DNA from: a virus
Lineage: Duplodnaviria > Caudoviricetes
Reading direction: 5' to 3' (one strand)
Virus record (IMG/VR): IMGVR_UViG_3300047201_000122
Coordinates: 1 to 52,781 of that record
DNA length: 52,781 nucleotides
Shown here: positions 1 to 52,781 of the stretch, piece after piece
Layout of the letters: each line of letters opens with the position of its first letter
Position numbering within the stretch: position 1 is the stretch's first letter
Made by a program: the position numbers and the translations under genes
The notes under the pieces: generated by a model
Databases searched by the model: none
Told to the model about the DNA's origin: nothing
Seen by the model: only the letters and a program-made list of their open reading frames with translations

Positions 1-1
1 A

Positions 2-820
2 TATACTGGAGCTGACTATGAGCAATTAGGATTAGGAAGCAAACCAAAATTGGAGGCGTTAATCTTGAAATGGCTTGGACAAGTAGCCAGTTTAATCAAT
101 GCTAATCGTAATCGGGATATGATAATGGATTTAACCTTCGGAGATAGAAAGATAATTGATTATGGCATAAACCTCTGGGATGCTTATGAAGTTACAGGGG
201 TAGAGGTTACTATCGATAATGATAAGGAAGAACTTCCTGACTATGATACTTTCGCAATGAATAAAATAGAAATAGAAAATACTGTAATAGCTGAGACTGT
301 AATTGCAGGAAGAGATATTGATACTATCTTTCAGGATTTTTCTGATGCAAAACTATTGATGATTAAAGTTAAACCTTATAATTTAGTTATTGCTGGAGAT
401 TTGCAGTTGATATTGTACGGCGGAGAGAATTCAGAAACAATATTAAAGACTTTAGATTTTCCAGAATTAGAAGAATATGAATGGAAATTATGTAAATTTT
501 ATTTAGGGTGTGATGATACTTTAGCAGAAGTAAAGAGAATAGGAATTAAAATGATTGCTTCAATCGGTTCTTGTTTATGGGTATCTGACATAAGGAAGCT
601 GATTATTCCAGAAGGAATTACCAATATTGCTATGCGTGCGTGTGCGAATATGGTTATTTTAGCTTATACTCATAGGGAATCTCCTGTAATCAAAATAGAA
701 GGAATGGATGCTAAGCTTATGAAGGATGAAGTTCTAACTGCTCCTTTGAAAAATGAATTGAAGCAGTATGGAGCGAAACCAAGTTTTAGATTTACAAGGG
801 TGGAAAGTCTTGATGATTAA
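2..820 (+). CDS. Head-tail connector/adaptor (gp6/gp15-like), 3' part; gene begins at 52733 across the circular junction; carries a ~150-aa internal insertion
   Basis: Frame open from nt 2 (YTGADYEQLGLGSKPKLEALILKW...). Joins MARKLYYSTVDEVLEY at 52733 if the 5-nt ATATA overlap is collapsed. C-terminus IPEGITNIAMRACANMV is typical of connectors; lies between capsid and neck genes. Confidence 0.75.
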   Translation, partial: YTGADYEQLGLGSKPKLEALILKWLGQVASLINANRNRDMIMDLTFGDRKIIDYGINLWDAYEVTGVEVTIDNDKEELPDYDTFAMNKIEIENTVIAETVIAGRDIDTIFQDFSDAKLLMIKVKPYNLVIAGDLQLILYGGENSETILKTLDFPELEEYEWKLCKFYLGCDDTLAEVKRIGIKMIASIGSCLWVSDIRKLIIPEGITNIAMRACANMVILAYTHRESPVIKIEGMDAKLMKDEVLTAPLKNELKQYGAKPSFRFTRVESLDD

Positions 821-1613
821 ATATGATTATTGTCCTATATGCGAAAGTAAGGATATAAAAATAATAAAAGAAGAAATTTATCAATATCCTAAATCCGAAG
901 GTATTGGTTGGGAAGAAATAATCAATACGAGATTAAGAAAATTATTTGATGTTATTTTAAAGAGCAGGGAAGAAATAATCTTTAATGTTTTTAAATGTAA
1001 TAAATGTAGTTTTATCTTTCGGATGCCGAGATTAAATGAGGAAGAAATAAATTCAAAATACAATTTAGATAATAAAGGGTTACCATATTTTTGGCCTATT
1101 AAAAGACCACCAGATAAGACTATTCCTATTAGAGAAGAGAGAATATATCAAATTATAAAGAAATATGGCAAAGGAATAGATTTACTTGATATTGGTGGTT
1201 GTGATGGAGCAATGTGTAGAAGGTTAAAAGATGAATATAAATGTTCTATTATTGATAAAGTAACTTATGAAAAGATTGGTAATATTGTTCATCTTGGAGA
1301 TGACATAGGAAATAATAATATAAAATATGATGTAATAATGATGGTACATATTTTAGAACATCTTTCTTATCCTCTGGAATTTTTGGAGAAATATAAAAAT
1401 TACCTAAAAAAAGATGGGATATTGTTAGTTGCTACCCCCAGAGGATATATTAAAGAATGGAATGTTTGGAATGATCCGACTATGCACTGTAATTATTTTA
1501 GTATGGAGACATTAAAAAAAGCTATTATCACAGCAGGATATAAGACAATATATGATATTGAATATGATAAGGATTACGAAGAATTATATGTGGTAGGTAA
1601 ATCAAATGATTAG
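813..1613 (+). CDS. Class I SAM-dependent methyltransferase with N-terminal Zn ribbon
   Basis: CPIC...CNKC Zn ligands; motif I LLDIGGCDG; YDVIMMVHILEHL; LKKDGILLVATP. Likely start ATG 813 (ORF track starts at 768). Confidence 0.85.
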   Translation: MIKYDYCPICESKDIKIIKEEIYQYPKSEGIGWEEIINTRLRKLFDVILKSREEIIFNVFKCNKCSFIFRMPRLNEEEINSKYNLDNKGLPYFWPIKRPPDKTIPIREERIYQIIKKYGKGIDLLDIGGCDGAMCRRLKDEYKCSIIDKVTYEKIGNIVHLGDDIGNNNIKYDVIMMVHILEHLSYPLEFLEKYKNYLKKDGILLVATPRGYIKEWNVWNDPTMHCNYFSMETLKKAIITAGYKTIYDIEYDKDYEELYVVGKSND

Positions 1614-2061
1614 CGTTGAGATAGACCAGGAACAACTTAATAGAATAATGCAAATCCCTTTAAAGGCAAGTAAGAAAGCTTTTAAATATTTAATTACAGA
1701 AGTATGGGGAGGAATGAGAGAAGAGCCACCTGTCCAACACGGAAGATTAGCAGGTAGTTTTGATTTTGACCCCAGCACACTAAAAGATTTTGAAGCTCAT
1801 ATCGTTAGTGGTGTAGAATATGCTGCACACGTAGCTTTTGGAACTGGACTTTATGGACCGTGGAAGCAAGAAATTGTTATTTATCCGAGAATAAAAAAGT
1901 GTCTACATTTTATCTGGCAGGGGAAAGAAATATTTACCAAGAGGGCAGTGGTAAAAGGTATGCATCCTAATCCTTATCACGAGAGGGCAATAAAAAGAGG
2001 AGAAGATAGGATTGATGAATTTTGTGCCAGAGCATTAAGAGAAACAGAACAGGGGGTTTAA
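1606..2061 (+). CDS. HK97 gp10-like neck/tail-completion protein
   Basis: PVQHGRLAGS, VEYAAHVAFGTG and VKGMHPNPY motifs; synteny. Confidence 0.8.
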   Translation: MISVEIDQEQLNRIMQIPLKASKKAFKYLITEVWGGMREEPPVQHGRLAGSFDFDPSTLKDFEAHIVSGVEYAAHVAFGTGLYGPWKQEIVIYPRIKKCLHFIWQGKEIFTKRAVVKGMHPNPYHERAIKRGEDRIDEFCARALRETEQGV

Positions 2062-2062
2062 T

Positions 2063-2530
2063 ATGGAAGAAAAATATTTTAGTGAAGCAATTGAAGAGAT
2101 TTTAAATGCTATTCAAACTAAGTTAGAAAATGCTACTCAAGACGGAGAATTATTACAGGATGTAAAGGTAATAATAAGAGGAGACAGAACATCAGTTAAA
2201 CCAGTTACTCCTGCTATCTGGATATTTTCTGGAATAGCAGTTCCCTCGCCTGCGACATTACATACTATTGTGGAAAGGTGGGAATTAGATGTACAAATAA
2301 TAAGCGTAGCCTATAATATCAAGACAGAAGAAGGTTATAAAAATGCGAATGATGTTGCAGCCAGGGCAAAAAGGATATTATTAAAGGATAGGACTTTAGG
2401 ATTCGGACACGGGACTTTTTTCGCAGACATAAGAAGCAAATCATTTGACTGTTCAAATCCTGCCTTTGCAAATGGAAATTTTTATTCAGCAATATATACT
2501 GCAACCGCAGTTTTCTGTATTCGGGAGTGA
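2063..2530 (+). CDS. Putative tail terminator protein
   Basis: 155 aa between the gp10-like gene and the tail tube; ILLKDRTLG motif. Confidence 0.6.
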   Translation: MEEKYFSEAIEEILNAIQTKLENATQDGELLQDVKVIIRGDRTSVKPVTPAIWIFSGIAVPSPATLHTIVERWELDVQIISVAYNIKTEEGYKNANDVAARAKRILLKDRTLGFGHGTFFADIRSKSFDCSNPAFANGNFYSAIYTATAVFCIRE

Positions 2531-2534
2531 ATTT

Positions 2535-3092
2535 ATGAACAGATTAGATAGAAATCAGTATATGGGAAAGTGGCGAAAGAAGAATAAAGAAGAATGGTCA
2601 AAGTATAATAGTAAATGGAAACAAGAGAATAAAGATAAAGTTAAAAAACATAATAAGAAATATTATCAAGAAAATAGTAATAAAGTATTAGAATTAAATA
2701 AACAATGGCGGAAAGAAAATAAAGAATATTTTTTAAAATATATGGAAGGATATTATATAAATAATAAAGATGGGAGGAAAGAATGTATAAAAAAATATAA
2801 TAAAACAGAAAATGGGAAAGCAACTAAACAAAGGGCTACTTATAAAAGACGAATTAAAATAAAAAATATTATTAATACCTTAAACTCTCAAGAATGGTTA
2901 GATATATTAGAAGCATATAATTATAAATGTGCCTATTGCGATGTAGAATTCGATTGTGAAAATTTACCTACCAAAGACCATATTATACCTATAAGTAAGG
3001 GCGGAGATAATATGAAAGAAAATATAGTCCCTGCTTGTAGAAGTTGTAATTCAAAGAAAAATAATAAAATATTATCAAAAGAAAGGAGATGA
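2535..3092 (+). CDS. HNH homing endonuclease, family A (K/W/Y-rich N-terminal repeats + Zn-HNH)
   Basis: CAYC...TKDHIIPISKGGDNMKENIVPACRSCNSKK; ATG 2535 follows GGGAGTGA. Confidence 0.9.
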   Translation: MNRLDRNQYMGKWRKKNKEEWSKYNSKWKQENKDKVKKHNKKYYQENSNKVLELNKQWRKENKEYFLKYMEGYYINNKDGRKECIKKYNKTENGKATKQRATYKRRIKIKNIINTLNSQEWLDILEAYNYKCAYCDVEFDCENLPTKDHIIPISKGGDNMKENIVPACRSCNSKKNNKILSKERR

Positions 3093-3099
3093 TTTTACG

Positions 3100-4104
3100 A
3101 TGACAGAGCCAAGACGTTATGCTGGGTTTGCGGAAGAAGCTATTTTTAATCCTGCTACCGCACCAGAAGCGGTATTCCATATTGATATTGCATCAGCCTC
3201 TCTTGATGTTCCTTCTGATCCTAACTTACATTTTGAAGGTGGTATGAGCAGAGGAAGGAAAATAATCAGACCGGGATATTACGTTCCCGCGGGGAATATT
3301 GTTTACGCTATTGATATCAGGTCAATAGGATATTTCTTTAAATGGGCATTAGGTTTATATAAATTTACTGAAGGAGAAGGAACTAATACCCACGAAATAT
3401 ATCCGACAGAGGATATAGTATTACCTTCTTATACGGTAAGGTTAGGTAAGGATAACTTTGAACACGTATTTAGAGGTTGTGTAATGAATAGTTTGGAACT
3501 AAAAATAGAAGACAATTTCATATTTGCTACATTAGATAATATTGGAGCAAAAGACACTAAAGCGACCTTAAAAGAAATCGCTGCTTTAACTTTATTTAAT
3601 GAAAATAACTTGACCTTTATTGACGCTTCTCTTGCTTTAGGAGATGCAGTTAATTATAACTGTAAAATAAAAGGATTAACCCTCTCTATTACTAATGGAG
3701 CAAATGCAGCAGCAGGAAAGGGAATAGGTTCAAGGCATCCTTGCCGAATACCAGTGGGGAATAGAAACATAGATATTAAAGGCAATTTGTGGTTTGAAGA
3801 TGGTGTCGAATATGCTAAATTCTGGGGTGCGGCAGGCGGAGTTAGTGCAACCGGAAGTATTTCTGAATTGATGATTATTACCATTGATTCAGGAGCGGAT
3901 GGTAGTATGGAATTAAAGTTACCTGCATTAGTATATACCGATTTAAAAACACCGCCATCAGGAAGAGGAGAAATTGTGCAAGCGTTTAGTGGGGTAGCTT
4001 TGATAGATACCATTGCTCTTGCCGATGATACTGAAATAGAAGCTGAATTGTTAGTAACTATAGAAAACAAAAATGACGATATGGATGAAGATATTATATC
4101 TTAA
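3100..4104 (+). CDS. Major tail tube protein
   Basis: 334 aa, beta-rich; SYTVRLGKD...FRGCVMNSLEL; precedes chaperone and tape measure genes; no sheath gene seen. Confidence 0.8.
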   Translation: MTEPRRYAGFAEEAIFNPATAPEAVFHIDIASASLDVPSDPNLHFEGGMSRGRKIIRPGYYVPAGNIVYAIDIRSIGYFFKWALGLYKFTEGEGTNTHEIYPTEDIVLPSYTVRLGKDNFEHVFRGCVMNSLELKIEDNFIFATLDNIGAKDTKATLKEIAALTLFNENNLTFIDASLALGDAVNYNCKIKGLTLSITNGANAAAGKGIGSRHPCRIPVGNRNIDIKGNLWFEDGVEYAKFWGAAGGVSATGSISELMIITIDSGADGSMELKLPALVYTDLKTPPSGRGEIVQAFSGVALIDTIALADDTEIEAELLVTIENKNDDMDEDIIS

Positions 4105-4117
4105 CCTATCGAAGTAT

Positions 4118-4165
4118 AAAGGGGCTTCAAATAAGTAGGAAATTCTTCCAAATTGAAGCCTCTTT
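4118..4165 (+). terminator. Hairpin after the tail tube gene (terminator or HNH leader element)
   Basis: AAAGGGGCTTCAA/TTGAAGCCTCTTT stem with an inner GGAA/TTCC stem and an A-AGUA-containing internal loop. Confidence 0.55.
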
Positions 4166-4200
4166 GAAGGTTAATTGTAAAAGTTTGTTAGGAGAGAATT

Positions 4201-4761
4201 ATGTTTGATAGAAAAACATATAATAAACAATGGTTAAAAGATAACCCAGAATATAAAAAAAATTATTATCAAAAAAATAAAGGAAAAATATCAATACAAT
4301 TTAAAAAACAGTATAAGGATAATCCAGAATATCATAAAAAAAATAATAAAAAATGGAGAAAAAATAATTCAGAATATATAAAAGAATATAATAATAAATA
4401 TAATATAAATAATCCTGAATATAAAAAAGAATATTATCGAAAAAACATAAAGAATATTTTAGAAGGTTGTAGAAAATATTATAAAACAGAAAAAGGAAAA
4501 GCATCTGACCAAAGAAAGCGTTTTAAAAGAAGAGCAAGAGAAAAAGAAATAATTAATACTTTGACAGCAAAAGAATGGTTAGATATTCTCAGACAGCATA
4601 ATTTTAAATGTATTTATTGTGGAAAAGATTTATTTGACTTATTTAATAAACCTACCAGAGACCATATAATTCCTATAAGTAAGGGAGGGAATAATACAAA
4701 GGAAAATATCGTTCCCGCTTGTAGAAGTTGCAATAATAGAAAATATAATAAAATACTATAA
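4201..4761 (+). CDS. HNH homing endonuclease, family A
   Basis: NPEY repeats; CIYC...TRDHIIPISKGGNNTKENIVPACRSCN. Confidence 0.9.
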   Translation: MFDRKTYNKQWLKDNPEYKKNYYQKNKGKISIQFKKQYKDNPEYHKKNNKKWRKNNSEYIKEYNNKYNINNPEYKKEYYRKNIKNILEGCRKYYKTEKGKASDQRKRFKRRAREKEIINTLTAKEWLDILRQHNFKCIYCGKDLFDLFNKPTRDHIIPISKGGNNTKENIVPACRSCNNRKYNKIL

Positions 4762-4779
4762 ATGAAGGAGTTTTGAAAA

Positions 4780-5214
4780 ATGACAGAAACCAAAATATCA
4801 ATCAAAGAACGGATACTTAAAGGAAAGGAATATACCGAAAAAATAATAATTAAAGAATTGGGTGGAGAAATAGAGATTAGACCATTAACCGAAGAACAAT
4901 GGGCGACTATTAGCACCAGGGCAATGAGGTCAGCGAAAACTGAATTCACTCCAGTAATAAATAAGAAAGGGGAAGTAGATAAAGACAAGACCAGAGAAAC
5001 GATTAGATTTAGTGTCGATGTAGAAACAATCAATAAAGCAAATTTTGAGAAAAATGTGTTAACTTGTCTTTATGGAATAGTAGAAGAAGGATTAACTGAA
5101 CAGGAATTAAGGAATATATCCCCACCAGGCATAATCGAAAAGATTGCAAAGGAAATATTCAAAGTTAGTGGGATTGGAGAAGAGCAGTTGAAGGAACTGC
5201 AATTTTTTCGCTGA
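4780..5214 (+). CDS. Tail assembly chaperone (gpG-like)
   Basis: GEIEIRPLT motif; between tail tube and tape measure; ends at CAA TTT TTT CGC TGA. Confidence 0.75.
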   Translation: MTETKISIKERILKGKEYTEKIIIKELGGEIEIRPLTEEQWATISTRAMRSAKTEFTPVINKKGEVDKDKTRETIRFSVDVETINKANFEKNVLTCLYGIVEEGLTEQELRNISPPGIIEKIAKEIFKVSGIGEEQLKELQFFR

Positions 5215-5362
5215 AAGCGATGAAGGTCAAGAGTTAATTATTTTCCATATTTCTGGGATACGATTTATAGATAAATTTCAAGATATGACTATTGCACAAA
5301 AGATATTTTTCAGATTAGCTTATGAGGAATATAATAGAAAAGTGCAAAAGGAGAACAATTAA
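5210..5362 (+). CDS. Frameshift extension of the tail chaperone (gpT-like, 50 codons, +1/-2 frame)
   Basis: Open frame AESDEGQELIIFHISGIRFIDKFQDMTIAQKIFFRLAYEEYNRKVQKENN* fills the gap; its TAA overlaps the tape measure ATG. Confidence 0.65.
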   Translation, partial: AESDEGQELIIFHISGIRFIDKFQDMTIAQKIFFRLAYEEYNRKVQKENN

Positions 5363-7659
5363 TGGCTTCTATAATGGAAGTTATAGTAAAAGGGATAGAT
5401 GAAATAACTCCCGTAATAAATAAAGTAAGTAGCGAAACTGCGAAAGTTAATGCCGAGATGCAGAAAAATTGGACTACAACAGGAAAACAAATGCAGGGGG
5501 TAGGAATAGCCTGCACCGCCTTAGGTGCTGGGATAGAATTATTAGCCAGAAGTAATGCCCCATTAATAGAATTAACTCAAAGATTAGCGAGCAATTTAGG
5601 AATAACTGAAAAAGCAATGCGGGATTTAGTTATTTCAACTTCTGATGTTACCTTACCTTTAAATGAAGTTCTTACTCTTATGGATTTAGGAACGAAGCAG
5701 GGTTTAGAAAGTGCAGAAGCATTAAAAGAGTATGCTTTATTTTGGGATATGGTAGGAGATGCTACCGGAGAAAGTTCAACCGCTTTAGCTGGAGCAGGAG
5801 TTGCTTTGAAGGCTTTAGGAATTACCGCAGGAGAAGAAGGTCAAACTTTATCTGCTTTTGGATTTATTCAAAAAAATACCACAATGCAGTTAAGCGAATT
5901 CATTAATATGGTAGGTAGATTAGGACCGCAAATGCGGGCAATGAATATGGATATAAATGATGCAGCTATAATAATGGGAATTCTACAACAAGAATTTGGT
6001 ATGACTGCCAGAGTATCGATAGCAGAATTTAGAAAAGCAGTTACTGAATCAGGTGGAGATATAGAGAAATTAAAGACATCATTAGGAATAACTTCAGAAA
6101 TGTTTTCTACCTATACCGCAAAGTTGGAAGAGAGTTCAACTGTAATAAAAGAAAACTCAGATAGACACGCTGAACTTTCTACAAATGTACAAAAATTACA
6201 GCATTGGTTGTCAGAATTAAAATATGGATTTAGTAATACTATCGCATCGGCAGCAGGATTCGCACCATTACTTACCGGAATAGGCTCGGCAATGACTATA
6301 TTGGGAACTATAATGAAAACCCAATTATATGCTAATCTAATGTTATCTATTCAAGGAATACAAGCGATGGGAATAAGCGTATTAGGGTTAGTAGCTAATT
6401 ATGCTATGGCAGGAGTTGCTCTTGCTATTTGGGTTAAGGTTTATCAAGGGGTAATCCAAGTAATAAATGATGCTAAAATAATTAGAGAAGCGGAAGCTGC
6501 ATCAATAATAGCTCAAGCTGATGCTAATGATAAACTACAAAAAGCTTATAATTTAACTTCAGAAGAAATGATAAAAGTTAATCAAAATTTAAAAGATGGA
6601 AAAAATAGTCTTGATGGGATAAGAGAACCTATGGATGTGGTTACTACCTCAACCGTTGCTCTTGGAACATCAGCAGGGGAAGCGACGCCAATCTTGGATG
6701 AGTTCGGAAATGCTATCGAAGGAGTAGGCACAAAGGCAGCCGCGGTCCCAGCTAAATTAGATGAAGTTCATAAAGTCTGGGATGAGTTTGGTAGAAAAGC
6801 TAATGAGGTAACGTTAGAATGGACGGAATCTTTTGATGATTGGGCTGCCAGAATGGACGAGAATAGAAAAAAAGTAGTAGCAGCAGCAAAAGAAACATTC
6901 GGAGCTTATACTGATGCAATGAAACCTGTAAAGGATAGAATAGATGAATTAACACTTTCAGAAGGAGAGTATGCTCTAAAGATATTAAATACAACTGATG
7001 CATTGAAGGAAAGAAGGAAAGAATTAGAAAGTAATGTTAAAGCAGCGGATTTGTCCGCGGAAGAAGAAAAAAAAGCAATGGAAGATATAGCTGAATGGTA
7101 TGACCTTGAGATAACTGAAATATTAAAAAAATTAAAAGAGAAGAGAGATGCATTAATAGCGACAGCGAAGCAAGCGGGTTCAAGTGCTTCAGTAGAATAT
7201 GCAGCCATAAAAAAGATTACTGATGCTTATAATAACCAGATAGGAACATTAGGAGCATTAGCATCAGCAAAAGCGAAAGCGGCAGCCACTGCGGCAACTA
7301 AAATATATAAAGTTGTAGATAAAGAAGGAAACATTCTTGGACTCAGAAGTCAAAATATACTCAGTAAAGCGGAAAGCGATGCAGGAATTAAATTAATAGC
7401 TATGCATTCAGGTGGGCAGGTGAGAACTACCATTCCAGGTGGAGAAGGTTTAGCTCTTTTAAAAGATGAGGAAATAGTTAGAACTCCCAAAGAAGAAAAT
7501 GGAAAAAGCAATCAGATTAATTTAGTAATTCAAGAAGGGGCTTTCAAATTTACTGGTAGTAAGATAGATGAAAGTTCAATTAAGAATTCAGGTAAAATAA
7601 TATTTGACGAATTTATTAGCCAATGTAGAGCACATAACATTATATTGGCAAGAGGATAA
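5362..7659 (+). CDS. Tape measure protein
   Basis: 765 aa, Ala/Gly-rich helical with hydrophobic stretches; C-terminal MHSGG...LALLKDEEIV motif; synteny. Confidence 0.9.
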   Translation: MASIMEVIVKGIDEITPVINKVSSETAKVNAEMQKNWTTTGKQMQGVGIACTALGAGIELLARSNAPLIELTQRLASNLGITEKAMRDLVISTSDVTLPLNEVLTLMDLGTKQGLESAEALKEYALFWDMVGDATGESSTALAGAGVALKALGITAGEEGQTLSAFGFIQKNTTMQLSEFINMVGRLGPQMRAMNMDINDAAIIMGILQQEFGMTARVSIAEFRKAVTESGGDIEKLKTSLGITSEMFSTYTAKLEESSTVIKENSDRHAELSTNVQKLQHWLSELKYGFSNTIASAAGFAPLLTGIGSAMTILGTIMKTQLYANLMLSIQGIQAMGISVLGLVANYAMAGVALAIWVKVYQGVIQVINDAKIIREAEAASIIAQADANDKLQKAYNLTSEEMIKVNQNLKDGKNSLDGIREPMDVVTTSTVALGTSAGEATPILDEFGNAIEGVGTKAAAVPAKLDEVHKVWDEFGRKANEVTLEWTESFDDWAARMDENRKKVVAAAKETFGAYTDAMKPVKDRIDELTLSEGEYALKILNTTDALKERRKELESNVKAADLSAEEEKKAMEDIAEWYDLEITEILKKLKEKRDALIATAKQAGSSASVEYAAIKKITDAYNNQIGTLGALASAKAKAAATAATKIYKVVDKEGNILGLRSQNILSKAESDAGIKLIAMHSGGQVRTTIPGGEGLALLKDEEIVRTPKEENGKSNQINLVIQEGAFKFTGSKIDESSIKNSGKIIFDEFISQCRAHNIILARG

Positions 7660-7661
7660 AT

Positions 7662-8009
7662 ATGGATATAAGTCTGGGAATTTTAGGAAACGAAACCACT
7701 TTTGAATATGCCTTAATAGATTATGGTTATCAATTACAGGGGACAGTTCATACCACTCCAAGCGGAGCTAAAAGGGTGCAGTATGCTAAAGAGGATAAAT
7801 ACCTCTTTAATATAAAACTAACTTATGTTACCGATGAAGTCTGGGACGATTTAATGATAGAAGTGAATAATAGTAAAGAAAATGACCTTAATTTAATAAT
7901 CGGAGAAGATAATTATACGGTTAGAATTGTACCCGAAACAATACCGAAAAAACCTATCATAGGGACTGCGGAAGGATACGATATTAGCTTTAATCTGATA
8001 GAAGTATAG
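7662..8009 (+). CDS. Distal tail protein (Dit-like)
   Basis: 115 aa immediately after the tape measure gene; ends ISFNLIEV. Confidence 0.6.
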   Translation: MDISLGILGNETTFEYALIDYGYQLQGTVHTTPSGAKRVQYAKEDKYLFNIKLTYVTDEVWDDLMIEVNNSKENDLNLIIGEDNYTVRIVPETIPKKPIIGTAEGYDISFNLIEV

Positions 8010-8020
8010 AGGTGTAATAA

Positions 8021-9388
8021 ATGCAAGATTTGAAGGGTTTAGTGGTAAAAGATTTTGAAAAATCCGCAACAATAGTTTTAGGTAAAGCGGAAATTGATAT
8101 TGATGGAACAGGTAATTTTGTTGAATTGCAGGATGTTAAAACCTTTAATATTCAATCGAATATAACTAATATCTTTCAAAATACCTGTGCAATATCTTTT
8201 AATATTAATCTTCTTAATACTAAAGACCGTTATTCTTTTTACGATAAAGGTGCAAGTTGTTATGGTTATATTAAAGAAGGCAGGAATGTAAGGTTATATT
8301 TGGGAGCAAGATTAAAACCCGAAGTAGGAGAATTTGATGATTATTACTGGAGTTGGATATATGGAATAATAGATAAAGCTGATATGCAATATAGCGAATC
8401 AGGAGAGATATGTAATATAAGTGGTAGGGATTATATCGCTTATTTATCTGAAACCTATTTAAAAAAGATATGGTGGGGTAAAAATAAAAAATATGATATT
8501 GTAGCAGACCAAGAGCATTATGTAATGGAAGATGATTGTAAAGGAATTTATCGAGCTTTTTTAGATGATTCGGGAATAGGAACAGGATTCAGAGAAATAT
8601 GGCTTAACAGTGAATGGACTTATGATTGGGATATTAATGAATTTGTTTTTCTGAAACCGAATGTCCCCAAAGTGGGTGGAGTAGGTTGTCTATGGCTATA
8701 TTATTTTACTCCTCAAGTAGTTGAAAATGTTGTGGCTGACCTATTGACGGAAGTAGGGATATTGAATTTATCAGAAAGATTTTTATGGTTAAACAATCCT
8801 AATTTATGTATCCCTACAGGAAAAGAGATTGATAGGGTATGGTTTGATTCAGGAACTTCCTATATTAGAGCACTGGATATGCTAACTGAAACGGTGTTAT
8901 ATAGATTTTATATTAATGGAAATAAAGAACCTTGCTTTAAACCAGCACCACCTGAATTAAGTGAAACAATTAAAAGGATTGATGATAATGAATATCTTAT
9001 CAGGAAAACAGAAGAGAGATTGGACGAACTTTATAATCATTTTATCATCAATGGTGAAAAAAGAGAGATGAGAAGGAATTGGTTATCAGTAATGGCCTAT
9101 TCCTCTATCTATAATCTAACTGAAACAAGCGGGAAATTTAGAGGAGCAGTTACTGACGATGGTGGGAATCTGGTAACCAAGAGAGGTTTTATATGGCAAA
9201 CTGGAGAAGAAGCGGAGCAGACTTGGAATGAAGCAGGAGCGGATTTAGGCATCGGATACTTTGAGCATATTATAACTGATTTAACTCCTGATACTAATTA
9301 TAAATTTCAAGCCTTTGCAGAAGATGACAAAGGCAATAAGAGATATTCATCTTGGTATTATTTTAGAACAGAAGAGGAGTTATCATAA
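8021..9388 (+). CDS. Baseplate hub/tail tip protein (N-terminal part) with C-terminal FN3-like domain
   Basis: ISGRDYIAYL hub motif; DGGNLVTKRGF...ITDLTPDTNYKFQAFA FN3-like end. Confidence 0.65.
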   Translation: MQDLKGLVVKDFEKSATIVLGKAEIDIDGTGNFVELQDVKTFNIQSNITNIFQNTCAISFNINLLNTKDRYSFYDKGASCYGYIKEGRNVRLYLGARLKPEVGEFDDYYWSWIYGIIDKADMQYSESGEICNISGRDYIAYLSETYLKKIWWGKNKKYDIVADQEHYVMEDDCKGIYRAFLDDSGIGTGFREIWLNSEWTYDWDINEFVFLKPNVPKVGGVGCLWLYYFTPQVVENVVADLLTEVGILNLSERFLWLNNPNLCIPTGKEIDRVWFDSGTSYIRALDMLTETVLYRFYINGNKEPCFKPAPPELSETIKRIDDNEYLIRKTEERLDELYNHFIINGEKREMRRNWLSVMAYSSIYNLTETSGKFRGAVTDDGGNLVTKRGFIWQTGEEAEQTWNEAGADLGIGYFEHIITDLTPDTNYKFQAFAEDDKGNKRYSSWYYFRTEEELS

Positions 9389-11649
9389 TGTCTGAACCTA
9401 TAGAAATAAGTCTTTATGGATATTATATTGATTATCAAAGCTTAGATGGTTATTTAGAAAGTGATGGTGCAGATACTTATTCATATGTCCGAAGTGGTAG
9501 TGGCATAATAACTAAAAATGATTATTCTGCATATATGGATGTAGGACAATATCATACTTATGGAAGTCCATTTCCACCTATGCCTGAACATAATTTTTAT
9601 GGTATATGGAGAGGATTTTTATTCTTTAATACCTCTATCATTCCTGCAAATGCTTCAATTATTAGTGCAGTCTTAAAATTATATTCAGAAAGTAATAATA
9701 GCGAACTACCCGATATTAATTTTAATTTAACTATTCAGAAATTTTCGCATTATCCTTTTTCTGAAGATGATTGGCCAGAAGAGAATTATGAAGGAAATGG
9801 AGGTTCTTTGAATACCTCATTATGGGTTTTAGATGCATATAATGAAATAGAATTTAATAATGATGGGCTTAATATGATAATTAAAAGTGGTATTACCTGT
9901 ATCAGTTTAAGAAGTGATAAAGATATCAATTCAATACCACCTAATACAAATACGAATGAAATGTTATTTATATGCACACAGGATAATGATGAAGAATTAC
10001 ATCGACCAGTGTTAGTTCTTACTTATATAGTTCCTGAAATAATAAATATAAAAGCAGAGCCAGATTCGACACAAACTGCAATAAGATTATATGGAGAAAT
10101 ATTATCAGGAGAGAATATAATTGAAAAGGGATTTGAATATCTCATACAAGACGAAGAGCCAACAGAAGAAGCAATAGGGATAGAAGTTATAAAGGAAAAA
10201 CCAACGTGGATGGAGTTTTGGGAGATTGGAGAATATTGGGCATACGAATATGAGGGTAATAATGTAGATTTCTGGGATAGGTTATATCATCTTTCAGAAG
10301 ATGAATATAAATATGAACATCATACAATCTGGTGGTTTAGAGCATATTGTAAAATTGGAGAAGATAAATATATTGCTGAAACTTGGATAAAAAATATTTC
10401 TACCGTTACGACTTTTGAATGCACGGAAGTATCCGCACAAAGAGCAATAGGCAACGGTGAATTAATAAATAAAGGTGCTAATATCGTAACGAGATTAGGA
10501 TTTAGGATAATAAAAGAATATAGTGGAGATTTAATGGGAGCAAATAGTTATACTAGAGAATGGGATGGCTATTTGGTTGCGGTCCCTCTTGAAGAGCATC
10601 CTATTTATGATGTAAATGGAATCTTTATAACTGGTTGGTATTATACTGGAACTTTTTATCGAGATGCCTTCTTTCCAAAATCTCAAACTGAAGGGGATTT
10701 TGATTTAGGTATTTATTTAAATATTTTAGGTGGTGGTTTTAATGGAGAAGGATTCGGATATTATCTAAAACCAAATGATACTTTAAAAATTCAAGCGATA
10801 GCCAAAAATGATTTAGGAGTAGGATATGGTGACGATATTTTTGAAATAACTACTGGACAAAATTTACTTTATGAACCAGTTCCACCAATTGTTTCTCCGA
10901 CTTCGGTAGAAAAATCAGTTACTATTCGTAATGTTCCAGAAGGAGAGATAGCCACCAGAGTAGGAATAAGACTTGGAAGAACTTCAGGTTGTAATGAGAT
11001 AGATGTTTTTGAGGATGGGGAATGGGGAAATGATGATAAGATAATTTTCTTTATTCCTGACCTCGTTCCCGGTGAGAAATATTATGAAGAACCTTATATG
11101 GTTTTAAAAGATATTGATTCTGAAACCGGAGAAGAATGGGAAGAAGAAATAATTGATGAAGAGGAAGATTTTTTTGTAATTCCAGATTGGGATGAAGATT
11201 GGGATTATGATACGACTATACCAACTTATGAAGAATATAATTATAAGATAGTCATAAGAGAAATAAGATGTGAAAAAATGTCTGACCAAAGTTTTATTGA
11301 CAAAGCAGGTAGAAGAAGAAGTATAACTTTAAACAATCATTTGATTCAGACTGAAGAAGTTAATAAGGAAGTTATAAATGATTATCTGAATAAATTTCAG
11401 ATAATAAAATTAAAAGTTTCCATTGATTATGATATACCAATACCCTTTGAACGAGGGGATGTTATTTTAATAGGGGATGGAAAGCATAAATTTAAAGAGG
11501 ATGGAGAAGGGGAGATATTATCATTATTCAAAGCAGATGGAATGGGAGAGATATTATTTAGGATAGCTATATTAGCTAAAATTAGGAAAATTGATGGTAA
11601 TTATGTTTCGGGGAATGAATTATTATTAAGTTTAGAATTGGAGGTATAA
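9388..11649 (+). CDS. Tail tip protein: DNRLRE-like domain, FN3-like modules, hub-like C-terminus
   Basis: RGFLFFNTSIIPANASIISAVLKLY...RPVLVLTY; C-terminal DQSFIDKAGRR...PFERGDVI. Confidence 0.6.
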   Translation: MSEPIEISLYGYYIDYQSLDGYLESDGADTYSYVRSGSGIITKNDYSAYMDVGQYHTYGSPFPPMPEHNFYGIWRGFLFFNTSIIPANASIISAVLKLYSESNNSELPDINFNLTIQKFSHYPFSEDDWPEENYEGNGGSLNTSLWVLDAYNEIEFNNDGLNMIIKSGITCISLRSDKDINSIPPNTNTNEMLFICTQDNDEELHRPVLVLTYIVPEIINIKAEPDSTQTAIRLYGEILSGENIIEKGFEYLIQDEEPTEEAIGIEVIKEKPTWMEFWEIGEYWAYEYEGNNVDFWDRLYHLSEDEYKYEHHTIWWFRAYCKIGEDKYIAETWIKNISTVTTFECTEVSAQRAIGNGELINKGANIVTRLGFRIIKEYSGDLMGANSYTREWDGYLVAVPLEEHPIYDVNGIFITGWYYTGTFYRDAFFPKSQTEGDFDLGIYLNILGGGFNGEGFGYYLKPNDTLKIQAIAKNDLGVGYGDDIFEITTGQNLLYEPVPPIVSPTSVEKSVTIRNVPEGEIATRVGIRLGRTSGCNEIDVFEDGEWGNDDKIIFFIPDLVPGEKYYEEPYMVLKDIDSETGEEWEEEIIDEEEDFFVIPDWDEDWDYDTTIPTYEEYNYKIVIREIRCEKMSDQSFIDKAGRRRSITLNNHLIQTEEVNKEVINDYLNKFQIIKLKVSIDYDIPIPFERGDVILIGDGKHKFKEDGEGEILSLFKADGMGEILFRIAILAKIRKIDGNYVSGNELLLSLELEV

Positions 11650-11652
11650 AAT

Positions 11653-12012
11653 ATGGCTAAACATTTTTACTCACAGCAAAGTGCCGGGGATGGAAGAGTA
11701 AGTACTGAAGATAATTATGATGAATTAAATATAATAAATGAATTAAGACAGATTGTAGAAGACTTGGCCACTATCATAGGGCAGGTTAAATTAGGGAATG
11801 GACAGTATCCTGCCGATAGCAGTATTGGAATATTAGCAACTAATGTAGTAAAGAATAACTTTGAAGCGATAACTTATCCTTTAGTAACTGATGATGAAAC
11901 TTTAGGATACAGCAAGGGAAGTATCTGGGTATATGAAGATGCTTATATCTGTACCGATGCAACTGAAGGATTTGCAATATGGAAATTGATTACTTATGAA
12001 TATATATCATAG
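11653..12012 (+). CDS. Small tail/fibre-associated protein
   Basis: PLVTDDETLGYSKGSIW...YICTDATEGFAIW motif of the kind seen in phage tail proteins. Confidence 0.5.
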   Translation: MAKHFYSQQSAGDGRVSTEDNYDELNIINELRQIVEDLATIIGQVKLGNGQYPADSSIGILATNVVKNNFEAITYPLVTDDETLGYSKGSIWVYEDAYICTDATEGFAIWKLITYEYIS

Positions 12013-12031
12013 GAAGGAGATGAATTAAGAT

Positions 12032-12412
12032 ATGAAGAAAATTATTTTAATAATTATTGCAGTATTGATATTTAGTTTGAGTTCGGGAATTGGTTATGCT
12101 CAAATAGAATTAACTGAAAGGGAATTATTAATTCAGTTAAATGAGAAGGTAACTTATATTAATGAGAGTGCATTAAGGATTGAAAAAAATCTCATTACCA
12201 CTACAGAGAAAGCGAATACTTTAGAAAGTAGAGTAACTGTAACTGAACAAGGTATAATATCTTTATGCAATAAGATTGAAGGTTTAACAGGAAGCTGGAA
12301 TTGGACATTAGGACTTTTTGGAATACTTATAATTAGCGTAACTGCTTATATTTGGAAAGGGATTTATGGGAATAGAAAGACGAATAATAAGACTAATCAA
12401 GTCTCTGGATAG
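12032..12412 (+). CDS. Membrane protein: signal/TM, coiled coil, C-terminal TM (lysis-associated)
   Basis: Hydrophobic N-terminus, heptad pattern, WTLGLFGILIISVTAYIW. Confidence 0.5.
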   Translation: MKKIILIIIAVLIFSLSSGIGYAQIELTERELLIQLNEKVTYINESALRIEKNLITTTEKANTLESRVTVTEQGIISLCNKIEGLTGSWNWTLGLFGILIISVTAYIWKGIYGNRKTNNKTNQVSG

Positions 12413-12677
12413 GATTATGGATACTTGGGATAATTTAACTTTGCGTAGGACGATAGTAAGTTTTTTTACAACTATTATTCTTATACAAATGGTAATTACT
12501 ACTATTTTATTAATATTTGGTAGAGAGATTTCAGAAACTTGGTTAGGAATAATAATAGCAGAACTTGGAGCATGGGGAGTAATATCAGCTTATTATTTTA
12601 ATGTAAGAAGCAAAATGGATGGGCATAATATTAGAAATAATATTGAAAAAGAAGGAGAAAAAAATGAGCGAGAATAG
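12366..12677 (+). CDS. Putative holin (2 TM)
   Basis: Two hydrophobic segments, VISAYYF motif, charged C-terminus; adjacent to the endolysin. Confidence 0.6.
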   Translation: MGIERRIIRLIKSLDRIMDTWDNLTLRRTIVSFFTTIILIQMVITTILLIFGREISETWLGIIIAELGAWGVISAYYFNVRSKMDGHNIRNNIEKEGEKNERE

Positions 12678-13101
12678 ATACATAAGCATTATCAAGAAAT
12701 GTGGCTGTCCATGCAATATTTGCAAAGGAAAAGAACAAAAGATGAATGTCAGTCTTATTGAAGAATTGATAGTTTTGGAAGAATATCTCCAAAAGGAAGT
12801 TATCATTAATAGCGGTAGAAGGTGTCCTGCTGAAAATGCAAGGGTCGGTGGATACCCTAATTCTCCACATGTATTTGGGGAAGCAGTAGATATTAAAGTT
12901 ATTGGGATAGAATTAATAGCATTGGCTTTGATATGTGAGAAGATGGCTTTTTTAAGAATAGGGATATATCCCAATCATATACATTTAGATATGATAAAAC
13001 CTAATCCTTCAAGATTTTGGTATATCAAAAAATACGGAGAAGCTCTGGTATATTCAGGGAGCATAAAAAATCTGGATGAATTTTTAAAAAAAGTGAGGTG
13101 A
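12664..13101 (+). CDS. Endolysin, peptidase M15 family
   Basis: INSGRRCPAENARVGGYPNSPHVFGEAVDI...HIHLD Zn-peptidase motifs; CGCPC N-terminus. Confidence 0.9.
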   Translation: MSENRYISIIKKCGCPCNICKGKEQKMNVSLIEELIVLEEYLQKEVIINSGRRCPAENARVGGYPNSPHVFGEAVDIKVIGIELIALALICEKMAFLRIGIYPNHIHLDMIKPNPSRFWYIKKYGEALVYSGSIKNLDEFLKKVR

Positions 13102-13547
13102 TAAGAATGAATAGCAATACATTTTTTATCATAATACTAACTATATGGATATTGGTAGGATTATATATTCTATATTCAAGATACATGAAGAAAGAGAAAA
13201 CTAAACCAGTTGAGCCATTAGAAGAAGAAATAAGAATCCTGCATGTATTCCCAGACTATATTAAAAATATGCCTTATGAATGCAAATCTATGGAGAGATT
13301 ACATTTCATAGTAAAGGGATATGCTGATATAAATGAAATTAGAGAAGTGCCTATTAATGGAGATAAAATTATTTGGAAGCATACTTTTGGTAATGGCGAA
13401 TTTAGAGGGAATCGGAATCTTAAAACTGGTAACTATACAGGGAATTCTATTGATTATATAACTCCTAATAAAGAAATTCTGATATTTATTTCAGCATGTT
13501 ATTTAGGTCTTATGGATGCTACTTGGATTAAAGTAATTAAAAAATAA
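13098..13547 (+). CDS. Membrane-anchored hypothetical protein
   Basis: N-terminal TM; shares an F-x-VKG...W pattern with the next gene. Confidence 0.5.
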   Translation: MIRMNSNTFFIIILTIWILVGLYILYSRYMKKEKTKPVEPLEEEIRILHVFPDYIKNMPYECKSMERLHFIVKGYADINEIREVPINGDKIIWKHTFGNGEFRGNRNLKTGNYTGNSIDYITPNKEILIFISACYLGLMDATWIKVIKK

Positions 13548-13566
13548 TAAAAGGAGATGGTTTTAA

Positions 13567-13995
13567 ATGGCAGTTTGGATTATTATAATTTTAGCGGTAT
13601 TGCTTACTCTTTATGGTATAAATGTAAATAAGAAAAAGGAAAAGGAAACAGTGGGAGAAGCGGAAGTCCTTTTATCTGATATAGAATTAAAACATTTAAA
13701 AGTATATTGTTCTACTTGCGGAGATACAGAAGTAAAAGCAGGAAGCACAATAAAAGCAATAGAAAATAAAGGATGCTTTTCAGTAAAGGGATTTAATGCA
13801 GAAGGAAAAGAAACAGTATTACTCGCTTCAAAAGTAAGTTGGAATTCCAGTTGTCAAGTATGCAAATGGGAAAATGACATTGGAATAAGAAATTGTGTAT
13901 CCTGTAATAATGGTTTAATAAGGTCAGTATGGATAAAGTATAGCAACGGGGTTACCTTCAATTGGAAAATAGACTTTGGGAAACAGAATAAATAA
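13567..13995 (+). CDS. Membrane-anchored Cys-rich hypothetical protein
   Basis: N-terminal TM; three CxxC pairs. Confidence 0.5.
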   Translation: MAVWIIIILAVLLTLYGINVNKKKEKETVGEAEVLLSDIELKHLKVYCSTCGDTEVKAGSTIKAIENKGCFSVKGFNAEGKETVLLASKVSWNSSCQVCKWENDIGIRNCVSCNNGLIRSVWIKYSNGVTFNWKIDFGKQNK

Positions 13996-14021
13996 TTAAA
14001 TATGGTAGATTATAATAATAG

Positions 14022-14070
14022 TTGATGACTGGAAAGGCTTATGATATAATAGTTACAGGAGATTATTATG
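14022..14070 (+). promoter_or_regulatory. Sigma70 promoter + RBS cassette (copy 1) for the LAGLIDADG gene
   Basis: TTGATG-17-TATAAT with TGn; 14031-14070 is identical to 15579-15618. Confidence 0.8.
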
Positions 14071-14862
14071 TTAAAATTATATCAAAATAAAAAATGGTTA
14101 GGGGATAAATATATAAAAGATGAATTATCTATATCTCGAATTTCTGAATTATATAAAATAGATAGGAGTTCACTTTATAGAGAATTAGTAAAATTAGATA
14201 TTCCTTGCCGTTCTTATAATGAAGCGAATCATTTGAGACGAAAAAATCATTGTAATTTATCCCAAGAAGCAATCGAATGGTTAAATGGCGAACTTTTAGG
14301 AGATGGGTGTTTGGATTCACGCTCTATTTATTCGGCAAGATTTATGTATGGTTCTAAATATCTTGAGTATGTTGAATATGTAAAAGATACTTTAAATTCT
14401 TTTGGTATAAAACAAGTAGGCAAAATAAACAAAAGAATAAATACAAGACAAGGGAATATTTCTTATTTTTATGCTTCTCGTTGTTATGTAGAATTATTGA
14501 ATATTTATGAAAGATTTTATCCAGAAGGCATAAAAATAGTCCCTAAAGATATTGAATTGACTCCTTTAACTTGCCGTCAATGGTATATTGGAGATGGTTG
14601 TTTGATACATAATAAAATAGGAGATAGTAAAAATGGTAGAGCACATATTACATTATATACTTGTGGATTCACTATTTCAGATGTAGAGTGGTTATTGGAG
14701 CAATTAAATAAATTAAGTTTCAAAGTTACTCGTCAAGTATCAAAAAATTCAATTAATATTTCTGCTTATTCTACTGAAAGATTTTTAAATTATATCGGGT
14801 CTTCTCCAGTTAAATGTTATGATTATAAATGGAGTTACTTTGAGTTGGAAGATAAATTTTAA
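14068..14862 (+). CDS. Free-standing LAGLIDADG homing endonuclease with N-terminal HTH
   Basis: Two motifs, NGELLGDGCL and QWYIGDGCL; ITLYTCGFTISDV. Confidence 0.9.
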   Translation: MLKLYQNKKWLGDKYIKDELSISRISELYKIDRSSLYRELVKLDIPCRSYNEANHLRRKNHCNLSQEAIEWLNGELLGDGCLDSRSIYSARFMYGSKYLEYVEYVKDTLNSFGIKQVGKINKRINTRQGNISYFYASRCYVELLNIYERFYPEGIKIVPKDIELTPLTCRQWYIGDGCLIHNKIGDSKNGRAHITLYTCGFTISDVEWLLEQLNKLSFKVTRQVSKNSINISAYSTERFLNYIGSSPVKCYDYKWSYFELEDKF

Positions 14863-14875
14863 CAAATAAATAAAA

Positions 14876-14972
14876 CAAGCCTCCGCAAGGTTTAATTCAA
14901 GTTTTATTAACAGGTGGTGACTGGTAACCTCCTACCCATAACTTGTTTGATAGAAACCTAAACGGGGGCTTG
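14876..14972 (+). ncRNA. Structured intergenic RNA candidate (long hairpin exposing ACCTCCT)
   Basis: CAAGCCTCCG/CGGGGGCTTG and AGGTTT/AAACCT stems; anti-SD at 14927-14933. Confidence 0.45.
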
Positions 14973-14992
14973 ATAAGAAAGGATATGATGTT

Positions 14993-15358
14993 ATGAAATA
15001 TCTATGGCAATTACCTCAGAATATATTAGCTATGCTCATTTATTTTATTTATAAAAAATCTTTACCACAAGTACGGATATATAAGGATTCTGTTGTATAT
15101 TATATCGTAGGATTCCCAGGTGGATTATCTTTAGGACATTATATATTCCTACAATATGATTGCGATATGAATATGGTTAATCACGAATATGGGCACACCT
15201 TACAGTCAAAAATGTTAGGGTGGTTATATCTACCAATAGTATCTTTACCGTCTTTCATAATGGCTGGTTTAACAAATTTACACATATTAAAGATAGAAAA
15301 TTATTATAAACATTTCCCTGAAAATTGGGCGGATAAATTAGGTGGAGTAAAGAGATAA
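14993..15358 (+). CDS. HExxH-containing membrane protein
   Basis: WQLPQN...GGLSLG...HEYGHTLQS...ENWADKLGG. Confidence 0.6.
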   Translation: MKYLWQLPQNILAMLIYFIYKKSLPQVRIYKDSVVYYIVGFPGGLSLGHYIFLQYDCDMNMVNHEYGHTLQSKMLGWLYLPIVSLPSFIMAGLTNLHILKIENYYKHFPENWADKLGGVKR

Positions 15359-15384
15359 TACTATTAGAAAGGAGAATATAAAAT

Positions 15385-15564
15385 ATGTTATATCTGAAAA
15401 TGATTTTCTTTGTATTCCTAACGATGGCAGGAATATATACAATCTTTCATATTAACGATTTTATTCAAGATTGGTATAAGTGGTTTATAGCTTTAGTTAA
15501 AGGTATTGGAAAAACAATCCTCTGGATAGCGAATAAAATCATAAGTATATTTAGAAGGAAATAA
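15385..15564 (+). CDS. Small hydrophobic protein (59 aa), not in ORF track
   Basis: AAGGAG SD; MLYLKMIFFVFLTMAGIYTIF...IFRRK*. Confidence 0.6.
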   Translation: MLYLKMIFFVFLTMAGIYTIFHINDFIQDWYKWFIALVKGIGKTILWIANKIISIFRRK

Positions 15565-15569
15565 TAATC

Positions 15570-15618
15570 TTGATAACAGGAAAGGCTTATGATATAATAG
15601 TTACAGGAGATTATTATG
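15570..15618 (+). promoter_or_regulatory. Sigma70 promoter + RBS cassette (copy 2) for the HNH family C gene
   Basis: TTGATA-17-TATAAT with TGn; 40-bp identity with 14031-14070. Confidence 0.8.
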
Positions 15619-16188
15619 GGTAAATTTATAGACTTAACTGGTAATATCTTTGGAAGATTAACAGTAATCAAAAGAGTTAATAATAAATGTAATAAAACAA
15701 TGTGGTTATGCAGATGTAATTGTGGGATGGAAAAAATTGTTTATGCAATTTCTTTAAGAAGTGGTGGCACTCGAAGTTGTGGTTGTCTACATAAAGAAGG
15801 AAACCATAAATTGGATTATGGACTTGCAAGTACGCGAACAAGAATAGGAATGTATAAAGCAAGTGCAAAGAAACGAGGGTTTGAATATAAATTAACAGAA
15901 AAACAATTTAAGGAATTGACAAGACAGGATTGTTATTATTGTGGAGCGAAACCAAATAATATACAAAAAAATAGACATAATAATGGAGCTTACATTTATA
16001 ATGGTATTGATAGAGTTGATAATTCCAAAGGATATACAATAAAAAATATTGTTCCTTGTTGTATAAAATGTAATACAGCAAAAGGAATATCAACAATGAA
16101 AGAATTTAGCGACTGGATAAAAAAGATTTATAAAAATATACAGAAGGAATATCTAAAAGAAGGTGATAATATTGAAAAAGATATTTAG
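15616..16188 (+). CDS. HNH-type homing endonuclease, family C
   Basis: DLTGNIFGRLTV...CRCNCG...SCGCL; GIDRVDNSKGYTIKNIVPCCIKCN. Confidence 0.85.
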   Translation: MGKFIDLTGNIFGRLTVIKRVNNKCNKTMWLCRCNCGMEKIVYAISLRSGGTRSCGCLHKEGNHKLDYGLASTRTRIGMYKASAKKRGFEYKLTEKQFKELTRQDCYYCGAKPNNIQKNRHNNGAYIYNGIDRVDNSKGYTIKNIVPCCIKCNTAKGISTMKEFSDWIKKIYKNIQKEYLKEGDNIEKDI

Positions 16189-16984
16189 ATTTATTTTTGT
16201 TATATTGATTATTATGGCTTTGATTTTTGTTGGATTTAAAGGTTGGCAATTTTATAAAGAATGGAAGGAGCGAGGGATAAAGACCAGTCAAGAATTAAAA
16301 ACAATTGAACTATTACAAAAACAACAAGGGATTATCCTAACCTTATCTACTGAATTAGCGGAAATACAGAAAAAGGTAGTAGGAGAAACTTTAAAGGAGA
16401 AAGTAACGGTAAAAGTAGAAACTCCAACCTATGAATCAAAAAAAGCAGAAATAATAGAACTTAAAAAAGAGCCGGAAGTTAATCAGGAAAAGATTGATGT
16501 AGCAAGGGCAGAATTTGAAGAAAGGATTAATGAATTTCAAGCGAGTCCTGATAAAATATTAATTAATACAGGAGATGGAAAAATCGTTCTATATGAAGAT
16601 ACAAAAGGTAATCTTGTTTCTTTGGAAAGCGGAGTTACTATAACCAGACATCGAAATGTGGAAGAAGTAATCGGAGATTTGCAAGCGGGGAATAAGATTG
16701 AAGTAATTAAAGGAAAAGATTATAATTTAAGTTTTAATCTTATTTATGATTCTACTGATAAGGATTTTTATCCCGGTGTGAGTTATCAGTTATGGGATTG
16801 GAAAAAGTTCAGCTTTAATGTTACGGGATATGATTTTAGCAATGTCAAAGCAGGAATAGATTTATGCTATAATATAAGCGATAATATTGTAATTGGAGCA
16901 GGATTAAATCTATTTAATGCAAAAGATTTTGAATTTGCTTTAGATAAATATTATCTAAAAGCAGGAATTGAATTTAGTTTTTAA
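16172..16984 (+). CDS. Membrane-anchored coiled-coil protein with C-terminal amphipathic beta-strands (spanin candidate)
   Basis: N-terminal TM, coiled coil, C-terminal ...YYLKAGIEFSF; likely TTG start at 16172 after GAAGGTGA. Confidence 0.5.
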   Translation: MKKIFRFIFVILIIMALIFVGFKGWQFYKEWKERGIKTSQELKTIELLQKQQGIILTLSTELAEIQKKVVGETLKEKVTVKVETPTYESKKAEIIELKKEPEVNQEKIDVARAEFEERINEFQASPDKILINTGDGKIVLYEDTKGNLVSLESGVTITRHRNVEEVIGDLQAGNKIEVIKGKDYNLSFNLIYDSTDKDFYPGVSYQLWDWKKFSFNVTGYDFSNVKAGIDLCYNISDNIVIGAGLNLFNAKDFEFALDKYYLKAGIEFSF

Positions 16985-17002
16985 AAGAAAGGAGATGATT
17001 CT

Positions 17003-18004
17003 ATGGGAATTCCTATTTTATCAAATTACGTTGTGAACAAGATGCTTGACCACGTGCTTAAAGTAGCAGAGTATACTCCGACAACCCATTTATATTTTAC
17101 TCTTTACAAAGGGAATCCTGAAGATGGTGGTGTAGTATGTCCTGGTGCAACCTATGCACGAGTGTTATGCGATGCTTGGAATGCGGCTGTTGCGGCTACC
17201 AGAAGTATAACCAATACCGCTCAATCGGATTTTCCTGAAGCGGGTGCGGATTGGAGTTTTATAGATTTTGTGGGAATTGAAGATGAAGCGGCTAATTTAA
17301 TTGGTAAGTTCGATTTAGCTCCCCCTATTGCAGGAACAAGAACGGGGGATACTATTTTTACCAGAACAGCAGGGACCTGGACTGTGGATACAGAGATCGG
17401 AAAGTATGTTTGGGCTTATGTGGAAGGAAGTTATAATGGCGGAGCTTGGTTTCCAATTGCTGATAATGATACTACTACTATTACTATTACAGGTAGTTTA
17501 ACCGCAAGTTGTAATCGAATAAAAATAGCTATGAACGTCACGCTGGGAATGAATCTATATATTGAAGCGGAAGCAGTAGAAGTAGAATGGGTAACTGGTG
17601 GAGTTTGTAATACTTGGGCAGCTTTAATGTTAGACCATATCTTTATGAATACACCGTTAAGCGTTCCGACAAATCTTTATTTGGGTTTATCGACAGCAGA
17701 TCCGACTGATGATGCTTCGGGAATTGCCGAACCAGTAGCAATGAATTACAGTAGAACAGTTTGCAACACTTGGCATACATCAACCGCGAAGATTTCTACT
17801 AATGATGGGGTAATAGATTCACCTGTGGCTTCAGGACCGTGGGGAGAGATTACTCATTCATTTATTTCTGATGAAAATGATGAAGTGACAATAGACCATA
17901 TTATATTCTATGGTGAATTAGAGACTCCTCTTACCATTGGAGATGGTGATAACTTGAGATATCCTGATGAAGATTTGCAGATTAAGGTTGATGTAGTAGC
18001 ATAA
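17003..18004 (+). CDS. Tail fibre/structural protein with two related domains
   Basis: SNYVVNKMLDH...LYFTLYKGNP and ALMLDH...LYLGLSTADPTDD internal duplication. Confidence 0.65.
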   Translation: MGIPILSNYVVNKMLDHVLKVAEYTPTTHLYFTLYKGNPEDGGVVCPGATYARVLCDAWNAAVAATRSITNTAQSDFPEAGADWSFIDFVGIEDEAANLIGKFDLAPPIAGTRTGDTIFTRTAGTWTVDTEIGKYVWAYVEGSYNGGAWFPIADNDTTTITITGSLTASCNRIKIAMNVTLGMNLYIEAEAVEVEWVTGGVCNTWAALMLDHIFMNTPLSVPTNLYLGLSTADPTDDASGIAEPVAMNYSRTVCNTWHTSTAKISTNDGVIDSPVASGPWGEITHSFISDENDEVTIDHIIFYGELETPLTIGDGDNLRYPDEDLQIKVDVVA

Positions 18005-18084
18005 TATTATAAAGAAATAAAAGGATAGTTTCATTGATAAATAGTGGAGCTATCCTTCTATATATATTTGAAGGAAGTGATGAT

Positions 18085-18792
18085 ATGGATACAATGTATG
18101 CTGGGAAAGTAAATTCTCCTGCAACTACTTTGGATGGAGCTATTAATGATTCTGTTCAGACAATTAATGTAATAGATGGTTCGATTTTGCCGGCTGCTCC
18201 TAATCTTGCAGTAATCGGAACAGGAGAAGATGCTGAAACAATACTATACGGAGTTAAGACGGATAATGCATTAACTACCGTTACCAGAGGATTTCAGGGA
18301 ACTGCAAAGGCGTGGGATTCTGGAACAGCAATTGCAAGAATGTTTACTGCTTATGATTATGATACTTTGAAGGCGAATATCAGTGAACTTGATAGTGTGA
18401 AAATAGAAAGCGTAGTAGAAGACACTACTCCAGAATTAGGTGGAGAAATGGATGCAGGTGCTCATTCCATAGGGTTTACTCAACAAATAGCGACTGGGGA
18501 CGGAACGACTACAATAGATTGGAAGCTAGGTATAAAATTCTATTTCACCTTTGGAGCATTTAATGAAGTTTTCACCTTTACTGCACCTTCTAAACCTTGC
18601 AATCTAACTTTAATTTTAAAGCAAGATGCGACAGGTTCAAGGACTGCGACTTGGCCTGCTACGGTAATGTTTCCAGCTGGGACGAAACCTACTTTATCTA
18701 CGGGTGCTAATAAAATTGATATGATTTGTTTTTATTGGGATGGCACTAATTATTTTGGTGCATCACTTTTAGCTTTCGCAGTACCTGCATAG
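18085..18792 (+). CDS. Tail fibre-related protein
   Basis: TTLDGAIND...VTRGFQGTAKAW; QDATGSRTATWP...PTLSTGANKID. Confidence 0.65.
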   Translation: MDTMYAGKVNSPATTLDGAINDSVQTINVIDGSILPAAPNLAVIGTGEDAETILYGVKTDNALTTVTRGFQGTAKAWDSGTAIARMFTAYDYDTLKANISELDSVKIESVVEDTTPELGGEMDAGAHSIGFTQQIATGDGTTTIDWKLGIKFYFTFGAFNEVFTFTAPSKPCNLTLILKQDATGSRTATWPATVMFPAGTKPTLSTGANKIDMICFYWDGTNYFGASLLAFAVPA

Positions 18793-18806
18793 AAAGGAGT
18801 AAATTA

Positions 18807-19472
18807 ATGATTATCTGGAAAAAGAAATTAATAAAATGTTGTAGATGTCATAAAGATTATTCCTTTGATAATAATTTATTTTATTATTTACAAGAGTATA
18901 TTTTGATTTGTCCTAAATGTAATTTGATGCATAAGGTTGATATAAAATTATTAGATGATAAATATAAAGAATTAAAAAAGATAGATAGATTAAATTTGGC
19001 TGCTATTGATATAGGTAGTGCGGCTATTAATGGGGATTTCAGACAAGGTAGTGGTTATACTTATGTAAATGCAAACAATCCTGCAAATGATACTGGTAAA
19101 ATAACTTCAGTAGAGATTTGGGCTGAGTCGAATATGAGTAAGGTTGAAGTTGCTATCTTTTATATAGTGTCAGGTAATACTCTTTCTACCCGTAGTTATA
19201 CTTCCATTGGTTCTGTAACTAGTGGATCAAAGCAAACCTTTCCTGTTAACCTTGATGTGGTTGCTGGGAATTATATCGGGGTGTATTTTACTTCGGGGTG
19301 GATAGAGGTAAATCAAGATGCAAGTACTGGTCTCTGGTGGAAAGTAGATGATCAAATACCTTGCACAAATGCTAATTTTACAGTGACTGCCCATCTTTCT
19401 CTGAGTCTTTATGGCACAGGGGCAACTGCAGAAGTAGGTGGCAATGCGATTATGATGGGAACTAATTTTTAG
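18807..19472 (+). CDS. Putative receptor-binding/adhesin protein with N-terminal Zn ribbon
   Basis: CCRC...CPKC, then a beta-rich domain (LDVVAGNYIGVY). Confidence 0.45.
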   Translation: MIIWKKKLIKCCRCHKDYSFDNNLFYYLQEYILICPKCNLMHKVDIKLLDDKYKELKKIDRLNLAAIDIGSAAINGDFRQGSGYTYVNANNPANDTGKITSVEIWAESNMSKVEVAIFYIVSGNTLSTRSYTSIGSVTSGSKQTFPVNLDVVAGNYIGVYFTSGWIEVNQDASTGLWWKVDDQIPCTNANFTVTAHLSLSLYGTGATAEVGGNAIMMGTNF

Positions 19473-19485
19473 ATGAGGAATCTCA

Positions 19486-20844
19486 ATGTTTAATAGAAAT
19501 TATTTTAACCGAAGCCTATTTAATAGAGGTAACATAGTTTTAGGAGAAACCAAAGAAGCTATTTCTGTTTATTTCTTGCAGACTGATATATCTGGAACAT
19601 TAAGCAAGGGGAAGATTAAAGAAAGGGCATCGGTTTATTCCTTATCTACTTTAATAATTGGAATATTATCTAAAGGAAAGATAAGTGAAACTTTCTCAAT
19701 TTATTCTTTAACTTCTCTTATTAATGGTGAACTGTTAAAAGGTAAAACCGAAAATGCTTTATCAACTTACAATTTAGAAACTTCAATATTAGGAATATTA
19801 GCAAAGGGAAAAATTGAAAGTATTTCTTCTATCTTCAATCTGGAAACTTCAATATCAGGATTATTATATAATAAATTCTTAACTTTATCGATTTATTCCT
19901 TGATGACTTCTATAATCGGGGAATTGAATAAAGGGAAAATAGAAAATGCCTCTTCTATATTTGATTTAAAAACTTTGTTATCGGGAGCTTTATCTAAAGG
20001 TAATATAGAAGAGGCGATTTCTGCTTTTAATTTACAAACCTCAATTTCAGGTGAATTGGCTAAGGGTAAGATAGGGGAAGTTTCTTCAATTTATAATCTG
20101 GCTTCCCTAATCGGTGGAGAATTATCGAAGGGAAAGATAGAGGATGCTTTATCGATTTATGGCCTACAGACAATAATATCTGGAATACTCATCAAAGGAA
20201 AGATTGAGAATGCAATTTCTGCTTACCAATTATCTACTCAATTATTAGGAATATTAAATAAGGGCAAGATAGAAATTGTTTCAACAATTATTAATATAAC
20301 TTCTAATCTTTCAGGAACGTTGGCCAGAGGAGAAATAGAACAAGCGAGCTCCAATTATCAATTAGTTACTAATATAATTGGATTATTAAATAAAGGTAGG
20401 ATTGAAGAAACTTCTCAAGATATAGATTTATATACTAATATTGAAGGAGAATTAAGTAAGGGTAAAATTAAAGAAACTTCCGAAACTATATTTATCTATA
20501 CTAATATAGAAGGAATATTAGCCAGAGAGGCCAGGGAAACTTCCACCACCTATGAATTAATATCTGAAATTTTGGGACAGTTATCAAAAGGGAAAATAGA
20601 AGAAGCGAGCAGTCAGTTTATTATGGCAACTGATATTATAGGAGCTATTGCGAGAAAGCAACTTACCAAAGAAGCTTCTAGTATAATAGAATTAGAAACT
20701 AATATAAACGGAGTTTTGAGAAAGTTCTTTTTCTCTCAAGCAACTTTGGATATAATCAGAAATGAGAGTGAGTTGGCAATTATCAGAAATGAGAGTGAGT
20801 TGGCAATTATCAGAAATGAGAGTGAGTTGGCAATTATCAGATAA
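19486..20844 (+). CDS. Repeat-rich fibre protein (~22-aa KGKIE..SS...L.T.I.G.L repeats)
   Basis: MFNRNYFNRSLFN N-terminus; many degenerate repeats; ends with IRNESELAI x3. Confidence 0.6.
   Translation: MFNRNYFNRSLFNRGNIVLGETKEAISVYFLQTDISGTLSKGKIKERASVYSLSTLIIGILSKGKISETFSIYSLTSLINGELLKGKTENALSTYNLETSILGILAKGKIESISSIFNLETSISGLLYNKFLTLSIYSLMTSIIGELNKGKIENASSIFDLKTLLSGALSKGNIEEAISAFNLQTSISGELAKGKIGEVSSIYNLASLIGGELSKGKIEDALSIYGLQTIISGILIKGKIENAISAYQLSTQLLGILNKGKIEIVSTIINITSNLSGTLARGEIEQASSNYQLVTNIIGLLNKGRIEETSQDIDLYTNIEGELSKGKIKETSETIFIYTNIEGILAREARETSTTYELISEILGQLSKGKIEEASSQFIMATDIIGAIARKQLTKEASSIIELETNINGVLRKFFFSQATLDIIRNESELAIIRNESELAIIRNESELAIIR
20755..20841 (+). repeat. Perfect 27-bp tandem repeat, 3.2 copies
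   Basis: ATCAGAAATGAGAGTGAGTTGGCAATT at 20755, 20782 and 20809, plus a partial copy. Confidence 0.95.
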
Positions 20845-20860
20845 AGAAGGTAATAATAAT

Positions 20861-20889
20861 TTGATAAAAATATCTTTATATGATATAAT
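20861..20889 (+). promoter_or_regulatory. Sigma70 promoter for HNH family B unit 1
   Basis: TTGATA-17-TATAAT with extended TGn. Confidence 0.8.
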
Positions 20890-20902
20890 TTTATTAAAGA
20901 AA

Positions 20903-21009
20903 TGGAACGGAAATAAAGTCGATTTTCCAAAATATATAAATGGGGAATTAAGAGATATTAAGAATATACCTTCGACTGTATATTTTCCGTTCCACTCTTG
21001 ATTCCCTAT
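20903..21009 (+). ncRNA. Interleaved A-B-A'-B' leader RNA, copy 1
   Basis: TGGAACGGAAA/TTTCCGTTCCA plus AGTCGA/TCGACT; ATGGGGAATTAAGAG/CTCTTGATTCCCTAT. Confidence 0.7.
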
Positions 21010-21031
21010 TTTATTTATTAAGGAGAATTTT

Positions 21032-21763
21032 ATGTTTGATAAGAAAAAATATATGAAGAAATATCGAAAAGATAAAAAAGGACATATTAAGAAATATAAT
21101 AAAAAATATCATAAAGAATATAGTAAAAAGAATAGAGATAAATTAACACAAGATTGTAAACAATGGCGTAAAGATAATCCCGAAAAAGTAAAGAAAATAA
21201 ATCAAAAATGTTATAGAAATCATATCGAAGAACGAAGGGAATATGGTAGACAATATTCTCAAAATAATATTGATTATTATAGAGAAGGTATTAAACAATG
21301 GAGGAAAAATAATCCTGAAAGGATAAAAAAATTGAGAGAAAATTGGTTTAAAAGTCATCCTAATTTTATGAAACAATATTGTAAAATAAAACGAAGAATA
21401 GATTTAAAATATAATCTTAATAATAAAATGCGTTTAGCAATATGGCAATCTCTAAAAGGCAATAAAAATAATAGGCATTGGGAAGGTTTAGTTAATTATA
21501 AATTAATTGAGTTGATTAAACATCTTAAATCTACAATTCCAGAATATTATACTTGGCAGGATTTTTTAAATAATAAATTACATATAGACCATATTATACC
21601 TATATCTGTTTTTAATTTTGATAAACCAGAGAATCCTGATTTTAAGAAATGCTGGGCATTAAATAATTTAAGATTATTACCAGCAAAAGAAAATCATATA
21701 AAATATAATAAATTGATTAGACCTTTCCAACCAGCATTAAAATTATTAAATATATCGAGGTGA
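21032..21763 (+). CDS. HNH-type endonuclease, family B
   Basis: DLKYNL...SLKGNKNNRHWEGLV...LHIDHIIPISVFNF...CWALNNLRLLPAKEN. Confidence 0.85.
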   Translation: MFDKKKYMKKYRKDKKGHIKKYNKKYHKEYSKKNRDKLTQDCKQWRKDNPEKVKKINQKCYRNHIEERREYGRQYSQNNIDYYREGIKQWRKNNPERIKKLRENWFKSHPNFMKQYCKIKRRIDLKYNLNNKMRLAIWQSLKGNKNNRHWEGLVNYKLIELIKHLKSTIPEYYTWQDFLNNKLHIDHIIPISVFNFDKPENPDFKKCWALNNLRLLPAKENHIKYNKLIRPFQPALKLLNISR

Positions 21764-22071
21764 TTAAAATGGAAAAATATTTAATCGGAGATAAAATAAG
21801 ATTTACTGCTTCCATTGTTAAATTAGGAAGCGTAGAACCAGATATTCCTGATGTAGTAACTATTAGTGTTTATCAAGCGGATGGGACTATTTTGTTAAAT
21901 AAAGCAAATGCAAGTTTAACAAATACACCGGGAAATTATTACTATGATTGGGTTATAGAAAGTTTATCAGAAACAATTCCATTGATTAAAAACTCCCAAT
22001 TAATTGTTTTATGGGATTGGTCTGGCTCACAAAAGAAAAAAATGAACTTTACAGTTGAACCAGTAGTATAA
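21760..22071 (+). CDS. Small Ig-like virion protein (end of tail-fibre block)
   Basis: YLIGDKIRFTASI...PGNYYYDW beta pattern. Confidence 0.5.
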   Translation: MIKMEKYLIGDKIRFTASIVKLGSVEPDIPDVVTISVYQADGTILLNKANASLTNTPGNYYYDWVIESLSETIPLIKNSQLIVLWDWSGSQKKKMNFTVEPVV

Positions 22072-22178
22072 AGAAAAAATATATATTATCTTATCCTTAT
22101 ATTTATCTGCAAGAATCTGCAACTTAAAGGGTTGTAGTCGCACTTTGCGTTAGTGAAATTCATTTTAATACCTCCTTT

Positions 22179-22211
22179 AAAAAAGCCTTCAGGTAAATGA
22201 GGGCTTTTTTT
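22179..22211. terminator. Bidirectional intrinsic terminator
   Basis: AAAAAAGCCTTCA-GGTAAA-TGAGGGCTTTTTTT between convergent genes. Confidence 0.85.
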
Positions 22212-22220
22212 ATGAATGAT

Positions 22221-22538
22221 TTATTTCTCAAAATAGAATTTTACAAAATGTATTTTTACTCTAAAATGTTTTAAATAAAGTTTAACCGCAGTATTATATT
22301 CTGGTAGATTGGATATTTTTTTCCTATATTGCTCAACACTAAGAGCACCTTTTGTAAAATTACAAAACGAGCAGGATGGCATTAGGTTATCAATATTACC
22401 TTTACCTCTATGAGATTTAGGAATAATATGGTCTACATTAAAATCTTCTAAATTGAGGGCATCCCCACAATAACAACATTTCCCAGAAAATTTTTCATAA
22501 ACCATTTTACGTTTATTTTTGCTTATAGATGGCATCAC
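22221..22538 (-). CDS. Minimal HNH endonuclease (the only clear minus-strand gene)
   Basis: RKMVYEKFSGKCCYCG...VDHIIPKSHRGKGNIDNLMPSCSFCNFTKG. Confidence 0.9.
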   Translation of the reverse strand: MMPSISKNKRKMVYEKFSGKCCYCGDALNLEDFNVDHIIPKSHRGKGNIDNLMPSCSFCNFTKGALSVEQYRKKISNLPEYNTAVKLYLKHFRVKIHFVKFYFEK

Positions 22539-22564
22539 TAATTCCTTCTAATTCTTTATTAAGA

Positions 22565-22593
22565 ATTATATCATTAAAAGTGCTATAACTCAA
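22565..22593 (-). promoter_or_regulatory. Sigma70 promoter for the minus-strand HNH
   Basis: Reverse complement TTGAGT-17-TATAAT with TGn. Confidence 0.7.
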
Positions 22594-22617
22594 ATAGATA
22601 AACGATTGTAATGGCTT

Positions 22618-22700
22618 GCATACCCTTAGCATACCTTTACAGTAAAGAATAAGAAGAATAATAATAATAACAATAATAGTAATAATAACAATAATAAGTA
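22618..22700. repeat. GCATACC(C)TT direct repeat followed by an AAT/AAC/AAG microsatellite (ori-like)
   Basis: gcatacccttagcataccttt then aagaataagaagaataataataataacaataatagtaataataacaataataag. Confidence 0.6.
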
Positions 22701-22710
22701 AAATTTTTTA

Positions 22711-22739
22711 TTTACTATTCTCTTTTTATATGTTATAAT
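22711..22739 (+). promoter_or_regulatory. Sigma70 promoter for the HNH family B gene at 22770
   Basis: TTTACT-17-TATAAT with TGn. Confidence 0.7.
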
Positions 22740-22769
22740 AATAAATAAGAATAAGAAAGGAGAATAGTT

Positions 22770-23492
22770 ATGAGTTATGAAAATAAAATAAAAGAGAAAT
22801 TATACCAACAGGAATATCATAAAAATAATCCTAAAAAACTTAAAAGATATATCGAAAAATTTTATAAAATACATCCCAAGAAGAATGCTGAATATCAACG
22901 AAAATTTCAGTTATTAAATAAAGGATATGGAAAAAAATATCAAGAAAAATTCCATAGAGAACATCCCGAGAAAAATGCCGAATATCAGCGAAAATTTTAC
23001 AAACAAAATAAAAATAAAATAAAAATATATATGGAAAAGTATCGTAAGGATAATAAAGAAATTTTAAATAGATATTCTAATCAATATCGAAAAAACAATA
23101 AAGAAAAACAAAATAAACGTGCAAGAAATAGAAGAAGAATAGATTTAAAATATAATCTTGATAATAGAATAAGAGTAGCAATATGGCAATCTTTAAAAGG
23201 GAATAAAAATGGTAGACATTGGGAAGGTTTAGTTGGTTATTCCTTAAATGATTTAATGAAGCATTTAATAAAGACAATCCCTGAGGGATATATTTGGCAA
23301 GATTATTTCGAAGGTAAATTACATATTGACCATATAATACCTATTTCCGCTTTTAACTTCACTAAACCAGAACATATAGATTTTAAAAGATGTTGGGCTT
23401 TAAATAATTTAAGGTTGTTTCCAGCAAAAGAAAATCATATAAAATATAATAAATTAAATAAACCATTCCAACCTTCATTAAAAATCAGTTAA
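22770..23492 (+). CDS. HNH-type endonuclease, family B (no structured leader)
   Basis: Same C-terminal domain as 21032; HPxKNAEYQRKF internal repeats. Confidence 0.85.
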   Translation: MSYENKIKEKLYQQEYHKNNPKKLKRYIEKFYKIHPKKNAEYQRKFQLLNKGYGKKYQEKFHREHPEKNAEYQRKFYKQNKNKIKIYMEKYRKDNKEILNRYSNQYRKNNKEKQNKRARNRRRIDLKYNLDNRIRVAIWQSLKGNKNGRHWEGLVGYSLNDLMKHLIKTIPEGYIWQDYFEGKLHIDHIIPISAFNFTKPEHIDFKRCWALNNLRLFPAKENHIKYNKLNKPFQPSLKIS

Positions 23493-23611
23493 GATAATCC
23501 AAAAAATTATTTAAAAACCACCGAAATTAACAAAATATAAAAAGTAGTTTTAAACTTTATTTTTGAGCCATACATACCAACGGTTTCAAGCATTTTTTTT
23601 CACTCCAAAAC

Positions 23612-23640
23612 TTGACAGTTATAAATAAATTATATATAAT
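23612..23640 (+). promoter_or_regulatory. Consensus early promoter
   Basis: TTGACA-17-TATAAT. Confidence 0.9.
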
Positions 23641-23672
23641 ATTTACAATAGGATAAAGAAGGAGATGAAAAA

Positions 23673-24035
23673 ATGGACAAGTTTCAAAAAACACTCGACA
23701 CAAATCACGGAGTCAGTCTTTTAAAATTCAAATATAACGGAACAGAGTTTGATGTAAGAAGCACCGACCATTCTATTTCAAGATTTATAGAAAACGGTAT
23801 AGATGTAGATGCAGCGGTAGGCAGCATAGTTGCACTCGGAAAAGAAAGACTTTACAGATTTGCAAAAGAAAATAGTGATGTGGCAATCATAGACAGAGAA
23901 CATGGTATAGTGACCATTATTACTTTCGAAAGTAACCAGATAAGAATAAGAACTATAATTCCAAATTCAAATGCCTTCATTAAATCAGGAACAAAAATAT
24001 ATAATCTAAATCAAAAGAGTTTTGGAAGGAGATAA
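23673..24035 (+). CDS. Hypothetical early protein, possible RelE/BrnT-like RNase fold
   Basis: STDHSISRFIENGID...IRIRTII pattern; strong SD. Confidence 0.4.
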   Translation: MDKFQKTLDTNHGVSLLKFKYNGTEFDVRSTDHSISRFIENGIDVDAAVGSIVALGKERLYRFAKENSDVAIIDREHGIVTIITFESNQIRIRTIIPNSNAFIKSGTKIYNLNQKSFGRR

Positions 24036-24038
24036 AAA

Positions 24039-24242
24039 ATGGGGATAAGAATAAGTCATAAAAGATTAAATGAGAAAGTAAATTGGTTTGAAGAAAAAAT
24101 CCATCATAGACAATTTTGGACTTGGTATGGATTGGATTATACTGAAATCCAAATCGATGGAGTAAGTACAATATTTCGAAATAATAAAGATGCTTATAAT
24201 TATTTAGATAATTATGGAAAATCGAAAGGAGATAAAAGATGA
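24039..24242 (+). CDS. Hypothetical protein
   Basis: GGAG SD; tightly packed in the operon. Confidence 0.6.
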   Translation: MGIRISHKRLNEKVNWFEEKIHHRQFWTWYGLDYTEIQIDGVSTIFRNNKDAYNYLDNYGKSKGDKR

Positions 24243-24422
24243 GAGCACTAAAGAATATAAACAAAAAAAGCAGAGAAGAGAAGGAAAGATTATTTAAAGA
24301 CAAGTTATCCTTTGATATATATAAATATACAAGGAAGTTATACAAGAGGAGACAAAAGGATAGGAAGTGTGATGCGGTCTAAAAACCGCTGGTGAAATAA
24401 AACAAGAAAGGAGTTTAAAAGA

Positions 24423-24665
24423 ATGAATAAGAAAGAAATTAAAATAGTCGTAGATGAGCTAAGAGCAAATAAAAGATATGGGACGGATACTAATATTCTG
24501 GATGGATGCGGGTTATCGGACTTCCCTAAAAGAAAAATGGTTAGGAAAGAAGTCATTGTGGATTTTCTACAATATCAATGTCGTTATCTGAATGGCGGTA
24601 TTGATGAAGAAGAATTAAGCAGTAATATCGAAACATTAAAAGTTAAGAAAGTTATAATGATATAA
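24423..24665 (+). CDS. Hypothetical protein
   Basis: AAGGAG SD. Confidence 0.6.
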   Translation: MNKKEIKIVVDELRANKRYGTDTNILDGCGLSDFPKRKMVRKEVIVDFLQYQCRYLNGGIDEEELSSNIETLKVKKVIMI

Positions 24666-24691
24666 GAAAGAAATAAAAGGAGGATTCTAAA

Positions 24692-24883
24692 ATGTTAAAA
24701 ATCAAAATTGAAACTGATAATGAAGCTTTTCAAAAAGGCAATAAAGAGATTGAACTTGTTAGATGTTTAAAAGATGTTATCGAATGGATTGAGATAGGCA
24801 GGGAAGAAAATCCAATATATGATTTAAACGGAAATAAAGTAGGATATTTTAAACTTCAAAATGATTATATCAGAAAATTATAA
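24692..24883 (+). CDS. Small conserved-type phage protein
   Basis: KIKIETDNEAF...IYDLNGNKVG pattern; AGGAGG SD. Confidence 0.65.
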   Translation: MLKIKIETDNEAFQKGNKEIELVRCLKDVIEWIEIGREENPIYDLNGNKVGYFKLQNDYIRKL

Positions 24884-24916
24884 TTAAGATTACTATTTAA
24901 GAAGGGGGTTTTTAAA

Positions 24917-25315
24917 ATGTTAGATGTAACAATATTAAGCGAAAAAAAGAGAAAAGAAAAATCACAAATGGGATATAAATATTTAATCCAAAATGAATAT
25001 GGACAAGGAGAAAATGCTTTCAGGACCAAAAATGGCTTTGTAAATTGGTTGAGAAAATGCAATTTAAGAATAGACCTTAATAATTTTTCAAAGTATAGAT
25101 GGATTATAAAAGGACAGAGAACTTTTAACATTATCGGAGAAGTAGAATTGATTTATAATATCAAAAAGAATGATATACCTAAAAATACAAAACCTATTGC
25201 CTGGCTATTGAATGGAAGTTACCGGATATGTTATGCAGAGAAATTAGATTATGGTTGTAAAATATACGCTCAGAATTATTCAGAGATTAAAACATTACCT
25301 TATAAATGGTATTAA
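24917..25315 (+). CDS. Hypothetical protein
   Basis: ORF with SD in the early operon. Confidence 0.6.
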   Translation: MLDVTILSEKKRKEKSQMGYKYLIQNEYGQGENAFRTKNGFVNWLRKCNLRIDLNNFSKYRWIIKGQRTFNIIGEVELIYNIKKNDIPKNTKPIAWLLNGSYRICYAEKLDYGCKIYAQNYSEIKTLPYKWY

Positions 25316-25330
25316 AAAGGAGATTAATAT

Positions 25331-25359
25331 TTGATAATTCCAAATAAATATGATATAAT
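25331..25359 (+). promoter_or_regulatory. Sigma70 promoter for HNH family B unit 2
   Basis: TTGATA-17-TATAAT with TGn. Confidence 0.8.
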
Positions 25360-25365
25360 TTAATA

Positions 25366-25459
25366 GGTAATAAGTGAGCAGTTTTTTTAGTTTATAAAAG
25401 GCACAAAGTAGGTTTAGGAATATTAACTGTTCCTTATTACCAACCGAAATGTGCCTTTT
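25366..25459 (+). ncRNA. Interleaved A-B-A'-B' leader RNA, copy 2 (loop-E motif)
   Basis: GGTAATAAG-T-GAGCAGTT/AACTGTTC-CTTATTACC; AAAAGGCACA-AAGTA-GGTT/AACC-GAAA-TGTGCCTTTT. Confidence 0.8.
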
Positions 25460-25475
25460 TTGTTAGGAGAAGATT

Positions 25476-26192
25476 ATGGAATTAAAACAATATTATATTA
25501 AATTAAAAAGAAAAATAAATGAGGCTGAAAAATATTATAAAGAATACCCTGATAAATTAACTCCAATATATAAAGAAAAACTTATAAAGGCAAAGGAAAG
25601 ATATAATAAGGAATATCTTAAACTTAATGGGGATAAAAAAAGAAAAGCGGCAAAAATATATCGAAATGAACATAAAAAAGATATAAAAGAGAAAAATAAA
25701 AAATATTGGAAAGAACATCTTAAAGAAAGACATGAAAATAGTAAAAGATATTATAATAAAAATTATGAAAAAATACATAAATGGCAAATGGAGTATGCGA
25801 AAAATAGACACAAAACAGATTTAAAATATAATCTTAGGATGAAAATAAGTAAAGCAATAAATCAATCTCTAAGATATTGTAAAAAAGTTAAAAGTAATAA
25901 AAATGGTAGACATTGGGAAGACCTTGTAGGTTATAAACTAAACGATTTAATTATTAGATTATTATCTACTATGCCAGAAGGTTATACTTGGGAAGACGTT
26001 AAAAGGGGAGAATTGCATATAGACCATATCATACCTATAAGTGTATTTAATTTTACTAAACCAGAGCATATAGATTTTAAGAGATGTTGGGAATTGGAAA
26101 ATTTGCGGTTATTATCCAAAAAAGATAATTTGATAAAAAATGCTAAATTAACAAAACCATTCCAACCATCATTATTATTAGAAGAATTATAA
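25476..26192 (+). CDS. HNH-type endonuclease, family B
   Basis: RHWEDLVGY...LHIDHIIPISVFNFTKPEHIDFKRCWELENLRLL. Confidence 0.85.
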   Translation: MELKQYYIKLKRKINEAEKYYKEYPDKLTPIYKEKLIKAKERYNKEYLKLNGDKKRKAAKIYRNEHKKDIKEKNKKYWKEHLKERHENSKRYYNKNYEKIHKWQMEYAKNRHKTDLKYNLRMKISKAINQSLRYCKKVKSNKNGRHWEDLVGYKLNDLIIRLLSTMPEGYTWEDVKRGELHIDHIIPISVFNFTKPEHIDFKRCWELENLRLLSKKDNLIKNAKLTKPFQPSLLLEEL

Positions 26193-26513
26193 ATAATATC
26201 AAAAAGTTGCTTATGATTATACCTCTAAAGGAAAGAAACGCATCCTGGAGCGTCCTACGACATCGATATTTTTCTAAAATTGAATAAAATGTATATGTAT
26301 CAACGATTTCAAGTAAAATTCGCTTTTTCGGATTATGTATAGATATATCTTGGCAAGTATTTTGAGGGATGAAAACCTCTTCTAAGGGCAAAATTATAGC
26401 AATTAGGGGATATTTGGAAATGAATTTAATATTAATCGGAGATAATCTTGTTAGGGTTGATATTAAAACTAAATTAATACACCTTATCAGAAACAATTAA
26501 GAGAGGAGATTGA

Positions 26514-26927
26514 ATGAAAGTTATCAACGAAACGGATTATGATACTAAAGAATTAAAAGAATTATTTACGAGATGTTGCCAGGAGAAGTTAAGCGATCAT
26601 AACAAGTTGCTGGTAAAAGTTAGATACACTACAAGTAGATTTATCTTAGGATGGGCGTGGACAAAGATTGAGATAGCATTACCTAAAAAATATTTAGATA
26701 TAGATTTTATAAAGAAGAGATGGAGAGATACTTATGAAAACCATTTAATATTTTTAAATTTTAATCGAGTTTTAGCTTTTGTGTTTATACACGAAACCTT
26801 TCATATTCTTCATCAGCATCATAGTGATATGAGAGGAAGTTATTATAGCGGTTGGAATAAATTCCTTGCAAATTCAAGTAGATTAAGTTTCGCTGATAGT
26901 TTTAATATCTTAAAGAAAGGAGATTAA
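26514..26927 (+). CDS. Hypothetical protein with HExxH (metallopeptidase-like)
   Basis: FVFIHETFH. Confidence 0.5.
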   Translation: MKVINETDYDTKELKELFTRCCQEKLSDHNKLLVKVRYTTSRFILGWAWTKIEIALPKKYLDIDFIKKRWRDTYENHLIFLNFNRVLAFVFIHETFHILHQHHSDMRGSYYSGWNKFLANSSRLSFADSFNILKKGD

Positions 26928-27141
26928 AATGGATATAATTAAAAAAGATAATTACGCACCATTTAATGAAAGCAGAATAAATTTTATACAGTTTGCAAGA
27001 GAAGTAGAACATTATACCGGTTGTAAACAAAATAGAAGCAGGTTAAAATTTAGGTTACTTGACCATCAGAATATATTCACCACTGAATTCACTTATTTCC
27101 TTAAAATATAATAAACAATAATTATATGAGGTAAAAAATAA

Positions 27142-27705
27142 ATGTCAAAATTAATAGATATAACAGGGCAAAAGTTTGGGAGATTAACGGTAATTAGAAG
27201 AGAACCTAACGATAAGTGGGAAAATACAAGATGGTTGTGTAAATGTTCTTGTGGCAAAAGCAAAATTATTTTGGTAACAAGTTTAACAAGTGGAGCTACT
27301 AAAAGTTGTGGTTGTTTACAAAAAGAAATTATAGGGAATATCAGAAGATTAAAATCGGGACTTTCCACCATAAGAGCGATAATAAATAATTATAAAGGTG
27401 GAGCAAGAAGTAGAGGATATAATTTTAATTTAACAGAAAAACAATTTATTGAATTAACACAAAAAGATTGTTTCTATTGTGGAACAAAACCAAATACTAT
27501 AGCTAAATGGGGACATTGTTATGGAGAATATATTTATAATGGATTAGATAGAATAGAAAACAATAAAGGATATACGATAGATAATGTCGTTCCTTGTTGT
27601 TTTGTTTGTAATCGAGCAAAAGATACAATGACATTACAAGAATTTCAAAATTGGATTAAGAAAGTTTATAGTAAAACGTTTACTAAAAAAGGAGAAATAA
27701 AATGA
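27142..27705 (+). CDS. HNH-type homing endonuclease, family C
   Basis: DITGQKFGRLTV...CKCSCG...SCGCL; GLDRIENNKGYTIDNVVPCCFVCN; paralog of 15616. Confidence 0.85.
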   Translation: MSKLIDITGQKFGRLTVIRREPNDKWENTRWLCKCSCGKSKIILVTSLTSGATKSCGCLQKEIIGNIRRLKSGLSTIRAIINNYKGGARSRGYNFNLTEKQFIELTQKDCFYCGTKPNTIAKWGHCYGEYIYNGLDRIENNKGYTIDNVVPCCFVCNRAKDTMTLQEFQNWIKKVYSKTFTKKGEIK

Positions 27706-27908
27706 AGTGCTGGGAATGTAAAAAGAAAATTGACCATTGCCATAGGGTTTTTTATTGTGATAAGTTTGTAGAAAAAGGAAGAGATGTTTGCGATAATTGT
27801 TATAAACAATTAAAATTTAATCCTTGCCATTTTGCAGAAGTTAAGAAGATAACTGGAAGACAATTAGATTTGAAATTTTATAAAGTTAAAATTATGCACT
27901 GGTTATGA
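27702..27908 (+). CDS. Small Zn-finger protein
   Basis: CWEC...CDNC. Confidence 0.6.
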   Translation: MKCWECKKKIDHCHRVFYCDKFVEKGRDVCDNCYKQLKFNPCHFAEVKKITGRQLDLKFYKVKIMHWL

Positions 27909-27920
27909 AAGGAGAAGAAA

Positions 27921-28049
27921 ATGCCAAAGGCGATTTGTAAAAAATGCGGAAAGATATTTTGGGGTTGGGCTTTGAAATACAAAGATAGTTATTGTGATTG
28001 TTGCGGAGAGAAATTAGAAATAACTGAAATCCCTGACCCGAGAGATTAA
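27921..28049 (+). CDS. 42-aa Zn-ribbon protein, not in ORF track
   Basis: AAGGAG SD; MPKAICKKCGKIFWGWALKYKDSYCDCCGEKLEITEIPDPRD*. Confidence 0.7.
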   Translation: MPKAICKKCGKIFWGWALKYKDSYCDCCGEKLEITEIPDPRD

Positions 28050-28188
28050 AAATGTTAAGGAGCAGATGTAAATTAACTTTTATTAGAAATTAATTGCTTT
28101 TTAATCTCTATCAAAATATCGGGATTGGGGACGTTAGAATATATCTGTGATTAATTTAATCATTGGAGATTTAGTGCTTCCCAATCCT
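28041..28188 (+). other. Two consecutive long inverted repeats (structured intergenic element)
   Basis: AGAGATTAAAAA/TTTTTAATCTCT (28041-28109); GGATTGGG/CCCAATCC with inner TGATTA/TAATCA (28122-28187). Confidence 0.55.
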
Positions 28189-28201
28189 CATAAAAAATAT
28201 G

Positions 28202-28230
28202 TTGACTTTTATTTATAATTAGTATATAAT
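28202..28230 (+). promoter_or_regulatory. Sigma70 promoter for the radical SAM + mini-tmRNA unit
   Basis: TTGACT-17-TATAAT. Confidence 0.8.
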
Positions 28231-28262
28231 TTATATAATAAGCAAAAAGGGGTAAAAAAGAG

Positions 28263-29072
28263 ATGGGTATAATCTATAAACCTCAAGGCAAAGCGAAGGA
28301 ATACAGTCCTTACGCATTGAATATCTATATTGGATGTGACTACGCTTGCAGATATTGCTATATCAAAAATCTCTATGTTAATAACGAAAAGGTAAAACTT
28401 AGAGAAAATCTTATTTCGGGACTAGAGAATCAACTAAAAAAGCAGGAAATAAATAAACAAGTATTATTAAGTTTTCTCGGAGACCCCTATTGTATTGCAG
28501 ATATAGAATACAAAAAAACAAGAGAAACTCTGGAAATACTTAATCAATATGATGTTCCTGTCGCTATCCTATCTAAAGGCGGGAATCGGATACTAAGGGA
28601 TTTGGATTTATTCAAAAAATTTAAGAAGATAAAAGTAGGAGCTACTTTAACCCTCTTAGATAAAAAACAAAATGAATATTACGAGCCTAAAGCTGCATCA
28701 ACTGGAGAAAGAATATGCGTATTAAGAAAATTACATCAAGAAGGTATTCGGACTTGGGTTAGTTTTGAACCAGTTATAGATCCAGAGCAAACCTTAAAAA
28801 TATTGGAATTAACTAAAGATTTTGTAGATGAGTTTAAAGTGGGGAAAATGAATTATTTCCAATTACCGCAAAGTATAAATTGGGGAATATTTGGCGAGAG
28901 TATATCTAAGAGATTATTAGAAATACAAAAAGATTTTTATATTAAAAAAGATTTATATAAGTATATGGATTATAAGTTACAGCCAAAATATATAGACCAA
29001 GATTACCTGGCATTAAAAGACGATACGGAAACGATTAAAGAAAAAGATATAGAGCAACAAATATTATTTTAA
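28263..29072 (+). CDS. Radical SAM protein (SPL/photolyase-like type)
   Basis: LNIYIGCDYACRYCY (CxxxCxxC); GDPY; TWVSFEPVID. Confidence 0.85.
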   Translation: MGIIYKPQGKAKEYSPYALNIYIGCDYACRYCYIKNLYVNNEKVKLRENLISGLENQLKKQEINKQVLLSFLGDPYCIADIEYKKTRETLEILNQYDVPVAILSKGGNRILRDLDLFKKFKKIKVGATLTLLDKKQNEYYEPKAASTGERICVLRKLHQEGIRTWVSFEPVIDPEQTLKILELTKDFVDEFKVGKMNYFQLPQSINWGIFGESISKRLLEIQKDFYIKKDLYKYMDYKLQPKYIDQDYLALKDDTETIKEKDIEQQILF

Positions 29073-29075
29073 TAT

Positions 29076-29204
29076 GGGGGCGACAGGTTTCGATAGTTAT
29101 CTTCCAACGGGCGGGTCCCTCCTAAAGATAAATAGATTTATAACCTTGGAGTCTTTAGATAGGAAAGATGCTATACTCGGGTTCGATTCCCGACGCCTCC
29201 ACCA
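29076..29204 (+). ncRNA. ssrA: Miniature tmRNA-like RNA (tRNA-like domain with ~56-nt insert, 129 nt total)
   Basis: 5' GGGGGCG-ACAGGTTTCGA; 3' TAC-TCGGG-TTCGATT-CCCGA-CGCCTCC-A-CCA; G3.U70 pair; no D-stem; helix-2 TAGTTATCTTCC/GGAAAGATGCTA. Confidence 0.85.
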
Positions 29205-29318
29205 ATATTTGAAGTAGCTATATTATAATATACCAGAAAAATTAACTACGCGAAAAAGAGTGTTTTCTTAGGTATTCAAGGCATACCAAAAATAAAAAAA
29301 AGAAAGGAGAGGATATAT

Positions 29319-29489
29319 ATGCTACATCCAGCAATAATAAGACAAAGAGCAAGAAATAAAACAATATGGATAGCCAGAGAATATCATAAACCCTTACAAT
29401 TGAAGGCGAGGGAGTTGGGATGTTCGATGACTTTTTTACTAAATCAGATACTTAAAAAATATTTTGAAAAAGGAGTAAAAAATGAATAA
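29319..29489 (+). CDS. Ribbon-helix-helix-type regulator (56 aa), not in ORF track
   Basis: AAGGAGAGG SD; KTIWIAREYHKPLQLKARELGCSMTFLLNQILKKYF. Confidence 0.6.
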   Translation: MLHPAIIRQRARNKTIWIAREYHKPLQLKARELGCSMTFLLNQILKKYFEKGVKNE

Positions 29490-30402
29490 GAAAGAAATCG
29501 ATAATGTAAAAGTTAGATTTGATACATTATTGAGTGAATTGTTACAAAATATGAACGAGAAAGAGGACCTGCTGTCAAATAGAGTAATGGAAATTAATAT
29601 GGGAGTTAGTGGGACTATTAGCACGGCCAGTTTTGAGAATTGGAAACCGGGGTTTGGTATGAAGGTGAATACCGAAGGATTAACTAAAGAGCAAATAAGA
29701 GAAGCATATTTACAAGGCAAGGCAGAATTAAAAGGGCAGTTTAATCTGGAGAAGAATAATTGCAGGGCAGAAGCAGTATCGGAGAAATTTAAGAATATTG
29801 GATTTACTATAGTAAATAATATCGCCTATGTTTGGATTACCAGCGTTTGCAATTATGATAAAATATTTATGATTCCAGAATTTGAACTTAATCAATATTC
29901 CAGCAGGGGCAAAATTATCCACGAATTGATATATGAATTTATTAAGACAAAGAAGTGGATAGAAAATATCACTATTTTTTGTGAGGAGAAAGGGTTGATT
30001 GAGGATTTAGCCATAGTTCAGAAAGGAAATTTGAAATTAAGTATAGAGGATTGCAGTTATAAAAAAGTTATGGAAAATTGTATTGACAAAATAGAAGAAC
30101 CAGAATTTGAAGTTGAAGTAATAAATGATGAACATCTTTATAAGGGGAGAGCCGATTTCTTCTGCAAATGGGAAAAAATTCCCACAGTAGTAGATATAAA
30201 GGTAGGTTCAGCAAGGGATATGATGCAATTAGGAGCTGAGGCAGTATGCAAATTTGGAACAAAAAAGATGATTATAATTCCCGCTGGAGAATCTGATACC
30301 AAACAAGGATATTCAAAACCAATTGAGAATGAAAATGTTACAGAAGAATTTAAAAGATTTATTAAAAAGAGAGATAAATTTTTTAAAAAGTTTGGATTTT
30401 AA
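29482..30402 (+). CDS. PD-(D/E)XK exonuclease (recombination, Cas4/YqaJ-like)
   Basis: SRGKIIH...FEVEV...YKGRADF...VVDIKVG...QL. Confidence 0.7.
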   Translation: MNKKEIDNVKVRFDTLLSELLQNMNEKEDLLSNRVMEINMGVSGTISTASFENWKPGFGMKVNTEGLTKEQIREAYLQGKAELKGQFNLEKNNCRAEAVSEKFKNIGFTIVNNIAYVWITSVCNYDKIFMIPEFELNQYSSRGKIIHELIYEFIKTKKWIENITIFCEEKGLIEDLAIVQKGNLKLSIEDCSYKKVMENCIDKIEEPEFEVEVINDEHLYKGRADFFCKWEKIPTVVDIKVGSARDMMQLGAEAVCKFGTKKMIIIPAGESDTKQGYSKPIENENVTEEFKRFIKKRDKFFKKFGF

Positions 30403-30417
30403 TCGGAAGGAAATAAG

Positions 30418-31017
30418 ATGAGAATAAAAGGAACATATCATCATTCTGAAAAAACGAAAGAAAAAATAAGTAAATCACATATTGGAAAACATTTATCAGA
30501 AGAATCAAAAAGAAAAATAAGTATATCTAATCTTGGAAAATCTCCTAATCGTTTAGGAATATCTCATACAGAAGAGACAAGAAAAAAAATGAGCAAATCT
30601 CATCTTGGGAATAAATCTACCTTAGGCAAACATCTTTCAGAAGAACATAAAAATAAAATAAGTAAATCTCTTAAAAAGGAAAAACATCCTAATTGGCAAG
30701 GAGGTATTTCATATCAAAAAGGATATGGTAATTTTAAAACTAGAAGAAGAAATATTAAGAAATATAATAATGGAGGTTTCCATACCATTGGAGATTGGGA
30801 GAATTTAAAAGCACAATATAATTGGATTTGTCCTTGTTGTGGGAAAAGAGAACCTGAAATAAAATTATCAGAAGACCACATAATACCAATAACGAAAGGG
30901 GGTAGTGATAATATAGAAAATATACAACCACTTTGTAAGTCTTGTAATTCAAGAAAATTTACAAAGATAATTAGATATAATGAAGGGAGATATATAAAAT
31001 GTATAGAAGTCAATTAA
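30418..31017 (+). CDS. NUMOD3-repeat HNH homing endonuclease
   Basis: [12 protein letters not shown]-type repeats; CPCC...[25 protein letters not shown]. Confidence 0.9.
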
Positions 31018-31161
31018 AAAGAAAGATTAATAGCGTAATGGCAAAATATGGAAATGATAATAAATATTTAAGATGGAATATGGTCAATATGATAATGGAA
31101 TTGGTAGATTTATATTATACTAAATTCAAAATTAAATATGATGAAAGGAAATTAAAAGAAA

Positions 31162-32421
31162 ATGAAAATCATTAATTTAAAAAGTAATAATTTAAAAGGT
31201 ATCAAGGCAATAGATATAACACCAAAAGATGATATGGTAATCATATCTGGTAAGAATGGAGCAGGAAAAACTTCGGCACTTGATTCAATATGGTACGCGA
31301 CAGAGTGGAAGGCAGGCTCTAAAGGTACTCCGATGCCAATCAGAAAGGGAGAAAAATTTGCAGATGTTAGGTTAACTCTATGTGAGGATTTAACAAAAGA
31401 GCAAATCGAGCAAGGGATAAAACCTAAACCGTTATTCATCGTTTATAGAAGCTGGACTTTAACTGGGAATACATATCTAAAAGTTACCAATGCAGAAGGT
31501 TTAGCCTATGATACACCCCAGAAGTTATTAGATGGGTTTATCGGATATTTGAGTTTCGACCCCAGAATATTTGCACGTATGAATGATAAAGAGCAGAGAG
31601 ATTTATTAATTAAAATAACAGGATTCGATGTTACTGCAATAGAGGAGAAAATAGTTGAATTAAGAGAGAAAAGAAGATTGCAAGGGCAAAAGGTTAAATT
31701 GCTATCTGGAGAAAGAGAAGAAATACTCATTGAGGATTTACCGGAGAAAGAAATTTCAATAGCTGAAATGAACGATAAATTACAAAAGGCTCTCTATGAG
31801 AATCAGCAATTAGAAAGAAATATAGAAGGGTTAGAAGAGGCTAAAACAGAATTACGTAAATATGAATTAGAAGTAGAAAGATTTAAATTAATAATAAAAG
31901 GAAGAAAAGATTATATAGCAAATCATAAAAAGATTGATGTAGATGATATGAAATCTCAATTATTAAAAGCTTCGGTTATCAATGACCAGATTAAGGCTCG
32001 CAAACGAAACGAAGAATCTGATAAAAAACAAAAAGAAGCTCAGAACGTTTATGACGAGTTTACTCAAGGGATAGAAAGTTATACTACCGAATTGAAAGAA
32101 GGTCTTAAAAAATCGTGGTCTAAAATTCCTGACCAGAAATTGAGTTTGACTGAAACGGGTATTGCCTATGACGGTATCCCGTACTCTCAAATATCATTTT
32201 CTGAACAATTAATAATTGCTCTGAGAATTGGGATGGCTCTAAATACAATATTAAGAGTGATAAGAATTTCAGATTATTCATTATTAGACGAGGAAAGCAA
32301 AAAAACCATTAGGCAAATGTCTAAGGACGAGAATTATCAAATATGGGCTGAGACTGTAGACGGGACCGGGGAAATTGGTTTCTACATCGAGAATGGAGAA
32401 ATAGTTGACAAACGAAAGTAG
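31162..32421 (+). CDS. SMC/Rad50-like ABC-ATPase
   Basis: Walker A SGKNGAGKTS; long coiled coil; SFSEQ signature; SLLDEE. Confidence 0.85.
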   Translation: MKIINLKSNNLKGIKAIDITPKDDMVIISGKNGAGKTSALDSIWYATEWKAGSKGTPMPIRKGEKFADVRLTLCEDLTKEQIEQGIKPKPLFIVYRSWTLTGNTYLKVTNAEGLAYDTPQKLLDGFIGYLSFDPRIFARMNDKEQRDLLIKITGFDVTAIEEKIVELREKRRLQGQKVKLLSGEREEILIEDLPEKEISIAEMNDKLQKALYENQQLERNIEGLEEAKTELRKYELEVERFKLIIKGRKDYIANHKKIDVDDMKSQLLKASVINDQIKARKRNEESDKKQKEAQNVYDEFTQGIESYTTELKEGLKKSWSKIPDQKLSLTETGIAYDGIPYSQISFSEQLIIALRIGMALNTILRVIRISDYSLLDEESKKTIRQMSKDENYQIWAETVDGTGEIGFYIENGEIVDKRK

Positions 32422-32433
32422 ATAATATATAAT
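32405..32433 (+). promoter_or_regulatory. Consensus promoter for HNH family B unit 3 (overlaps the ATPase stop)
   Basis: TTGACA-17-TATAAT. Confidence 0.85.
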
Positions 32434-32439
32434 ATTAAG

Positions 32440-32543
32440 TGAGAGTAAGAGAAGCGGTTTTTTTATTATAAATATAAAAGGACGCAAAGTAAGTGTAAGA
32501 ATCTTTGACCGCTTCTTACTCTCAAACTGAAATGCGTCCTTTT
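32440..32543 (+). ncRNA. Interleaved A-B-A'-B' leader RNA, copy 3 (loop-E motif)
   Basis: TGAGAGTAA-GA-GAAGCGGTT/GACCGCTTC-TTACTCTCA; AAAAGGACGCA-AAGTA-AGT/ACT-GAAA-TGCGTCCTTTT. Confidence 0.8.
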
Positions 32544-32559
32544 TATTTAGGAGAAAATT

Positions 32560-33174
32560 ATGCTTAGTAGAAAAGAGATAGATAGAAGATATTATCTTGG
32601 ACATAAAGAAAAAGTAAAAGAAAAAAATAGAAAGTTTAGAGAAGAGAATCCTTTATATTCCAAAAAATGGTGGGAAAATAATCGTAGAAAACAAAAGAAA
32701 TATCAAATGGAATGGAAAAAGAAGAATATAAAGAAGGCAAAAGAAATTTGGGATAAATATTATATGGAGAATATCACAAATATAAGAATAAGAGATAAAA
32801 AATTCAAAAAGGAAAAATATAAAACTGATTTAAGATATCATATTAATGATTTAATGAGTAGAGCAATAAGACATTCTTTAAAGGGGAATAAGAATAATCG
32901 TAGTTGGAGTATTCTCGTAGATTATAAATTGAATGATTTGATAAGACATCTCAAAAAGACTTTACCTGATGGTTATATTTGGCAAGACTATATAGAAGGC
33001 AAACTACATATAGACCATATAATCCCAGTTACTGCTTTTAACTTTACTAAACCAGAACATATAGATTTTAAAAGATGTTGGGCTTTGGGAAATTTAAGAT
33101 TATTGCCAGCAAGGGAAAATATAAAAAAGAATAATAAATTATCTAAACCGTTTCAACCTGCATTAAAAATATAA
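32560..33174 (+). CDS. HNH-type endonuclease, family B
   Basis: LHIDHIIPVTAFNFTKPEHIDFKRCWALGNLRLLPAREN. Confidence 0.85.
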   Translation: MLSRKEIDRRYYLGHKEKVKEKNRKFREENPLYSKKWWENNRRKQKKYQMEWKKKNIKKAKEIWDKYYMENITNIRIRDKKFKKEKYKTDLRYHINDLMSRAIRHSLKGNKNNRSWSILVDYKLNDLIRHLKKTLPDGYIWQDYIEGKLHIDHIIPVTAFNFTKPEHIDFKRCWALGNLRLLPARENIKKNNKLSKPFQPALKI

Positions 33175-33568
33175 AAGAAAGGAGATAAGAATATGGATAT
33201 GAAATTTATCTGGATATTCCTAATATGGTCAGTTATAATGATAATCTTGGTAAGTAATAAATTGAGAAAAGAAAAGGAAGAAAAGATGACTATAAGTAAA
33301 AAAGGATTAAAGAATTATGATAAGCCATTAGAAATGAGTATTGGAGAGAGATTAAGAAGGAAAAATAATTCAAAAGGGGGATTAAAATGGTAGAAGAAAA
33401 ATTAGAAGAATTAAAGAAGATTTTTAAAATGGAAATAAGAGATATTATCAGTAAAGCGAAATTAAATCAAGCATATTTTATGAGTGATGATTATATACAG
33501 AAAATAACTGATAAATTAGTTTATGAAGTCAAGATAAGAATAAATAATAAATAAGGGGGTCTGATAGA

Positions 33569-34342
33569 ATGAAATTGACGATTAAGGAAATAAAAGAGAA
33601 ATGTGAAAAGGATGATAAGGTATCCTTTAAAGGAGAAGTTAAAGCTGTTTATGCTGGGGTAGAAGCAATAACAAAGTATTCCGTCTTAAGACAAAATGTA
33701 ATAATAAAAGATGAAACTGATGAGATAAAGGTAATTATCAGTCATAAAGCGAAAGAGGATGAATATACCAAAGAAATAATTGGTAAGCAGATAGAGATAG
33801 TAAATGGAAAAGTAAGCGAATACAATAATCAGAAAAATATCTTTGTAAGCAAATTAACATTTAAAGAAGGGGAAGCTCCTCAACAGAAGGATACTTCAAC
33901 TACAATAAGACCCGCGACTACTTCAATATTACCAGCAGGAGCAGAAATAAGAAAAGTTTCTTTAATGGGAGCAATTCAATTTTGGGGTTCGCATATAGGA
34001 TTTGCAGGGAATGAAGAAGAGATAATAGTTACAGCTAAAAAGTTTGAGACTTATATTCGAGGGTCAATAGCTAAAACTAAAACTGAAATTAAACCAAAAC
34101 CTGAAGATAAACCAATCGAAAAAAAGGAACTACCAAAAGATGAATCAAGGCAAGTAATAGTTCTAGAGCAAGAAAAGATTAAATTGATAAATGAGATTAT
34201 GGAATTAAAGGAAACTCAAAATATTGACGCAGAATCTTTTGCCAGCTATTGCGATGATAAAGATATTAAAACTTTATCTATCGAAGCATTGAGGGAATTA
34301 AAAAAGAGATTAGAAAGTTTTACAGATGATATACCATTTTAA
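33569..34342 (+). CDS. OB-fold single-stranded DNA-binding protein
   Basis: VSFKGEVKAV...IIKDETDEIKV OB pattern; C-terminal acidic DDIPF tail. Confidence 0.75.
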   Translation: MKLTIKEIKEKCEKDDKVSFKGEVKAVYAGVEAITKYSVLRQNVIIKDETDEIKVIISHKAKEDEYTKEIIGKQIEIVNGKVSEYNNQKNIFVSKLTFKEGEAPQQKDTSTTIRPATTSILPAGAEIRKVSLMGAIQFWGSHIGFAGNEEEIIVTAKKFETYIRGSIAKTKTEIKPKPEDKPIEKKELPKDESRQVIVLEQEKIKLINEIMELKETQNIDAESFASYCDDKDIKTLSIEALRELKKRLESFTDDIPF

Positions 34343-35292
34343 AAAAGGCAGGTAATCAAAATGAAGGGATATAATATTATCATAAGCAATGTAAAAAGAT
34401 TATTAGGATATCATCCTAAATATTATGCGATGGGATATATTTATGCTCTTTTAGATTGGAGAATGATAAATCAAGAAACTTATGAAAAATTAAAAATATT
34501 CATAGAGAAAGGGAAAAATTATGTCGATAAGTAAATTTAAGAAAGATAAGAAGATAAAAAAAGTAAAAATATTAAAAGAATTTGAAGCAGACTATATATT
34601 TCTAACAAAACATCCAATTCTCAAGAATACATTGATATCAGAAGTATTATATGAGGGGAGAGATTATGAAGGAGGAAATGAAGATTGATAAATGAAAAAG
34701 AAAAAGATTTATGGTTTTATAATCTTGAGGATTCAAAGAAGCAAGAAATACTTGAAAATATTTATATAGGAGAAATTATTTATGATTTAGATAACGATTG
34801 GAAATATCTTGATTGGAAGATAAAATTGGAAGCATATATGGAAAATAATCCATAGAAAGGAGTTGGGGATGAAAAAAAAGGAGATTGAGATGACTAATTT
34901 AGAATGGTTAAAAAAGATGAAAAAAGAAGATATAAAATATCCTCTTTACGATGAGGATATAACTGAAACGCAATATAGAATTAGAATAATGAAAGCAACT
35001 GAAATTATTGCAGAGCAAATAATAAATTTGGATAATACTTTGGCATGCATAGTATCCACTTTAGAGAATATAGAAACTGCTATTAAGCAAGGGGGTTAAA
35101 AGAATTGATAATTATTGAAGAAGATATGAAATTAGGGACTAAAAGAAAAGTAACTTTTAGGGAAACATATTGTAATTTATTAAATACTAACAAATTAACA
35201 AAAGTTAAATTAAATTACCTTTTATTAAGTAATATCAAAATATTAAATGAAAGATTTGCATATCAAAGGCAAATAACAGAGGAAAGGAAAGA

Positions 35293-35807
35293 ATGAAAAC
35301 AAAAGTGGAGAGAAAAGTAAAAAATATTGTAATTATAAATGTCGAGGAAATAATGATAGAGGGAAGGAACATTCGGAAGAAACTAAAAATAAAATAGGTT
35401 TATCAAATATAGGTAAGCACAATAGACCTCACACAGATATAGAAAAAGGAAAAATAGGGTTAGCAGGGATTGGAAGAATATGGTCTATTGAAAGAAGGTT
35501 AAAATTTTCAGAAGGAAGGAAAGGAAGTTGGAGTCATTTATGGAAAGGAGGGAAAGATAGAAATAATTACAAACATTATAGTAATGCAGAATACAAGATA
35601 TGGAGAGAGCAAGTATTTAAAAGAGATAATTATACTTGCCAAATATGTGGGACAAAAAGCCAAATAGGAAACAGAATTTATCTACATCCACACCATATTA
35701 AATCCTATACATATTATCCCGAATTAAGATACGATGTAAACAATGGGGAAACCTATTGTAAGAAATGTCATTTAGAAAAACACTTTAAGATGAAAGGAAG
35801 TGATTAA
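35293..35807 (+). pseudogene. NUMOD3-HNH endonuclease whose ATG is out of frame (frameshift near an A6 run at ~35319)
   Basis: Open frame 35277-35807: HSEETKNKIG...WREQVFKRDNYTCQICG...HPHHIKS...DVNNGETYCKKCH, with no usable in-frame ATG; SD-ATG at 35293 is in another frame. Confidence 0.75.
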
Positions 35808-36609
35808 AATCGCTAAGTATAGATTCGTCGAAACTGTTTTTTGGGAGGACCCCGATGTAGCATTGCTTACTCCCGAACAAAAATATTTTTACTTATATTT
35901 ATTAACCCGCCCCCAGAGTAGTCAATGTGGAGTGAGTCCATTTAATATCACCCTCGTATCTGCTCATACTGGTTATAATTATGAAACAATTCAAAAATTA
36001 TTAAGTATCTTCGAGAAGGACTTAAAAAAGATTAAATATAATTCGGTGACTAAAGAGGTGGCTATTAAAAATTGGGGCAAATATAATTATAGAACGGATT
36101 TTGAAGATGGTAAGAATGAGAAGATGAGGAAGCACATACAAACAGAATTACAAAAAGTAAAGGATAAAAGTTTAATAAATTTCTTAGAAGGAATAGATAA
36201 AGAAATAATAGAAGAGACAGAAGGATTTAATGATGAGAAAAGTAAAACTTTAAACGAAATTGCAGAAAAGATATTTGAATTCTGGAAGATAAAGATGACA
36301 CATCCAAGTGCTAAATATGGAAAAGAAAGAGCAATAAAAATAAAGGCCAGATTGAAAGAAGGTTATACTGAAGAAGATTGTAAGGATGCTATAACTGGAT
36401 GCTCTATGAGTGATTATCATATGGGAAGAGATTTTAAACATAATTTAACAAATACTGTTTATGACTCGATAGACTTGATATTCAGGAACGGAGAACATAT
36501 CGAAAAATTTATCTCTTACAAGAAGAGAGGGGATAAAGCTAAAACTATAAAGGATAAAGTCGAGCAGGATAAATTTGACTGGCAGGAAGCCATAGGAGAT
36601 AGACAATGA
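35800..36609 (+). CDS. Phage replication initiator (replisome organiser)
   Basis: AKYRFVETVFWED...KYFYLYLLT...IKNWGKYN N-domain; IKARLKEGYT...DAI C-domain. Confidence 0.8.
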   Translation: MIKIAKYRFVETVFWEDPDVALLTPEQKYFYLYLLTRPQSSQCGVSPFNITLVSAHTGYNYETIQKLLSIFEKDLKKIKYNSVTKEVAIKNWGKYNYRTDFEDGKNEKMRKHIQTELQKVKDKSLINFLEGIDKEIIEETEGFNDEKSKTLNEIAEKIFEFWKIKMTHPSAKYGKERAIKIKARLKEGYTEEDCKDAITGCSMSDYHMGRDFKHNLTNTVYDSIDLIFRNGEHIEKFISYKKRGDKAKTIKDKVEQDKFDWQEAIGDRQ

Positions 36610-37127
36610 ACAAAGCAGACACAATAAAAAAATGTTTTAACATCCTCGAGTCCGAATATGGTATACAAACTGAATATAAAAAAGAGGTTTGGGCTAATAT
36701 TTTAAGAGGATATCCTGCTGAAAAAATAATGAGAGCTACAATTAAATATCTCGAAACATCAAGATTTTTTCCATTTGTTTCAGATATTATTAAATTAATT
36801 GAAGGGAATAGGGCGGGAGAGGCCGAAAAAGCCTGGAGTAATTTAATTGAGGATATTATTGATATTGGTTATTATGGAACGCCTTCAAAATGGAAAAAAG
36901 ATAAAATTGTGGAAGAAATTGTAGAGATATTAGGTGGATGGCAGAAGGTATGCGATATTAAAGAGGATGAAATAAAATGGGTAAGAAGAGAATTTATAGT
37001 TCTTTATAAGACTATCAAAGAACAAAAACAAATTGGAAGAGAAGAAATATTAGCATTAGAAAAACGAGAACAGAACAGAAATCAGATAGAAGTTCTTGAT
37101 AAGAAAGGAGAGGAAAATGGTATTTAA
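36606..37127 (+). CDS. Helicase loader/inhibitor-like protein (G39P-like N-domain)
   Basis: WANIL...SRFFPFVSDI...AEKAW...LGGWQKVC...REF; adjacent to the initiator. Confidence 0.65.
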   Translation: MNKADTIKKCFNILESEYGIQTEYKKEVWANILRGYPAEKIMRATIKYLETSRFFPFVSDIIKLIEGNRAGEAEKAWSNLIEDIIDIGYYGTPSKWKKDKIVEEIVEILGGWQKVCDIKEDEIKWVRREFIVLYKTIKEQKQIGREEILALEKREQNRNQIEVLDKKGEENGI

Positions 37128-37253
37128 ATTTGCTTTAGGAGCACAAGTTAAAGAGAAATTATACAATGCAAGATTTTAAGGATTGGATTGAGATGGTTTA
37201 TAATAATATGTTTTTATGAGATAAATTTATCATAATTTAAAGAGGTAAAAACA

Positions 37254-37733
37254 ATAAAGAGATTAATTATCTTTTTTGAATTTTTAATTATTCTATACCT
37301 AATTACAATACCAAAAACAAAAATAGAAGCGAATACAGAAGCGAAAGAAGAAATAATAATAGCATCAAAAGAAGAAGAAATTAAAAAAATAAAAGCAGAA
37401 AAATATTTTATAATGACTTGCACAGCATATGCGATACATTCTAAATGCACTCCGGATAATAAAGGAATTACTGCAATTAATACTAAAGTCAGGGAAGGTA
37501 TTGTAGCAATAAATGTGGATTGGATTAATGATGAATGGATAATTAAAAGCCCTTTAAGTTTAAGACAGAAAATATATATTGAAGGATTAGGTTATTTTAT
37601 AGTTGAGGATACAGGATATTTCACTGAAGAAGATTTTCATTTTGATTATTGGAATATAGATATTTATTTCGATAATTATAATGAAGCAGTAGAATGGGGT
37701 ATAAGACTGGTTAAGATTTATATTATAGAATAG
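37254..37733 (+). CDS. Secreted 3D-domain (lytic transglycosylase-like) protein, probable ATA start
   Basis: TCTAY...GITA...VEDTG...IDIYF...AVEWG; in-frame upstream hydrophobic leader after GAGGT SD. Confidence 0.8.
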   Translation: MKRLIIFFEFLIILYLITIPKTKIEANTEAKEEIIIASKEEEIKKIKAEKYFIMTCTAYAIHSKCTPDNKGITAINTKVREGIVAINVDWINDEWIIKSPLSLRQKIYIEGLGYFIVEDTGYFTEEDFHFDYWNIDIYFDNYNEAVEWGIRLVKIYIIE

Positions 37734-37918
37734 GAGGTAAATATGGTTAATACAGATAAAATTCAAAACTGGTGGCTCACTATACCAGAAGAAAAAAGAA
37801 TAGAAATATATAAAAAAAGAAATTCTGATTGTGTTGATGTTTATAACAATTCTGACTGGAGTTCCTGGTGGTATTATCTGAGTAATAAAGAGCAAGAAAA
37901 AGTATATAAGGAAAATAA

Positions 37919-38620
37919 ATGTTAAAAGGAGCATATCATTCAAAACAGGTAAAGGAAAAAATAAAATTAGCACAAATTGGCAAACATTCTTTGGAAAATG
38001 AAGGTTGGATAAAAAAAGGACAAAAACTTCGTGAAGGGAAATTAGGATATAAGGAAACAAAAAATCATAAAGAGAATATAAGTAAAGCATTAAAGGGTAG
38101 AATTCCAAAAAATCTTTCATTAATAAATGCTAATAGATTCGGAGAAAACAATCCTTTCTTCGGAAAGAAAAGAACTGATAAATGGAAAAAAGAACATAGC
38201 GAAAAAATGAAAGGTAGAATACCAACAATGAAAGAGGGGAAATGGGGTAATGTCAAAAGAGGTTGGTATGATGTTAATAGTAAAAGAATGTTTTTTAGAA
38301 GTAAGTGGGAAGTCAATATAGCATTATATTTAGATTTTCTTATTAAGCAAAAACAGATAAAAAGCTGGACTTATGAAAAGAAAGTTTTTATATTTGAAAA
38401 AATTAAGTTTGGGATAAGGTCTTATAGACCTGATTTTGAAATTATAAATAATGATGATAACTGGGAATATTGGGAAGTTAAGGGATATATGGACGCGAGA
38501 AGTAAAACAAAGATAAAGAGAATGGCTAAATATTATCCTGATATTAAATTGATAATTATAGATAGTGAAATTTATCAAGAGATTAAAAAGAAATTAGGCA
38601 AAATGTTAAAGTTTTATTAA
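37919..38620 (+). CDS. NUMOD3-repeat + PD-(D/E)XK-type endonuclease
   Basis: GENNPFFGKKRT; FRSKWE...YRPDF...WEVKGY. Confidence 0.8.
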   Translation: MLKGAYHSKQVKEKIKLAQIGKHSLENEGWIKKGQKLREGKLGYKETKNHKENISKALKGRIPKNLSLINANRFGENNPFFGKKRTDKWKKEHSEKMKGRIPTMKEGKWGNVKRGWYDVNSKRMFFRSKWEVNIALYLDFLIKQKQIKSWTYEKKVFIFEKIKFGIRSYRPDFEIINNDDNWEYWEVKGYMDARSKTKIKRMAKYYPDIKLIIIDSEIYQEIKKKLGKMLKFY

Positions 38621-38916
38621 AGAAAGAAGGGAATAAAAAAGAATGGATACCAAATTTAAAACTTCTGAATTGATAGAATATTTAGATGAGCTTTTAAGTT
38701 TTCATCGAACCAATGTTAATAGTAAACATAAAGATGATAAGTTAAATGAAATCAAAAGAATATTGCTTGAGGATGAAGCCAGAAGGAATTATGCAAATCA
38801 TTTAGAAAATTTTGAAACTGATGGAGTTAGCAATTATATACCCGATATTGATAGTGATGAAAATGAATTACATTAACCAAATTATTTTAGGAAACGCTTT
38901 TTTTTGAGGCAAATAA

Positions 38917-39327
38917 ATGAATAAAAAAACTTTTATCAAAAATGGAAATAATTTATTAGAAGTATTATATTCTGAAACTCTAAATAAATTGTTGAAGCAT
39001 TGTATTGATGGTTATTTTCCAGAACTTAAAGAGCAGGATATTAAGATAGGCTATGTAATAAGCCTAAATGATTTTGGAGGAGCTAAAGCTGGAAGATGGG
39101 TAATTTTATTTCTTCCTAATTGTCCCAACTCTGTAACAGTAGAATATGCAAAATTCAAGTGGATTGTAATGCACGAACTTTGTCATTTTGTTAATCTGCA
39201 CCATCCAGATAAAATATTTAAAAAGAAAGTCCCGAATGATGTTTGGAAGTTGTGGAAAAAATTAGAAAAAGAAAAGGAGTTGAAATGTGATGAAGGAAGG
39301 ACAGAAAATATTAAGAGTCTTTATTAG
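38917..39327 (+). CDS. Zn metallopeptidase-like protein (M48/SprT-like)
   Basis: WIVMHELCHFVNLHH. Confidence 0.6.
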   Translation: MNKKTFIKNGNNLLEVLYSETLNKLLKHCIDGYFPELKEQDIKIGYVISLNDFGGAKAGRWVILFLPNCPNSVTVEYAKFKWIVMHELCHFVNLHHPDKIFKKKVPNDVWKLWKKLEKEKELKCDEGRTENIKSLY

Positions 39328-40132
39328 AAGAACAAGCCAAACTCCTGATGATAATTATGTCAGAATTGGAATGCCTGATTTATTTATGCCTAAAGATGTT
39401 GATAAAGTTCATATATCCACTATCTTCTCTTGGGATAAAGAAGAAGCACTTAGATTACAAAAAAATTATTTACAATATTATTCTAAAGTTATTGTTGGAG
39501 GTCCAGCATTCGCTAATGGCTCTTATAATCCCAAATTTATATCAGGTAAATATGTTAAGAAGGGAATTACAATAACTACAAGGGGTTGTAATTTTAGTTG
39601 TCCTTGGTGTCTAGTTCCAAAATATGAAGGTAGATTTAAGGAAATAAATATAGAGGCAGGCAATATCGTACAAGATAATAATATTCTTTTGGCCAATAGA
39701 GAACATCTTTGTAAAGTATTTCAAATGTTGCGAACACAAAAACAAATAAGATTTTTAGGGGGATTAGACAAGAGACTTTTATTGGATTGGCATATTGAAG
39801 AATTAAGATCGCTTAGAATTAAAGAATTATGGTTTTCCTTTGATAGTTGGAGTAGCAAAATATCTTTCATAAGAGTTATGGAAAGATTGAAAAAGGCAGG
39901 ATTCAGTAGGAATCAAATAAGATGTTATGTTTTAGTTGGATTTAATGAACTAATACAGGCAGGAGAAGATAGATTAAGGTTTGTTTATAATTGTGGTGCT
40001 TTACCTTATGCTCAAGTTTATCAACCGATAAATGAAAAGAAAAGATTTGCTGGAGAAAATTCAAGAGAGGATAATCTATTCGCAAGACGATGGTCAAGAC
40101 CTGCAATTATAAAATCCATTGGAGGATTATAA
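39287..40132 (+). CDS. Radical SAM protein
   Basis: TTRGCNFSCPWCLVP; VGGPA; QDNNIL; GGLD. Confidence 0.85.
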   Translation: MMKEGQKILRVFIRRTSQTPDDNYVRIGMPDLFMPKDVDKVHISTIFSWDKEEALRLQKNYLQYYSKVIVGGPAFANGSYNPKFISGKYVKKGITITTRGCNFSCPWCLVPKYEGRFKEINIEAGNIVQDNNILLANREHLCKVFQMLRTQKQIRFLGGLDKRLLLDWHIEELRSLRIKELWFSFDSWSSKISFIRVMERLKKAGFSRNQIRCYVLVGFNELIQAGEDRLRFVYNCGALPYAQVYQPINEKKRFAGENSREDNLFARRWSRPAIIKSIGGL

Positions 40133-40323
40133 AAATGGAGATTAAATTAGACAAAGAAAGCCAGAAGTTATTGGAAAAATTAATTAAGCAGATTAGTATA
40201 TTCAATGAGAATATAGGAGATATAAAAGAGATGATAGCTCCCTTATTAGGTTTTAAAGTGAAAAAGTGATATTATAAGGAAGAATATAAAAATAAGAAAT
40301 GGAATTGAATAAGGCGATTAAAT

Positions 40324-40767
40324 ATGTTTGATAAAAAAAAATATATGGAAAAGTGGCGAAAAGATAATAAAAAACATAAAATAAAATATGATAAACAATG
40401 GAAAAAAAATAATCCAGAATATATGAAAAAATGGCTTAAAGAAAATCCTGAATCTAATAGACCAGCTATAAAAAGATATTTCAAAACAGAAAAAGGTAAA
40501 GCTTGTAATCAAAGAGGACATTTTAAAAGACAAGCAAGATTTAGAGAAATTATTAACACCTTGACAGCAGAAGAATGGTTGAATATTTTAAAAGAGAATA
40601 ATTTTAGATGTATTTATTGTGGTAAGGATTTATTAAATTTATTTGATAAACCTGTGAGAGACCATATTATTCCTATAAGTAAAGGTGGGAATAATACAAA
40701 GGAGAATGTAACCTCCGCTTGCAGGAGTTGTAATGCAAAAAAATATAATAAAATTATAGTAAAATAA
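40324..40767 (+). CDS. HNH homing endonuclease, family A
   Basis: INTLTAEEW...CIYC...RDHIIPISKGGNNTKENVTSACRSCN. Confidence 0.9.
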   Translation: MFDKKKYMEKWRKDNKKHKIKYDKQWKKNNPEYMKKWLKENPESNRPAIKRYFKTEKGKACNQRGHFKRQARFREIINTLTAEEWLNILKENNFRCIYCGKDLLNLFDKPVRDHIIPISKGGNNTKENVTSACRSCNAKKYNKIIVK

Positions 40768-40771
40768 AATT

Positions 40772-41278
40772 ATGAAAGGAGCAGATATGTTAATAGATAA
40801 AAAGGATAGAGTAGATGAAATAAGAGAATTAGCCAGAATAAGACAGCAGAAACATCGTATGTCTGGAAAAGATATCTATTCAAGAAATGAGCATATACAT
40901 AAATGGTTAACTGAAAACGCAAAAAAAATAGTGAATATGTATGAAGAAAAAATATCAATTAAAAAAATTGCAGAAGAGATGGGAGTAGGTTTTACCGCTA
41001 TTTATTCTTTATTGATTAAAAATAATGCTCTTGGTAACAAGAAGAAAAAAGAAGAAACCGGACAAAGAAAAATCTATCCCTCAAAGAGAAAAGAGGAAAA
41101 CCTGAAACCATTTTATGAACGCATAAGTCCAGAATTACAAATGATGCTTAAAAGGAATCAAGAAATAAATAATATACATATGAAAAGATATGATTATGAT
41201 ACACACGAAAAAGAGGAAAATGTAATGGTAGGAAATGTAGTCGAAATGAAAGAAACAATGTTACAACCGAAAAAATAA
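40772..41278 (+). CDS. HTH-containing protein
   Basis: ISIKKIAEEMGVGFTAIYSLL. Confidence 0.6.
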   Translation: MKGADMLIDKKDRVDEIRELARIRQQKHRMSGKDIYSRNEHIHKWLTENAKKIVNMYEEKISIKKIAEEMGVGFTAIYSLLIKNNALGNKKKKEETGQRKIYPSKRKEENLKPFYERISPELQMMLKRNQEINNIHMKRYDYDTHEKEENVMVGNVVEMKETMLQPKK

Positions 41279-41328
41279 TAAAGTGAAACTCGGGGCCCGA
41301 GCCAATAAGAAAAAAATAGAGGTAGAAT

Positions 41329-41388
41329 ATGAATATAAATGATATAAAAATAAATCCAAATAATCCGAGAAGTATTAAAGATGGATAA
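41329..41388 (+). pseudogene. 19-codon remnant of a ParB-N-domain gene
   Basis: GAGGT SD; MNINDIKINPNNPRSIKDG*. Confidence 0.55.
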
Positions 41389-41631
41389 CAAAGAGATTAA
41401 TCAAATAATAGAAAATTATAAACCACATCAAGGTTTTTTTGACTTATCGGTAAAACCTAAAACCTTAAATAAAATCGAGTATGCGAAAATATTAAATACA
41501 CAAAACATTTTAGTAGAGCAGGGGAATAATATAGAATATTTAAAGAAATTTACACCTATACAATATGAGGATTGGAAAGAAATATCAGCGATATATCAGG
41601 CGATTGTTTATCAATATTGGGGGATTTAATA

Positions 41632-41835
41632 ATGGCGTGGAAAGAGAAACATAATTTTATATTAAAAAATAAAATAGATATTATCAAAAAATATAAAGAG
41701 AATATCCCTATCAAGAAAATATCTGAAATATATAATGTATCCAAAGGTTGTATAAGTAATAATTTAAGATTATGGGGTGCGATTCAAAGGCACGGGATAA
41801 AATATTTATTAGGCAAAATTTATGAAAAACAATGA
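41632..41835 (+). CDS. Small HTH protein
   Basis: IPIKKISEIYNVSKGCISNNL. Confidence 0.6.
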   Translation: MAWKEKHNFILKNKIDIIKKYKENIPIKKISEIYNVSKGCISNNLRLWGAIQRHGIKYLLGKIYEKQ

Positions 41836-41975
41836 AATTCCAGTATATTGTTGGTATTGTGGAAAAAGATTTTATATTGAGATTAAAAATGTTTATGCAG
41901 GTCATTTGTTTTGTAGTGATGAATGTAGAGAGAATAATTTAAAAGAAGAAATGAAGTTAGAAAAAGGTGAACAGA

Positions 41976-42503
41976 ATGGCAGGAGATAATAAAGTAGATA
42001 GTAAAACAAAGCAGGAAAGAGTATATAAGGTTAGTTTAATGTTAAGAAGGAAATCTATCTTTTTTATATTAGATTATATTAGATTAAATTGGGGATTGGA
42101 AAGAGCTCAAGCCTTTAATTATATTAAAGAAGCAAAAAATGAATGGCAAAAATATTTTTCACAAATAAAAAAATGTGGGAAAAGTTATTATGTAGCTCAA
42201 TTGAGAGATTTAAAAGACGAAGCCTATGAAAGAAAAATAGTAATAGGTAAAGGTGATAATAAAGAGGCAGTTACCGTTGCTGATTTAGGATTAGTCTTTG
42301 AAATAACCAAAGAAGAAGCTAAATTAATGGGTATATACCCTTCTACTAAAGAAGATATAACTGTAAAGCATTCAGGCGAAATTAATAGTCAATTAACTCA
42401 TATATTAAAAATGGAAGATGAGGAACTTAATGAACTTATTAAAAGACTTTCAAAAACGGGAATTGGCGACAGCCCTACTGGAACAGAAGAGAAGAGAAAT
42501 TAA
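41976..42503 (+). CDS. terS: Terminase small subunit
   Basis: Immediately upstream of and overlapping the large subunit; EEAKLMGIY...VKHSGEI...MEDEELNE. Confidence 0.75.
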   Translation: MAGDNKVDSKTKQERVYKVSLMLRRKSIFFILDYIRLNWGLERAQAFNYIKEAKNEWQKYFSQIKKCGKSYYVAQLRDLKDEAYERKIVIGKGDNKEAVTVADLGLVFEITKEEAKLMGIYPSTKEDITVKHSGEINSQLTHILKMEDEELNELIKRLSKTGIGDSPTGTEEKRN

Positions 42504-43851
42504 GAAAGACCCCTGGCTATTAGCTGAGATATTGTATCCTAAATATGAATTCAAAGATTTTCATAGGGAATGGTTTTATAATGCTTTAAGTGAAGAAGAG
42601 GATTTATGTTTAGCACCGAGAAAATTTGCTAAAACTACAGTGAGGGCTATAATAAATTCAATATGGGATATGATAAGAAATCCCAATATACAGATTGGCC
42701 TCTGTTCGGATACTAATTCCCAAGCAATACATTTTGGAAGAGAAACTAAAATGCATTGTGAAAGAAATAAAGATTTAATTACTTTATATCCTTATTTAAC
42801 ATCAGGCAGGATATGGGCGGATAATGAATTTACTATAATCGGGGCAACGGAAATTCAGAAGGGAGCAACGATTACTGCTTTTGGTTATGGACAGGCCACA
42901 GGATATGAATTTGATAAACTAATAATTGATGATATAGTTGATTTTGAGAATGTCAGAACAAAATATCAAAGGGATAAATTAGAAGATTGGGTAGGAATGG
43001 GATTGAGGCCGATGCTGAAATCAGGAGGTAAGATAAGTTGGAGCGGTACTCGTTATAATCAGAATGACCAGTATGGCAGGTTGTTAGAAAAAGGGATAAA
43101 GACAAATACAAATTCTCATAAAGCTATACTTGACAATGGAGAATCTATGTGGCCAGAATTATGGCCAATAGAAAAATTATTAGATAAAAAAGAAAAAATG
43201 GGTTCGATGAGTTTTGATGCTCAATACCAAAATGATGTTAAGTTGATGGCTTTAGGAAAGATATTCAAGCGGGAATGGTTTAAATATATCCGAAAGAATC
43301 CTAATGACCCTTCTGAATTTATTAGAGATGACGGAGCGAGAATAAATATAAAAGAACTGGCTATATACCAGACCTGTGATTTAGCGATAAGTAAAGAAAC
43401 GACCGCAGACTATTTTGTGATATTGACTTTTGGAATGGATAAAGAGGGAAATATATATATATTGGATATCCTAAGAGGTAGATATGATTGGCCAGAACAG
43501 AAGAAAATTAGCAGACAGAATTATTTGAAATGGAAAGAATTAGGTTTAAGATGGAGAGGGATTGAAAAAGTTCAATATCAGGCGGTATTATTACAGGAAT
43601 TAAATACCTTTGTAGATATGTCCATAATACCTCTTATTACTATGGGATTAGATAAAATAACCAGAGCAATGCCGATGAGTGCAAAGTATGAAAGTGGGAA
43701 AGTTTATCATAATGCTAATATGGAAATATTGCAGGATTTTGAAGATGAAATGACTTCTTTTAATGAAGGAGAAAATGACGATATGGTAGATTGCACAAGT
43801 TATATACCCCAATGCGTAACCAGAGAGAAATTAAAGGTAAGGGTGAGGTGA
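42418..43851 (+). CDS. terL: Terminase large subunit
   Basis: APRKFAKT Walker A; LIIDD Walker B; GTRY; CDLA...ADY; NDDMVD nuclease motif. Confidence 0.95.
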   Translation: MRNLMNLLKDFQKRELATALLEQKRREIKKDPWLLAEILYPKYEFKDFHREWFYNALSEEEDLCLAPRKFAKTTVRAIINSIWDMIRNPNIQIGLCSDTNSQAIHFGRETKMHCERNKDLITLYPYLTSGRIWADNEFTIIGATEIQKGATITAFGYGQATGYEFDKLIIDDIVDFENVRTKYQRDKLEDWVGMGLRPMLKSGGKISWSGTRYNQNDQYGRLLEKGIKTNTNSHKAILDNGESMWPELWPIEKLLDKKEKMGSMSFDAQYQNDVKLMALGKIFKREWFKYIRKNPNDPSEFIRDDGARINIKELAIYQTCDLAISKETTADYFVILTFGMDKEGNIYILDILRGRYDWPEQKKISRQNYLKWKELGLRWRGIEKVQYQAVLLQELNTFVDMSIIPLITMGLDKITRAMPMSAKYESGKVYHNANMEILQDFEDEMTSFNEGENDDMVDCTSYIPQCVTREKLKVRVR

Positions 43852-44091
43852 AGTAAAAAATGTTTATGAGTCTGAAATTAGAAAGTAAAATTAAAAAGGA
43901 AATTGTAGAAGGTTATAATAGAGGAGATATATTACAAAGGGTTAGGAAGGAATTCGGTTTAATAAGAGGAATCGAATTTTGGTATGATATATGTTATAAT
44001 ACTATATGTTCTGAGATGGGTATTAATCGAAAAAGGGGAGAAGAATTGAAACCGACGAAAGTAAAATTAATACCAAGAAGAGAAGGGGATA

Positions 44092-44721
44092 ATGATTAAT
44101 AAAAAGGAATACAATAAACAATGGCGGGATAAAAATAAAGAACACATTAAGAAATATAATAAAAAATGGTGGGAAGAAAATCCAGACTATAGAAATGAAT
44201 ATTATGAAAGAAATAAAAAGAAGGTAAAAGAACAAAATAAAAATTGGAGGAAAGGACATCCAGAATATGATATAATATATCTGGGAAAATATAGAGAAGA
44301 GAATAAAGAAAGATTATCAATTCAGCATAAAAAATGGAGAGAAAATAATCCAGAACACCATAAGAAATGGCAAGAAAATAATCTTGATAAACTTCAAGAA
44401 ATTATAAAAAAATACAATAAAACAGAAAAGGGGAAAGCAAACGCTCAAAGAGTCCAATCTAAAAGACGTGCAAATGAGAGAGAGATTATTAATACTTTAA
44501 CCTATCAAGAATGGTTGGACATTTTAAAAGGATATAAATATGAATGTGCTTACTGCAATAAGAAATTTGATTTATTCAATAAACCAGAAAGAGACCACGT
44601 TATCCCTATTTCAAAAGGCGGAAACAATATTAAAGAAAATATCGTTCCTGCTTGCAAAAGTTGTAATAGCAGTAAACAAAGTAAAGATTTAATTATTTTT
44701 AATAAAAACAAAGGAAGGTGA
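44092..44721 (+). CDS. HNH homing endonuclease, family A
   Basis: WxEENP repeats; CAYC...RDHVIPISKGGNNIKENIVPACKSCN. Confidence 0.9.
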   Translation: MINKKEYNKQWRDKNKEHIKKYNKKWWEENPDYRNEYYERNKKKVKEQNKNWRKGHPEYDIIYLGKYREENKERLSIQHKKWRENNPEHHKKWQENNLDKLQEIIKKYNKTEKGKANAQRVQSKRRANEREIINTLTYQEWLDILKGYKYECAYCNKKFDLFNKPERDHVIPISKGGNNIKENIVPACKSCNSSKQSKDLIIFNKNKGR

Positions 44722-44727
44722 TGATAG

Positions 44728-46302
44728 ATGAGTAATCGGCCTTTTTGTATAGTCACAAAGGCAGGTAATACTGTCAGGGCAGAAATACTCGATAAATATA
44801 CTCTATCCGGCGAAAGTAAACAATTGGAATCTGATGTATTTGCAGATAGATATGAAAAATATGAATTACAAACTCCACTATACAATCCAATCATAATGGC
44901 CAAACTTATGGAATATTCGACATATCATATGCGTTGTTGCAAAGTAAAGGCAGGTGATTGCGTAGGACAAGGGTGGAGTTTATACCCTTTAGTAGAAAAT
45001 CCAAATGATGCACAAAAGAAAACGATAGAAGAATTCTTTAAGAAGCTACCTGAACCAATAGAAAATACCATTGAAAAAGCACAATTAGATAAAGAACTAA
45101 TTGGTTATTTATCGATAGAAATAGTCAGGGAATATAATAAATTTGATGGTATTATTAGTCTAATAAAACATATTCCAGCTCATACCGTAAGGATTCATAA
45201 GAGCGGGAATAAATTCTGTCAATTATGGCAGGGTGGATTAGGAACTGAAGAAAGAGTATGGTTTAGAAAATTAGGATACGGAAAGGATATTGAAAAAGTA
45301 AATGGATTAGAAAAGGAATCAGGGGAATATACTAAAGAAGAGAGAGCAAATGAATTATTCTGGGATGTAAATTATACCCCCAGAAGTTATTTTTATGGAA
45401 TTCCTGATATAACACCTGCAATAGGAGCTATTACTGGAGATATATCCAGAAGGGATTATAACATAGACTTCTTTACTAATTATGGAGTCCCCGCTTATAT
45501 GGTATATATCACTGGAGATTTTGACCCTGGAGAAGAGAACCCTGAAACTAAAAAGACTCCAATGGAAGAAGAAATAAATGAGAAATTTAAAGAAATCGCT
45601 AAAAATCCTCATTCAGTTATGATTTTAAGTGTTCCAAAAAGAGAAGGTGGTATGGGTGAAGTAACCATTGAAGTAAAACCATTATCAATTGAAGTAAAAG
45701 AAGCAAGTTTTAGAATGTATCGAATAGATAATAGAAACGAAATAATATCTGCTCACGGTATACCCCCATACCGTATAGGGGTATATGAAACAGGAGAATT
45801 GGCAGGTAATTTAGGGCAAGAATCCACTATTATATATAATGAGAGCATAATAAAACCAAGACAAAGGGTATATAAGAATTTAATTAATTTTTACGTCTTG
45901 CCTTCCTTAGGAATAACCGATTGGGAATGGGAACTAAATTCTATTGATATAACTGATGTGGATAAAGAATTAGACCGGGTAGGGGTATTAATTGATAAGG
46001 CAATGGCCACTCCAAACGAAGGGATTGCTTTTATTGGAGATTATTTTGGGATAGAAGTTAAAAGCGATAATCCGGCTATGGATTTACATTATTATATGGG
46101 ACAACCGATAGATTTAGGCGGATATGTTCCTGCTTCTGATATTACCAATGTATTACAAGGTATGAAAGAAAAATTAATTGAGGTGTTTATAGCTAATGTT
46201 ACAAAATCAAGCGGGAGTGATGCTATTCGAGATAGAAAACTTATTAAAGCGATTGCAGACCTTCAAAAAGATTCCAGCAGAAGTAATCAGAGAAGAAAAT
46301 AG
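44728..46302 (+). CDS. Portal protein (PBSX-type)
   Basis: HIPAHTVR; FYGIPD; FFTNYGVP; IISAHGIPPYRIG; TPNE. Confidence 0.9.
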   Translation: MSNRPFCIVTKAGNTVRAEILDKYTLSGESKQLESDVFADRYEKYELQTPLYNPIIMAKLMEYSTYHMRCCKVKAGDCVGQGWSLYPLVENPNDAQKKTIEEFFKKLPEPIENTIEKAQLDKELIGYLSIEIVREYNKFDGIISLIKHIPAHTVRIHKSGNKFCQLWQGGLGTEERVWFRKLGYGKDIEKVNGLEKESGEYTKEERANELFWDVNYTPRSYFYGIPDITPAIGAITGDISRRDYNIDFFTNYGVPAYMVYITGDFDPGEENPETKKTPMEEEINEKFKEIAKNPHSVMILSVPKREGGMGEVTIEVKPLSIEVKEASFRMYRIDNRNEIISAHGIPPYRIGVYETGELAGNLGQESTIIYNESIIKPRQRVYKNLINFYVLPSLGITDWEWELNSIDITDVDKELDRVGVLIDKAMATPNEGIAFIGDYFGIEVKSDNPAMDLHYYMGQPIDLGGYVPASDITNVLQGMKEKLIEVFIANVTKSSGSDAIRDRKLIKAIADLQKDSSRSNQRRK

Positions 46303-47128
46303 ACTCTATGAAAAGCTAAAGGCTCTCTTTACCAAAAGATTTAAGAAGATAATGAGTCAACTTAAAAAAGATGGGTTGCCTTCTTCTGATTCGCAAAGGA
46401 AAATATTATTACATCCTATAATTGAAATGAAGAAGGAATATGCAGATACAGTCATTGAGGGAACGACGGAAGCTTTAAGATATGGAAGGCGAAAAACCTT
46501 TGATGAATTAAAGAAATCAAAATATCTGAAAGTAAAAAAGGCAAAAGGGAAAATCCCGAAACTTCCTATAACCCCAATATTGGAAGTAGAATTTTCTGAT
46601 TTTTCTCCAGAATTGTCAAGAATAATAAGAGATAAAACCTTCGTAGCATCTGAGGCAACTATGGACAGGATAATAGGGGATATAATGAAAAATCTGAAAG
46701 ATAGTTATGAACAGGGGTTAGGGATTGATAATGCCGCAGATAGATTAAAAGAAGTAACTACCAGTATGGAAGATTATGAATTGGTAAGAGTCGCCAGAAC
46801 GGAAATAAACCAAGCACAAAACAAAGGTGCATATTATACTGAGTTGGAATTAGAGCTTGAATATCATAAGTGGTGGACAGCACAAGATGATAAAGTAAGA
46901 GGAAACGACCCTAAAGATAAGGCAGACCACGTTTATTTGCACGGACAAATAGTTAGAGTAGGAGAACCTTTTAGTAATGGATTATTATATCCTGGAGATA
47001 CTTCAGGACCTATATGGGAATGGATAATGTGCCGATGTAGACCTTCTCCTTTCTTGATGCCAGAAGGATATATTGTTCCACCAGGAATGAAATATTTTTA
47101 TGAAGAAGATTTAATACCGATAGGATAA
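46196..47128 (+). CDS. Minor head protein (SPP1 gp7/MuF-like)
   Basis: RVARTE...KWWTAQDDKVR...H...YPGD...CRC. Confidence 0.9.
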   Translation: MLQNQAGVMLFEIENLLKRLQTFKKIPAEVIREENRLYEKLKALFTKRFKKIMSQLKKDGLPSSDSQRKILLHPIIEMKKEYADTVIEGTTEALRYGRRKTFDELKKSKYLKVKKAKGKIPKLPITPILEVEFSDFSPELSRIIRDKTFVASEATMDRIIGDIMKNLKDSYEQGLGIDNAADRLKEVTTSMEDYELVRVARTEINQAQNKGAYYTELELELEYHKWWTAQDDKVRGNDPKDKADHVYLHGQIVRVGEPFSNGLLYPGDTSGPIWEWIMCRCRPSPFLMPEGYIVPPGMKYFYEEDLIPIG

Positions 47129-47140
47129 AGGAAGGATATT

Positions 47141-47323
47141 ATGGGAAAAATAAAAGAAGTAAGATGTGGGGAATGCGGGGATTTACTTTTTAAAGTTATT
47201 GATGAAGAATATATAGAAATAATATGTGAAAGGGAAGGGCACAAGACTTTATGGAGAATACCAGAAACCCACTTGACAAATAAAAAAGAACCTGATAAAC
47301 TTTATATTGAAAATATTAAATAA
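47141..47323 (+). CDS. Mu Com-like Zn-finger regulator
   Basis: EVRCGECGDLLFK...IEIICEREGH. Confidence 0.6.
   Translation: MGKIKEVRCGECGDLLFKVIDEEYIEIICEREGHKTLWRIPETHLTNKKEPDKLYIENIK
47273..47301 (+). promoter_or_regulatory. Promoter for the head operon
   Basis: TTGACA-17-TAAACT with TGn. Confidence 0.75.
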
Positions 47324-47350
47324 ATAAAAATTCTCGTGTGAGAACCTTTT

Positions 47351-47383
47351 AGAGAACCTGAGCGAGTAGGTTCTCTTTTTTTT
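47351..47383 (+). terminator. Intrinsic terminator/attenuator before the prohead protease
   Basis: AGAGAACCTG-AGCGAG-TAGGTTCTCT followed by a T-run. Confidence 0.8.
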
Positions 47384-47402
47384 GGGAAAGAGGTGATGAT
47401 AT

Positions 47403-49334
47403 ATGCCTACACATACAGGATATGATAGTAGTAATAAACCTCCTTGTTTTGCACAGTGGGGCAATTCAGGAAAGAAATATTATTATACCTGTGGAGATAA
47501 AGGAGCAATGGACGAAGCAAAGGCAAAAGCCAATGCACAAGGGCAGGCAATAAGAGCAAGCGGTTGGACAGAAAGTAAAAAATTTAATGAGAAAGGAGAT
47601 GAAAACAATTTGAAAGTAATTAAAGATAAAGCTGCTATTGAATCTTATGAGGAAAAAATACAAAAAGTAAGGAATGCTTTTGAAGGGAATAATACATCAC
47701 AACCTATGGAAGCGGAAGTTAGTAGCATAATGGTAGTATATACTTTTGATAGTTCAGTTATCTTAAAAGATTATAATACCCAGAAATATTATGAAGCTGA
47801 TTATTCTATTTTACCAGATGGGAATATAGTCAAAGGAGTACCAAAAGAAGTAGAATTAACCTATGTCCAAAAACGATTATTTGCAGAGAGTCTTGATTTT
47901 TCAAGTATCAAGAATATTGATGATATCAAAAATGCTTTGGATGAGGTTAAAAAGTATGATTGGAGTTGGGCAGGAAGTTTTACTAAATGTGTAGAAATAT
48001 TAACAGATAAACCGGGTATAGATAATCCAGAAGGTTTATGCTCTTGGTTACATCACGAAGCAGAAGGAAAATGGCCAGGCGAAAAAGCAAGAGAAGAAAT
48101 AATAACTAAAGAAAAAGGTTGCGAATTAACTGGTCCAATAGTTATGAAAAATGAAGCACAAAGAATTGTTTATGCCGCGGTTTTAGTTCCCGGTGAACCT
48201 GATTATGATTATGACAAAGGAGAAAAAATATTAACTAGAGAAGAAATAGAAAGGGTTGCACATAAATGGATGCTGGATTATATGAATATTGATGTTATGC
48301 ATTCTCTAAATAACGTAGCTAAACCTGTAGAAACTTTCCTTCTACCTATGGAATGGAATGTCGAAGCTTATGGCCAGAAATTGAAATTACCCATAGGAAC
48401 TTGGGTAATGGCTTCGAAAGTTGTTGATGATATTACTTGGAAAAAAGTAGAGAGTGGAGAACTGACTGGCTATTCAGTAATGGGAATAAGGAATACAGCT
48501 TTGAAGAGTCTATTGGATAGTGCCTCCAAAGGAAAAGATATTCTGGAAGAAATAAAAGCTGTTTTGAAAAAGACTTTAATAAAAGATTTAGGAGAGGATT
48601 GGATTGTGCCGTTTGTCAGTCTAGTTGATGAAGCTTGTGTTCCTAAGTCAAAATTCTTTGCTATTAAAGGTAAAGATAAGAATGATACGGAAGGGGTGAT
48701 AAATAGGTTAATAAATTTTGTGAAAGGTAAAAAGGAAGAATCTGAGAAAGGTATATTAGATATAGCAAATTCATTAAAAGATATAGTAGAAAAAAAAGGT
48801 AGAACAATAAGTGATGCTACCTATACTCAATTAAGAAATGCGATTACAGCTTTAAATAAATTGGTGGAAAAAGCAGATAGGGAAAGAGAAGAAAATTCTG
48901 ATAAAAATAAAAAGAAAGAAGGTGATACAAAAATGACCGAACAAGAAGTCAAGAAATTAAAAGATGAAATATTAGTAGAAGTTACGACTAAAGTAGGGGA
49001 GCAATTAAAACCTCTAATTGAAGCATTGAAAGTTCTTATTCCAGAGAAGAAAGAGGAAGATAGTAAAGAGCCAACGAATAAGGATGAAAAAGTTGAACTA
49101 GTAATAAAAACTAATGTAAAGGTCGATGATAAAGAAACTCTTACCAAAACCATTGGGGAATTGCAGGAAACGATAAGGAAATACAAAGAAGAAAAAGAAG
49201 GCAAATCTAATTCTTTAAAGGGACAGGATGATGCTAAAGATAAGGAAGATTATACTTATAAAGACCATATGGATGATTTAGATAGAGATGGTTATGGTAG
49301 ACGTAAAAAGAAAAAAGAACCTGAGAAGAAATAA
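47403..49334 (+). CDS. XkdF-like prohead protease/scaffold fusion
   Basis: RIVYAAVLVPGEPD...IDVMH...GTWV...GELTGYSVMG; charged coiled-coil C-terminus. Confidence 0.85.
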   Translation: MPTHTGYDSSNKPPCFAQWGNSGKKYYYTCGDKGAMDEAKAKANAQGQAIRASGWTESKKFNEKGDENNLKVIKDKAAIESYEEKIQKVRNAFEGNNTSQPMEAEVSSIMVVYTFDSSVILKDYNTQKYYEADYSILPDGNIVKGVPKEVELTYVQKRLFAESLDFSSIKNIDDIKNALDEVKKYDWSWAGSFTKCVEILTDKPGIDNPEGLCSWLHHEAEGKWPGEKAREEIITKEKGCELTGPIVMKNEAQRIVYAAVLVPGEPDYDYDKGEKILTREEIERVAHKWMLDYMNIDVMHSLNNVAKPVETFLLPMEWNVEAYGQKLKLPIGTWVMASKVVDDITWKKVESGELTGYSVMGIRNTALKSLLDSASKGKDILEEIKAVLKKTLIKDLGEDWIVPFVSLVDEACVPKSKFFAIKGKDKNDTEGVINRLINFVKGKKEESEKGILDIANSLKDIVEKKGRTISDATYTQLRNAITALNKLVEKADREREENSDKNKKKEGDTKMTEQEVKKLKDEILVEVTTKVGEQLKPLIEALKVLIPEKKEEDSKEPTNKDEKVELVIKTNVKVDDKETLTKTIGELQETIRKYKEEKEGKSNSLKGQDDAKDKEDYTYKDHMDDLDRDGYGRRKKKKEPEKK

Positions 49335-49356
49335 TAAAAATTACAAATGAAAGGAG

Positions 49357-50403
49357 ATGATATTATTGTTATCACAAGAAGAACTATTAGCGTTATTAGA
49401 AAAAGCAATGACTTTGAAGGGTGGGATAATCGAAATAACCGATTTAGGTGAATCTATCTTACAACCTCAAAAATTTACTAAATTCGTGCAACAGATGCAA
49501 GAGGATACGGTTATATTACCAGAGGCTCGATATGTCAAAATGGATAGTCAGATAGTAGATATAGATAGGGTTGCTTTTCTGGGTAGAATATTAAAATCAG
49601 GAAACGACAATACCGATAAGGCAGTGCCAGTGCATAGAAATTTAACAGAAGGAGAATTTACTATACCTGTAACTTATACTAACCATTTAACCGCTTCTGA
49701 ATTTCAGGCTATTGTATCTTTACGAGATAAGATGTTAAGAAGAAACATTGAAAGAGAAGGATTCGAGAGCACTCTTATCGATATGTTGGGTTCAGCAGTA
49801 GGTAGGGATTCTGAAGAGTTATATTTATTCGGTGATACAGATTTAACTCAGGGTCAAGATGATGTTCTTAATAAATTTGATGGTTGGATTAAACTTGCAG
49901 TAGGTAAAGTTTATGGAGTAGGTGGGGATGCGGATTTTGACCCTACTGATGATGAAGTCTATCCTGAAAATATGTTTAAGGCAATGTTGGGTGCAATCCC
50001 AAAGGTATATTTGAAGAATAGAAGTGGTTTTAGATTCTGGGTAAATTATGATACAGATGATGCCTATCGAGATTTATTGAAAAAGAGAAATACCGGACTT
50101 GGGGATAGTGTTCAGACTCAATTTAATGAAATAGCTTACAAAGGTATTCCTGTAAGAAGGGTCCCAATGATTGAAAGAGCAAAGACAATTGGAAATGGCG
50201 GACCAGGGGATGTATGCTTACTCGGTTATCCTAATAACTTAGTTTGGGGTGTATTTGCACAAATAGCTATCGAGAGAGAAAGGGAAGCTAAACAACGTAG
50301 AACTGATTTTGTCTTATCTCTTGAAGTATCTTGCAATTACGAAGACGAGAACGCTGCGGTAGTTGCCTATATTGAAAAAGAAAATCCAAGTGCTGTATCG
50401 TAA
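49357..50403 (+). CDS. Major capsid protein (HK97 fold, XkdG-like); probable start TTG 49366
   Basis: ILQPQKFTKF...RRNIEREGFE...DGWIK...PNNLVWG; follows the protease. Confidence 0.9.
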   Translation: MILLLSQEELLALLEKAMTLKGGIIEITDLGESILQPQKFTKFVQQMQEDTVILPEARYVKMDSQIVDIDRVAFLGRILKSGNDNTDKAVPVHRNLTEGEFTIPVTYTNHLTASEFQAIVSLRDKMLRRNIEREGFESTLIDMLGSAVGRDSEELYLFGDTDLTQGQDDVLNKFDGWIKLAVGKVYGVGGDADFDPTDDEVYPENMFKAMLGAIPKVYLKNRSGFRFWVNYDTDDAYRDLLKKRNTGLGDSVQTQFNEIAYKGIPVRRVPMIERAKTIGNGGPGDVCLLGYPNNLVWGVFAQIAIEREREAKQRRTDFVLSLEVSCNYEDENAAVVAYIEKENPSAVS

Positions 50404-50418
50404 GATATAAGTAAAATT

Positions 50419-50451
50419 AAGAGGCAGTAGAATAATATTTACTGCCTCTTT
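50419..50451 (+). terminator. Hairpin after the major capsid gene
   Basis: AAGAGGCAGTA/TACTGCCTCTT. Confidence 0.7.
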
Positions 50452-50464
50452 AATAAGGAGAAAT

Positions 50465-51241
50465 ATGCAAATAGGTATTGTAGGATTAGGAGTAGTGGGA
50501 AATGTAACTTATAATATATTAAAATCAAAACATAGTTTAAGAATATTTGACCCAGATAAAGGATTTAATAATAACCTTTCCAATTGCGATATTATCTTCA
50601 TATGCATTAATGAGAAAGACCCTACTATGAAAAACCTTGATAATCTAATTGCTGTTTTAATAAAGACAAATATAAAGGCAATATTTGTTATTAGAACGAC
50701 AGTTATCCCCGGCACTACAGATAGATATATTAAAACTCACAATAGAGATTTTGTCTATATGCCTGAATTCATCAGGGAATGGAATGTGAAATATGATACT
50801 TTACATCCAGACAAAATAATCATCGGGACAGAAAATCAAGAAATATGGGGACAATTATATGGAATGTTTAGCTACCATTTTCCTAACACAATAATTATTC
50901 AGGTAAAACCAATTGAAGCAGAAATAGCAAAATTAGCTTTGAATAGTTTAGCTTTAATTAAAGTAGTTTATGCCGAGCAATTATATGATGTGGTTGAAAA
51001 ATATAAATGTGATTATGGAAACATTTATAGGATATTTAATTCAGACCAGAATGTAAATGCAAGACATTTATTTGCGGGGAAGGATGGTTATCGAGGAGCA
51101 GATGGAAAATGTCTTCCAAAGGATGCTGAATTTTTATTAAACTCTTCAGGGGCTTCTAATATGGGATTATTAAAATTAGCTATCGAATTGAATAAACATT
51201 ATTTGAAAGAAGGAAATAATGATGAAAGAAAATCCATTTAA
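50465..51241 (+). CDS. UDP-glucose/GDP-mannose dehydrogenase family protein
   Basis: GIVGLGVVG Rossmann motif; RTTVIPGTT; PEFIRE; AEIAK; GADGKCLPKD. Confidence 0.9.
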   Translation: MQIGIVGLGVVGNVTYNILKSKHSLRIFDPDKGFNNNLSNCDIIFICINEKDPTMKNLDNLIAVLIKTNIKAIFVIRTTVIPGTTDRYIKTHNRDFVYMPEFIREWNVKYDTLHPDKIIIGTENQEIWGQLYGMFSYHFPNTIIIQVKPIEAEIAKLALNSLALIKVVYAEQLYDVVEKYKCDYGNIYRIFNSDQNVNARHLFAGKDGYRGADGKCLPKDAEFLLNSSGASNMGLLKLAIELNKHYLKEGNNDERKSI

Positions 51242-52448
51242 AGATAAAAATATTTTATTATTTCTTCATCCTGTATGGTGCAACGGAAGTTCTTATAAAT
51301 TTACTGAATACCTTAAAAAAGAATTTGGAATTAATTCTACAGAAACAAAGGATGGAGAAAAAATTGATTTAGGAATATGTTTTGGGGATTTATTTACTGA
51401 ATATCAAAAACCTTTAAAGAGAGGAATCCCTTATTTGTTAATAGAACACGATGTAACAAGTTTAAGGTTTGGATTAAATAGAAAAGCTTGTGCTTATGAG
51501 AGAGAGAAAATAGAAAATGCTGTTGCAATAATATTTACTTCTGAAGACCACGCTTTATATTATGAAAAACTAAAGAAGGAACAGGGATGGCATATCCCCG
51601 AATATATTGTAATCCATAATAAACCTCTTAAAAAAGATATTGAGTTTATTCCTAAAAAGAAATTAGAGGGTAAAAATTTGGTTTATGCCGGTGGTATTGT
51701 AGGCAGATGGGAAGATAAAAATTCTACTTATCATTACAGAGCTTATCATCATATTTTTAAAAAATTTATTGAAGCTGGCTGGAAAGTTCATATTTATTCT
51801 GCAAATATCTCAAAAACTCAACTAACTCAATATAAAGATATTGGTTGTATTCTATATGATAGAATAGATAATAACAAAATATATGAGGAAATGAGTCAAT
51901 ATACCGCAGGATTACATTCTTATAACCGCATCGATACCCCAGAGTTAGCTTTTCAATATACCCAATTATGCAGGCCAAATAGACTATATGATTATCTTGC
52001 TTCAGGAATACCGACTATCGGTTATGATGGGGGTAATGGGATGGCAGTATATAGGGATAAATGGGGAATCGTTATTGATGACTTAGAACCTGAAACTTTA
52101 AAGGCAATTCCAGAGCGATTAAAGAAAATAAAAATAACTCAAAAGATGAGAAATGATAATATTTTAGAGAAAGAAAGGAATAAATTTGAATATATTATTT
52201 ATACCGCTTTGAAAGAAGCGGGGAATACAGATAGAAAAAGATATTATAATACTGAGAATCCCTTTATAAAAAACGATTTAGATAAATATCCTAATCGGAT
52301 AAAGGTTTTTAATAAAGGAGTAATTTCCATTTATCGAGGTGGATATTTATTCCTACCAAGGCATACTTCAGCAGAATTGGAAGTTAATATGAGGACTTAT
52401 AAGGAAATAAAATCTCACGTAAGTCTGAGAATTGAGAATATAGAATAA
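51219..52448 (+). CDS. GT-B glycosyltransferase with an extra C-terminal ~50-aa domain
   Basis: LVYAGGI; RPNRLYDYLASGIPTI (GT4-like); WGIVIDD. Confidence 0.8.
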   Translation: MMKENPFKDKNILLFLHPVWCNGSSYKFTEYLKKEFGINSTETKDGEKIDLGICFGDLFTEYQKPLKRGIPYLLIEHDVTSLRFGLNRKACAYEREKIENAVAIIFTSEDHALYYEKLKKEQGWHIPEYIVIHNKPLKKDIEFIPKKKLEGKNLVYAGGIVGRWEDKNSTYHYRAYHHIFKKFIEAGWKVHIYSANISKTQLTQYKDIGCILYDRIDNNKIYEEMSQYTAGLHSYNRIDTPELAFQYTQLCRPNRLYDYLASGIPTIGYDGGNGMAVYRDKWGIVIDDLEPETLKAIPERLKKIKITQKMRNDNILEKERNKFEYIIYTALKEAGNTDRKRYYNTENPFIKNDLDKYPNRIKVFNKGVISIYRGGYLFLPRHTSAELEVNMRTYKEIKSHVSLRIENIE

Positions 52449-52458
52449 AGGAGAAGCA

Positions 52459-52728
52459 ATGATAAAATATAAATTGAAAATCAGAAATAATAAAGAAGAA
52501 ATGATTTATAGAAGAAAGAATGCCTTCCCACCTGAAAGTGTAAAAGATATAATTATTGATGAGATAGGTTTTAAAGAGATAAAAGCTTGCAGTGCTTTGA
52601 AAATTGAGAAACTTATTTGTATCTGTCCCTTCTGTAATAAGGAATATTACAATAAGCACGGATTATTAACTCATATCTCCAAAATGCATCCTGATGAAAA
52701 GTATAGAATATTTGGGAAAGGGAAGTGA
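52459..52728 (+). CDS. Small head-region protein with C2H2 Zn finger; N-domain homologous to the GT C-terminus
   Basis: IYR...F.P...KEIK...L.IE shared with the GT; CPFC...HISKMH. Confidence 0.65.
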   Translation: MIKYKLKIRNNKEEMIYRRKNAFPPESVKDIIIDEIGFKEIKACSALKIEKLICICPFCNKEYYNKHGLLTHISKMHPDEKYRIFGKGK

Positions 52729-52732
52729 TTAA

Positions 52733-52781
52733 ATGGCCAGAAAATTATATTATTCTACCGTTGATGAGGTTTTGGAATATA
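52733..52781 (+). CDS. Head-tail connector, 5' part (continues at window start)
   Basis: MARKLYYSTVDEVLEY after GGAAGTGA. Confidence 0.75.
   Translation, partial: MARKLYYSTVDEVLEY

Follow-up and report, generated by a model that had tools for sequence, protein, structure and literature searches.

The complete phage record analysed here (52.8 kb; hereafter the window) raises the question of what a structured leader RNA does between a strong promoter and an HNH nuclease gene. In each of the three leaders, a near-consensus promoter is followed by interleaved A:A′ and B:B′ helices, a U-tract and AGGAGA-N5-ATG at the start of a family-B HNH gene (Table 1). The order of promoter, A, B, A′, B′, U-tract, Shine-Dalgarno (SD) sequence and nuclease gene described in a first-pass annotation was recovered at all three places; this observation is confirmed, and the interpretation attached to it is partly supported. 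Exact TTGAYA-N16-18-TATAAT sites occur six times in the window, compared with 0.48 expected by chance, and the leaders behind the remaining consensus promoters are short and unstructured. A fourth family-B gene has no such leader, as had been noted, and is preceded by its own weaker promoter-like site (22711–22739). The family-B HNH proteins of the window have a very basic, repeat-rich N-terminal half, and the leader-linked ones (204–243 aa) carry an HNH-like motif only, without a RuvC domain. Family B has a weak match to the PHROG “endonuclease VII.”

Table 1. Leader elements and family-B HNH genes, in window positions.
Feature	Start	End	Strand	Details
Copy 1 promoter	20861	20889	+	TTGATA-17-TATAAT, TG upstream of -10
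Copy 1 strand A	20903	20922	+	outer 20903–20913, 3-nt loop, inner 20917–20922
Copy 1 strand B	20942	20954	+	13 nt
Copy 1 hairpin C:C′	20960	20986	+	20960–20969 with 20978–20986; inner A′ (20972–20977) in loop; in MFE
Copy 1 outer A′ and B′	20984	21007	+	A′ 20984–20994, B′ 20995–21007, no gap
Copy 1 U-rich tract to ATG	21008	21034	+	AGGAGA 21021–21026, ATG 21032
HNH-like nuclease gene behind copy 1	21032	21763	+	family B, 243 aa
Fourth HNH gene	22770	23492	+	family B, no structured leader
Copy 2 promoter	25331	25359	+	TTGATA-17-TATAAT
Copy 2 strand A and U7	25366	25388	+	A 25366–25381, start near +1; U7 25382–25388
Copy 2 B helix, 5′ strand	25396	25413	+	A-tract, GGCACA (25400–25405), AAGUA loop strand, GGU
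Copy 2 C, C′ and A′	25416	25441	+	C 25416–25422; C′ 25428–25434 inside A′ 25427–25441
Copy 2 ACC to ATG	25443	25478	+	ACC, GAAA, B′ TGTGCC (25450–25455), U6, AGGAGA (25465–25470), ATG (25476)
HNH-like nuclease gene behind copy 2	25476	26192	+	family B, 238 aa
Copy 3 promoter	32405	32433	+	TTGACA-17-TATAAT; overlaps last codons of SbcC-like ORF 31162–32421
Copy 3 strand A and U7	32440	32464	+	A 32440–32457
Copy 3 B helix, 5′ strand	32476	32494	+	A-tract, GGACGCA (32480–32486), AAGUA, AGU
Copy 3 C, A′ and C′	32495	32524	+	C 32495–32501; A′ 32509–32524 containing C′ 32513–32519
Copy 3 ACU to ATG	32526	32562	+	ACU, GAAA, B′ TGCGTCC (32533–32539), U5, AGGAGA (32549–32554), ATG (32560)
HNH-like nuclease gene behind copy 3	32560	33174	+	family B, 204 aa

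The A:A′ helix consists of 11 bp, an internal loop and 6 bp in copy 1, of 15 bp with a 1-nt bulge in copy 2, and of 16 bp with a 2-nt bulge in copy 3. The corresponding B:B′ helices have 13, 6, and 7 bp, those of copies 2 and 3 being lengthened by A-U pairs, and in these two copies A begins 6 nt past the -10 element. Single-sequence folds gave z-scores of -4.1, -2.7, and -3.2 for copies 1, 2, and 3 (200 shuffles). Several details of the first description need revision. Copy 1 alone has A′ and B′ without a gap; in the other two copies 8 nt separate them and hold a covarying 3-bp helix (GGU/ACC vs. AGU/ACU) and a strand of the AGUA/GAAA loop. The RGAAT stretch is present, not as a mere linker but as a strand of a covarying helix, C:C′, that pairs with A′ bases also used by A. 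Nor is A completely different between all copies, since copies 2 and 3 have a purine-rich core in common.

Approximately 29 related modules were found in metagenomic phages. The alignment of homologues that had been proposed was made from 17 modules, relatives of copies 2 and 3, and both A:A′ and B:B′ covary in it. Both-sided changes are seen at 14 of 19 A:A′ pairs (90% of cells paired), at 7 of 11 B:B′ pairs (92.5%), at two of the three pairs of the inner helix, and at 5 of 7 pairs of C:C′, the third helix (85%). None of 500 shuffles reached the covariation score, and slid controls were 33–56% paired, in agreement with the proposal of a selected RNA structure. RNAalifold, unaided, predicts B, the inner helix and C:C′, with the SD unpaired in the consensus fold. 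G-U pairs are in excess over A-C (51 vs. 13), indicating that the structure is formed by the + strand RNA, as had been suggested from G-U pairs. Compensatory changes are also seen between orthologous modules, namely copy 3 and its counterpart in phage G001, and copy 2 and that in G057. Furthermore, a helix descriptor was positive for 16 of 124 HNH upstream regions (120 family-B loci and the four window genes) and for 1 of 620 shuffles, so the pattern exceeds chance. Comparison with Rfam 15 gave no match to the leaders, even at E up to 10, neither to HEARO nor to the c4 family, which bears out the view that no described motif accounts for them. Judged from sequence comparison, the leader is an undescribed RNA family that also occurs 5′ of other genes in related phages.

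These other genes are of several kinds. Besides a family-A HNH gene, they comprise a DUF559/REase-like nuclease gene, the gene of a YqaJ exonuclease, that of an MT-A70 methyltransferase, and a membrane ORF of 93 aa, and the module is not specific to family-B HNH. Over 100 HNH genes of family B have no such module, and the leader-bearing HNHs are scattered rather than clustered on a weakly resolved HNH tree. The idea that the module travels specifically with the family-B nuclease is thus not supported, and the spread of downstream genes also argues against HNH-specific autoregulation and against a nuclease-bound cofactor or guide, a role that is unlikely. What the modules do share is their context: a promoter-like -35/-10 pair lies directly 5′ of 20 of 22 modules, one of the two exceptions having too little upstream sequence, and an SD and a start codon follow on the same strand within about 40 nt of every module examined, scored on modules found without selecting on HNH. 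The picture for co-transfer is mixed: when the copy-1 site is compared with two related phages, module and HNH are either both there or both absent, so some co-transfer is possible. The copy-3 HNH ORF, on the other hand, is an indel behind a pre-existing, otherwise conserved leader; compared with phage G001, it is an insertion that separates this leader from the following gene, the homologue of ORF 33193–33393.

We favour, with a probability of roughly 0.45, the reading that the module is a portable promoter plus attenuator, in which B:B′ and the U-tract would form a leaky or switchable terminator whose upper stem the transcript would open with its own 5′ end. The leaders would most likely throttle expression of the gene behind them. 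Each copy would be a self-contained expression unit with a strong host-type promoter and a leader RNA about 100 nt long, whose 3′ part is predicted to form a long irregular hairpin: B:B′ at the base, usually an AGUA/GAA internal loop, the 3-bp helix, and C:C′ at the top. With the U-tract directly behind it, this hairpin resembles an intrinsic terminator. The first 17–19 nt of the transcript (A) are complementary to the hairpin top (A′), of which a 5–6-nt stretch exposed in the C:C′ loop may serve as a toehold for A, and two RNA forms are therefore possible: in one, the terminator form, C:C′ would be paired and A unpaired, and in the other A:A′ would be paired and the upper hairpin opened or rigidified. 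B:B′ and the U-tract would terminate transcription and A:A′ would lower termination, and as what tips the balance we favour a kinetic, factor-independent partition. Module types differ widely in sequence and helix length, and no sensor or ligand site conserved across these types was found. The 15–35 nt between U-tract and start codon leave no room for a promoter, so the gene would be expressed only by read-through, and the module would set the number of polymerases reaching it and possibly the timing. It appears to serve accessory or mobile genes, mostly free-standing homing-type nucleases, which may carry the module with them or integrate directly behind it. Layered control by terminators and hairpins is among the features described for phage homing endonuclease genes in PMC2988022.

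The two-state attenuator, one of the options of the first-pass annotation, is plausible in that C and A compete for the same A′ bases, C′ lying inside A′ in copies 2 and 3, and in that nested MFE folding of the 17 modules selects the A helix seven times and the B helix nine times. On average, the A helix has an energy of -16.9 kcal/mol, and B, inner helix and C together have -12.5 kcal/mol. The variant L053/L055 leaves only 1–4 nt between A′ and the flanking strands B and B′, so that a full A:A′ helix and B:B′ are sterically exclusive there. A′ overlaps neither B nor B′, however, and A:A′ is therefore not a classical antiterminator. A bare B:B′ hairpin would have a loop of at least 40 nt; B:B′ was not called in a terminator scan of the window. 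In copy 1 and its relatives, B:B′ has 13–18 bp and might form irrespective of the state of A; there is hardly any overlap of C′ with A′ in this type, so that the RNA, rather than switching, could be a compact double pseudoknot with all four helices present at once.

Several other readings have to be weighed. The module may be a stand-alone small RNA gene with an abundant product of about 100 nt, either pseudoknotted or carrying a free 5′ seed, that acts in trans, for example on RNAs of the host or the phage or on RNA polymerase; the downstream gene would then only use the leak. Near-consensus promoters, a terminator-like 3′ end with A-tract and U-tract, and the strong helix covariation would all suit such a gene, and the U-rich stretch behind A is like that of many Hfq-type sRNAs. 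The constant SD and start codon make this possibility a rather unlikely one, as no module among those examined is stand-alone or operon-terminal, and A, which would be the seed, is less conserved than any other part, with A′ in the same RNA as its sole evident partner. A somewhat less probable reading takes the leader as a 5′ UTR that blocks 5′-end-dependent decay or provides an RNase III site, and insulates translation of a mobile gene from its context by a locked structure just 5′ of the U-rich tract and SD. The bulged A:A′ helix of 17–19 bp resembles phage RNase III sites, the helix takes in the 5′ end in copies 2 and 3, and the SD is free; T4 seg43(25), as presented in PMC2988022, likewise has a stable hairpin just 5′ of a free RBS. 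For stabilisation a simple hairpin would suffice, and neither the covariation of C with A′ nor the terminator-like A-tract and U-tract always found around B:B′ would be explained.

It is doubtful that the interleaved inverted repeats are a DNA-level signal, that is, a target for homing or recombination, or a cruciform, cut or used for insertion by homing nucleases of several families, with an incidental RNA fold. Nuclease genes of three folds (HNH-B, HNH-A, and DUF559-type) do share the position just behind the U-tract, the copy-3 ORF is an indel beside the module, and the weak match to “endonuclease VII” would fit; this reading could account for nuclease landing sites, not for helix covariation. 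The excess of G-U over A-C means selection on one strand, helix sequences differ between modules without a common recognition sequence, and promoter and SD spacing are conserved as for an expressed RNA. Least probable is that the leader is an RNA partner of the family-B HNH, as an autoregulatory site, type III toxin-antitoxin-like inhibitor, guide or cofactor. All three window modules precede family-B genes, whose products have the basic N-terminal half, and the gene order of promoter, structured RNA, terminator and nuclease resembles type III toxin-antitoxin loci. Against this stand the unrelated proteins behind the same module family, the minority of descriptor-positive HNH regions, the unclustered leader-bearing genes, a lack of tandem repeats in the leaders, the pairing of A in cis, in contrast to a free guide, and the negative Rfam comparison for HEARO or any other family.

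Known systems share parts of the proposed portable promoter-attenuator arrangement. In ToxIN, a type III toxin-antitoxin locus, a promoter, a pseudoknot-forming RNA, a terminator and a toxic nuclease gene follow each other, and the terminator sets the RNA-to-protein ratio. The order is the same here, whereas the leaders have no tandem RNA repeats, the protein is HNH-type DNase-like and not a ToxN/AbiQ RNase, and modules also precede methyltransferase and exonuclease genes. HEARO and the IscB omega RNA are likewise structured RNAs just 5′ of an HNH-domain gene; the leaders differ from them in the Rfam comparison, in short proteins without RuvC, and in a variable segment paired in cis. The P1/P7 c4 antisense RNA and the fold-back of hok mRNA are cases in which private complementary segments of one transcript decide expression and covary between relatives. 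c4 blocks a downstream RBS and the hok 5′ end pairs with the 3′ end, so topology and targets differ from those here, and the Rfam c4 family is unmatched. In T4-like phages, free-standing homing endonuclease genes also have intrinsic terminators (mobE, segF) and stable hairpins beside the RBS that repress, and in the cases described the hairpins sequester the RBS and are relieved by a late promoter inside the hairpin (PMC2988022). Here, the SD is free, the promoter lies 5′ of the whole structure, and the interleaved four-helix fold is common to non-nuclease genes. Related in logic are the terminator/antiterminator leaders, such as riboswitch expression platforms and the LicT/SacY RAT elements (PMC3575810), which are promoter-proximal, offer one segment two alternative partners, and form in one fold a hairpin plus U-tract directly 5′ of the regulated gene. 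The present modules show no recognisable aptamer, protein site or tRNA site; their competitor would be the very 5′ end of the transcript itself, invading the upper hairpin or loop only and leaving the base in place.

The window is the entire record of an IMG/VR phage, 52,781 bp in length. Its three leaders are built in the same order: a near-consensus promoter, strand A, a U-rich linker, strand B, strand A′, strand B′, a U-tract, and then AGGAGA-N5-ATG of the nuclease gene. The leader parts named in the first-pass annotation are all present at their places when coordinates are re-read by script, and the fourth family-B gene serves, as proposed there, as a leaderless internal control, since the structured leader is absent before it. 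The promoters of copies 1-3 are three of the six exact TTGAYA-N16-18-TATAAT sites in the window, where 0.48 are expected, and the leaders behind the other consensus promoters of the window are short and plain. Strand A starts 6 nt downstream of the -10 element in copies 2 and 3 and 13 nt downstream in copy 1. Abutment of A′ on B′, stated earlier for every copy, holds for copy 1 only; in copies 2 and 3, 8 nt lie between the two strands and account for a 3-bp helix and one strand of an AGUA/GAAA internal loop. Likewise, the RGAAT segment had been taken for a conserved linker and is instead a strand of a further helix, C:C′. Single-sequence folds of copies 1-3 are more stable than those of shuffled sequences (z = -4.1, -2.7 and -3.2, respectively).

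Coordinates of the nuclease genes and of other features observed in the window
Position	Strand	Feature	Remarks
15616-16188	+	Gene of second HNH-type family	PHROG HNH endonuclease / endonuclease VII, E 1e-20 to 1e-23
19486-20844		ORF	Peptide end is similarly repeated in homologues from the related phage records G001 and G054
20755-20841	+	Perfect 27-nt tandem repeat, 3.2 copies	3′ end of ORF 19486-20844; 20 nt before copy-1 promoter
20947-20967		Repeat, 10-nt period, 2.2 copies	Only TRF row within the leaders
21032		Family-B HNH gene	Behind copy 1
22150-22540		Region with strong bidirectional terminator-like hairpin at about 22180-22213	Weak Rfam leader look-alikes match the hairpin via the terminator only
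22221-22538	-	ORF, only sizeable minus-strand ORF of the region	After the hairpin, just upstream of the leaderless fourth HNH gene
22648-22697		AAT-rich microsatellite-like run, period 3, 16.7 copies	Within the long A+T-rich spacer that precedes the fourth HNH gene
22770		Family-B HNH gene	Fourth, leaderless
25476		Family-B HNH gene	Behind copy 2
27142-27705	+	Gene of second HNH-type family	PHROG HNH endonuclease / endonuclease VII, E 1e-20 to 1e-23
29074-29217		47-aa ORF	Overlaps the tmRNA match
29076-29204	+	Rfam tmRNA (RF00023), 53.6 bits, above gathering score	Match covers tRNA-like ends only (acceptor stem, T-arm, encoded CCA) on both sides of an insert of 55 nt; no tRNA or tmRNA by ARAGORN
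32560		Family-B HNH gene	Behind copy 3
40522-40758		Weaker match to second HNH-type family	

Identity among the four paralogous family-B proteins is 45-50%, and all of them have the HIDHIIP...N...N block without variation. Pfam HNH and HNH_4 match them below threshold only (E 0.02-2.3), PHROG 1035 “endonuclease VII” matches two of the four at about E 1e-7, and NCBIfam gives no match to the paralogues; judged from these searches, profile support for the “HNH” assignment is weak. At least six homing-type nuclease genes are found in the phage, the four of family B included.

Related loci (L numbers) were collected with an alignment of the four proteins as query, which yielded 79 loci in viral contigs, two in genome contigs (one MAG), neither of them informative for the leader, and 201 in metagenome contigs, of which 80 were kept. 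Region 20700-26300 has no match by Megablast in the annotated phage collection. A helix descriptor, which asks for B:B′ with a T-tract behind it close to the start codon, for A′ within B:B′ and for A upstream, is positive in 16 of 124 distinct HNH upstream regions with enough sequence, the 4 of the window genes being included in the 124, and in 1 of 620 shuffles. Two of the 16 positives (L043 and L134) are weak and look like chance, and four or five real modules are missed by the descriptor, including L109, L115, L141 and L148, which were recognized on visual inspection or with the covariance model. Weak covariance-model matches are seen in the phage records G024 (19.7 bits) and G003 (15.5 bits). 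R1, the covariance model in which A:A′ is the only helix, has a 31-bit match in L033/L034 that falls within a 495-aa ORF and was treated as chance. The module set is biased towards loci chosen via the HNH gene.

Two main types of module are distinguished. Type 2 is like copies 2 and 3, and type 1 is like copy 1 and includes L104, L115, L120 and L109. In type 1, the A helix consists of 9-12 bp, an internal loop and 6 bp, A′ directly adjoins a B helix that is 13-18 bp long, and C:C′ is a perfect 9-10-bp hairpin with the inner A′ strand in its loop. This type comprises five sequences, whose MAFFT alignment put the helices out of register and was set aside, so that they were read sequence by sequence and stay outside the pair-count scoring. 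There are also G+C-richer variants: L037, L053/L055, L064 and, less clearly, L051 and L068. A naturally mismatched module occurs at L141:222-340, where A′ is like that of L264 and A resembles that of copy 2; its A:A′ helix reaches only -8.3 kcal/mol while B:B′ and C:C′ are intact. Probably, this module is a recombinant, and it could serve as a natural mutant.

When 17 distinct modules were aligned with R1, both-sided changes were found in 14 of 19 pairs of A:A′ (90% of cells paired), a count that leans towards the aligning model and becomes 12 of 19 with MAFFT, free of that lean. The model does not hold B:B′, in which 7 of 11 pairs change on both sides (92.5% of cells paired); the corresponding values are 2 of 3 (94%) for the inner 3-bp helix and 5 of 7 (85%) for C:C′. 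The covariation score was reached by none of 500 shuffles, and sliding the partners by 1-3 columns lowers pairing to 33-56%. A MAFFT alignment of 11 type-2 leaders gives support to each of the four helices, and RNAalifold predicts B, the inner helix and C:C′ unaided. The module could be thought of as a target at the DNA level; G-U cells outnumber A-C cells 51 to 13, which argues for selection on plus-strand RNA. Thus, with these pair counts and the excess of G-U over A-C, the homologues bear out the plus-strand RNA with covarying helices that had been proposed from the three copies. AGUA opposite GAA between two helices is the pattern of the loop E / bulged-G (S-turn) motif. At the level of sequence pattern, this arrangement is present between B:B′ and the 3-bp helix in 13 of the 17 aligned modules; in L090 and L158, the AGUA/GAA columns are replaced by plain pairs.

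The structure shares features with several known classes of RNA. Like an intrinsic terminator, it has a G+C-rich stem, the G-C pairs of B:B′ being invariant or covarying, and 5-8 U directly after B:B′ in all 17 aligned modules. A short apical loop (3-8 nt) on a continuous hairpin was not found, and a terminator scan listed none of the three copies; the B stem reaches a loop of ~5-11 nt only via the internal loop, the 3-bp helix, bulges and C:C′. Like an attenuator, it has mutually exclusive conserved pairings that involve the terminator hairpin, since A:A′ and C:C′ both covary and C′ lies within A′; an antiterminator capturing a strand of the terminator's basal stem was not seen, as A′ overlaps neither B nor B′ in copies 1-3. 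And like an H-type pseudoknot, it has two interleaved helices, A:A′ and B:B′, both supported by covariation. No Rfam 15 family, HEARO, c4 and T-box included, matches a leader in the window at gathering score, there is no match on the leaders in 20700-32700 at E up to 10, and ten related loci have none either; the earlier impression that the module is unlike described motifs therefore stands as far as this comparison reaches. An earlier description of such a leader was not found in the literature searched. A leader peptide was considered and rejected: just 5 of the 17 type-2 modules have AUG where A begins (L101, L102, L166, L169 and L177, read from their 5′ ends), none of them with an SD, and the leaderless mini-ORFs of 8-42 codons that it would give are conserved in neither frame nor length. 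These AUGs are close to the predicted transcription start, and copy 3 has GUG at this place.

C′ is located inside A′ in copies 2 and 3, and A and C are therefore rivals for one set of bases. Within A′, the partners of the 3′ end of A are 5-6 nt located in the C:C′ loop, where they would look like the toehold of a strand displacement. Of the 17 modules, 7 fold with the A helix and 9 with the B helix when pseudoknots are excluded, with mean energies of -16.9 (A helix) and -12.5 kcal/mol (B side). In L053/L055, A′ is enclosed by B and B′ with a margin of only 1-4 nt, and the full A:A′ helix and B:B′ cannot coexist. In type 1, C′ and A′ hardly overlap, and all helices might be formed together.

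The module is best read as a promoter plus an attenuator, in which read-through would be set by the competition of A, the 5′ end of the transcript, with C for A′. A stand-alone small RNA, or a 5′ UTR that stabilises or insulates, would be other readings. Between the U-tract and the start codon the modules have 15-35 nt, with no room for a promoter, and downstream expression must therefore pass B:B′ and its U-tract. We infer that B:B′ with the U-tract terminates transcription and that A:A′ reduces the termination. No Rfam aptamer is present and no unpaired block is conserved across module types; because no sensor element is conserved across types, a kinetic and factor-independent device is favored.

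A further alternative is an RNA partner specific for the HNH protein, and here the genes behind the modules are informative. Module and nuclease are together far more often than expected from chance placement among some 60-80 genes, but the module is not specific to family-B HNH genes, as modules also precede an exonuclease, a methyltransferase, a membrane ORF and other nucleases. An R1 scan of 104 whole records gave strong matches (77 bits or more) in four. G001 has three, before a known HNH, a second family-B HNH and a 93-aa membrane ORF, and G019, G054 and G057 have one each, before a family-B HNH, a YqaJ exonuclease and, with a copy-2-like leader, a family-A HNH that is 53-55% identical to the window genes 27142-27705 and 15616-16188. 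Further modules, of variant form, were picked up by the descriptor in G054 before an MT-A70 methyltransferase and in G001 before a DUF559/REase-like nuclease. A protein-independent DNA pattern scan gave five stretches, two of them new; the new one that was read, L264, has a divergent family-B HNH behind the module. The G001 and G054 modules after an SbcC-like gene occupy the same site as copy 3, and the G001 module differs from copy 3 by compensatory changes; at copy 3, the U-tract and the SD of a homologue of the G001 93-aa ORF are separated by the HNH ORF, which has an SD of its own. The module is missing at this place in other relatives that have the same SbcC-like gene. The site of copy 1 is without module and HNH alike in G001 and G054, and another phage has a type-1 module with an HNH on the other side of the same neighbor gene. 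In a weakly resolved FastTree of 131 HNH proteins, the 23 leader-bearing genes are scattered and require 21 changes. From this scatter, the modules before other genes and the module-less HNH sites, it follows that module and nuclease are separable in both directions. Co-inheritance of leader type with HNH clade was also tried and set aside, type 2 requiring 7 changes vs 7.8 in shuffles, which is weak evidence on a tree with 16 of 124 branches well supported. This leaves insertion of nuclease genes behind modules, occasional joint transfer of module and gene, or the two combined. By eye, L132/L135 and L005/L090 share the same upstream gene end, which is followed directly by an HNH gene in the former and by a promoter, a leader and a different HNH in the latter; judged from these sequences, the site seems to have been occupied repeatedly.

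The attenuator may be extended to a ligand-free, self-timed switch with its own promoter that is at the same time a mobile “landing pad” cassette, the terminated pseudoknot RNA perhaps being functional itself. We consider this combination improbable as a whole. In it, the loop toehold would let the 5′ end of the transcript displace the top of the terminator, and the race between polymerase and invasion would give a fixed, context-independent read-through; unrelated homing nucleases and other accessory genes would repeatedly capture the cassette or insert behind it, and the terminated pseudoknot RNA would be abundant.

With the module, a well-supported and so far undescribed family of structured RNAs would be added from uncultivated phages. 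Its layout is unusual, as the transcript pairs by its 5′ end with the upper part of its own putative terminator. It suggests a way in which phages bring accessory genes that may be harmful (homing nucleases, exonucleases, methyltransferases) to expression. The expression unit appears portable and self-contained. It also offers a tangible starting point for asking where homing nuclease genes of the free-standing kind come to lie. A conserved ligand pocket does not seem to be needed by the device, which for this reason could be of use as a small natural model, or as a part, in adjusting read-through by strand displacement during transcription.

Among known systems, type III TA antitoxin RNAs consist of tandem direct repeats, whereas the leaders carry no such array by TRF. 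In the T4-type homing endonuclease hairpin the SD is paired, while here it is unpaired in the consensus fold and located 4-9 nt beyond the listed U-tract, or 1 nt beyond the U-rich stretch in copy 1. A weak U-G pairing of the SD to the U7 linker appears in two single-sequence folds only (copies 1 and 2); both partners are invariant and thus beyond the reach of covariation, and an anti-SD role of the linker is unlikely. According to PMC2988022, T4-like phages hold homing nuclease genes under layered restraint by terminators and hairpins, an anatomy that differs from the promoter and interleaved helices of the present module.

What the first reader, a model, noticed from the sequence alone, without database searches (positions are those of the whole stretch)
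29076..29204. Phage-encoded miniature tmRNA: intact alanyl tRNA-like domain, no real tag-coding domain
Seen: acceptor stem GGGGGCG/CGCCTCC with a G3.U70 pair, discriminator A and encoded CCA; T-arm TCGGG-TTCGATT-CCCGA; a stemless D-loop ACAGGTTTCGA; and a helix-2 equivalent (29094-29105/29162-29173). Established: this is the tmRNA tRNA-like domain, the part charged by AlaRS and bound by SmpB; canonical tmRNAs are about 350 nt with pseudoknots and a tag ORF. Here only ~56 nt lie inside (a GGG/CCC mini-hairpin and a CTAAAGAT/GTCTTTAG hairpin whose loop AAATAGATTTATAACC contains stop codons). It starts 3 nt after a radical SAM stop codon, downstream of a strong promoter. Inference: it is either an SmpB/EF-Tu decoy that blocks host trans-translation, or a rescue RNA adding only Ala plus 0-1 residues (e.g. 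UAGAU-UUA-UAA) so phage proteins escape degradation tagging.
Basis: partly seen in the sequence, partly recalled or inferred. Interest (0 to 1): 0.9.

Follow-up and report, generated by a model that had tools for sequence, protein, structure and literature searches.

The report
Phage mini-tmRNA without a tag template
A freshwater-sediment phage carries a 129-base stump of the bacterial ribosome-rescue RNA (tmRNA) that keeps the alanine-accepting end but has no tag message; it is one of a large group of such phage RNAs that standard tools do not find.

Summary
Window 29076-29204 (+) matches Rfam tmRNA end to end (53.6 bits, cut-off 47). About 280 model positions (pseudoknots and tag frame) are replaced by 55-56 nt. 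ARAGORN finds nothing.

It is not an assembly collapse. An independent contig covers it with 0 differences, and a second study holds the identical element.

The kind is not new. Mycobacteriophage DS6A's 'TLD only' tmRNA and the SmpB-titration idea are in print.

What is new is the scale:
- ARAGORN called 0 of 29 tested.
- The 2025 tmRNA database lists only nine 'standard, no CDS' sequences.

Across the class G3:U70 and A73 are kept while neighbouring pairs covary. So alanine charging, not only SmpB binding, appears to be selected.

Best reading (inferred): a charged, SmpB-dependent competitor of host tmRNA that separates ribosome rescue from degradation tagging. The proposed UUA-UAA mini-tag and the inner hairpins are no better than chance.

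Verdict: new member of a known kind, moderate interest.

The parts
29076..29204 (+). Whole mini-tmRNA gene (129 nt)
   Evidence: Rfam RF00023 at 53.6 bits, E 2.3e-18, model 1-374. A model built only from 75-83-nt phage minis scores 42.1 bits, E 1.3e-8, at 29075-29201.
29076..29082 (+). Acceptor stem, 5' strand (G3 at 29078)
   Evidence: Pairs with 29194-29200, 7 of 7 pairs including G3:U70.
29083..29093 (+). Stemless D-loop with the GGTTTCGA motif
   Evidence: Read. The D-loop residues G12, G13, T14, T16, C17, G18 and A19 (numbered in the first sequence) are invariant in the 88-sequence class alignment.
29094..29105 (+). Helix 2, 5' strand
   Evidence: Pairs with 29162-29173: 11 pairs with two bulges. 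The equivalent helix in the class covaries.
29106..29161 (+). 56-nt insert in place of pseudoknots and tag frame. Possible hairpins at 29109-29111/29117-29119 and 29122-29129/29151-29158.
   Evidence: Replaces 280 Rfam model positions. Fold no better than shuffles, z +0.51. No sequence likeness to the inserts of same-domain relatives.
29162..29173 (+). Helix 2, 3' strand
29177..29193 (+). T-arm (stem 29177-29181/29189-29193, loop TTCGATT)
   Evidence: posterior probability '*' over this part.
29194..29204 (+). Acceptor 3' strand (T70 at 29198), discriminator A 29201, encoded CCA 29202-29204
   Evidence: A73 is present in 95 of 95 class members, and CCA is encoded in 17 of 95.
28202..28230 (+). 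Sigma-70-like promoter candidate for a radical-SAM + mini-tmRNA transcript (inferred)
   Evidence: TTGACT-17-TATAAT, 11 of 12 matches. No terminator-like site lies between it and the element.
28263..29072 (+). Upstream neighbour: radical SAM protein. It is context only, and the linkage is not conserved.
   Evidence: Pfam PF04055, E 4.9e-9. Nearest NCBIfam models are the PA0069/Rv2578c type, all below cut-off. Its 8 relatives at 60-65% identity have no tmRNA-like element within up to 4 kb.

Best explanation
The element is a functional phage gene for a tag-less mini-tmRNA. It has a complete alanine-type tRNA-like domain and helix 2, closed by 56 nt of lineage-specific filler instead of the pseudoknots and tag message.

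Proposed working (all steps inferred):
1. It is transcribed behind the radical SAM gene.
2. It is cut out by host tRNA-processing enzymes (RNase P at G29076; the 3' end is trimmed to the encoded CCA).
3. It is charged with alanine by host AlaRS and bound by host SmpB, since the phage has no SmpB of its own.
4. It is delivered by EF-Tu to ribosomes stalled on broken mRNAs, in competition with host tmRNA.
5. Having no template, it can donate at most its alanine. Stalled chains therefore escape the degradation tag, and normal trans-translation is diverted or blocked. The ribosome must then be freed by another host route.

What is shown: the anatomy, its integrity in independent data, and class-wide conservation of the charging signals. 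What is inferred: expression, processing, charging, SmpB binding and the outcome on the ribosome.
For: - Anatomy and Rfam match.
- It is not an artefact. A 9,650-nt contig made by another assembler from the run that may be the source covers 28600-29700 with 0 differences. A 209-nt contig from another study spans 29066-29274 with 3 differences, all outside the element. Two contigs of a third study show listed differences only in the flanks. No joints were seen.
- It belongs to a selected class. In sequences found by a pattern that did not fix the acceptor stem, G3:U70 occurs in 93 of 95 unique sequences and A73 in 95 of 95. Pairs 4-7 take four to six pair types. In the 33 sequences from new loci, none of which fits the earlier biased pattern, the figures are 31 of 33 and 33 of 33; the 2 exceptions look like a mis-registered sequence and a tandem-tRNA artefact.
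- Helix 2 of the class: 7 pairs, mean 90% canonical, 5-6 pair types per position, against 34-40% in shifted registers.
- Class members often lie in tRNA gene arrays: a same-strand tRNA lies within 200 nt in 8 of 29. This fits tRNA-type processing and a role in translation.
- No SmpB is encoded by this phage or by 5 same-domain phages, so the host protein must be used.
- Precedent, from passages of PMC4131195 and PMC11915505 that cite Mao 2009: a DS6A-like TLD-only RNA strongly inhibits E. coli tmRNA.
Against: - There is no expression, charging or binding data for this RNA. No RNA run holds it.
- According to the passage in PMC4131195, inhibition in E. coli did not need chargeability. Titration of SmpB alone could therefore suffice.
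- This subfamily departs from the class at the junction before the T-stem. The class has GGAC, with the second G in at least 90% of sequences and the A invariant. The window has ATAC and its relatives ACAC. SmpB binding may differ.
- The nearest phage relatives found lack any tmRNA: 1 complete genome and 8 radical-SAM loci. The gene is therefore accessory.
- What frees a ribosome that holds peptidyl-mini-tmRNA is unknown. The phage encodes no Pth or RF-1-domain protein.
Confidence: 0.55

Rival explanations
1. Pure SmpB sponge. The RNA only titrates host SmpB (and perhaps RNase R) off the ribosome and shuts down trans-translation. Charging and ribosome entry play no part.
For: Passages in PMC4131195 say a DS6A-like molecule inhibits tmRNA 'whether or not chargeable', perhaps by titrating SmpB. 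PMC11662646 reports that phage-induced tmRNA/tRNA fragments bind RNase R.
Against: G3:U70 and A73 are kept in 93 and 95 of 95 diverged class members while neighbouring acceptor pairs change freely. A sponge has no need for the AlaRS identity pair.
Confidence: 0.2
2. Minimal templated rescue. The loop at 29130-29150 acts as a one-codon message (UUA at 29138-29140, then UAA at 29141-29143). Stalled chains receive Ala-Leu and are released by a release factor.
For: T-A-G at -5 to -3 before UUA resembles the T-A-R that I read by eye before the resume codon in 7 of 7 full-length tmRNAs. Two-residue tags exist in Fermentibacterota (PMC11915505).
Against: - The motif occurs in 14% of shuffles of the insert.
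- The codon is UUA, whereas all 7 full-length examples resume at GCN (by eye).
- The 75-83-nt class has no room for any codon.
- Same-domain relatives have unrelated inserts.
- In the 106-nt relatives a comparable frame loses its stop through a compensatory change that keeps a hairpin (L005 against L011).
- ARAGORN finds no tag.
Confidence: 0.07
3. Decaying remnant. A full-length phage tmRNA lost its middle and the stump is on its way out, with no function.
For: - The insert has no fold signal.
- The gene is absent from the nearest relatives.
- The junction motif is degenerate.
Against: - The tRNA-like domain is intact in every defining position.
- Near-identical relatives from other studies differ only in the flanks.
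- All 5 whole records examined with the same or nearly the same domain (4 same-domain, 1 variant, L146) carry only mini forms of 89-135 nt, and three of those records have terminal repeats.
- The class shows purifying selection.
Confidence: 0.08
4. Attachment-site relic. The sequence is the phage half of an integration site in the host tmRNA gene.
For: tmRNA genes are common integration sites, as noted in passages of PMC11915505 and PMC9004378. Several cultured phages carry only the 3' half of a tmRNA.
Against: Both halves of the acceptor stem and the D-loop are present. No tyrosine integrase or serine recombinase domain is found in the complete genome.
Confidence: 0.02
5. Alanine donor or decoy for a process off the ribosome, such as an anti-defence decoy for a host nuclease or sensor that recognises tmRNA or tRNA.
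For: Charging signals are conserved. Phage use of tRNA/tmRNA fragments against CRISPR accessory nucleases is reported (PMC11662646).
Against: The tmRNA-specific D-loop and junction motifs are conserved across the class. These distinguish tmRNA from tRNA-Ala, which points to the tmRNA partners. No defence-related partner gene was recognised next to the element.
Confidence: 0.08

Closest known systems
Mycobacteriophage DS6A 'TLD only' tmRNA (tmRNA Website Phage__Mycobacterium.9)
   Same: Phage-borne, standard gene order, intact alanine-type tRNA-like domain plus helix 2, and no tag frame. I located it at JN698994 28478-28560 (83 nt, Rfam 43.2 bits, unannotated in the record). It aligns with the 75-83-nt class, and the class model also hits the window.
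   Different: - DS6A is 83 nt; the window element is 129 nt, with 56 extra nt closing helix 2.
- DS6A is a high-GC temperate phage with a tyrosine integrase. The window phage has about 30% GC and no integrase.
- The junction is ATAC here, against GCAC in DS6A and GGAC in most of the class.
Mitochondrial tmRNA of jakobids and about 65-bp plastid tmRNAs of Mallomonadaceae (CDS-less organelle forms)
   Same: The mRNA-like region is lost while the tRNA-like domain is retained. They are thought still to help with incomplete mRNAs together with SmpB (passage of PMC11915505).
   Different: These are organelle genes. The mitochondrial ones are usually permuted and have their own Rfam model. They arose by reductive evolution in an organelle, not in a virus acting on a host that has a full system.
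Full-length phage tmRNAs (for example mycobacteriophages Bxz1, Wildcat, Kumao, PegLeg; Melnitz two-piece form)
   Same: Phage-encoded versions of the same RNA family, often beside tRNA genes.
   Different: They are 330-410 nt and have pseudoknots and a tag frame that ARAGORN detects. The window element lacks all of that.
Two-residue-tag tmRNAs of Fermentibacterota
   Same: An extreme shortening of the tag (Ala-Ala) shows that rescue with almost no tag exists in nature (PMC11915505 passage).
   Different: These are bacterial tmRNAs that still have a recognisable frame. I did not see their sequences.

Membership tests
tmRNA, standard one-piece (Rfam RF00023) | Score at or above the curated gathering threshold | tested here: met
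   53.6 bits against 47, E 2.3e-18.
tmRNA, standard one-piece (Rfam RF00023) | tRNA-like domain: 7-bp acceptor stem with G3:U70, discriminator A, stemless D-loop, T-arm | tested here: met
   Read directly and aligned with high posterior probability.
tmRNA, standard one-piece (Rfam RF00023) | Helix 2 joining the tRNA-like domain to the rest | tested here: met
   29094-29105 / 29162-29173, 11 pairs with two bulges.
tmRNA, standard one-piece (Rfam RF00023) | Pseudoknots PK1-PK4 | tested here: not met
   280 model positions are absent and only 55-56 nt lie inside helix 2.
tmRNA, standard one-piece (Rfam RF00023) | Tag reading frame with resume codon and stop | tested here: not met
   ARAGORN finds no tmRNA or tag. 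The only tag-like motif is at chance level.
tmRNA, standard one-piece (Rfam RF00023) | Alanylation by AlaRS; binding of SmpB and EF-Tu | not testable with these tools
   Only the sequence determinants can be seen.
CDS-less (TLD-only) phage tmRNA, DS6A type | Phage-encoded, with an intact tRNA-like domain and no tag frame | tested here: met
   The window is a complete phage record with terminase, portal and protease genes. The domain is intact and there is no tag.
CDS-less (TLD-only) phage tmRNA, DS6A type | Matches a profile built from the class alone | tested here: met
   Model R1 (87 phage sequences of 75-81 nt plus the 83-nt DS6A form) scores 42.1 bits, E 1.3e-8, over model positions 1-79.
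CDS-less (TLD-only) phage tmRNA, DS6A type | 'Little more than the TLD' (about 75-85 nt) | tested here: not met
   129 nt. It is one of a minority of longer forms of 89-140 nt.
CDS-less (TLD-only) phage tmRNA, DS6A type | Inhibits host trans-translation | not testable with these tools
   Known for a DS6A-like molecule only through passages that cite Mao 2009. That paper is not held.
tRNA-Ala | Cloverleaf with D-stem and anticodon arm | tested here: not met
   ARAGORN finds no tRNA. The Rfam clan competition keeps tmRNA, not tRNA.
Phage attachment site in a tmRNA gene | Only the 3' part of the gene, together with an integrase | tested here: not met
   The 5' half is present. No Phage_integrase or Resolvase domain is found in the genome.

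The most novel reading that the evidence does not exclude
Tag-less mini-tmRNAs are a widespread, positively maintained phage tool rather than a curiosity of one mycobacteriophage. They would be alanine-charged hijackers of host SmpB that switch off degradation tagging, and perhaps RNase R recruitment, during infection, while still engaging stalled ribosomes. The subfamily that includes this window keeps a nearly constant tRNA-like domain and rapidly swaps the 34-80-nt insert. That insert could tune stability or partner choice, or could in some members act as a minimal message.
Probability: 0.3. Interest if true: 0.75.

Novelty: new member of a known kind. Interest (0 to 1): 0.55.

Why it matters
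Trans-translation is the main ribosome-rescue and quality-control route of bacteria. How phages deal with it is poorly known. What a tmRNA without a message does is an open question that also applies to mitochondria and plastids.

This element, and the class around it, gives many natural variants for studying that question:
- More than 100 distinct phage sequences were seen here, against nine 'standard, no CDS' entries in the 2025 database.
- Unannotated copies occur in cultured Streptomyces and Stenotrophomonas phages, so the question can be tested at the bench.
- There is also a practical point for annotation. ARAGORN-based pipelines miss these genes (0 of 29), and one record annotates a protein over one.

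Tried and rejected
- BLAST of 28000-31000 against GenBank phages found no match. The element alone matched only T-arm pieces of 30-34 nt.
- The downstream 306-aa protein has no relative in viral contigs.
- Relatives could not be drawn for a virus record.
- Host inference failed. The 30-nt 3' end occurs in 7 MAG contigs of mixed phyla, all full-length tmRNAs of 346-377 nt. No host call is possible.
- Expression: no RNA holder is listed for this stretch, so nothing can be said.
- Antisense idea: the longest complementarity of helix 2 plus insert to the rest of the phage is 12 nt. Shuffles mostly give 10-13 nt, with a range of 9-15. Rejected.
- Inner hairpins as a structural signal: no energy support.
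- Mini-tag motif: at chance level.
- Cultured-phage T-arm hits (PegLeg, Kumao, Marzo/Ps15, Tunturi_4, RcSimone-Hastad, Rb1, DSS3_MAL1) proved to be full-length, permuted or 3'-only pieces, not minis.
- Linkage to the radical SAM gene: not conserved.
- Mao et al. 2009 is not held. What it showed is taken from passages in two later papers.
- Supplementary tables of the tmRNA database papers, which may list further CDS-less phage forms, could not be seen.
- One literature search failed on term length.
- Literature searches for a described class of phage TLD-only tmRNAs returned only the DS6A case. This holds for the held library only.

Full report
WHAT IS THERE

The window is a complete phage record: 52,781 bp, CheckV 100%, about 30% GC, with genes almost all on the + strand. 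It has a large terminase (42418-43851), a portal (44728-46302), a head protease and a virion protein.

At 29076-29204 (+), Rfam's tmRNA model RF00023 matches from its first to its last position. The score is 53.6 bits (gathering 47), E 2.3e-18. The alignment skips 280 model positions and places 55 nt there. It is the only match above gathering in the window. ARAGORN, which needs a tag frame, reports nothing.

Read directly and folded with the two tRNA-type stems fixed, the element consists of:
- a 7-bp acceptor stem with G3:U70, discriminator A and an encoded CCA;
- an unpaired D-loop with GGTTTCGA;
- helix 2, with 11 pairs and two bulges;
- a 56-nt insert with two possible hairpins;
- a canonical T-arm.

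Three corrections apply. The second hairpin's loop is 21 nt. The inner hairpins have no energetic support (z +0.51 for the insert; z -0.73 for the whole element). The promoter-like site (TTGACT-17-TATAAT, 28202-28230) precedes the radical SAM gene, not the RNA.

IS IT AN ARTEFACT OR A ONE-OFF DELETION?

It is neither.

- Read evidence. A 9,650-nt contig made by a different assembler from the run that may be the source covers 28600-29700 without a difference, at depth 76.
- A 209-nt contig from a second study spans 29066-29274 with three differences, all downstream of the element.
- In a third study, two short contigs covering both ends of the element show listed differences only in the flanks.
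- No joints were reported. These are contigs, not reads, and the numbers are small. The flank-only pattern is therefore only a hint of constraint.

Relatives:
- The one related complete phage found (AAA protein 63% identical, 51 kb) has no tmRNA of any size.
- The eight loci with a 60-65% identical radical SAM gene have none within up to 4 kb.
- The RNA is thus an accessory gene, and its place after the radical SAM gene is not conserved.

A LARGE CLASS AROUND IT

A pattern for a tmRNA-type 5' end and 3' end was scanned over IMG/VR with different gap sizes.
- Gap of 60-90 nt: 15 contigs. By eye, 12 are mini-tmRNAs of 106-126 nt and 3 are tandem-tRNA artefacts.
- Gap of 91-121 nt: 4 more, of 135-140 nt.
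These are almost all RNAs of 77-84 nt made of the tRNA-like domain, a 7-bp helix 2, an A-rich bulge and a small capping hairpin.

Support for the class:
- Of 9 of the longer minis tested, 7 pass Rfam's gathering score.
- The published DS6A element lies at 28478-28560 of JN698994. It is 83 nt, scores 43.2 bits, and is unannotated. It aligns with this class.
- A covariance model built only from 87 phage sequences of 75-81 nt plus the 83-nt DS6A form finds the window element (42.1 bits, E 1.3e-8) and all 14 longer minis given to it. It finds nothing in the tmRNA-less relatives.
- ARAGORN of 29 minis. In 8 of 29 a same-strand tRNA gene lies within 200 nt.
- BLAST with one class member finds full-length, unannotated copies in Streptomyces phages LuckySocke, GiJojo, pSt2308, BRock and Alone3, and in Stenotrophomonas virus Jojan60. 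There are 7 records, with 'none' or 'hypothetical protein' annotated under the match.

THE WINDOW'S SUBFAMILY

Several minis share almost the same tRNA-like domain as the window, including an A-Y-A-C junction where the class has GGAC. Their lengths are:
- 89 nt (L038);
- 106 nt (L005, L011, L012, L013);
- 121-122 nt (three metagenome contigs);
- 129 nt (the window).

Two longer forms, of 135 nt (L146) and 137 nt (L148), carry variant domains.

Their inserts are unrelated in sequence and fold into different hairpins. The phages with the 106-nt form share several distant proteins with the window phage, at 30-68% identity. In five whole records of this group, three with terminal repeats, the mini is the only tmRNA match and there is no SmpB.

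Within the 106-nt group one inner hairpin changes by a compensatory A-U to G-C switch. That switch also destroys the stop codon of the only short frame (L005 against L011). Structure, not coding, is being kept.

WHAT THE CONSERVATION SAYS ABOUT MECHANISM

I scanned with a pattern that fixes only the D-loop and T-arm. I then asked what the acceptor stem looks like.
- Of 110 unique sequences, 95 have at least 6 of 7 acceptor pairs. The other 15 are listed and were left out; they are mostly other RNAs or mis-registered.
- Among the 95, G3:U70 occurs in 93 and A73 in 95. G1-C72 and G2-C71 occur in 94 each.
- Pairs 4-7 each take four to six pair types.
- Restricting to the 33 sequences from newly found loci, none of which fits the earlier G-biased pattern, gives 31 of 33 and 33 of 33. 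The two exceptions look like a mis-registered sequence and a tandem-tRNA artefact.

A G:U wobble kept while its neighbours covary is the signature of selection for AlaRS recognition (established knowledge of tRNA-Ala and tmRNA identity). Helix 2 of the class covaries strongly: mean 90% canonical over 7 pairs, with 5-6 pair types each, against 34-40% in six shifted registers. The tmRNA-specific D-loop and junction motifs are invariant or nearly so.

Together these results argue that the RNAs are charged and meet the tmRNA partners (SmpB, EF-Tu, the ribosome), not merely that they soak up SmpB. The class has no room for a message. The window's candidate message (UAGAU-UUA-UAA) appears in 14% of shuffles and uses UUA. 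All seven full-length tmRNAs that I could read resume at GCN after T-A-R (by eye).

I therefore favour a charged competitor that delivers at most one alanine and no degron. This uncouples rescue from tagging or blocks it. Nothing here shows expression, charging, binding or the fate of the ribosome, so that reading remains inference. The phage encodes no SmpB, Pth, RF-1-domain protein or integrase.

COMPARISON WITH WHAT IS KNOWN

- Hudson, Lau and Williams 2014 (PMC4131195, passages) list 'Mycobacterium phage DS6A (TLD only)'. [quoted passage not shown] 2009. That paper is not held.
- The 2025 database paper (PMC11915505, passages) repeats this. It describes CDS-less mitochondrial and about 65-bp plastid forms and two-residue tags. 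It counts 79 phage sequences and nine 'standard, no CDS' sequences among 97,179.
- Surveys of phage tmRNAs rely on ARAGORN (PMC9004378, PMC7162821), which misses these forms.
- Six literature searches found no description of a broad class of phage TLD-only tmRNAs in the held library. Supplementary tables could not be read.

VERDICT

This is a real, intact, phage-encoded, tag-less mini-tmRNA. It is a new and unusually long member of a kind first seen in DS6A. The decoy idea has precedent but is probably incomplete. The mini-tag idea is unsupported. The most useful outcome is the evidence that such RNAs are common, conserved for charging and overlooked.

Noticed in passing
window 2445-3092, 4201-4761, 21032-21763, 22770-23492, 25476-26192, 27142-27705, 30418-31017, 32560-33174, 40324-40767, 44092-44721: The phage carries about ten HNH/endonuclease-VII-type paralogs spread through the genome. 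Several flank the mini-tmRNA region. One relative (L158) has such a gene directly upstream of its mini-tmRNA.
   Followed up: partly
window 29175-29204 (run X1, record 2): In the run that may be the source, a second contig (17,790 nt, depth 92) carries the identical 30-nt 3' end of the element with different flanks. Run X3 shows depth 51-56 over the same bins. This is another tmRNA or mini-tmRNA, possibly the host's, that shares this end.
   Followed up: no
GenBank phages OR725497 17977-18054, PP725410 17025-17102, PV588686 33356-33433, KX925554 97143-97211, OR725492 18169-18231, ON045087 37725-37804: Cultured Streptomyces phages and Stenotrophomonas virus Jojan60 hold 63-80-nt matches to a class mini-tmRNA. 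None is annotated as an RNA. In two records a 'hypothetical protein' lies over the match.
   Followed up: partly
L224 (phage Marzo) 338-712; L226 (phage Ps15) 338-711: A 375-nt 'tmRNA' annotation overlaps tRNA-Leu and tRNA-Thr. ARAGORN reads it as a permuted two-piece tmRNA, while another record calls part of it 'tRNA-Undet pseudo'.
   Followed up: partly
L228 (Tunturiibacter phage Tunturi_4) 280-327: A tmRNA 3' piece (T-arm plus acceptor 3' strand) lies just downstream of a gene annotated 'RF-1 domain peptide chain release factor'. This is a possible rescue-factor pairing in a phage.
   Followed up: no
L025-L144 and L161-L222, inner 12-18 nt of the roughly 80-nt minis: The cap of helix 2 is usually an A-rich bulge followed by a near-palindromic CCGCAYGCGG-type hairpin. 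The full-length tmRNAs have a GCATG word at about the same distance into helix 2. This suggests the minis arose by deletion between the two strands of helix 2 (by eye).
   Followed up: no
L163, L177, L200, L205, L221: A recurrent stretch of about 90 nt, with GGTTTCGAG and a T-arm but no tmRNA-type acceptor stem, appears in five viral contigs. It may be a different tRNA-like element (rows marked BAD).
   Followed up: no
window 28263-29072: The radical SAM protein is nearest to the PA0069 / Rv2578c / 'mobile pair B' families and to a PHROG annotated as DNA repair photolyase. All matches are far below the curated cut-offs, so its function is open.
   Followed up: partly
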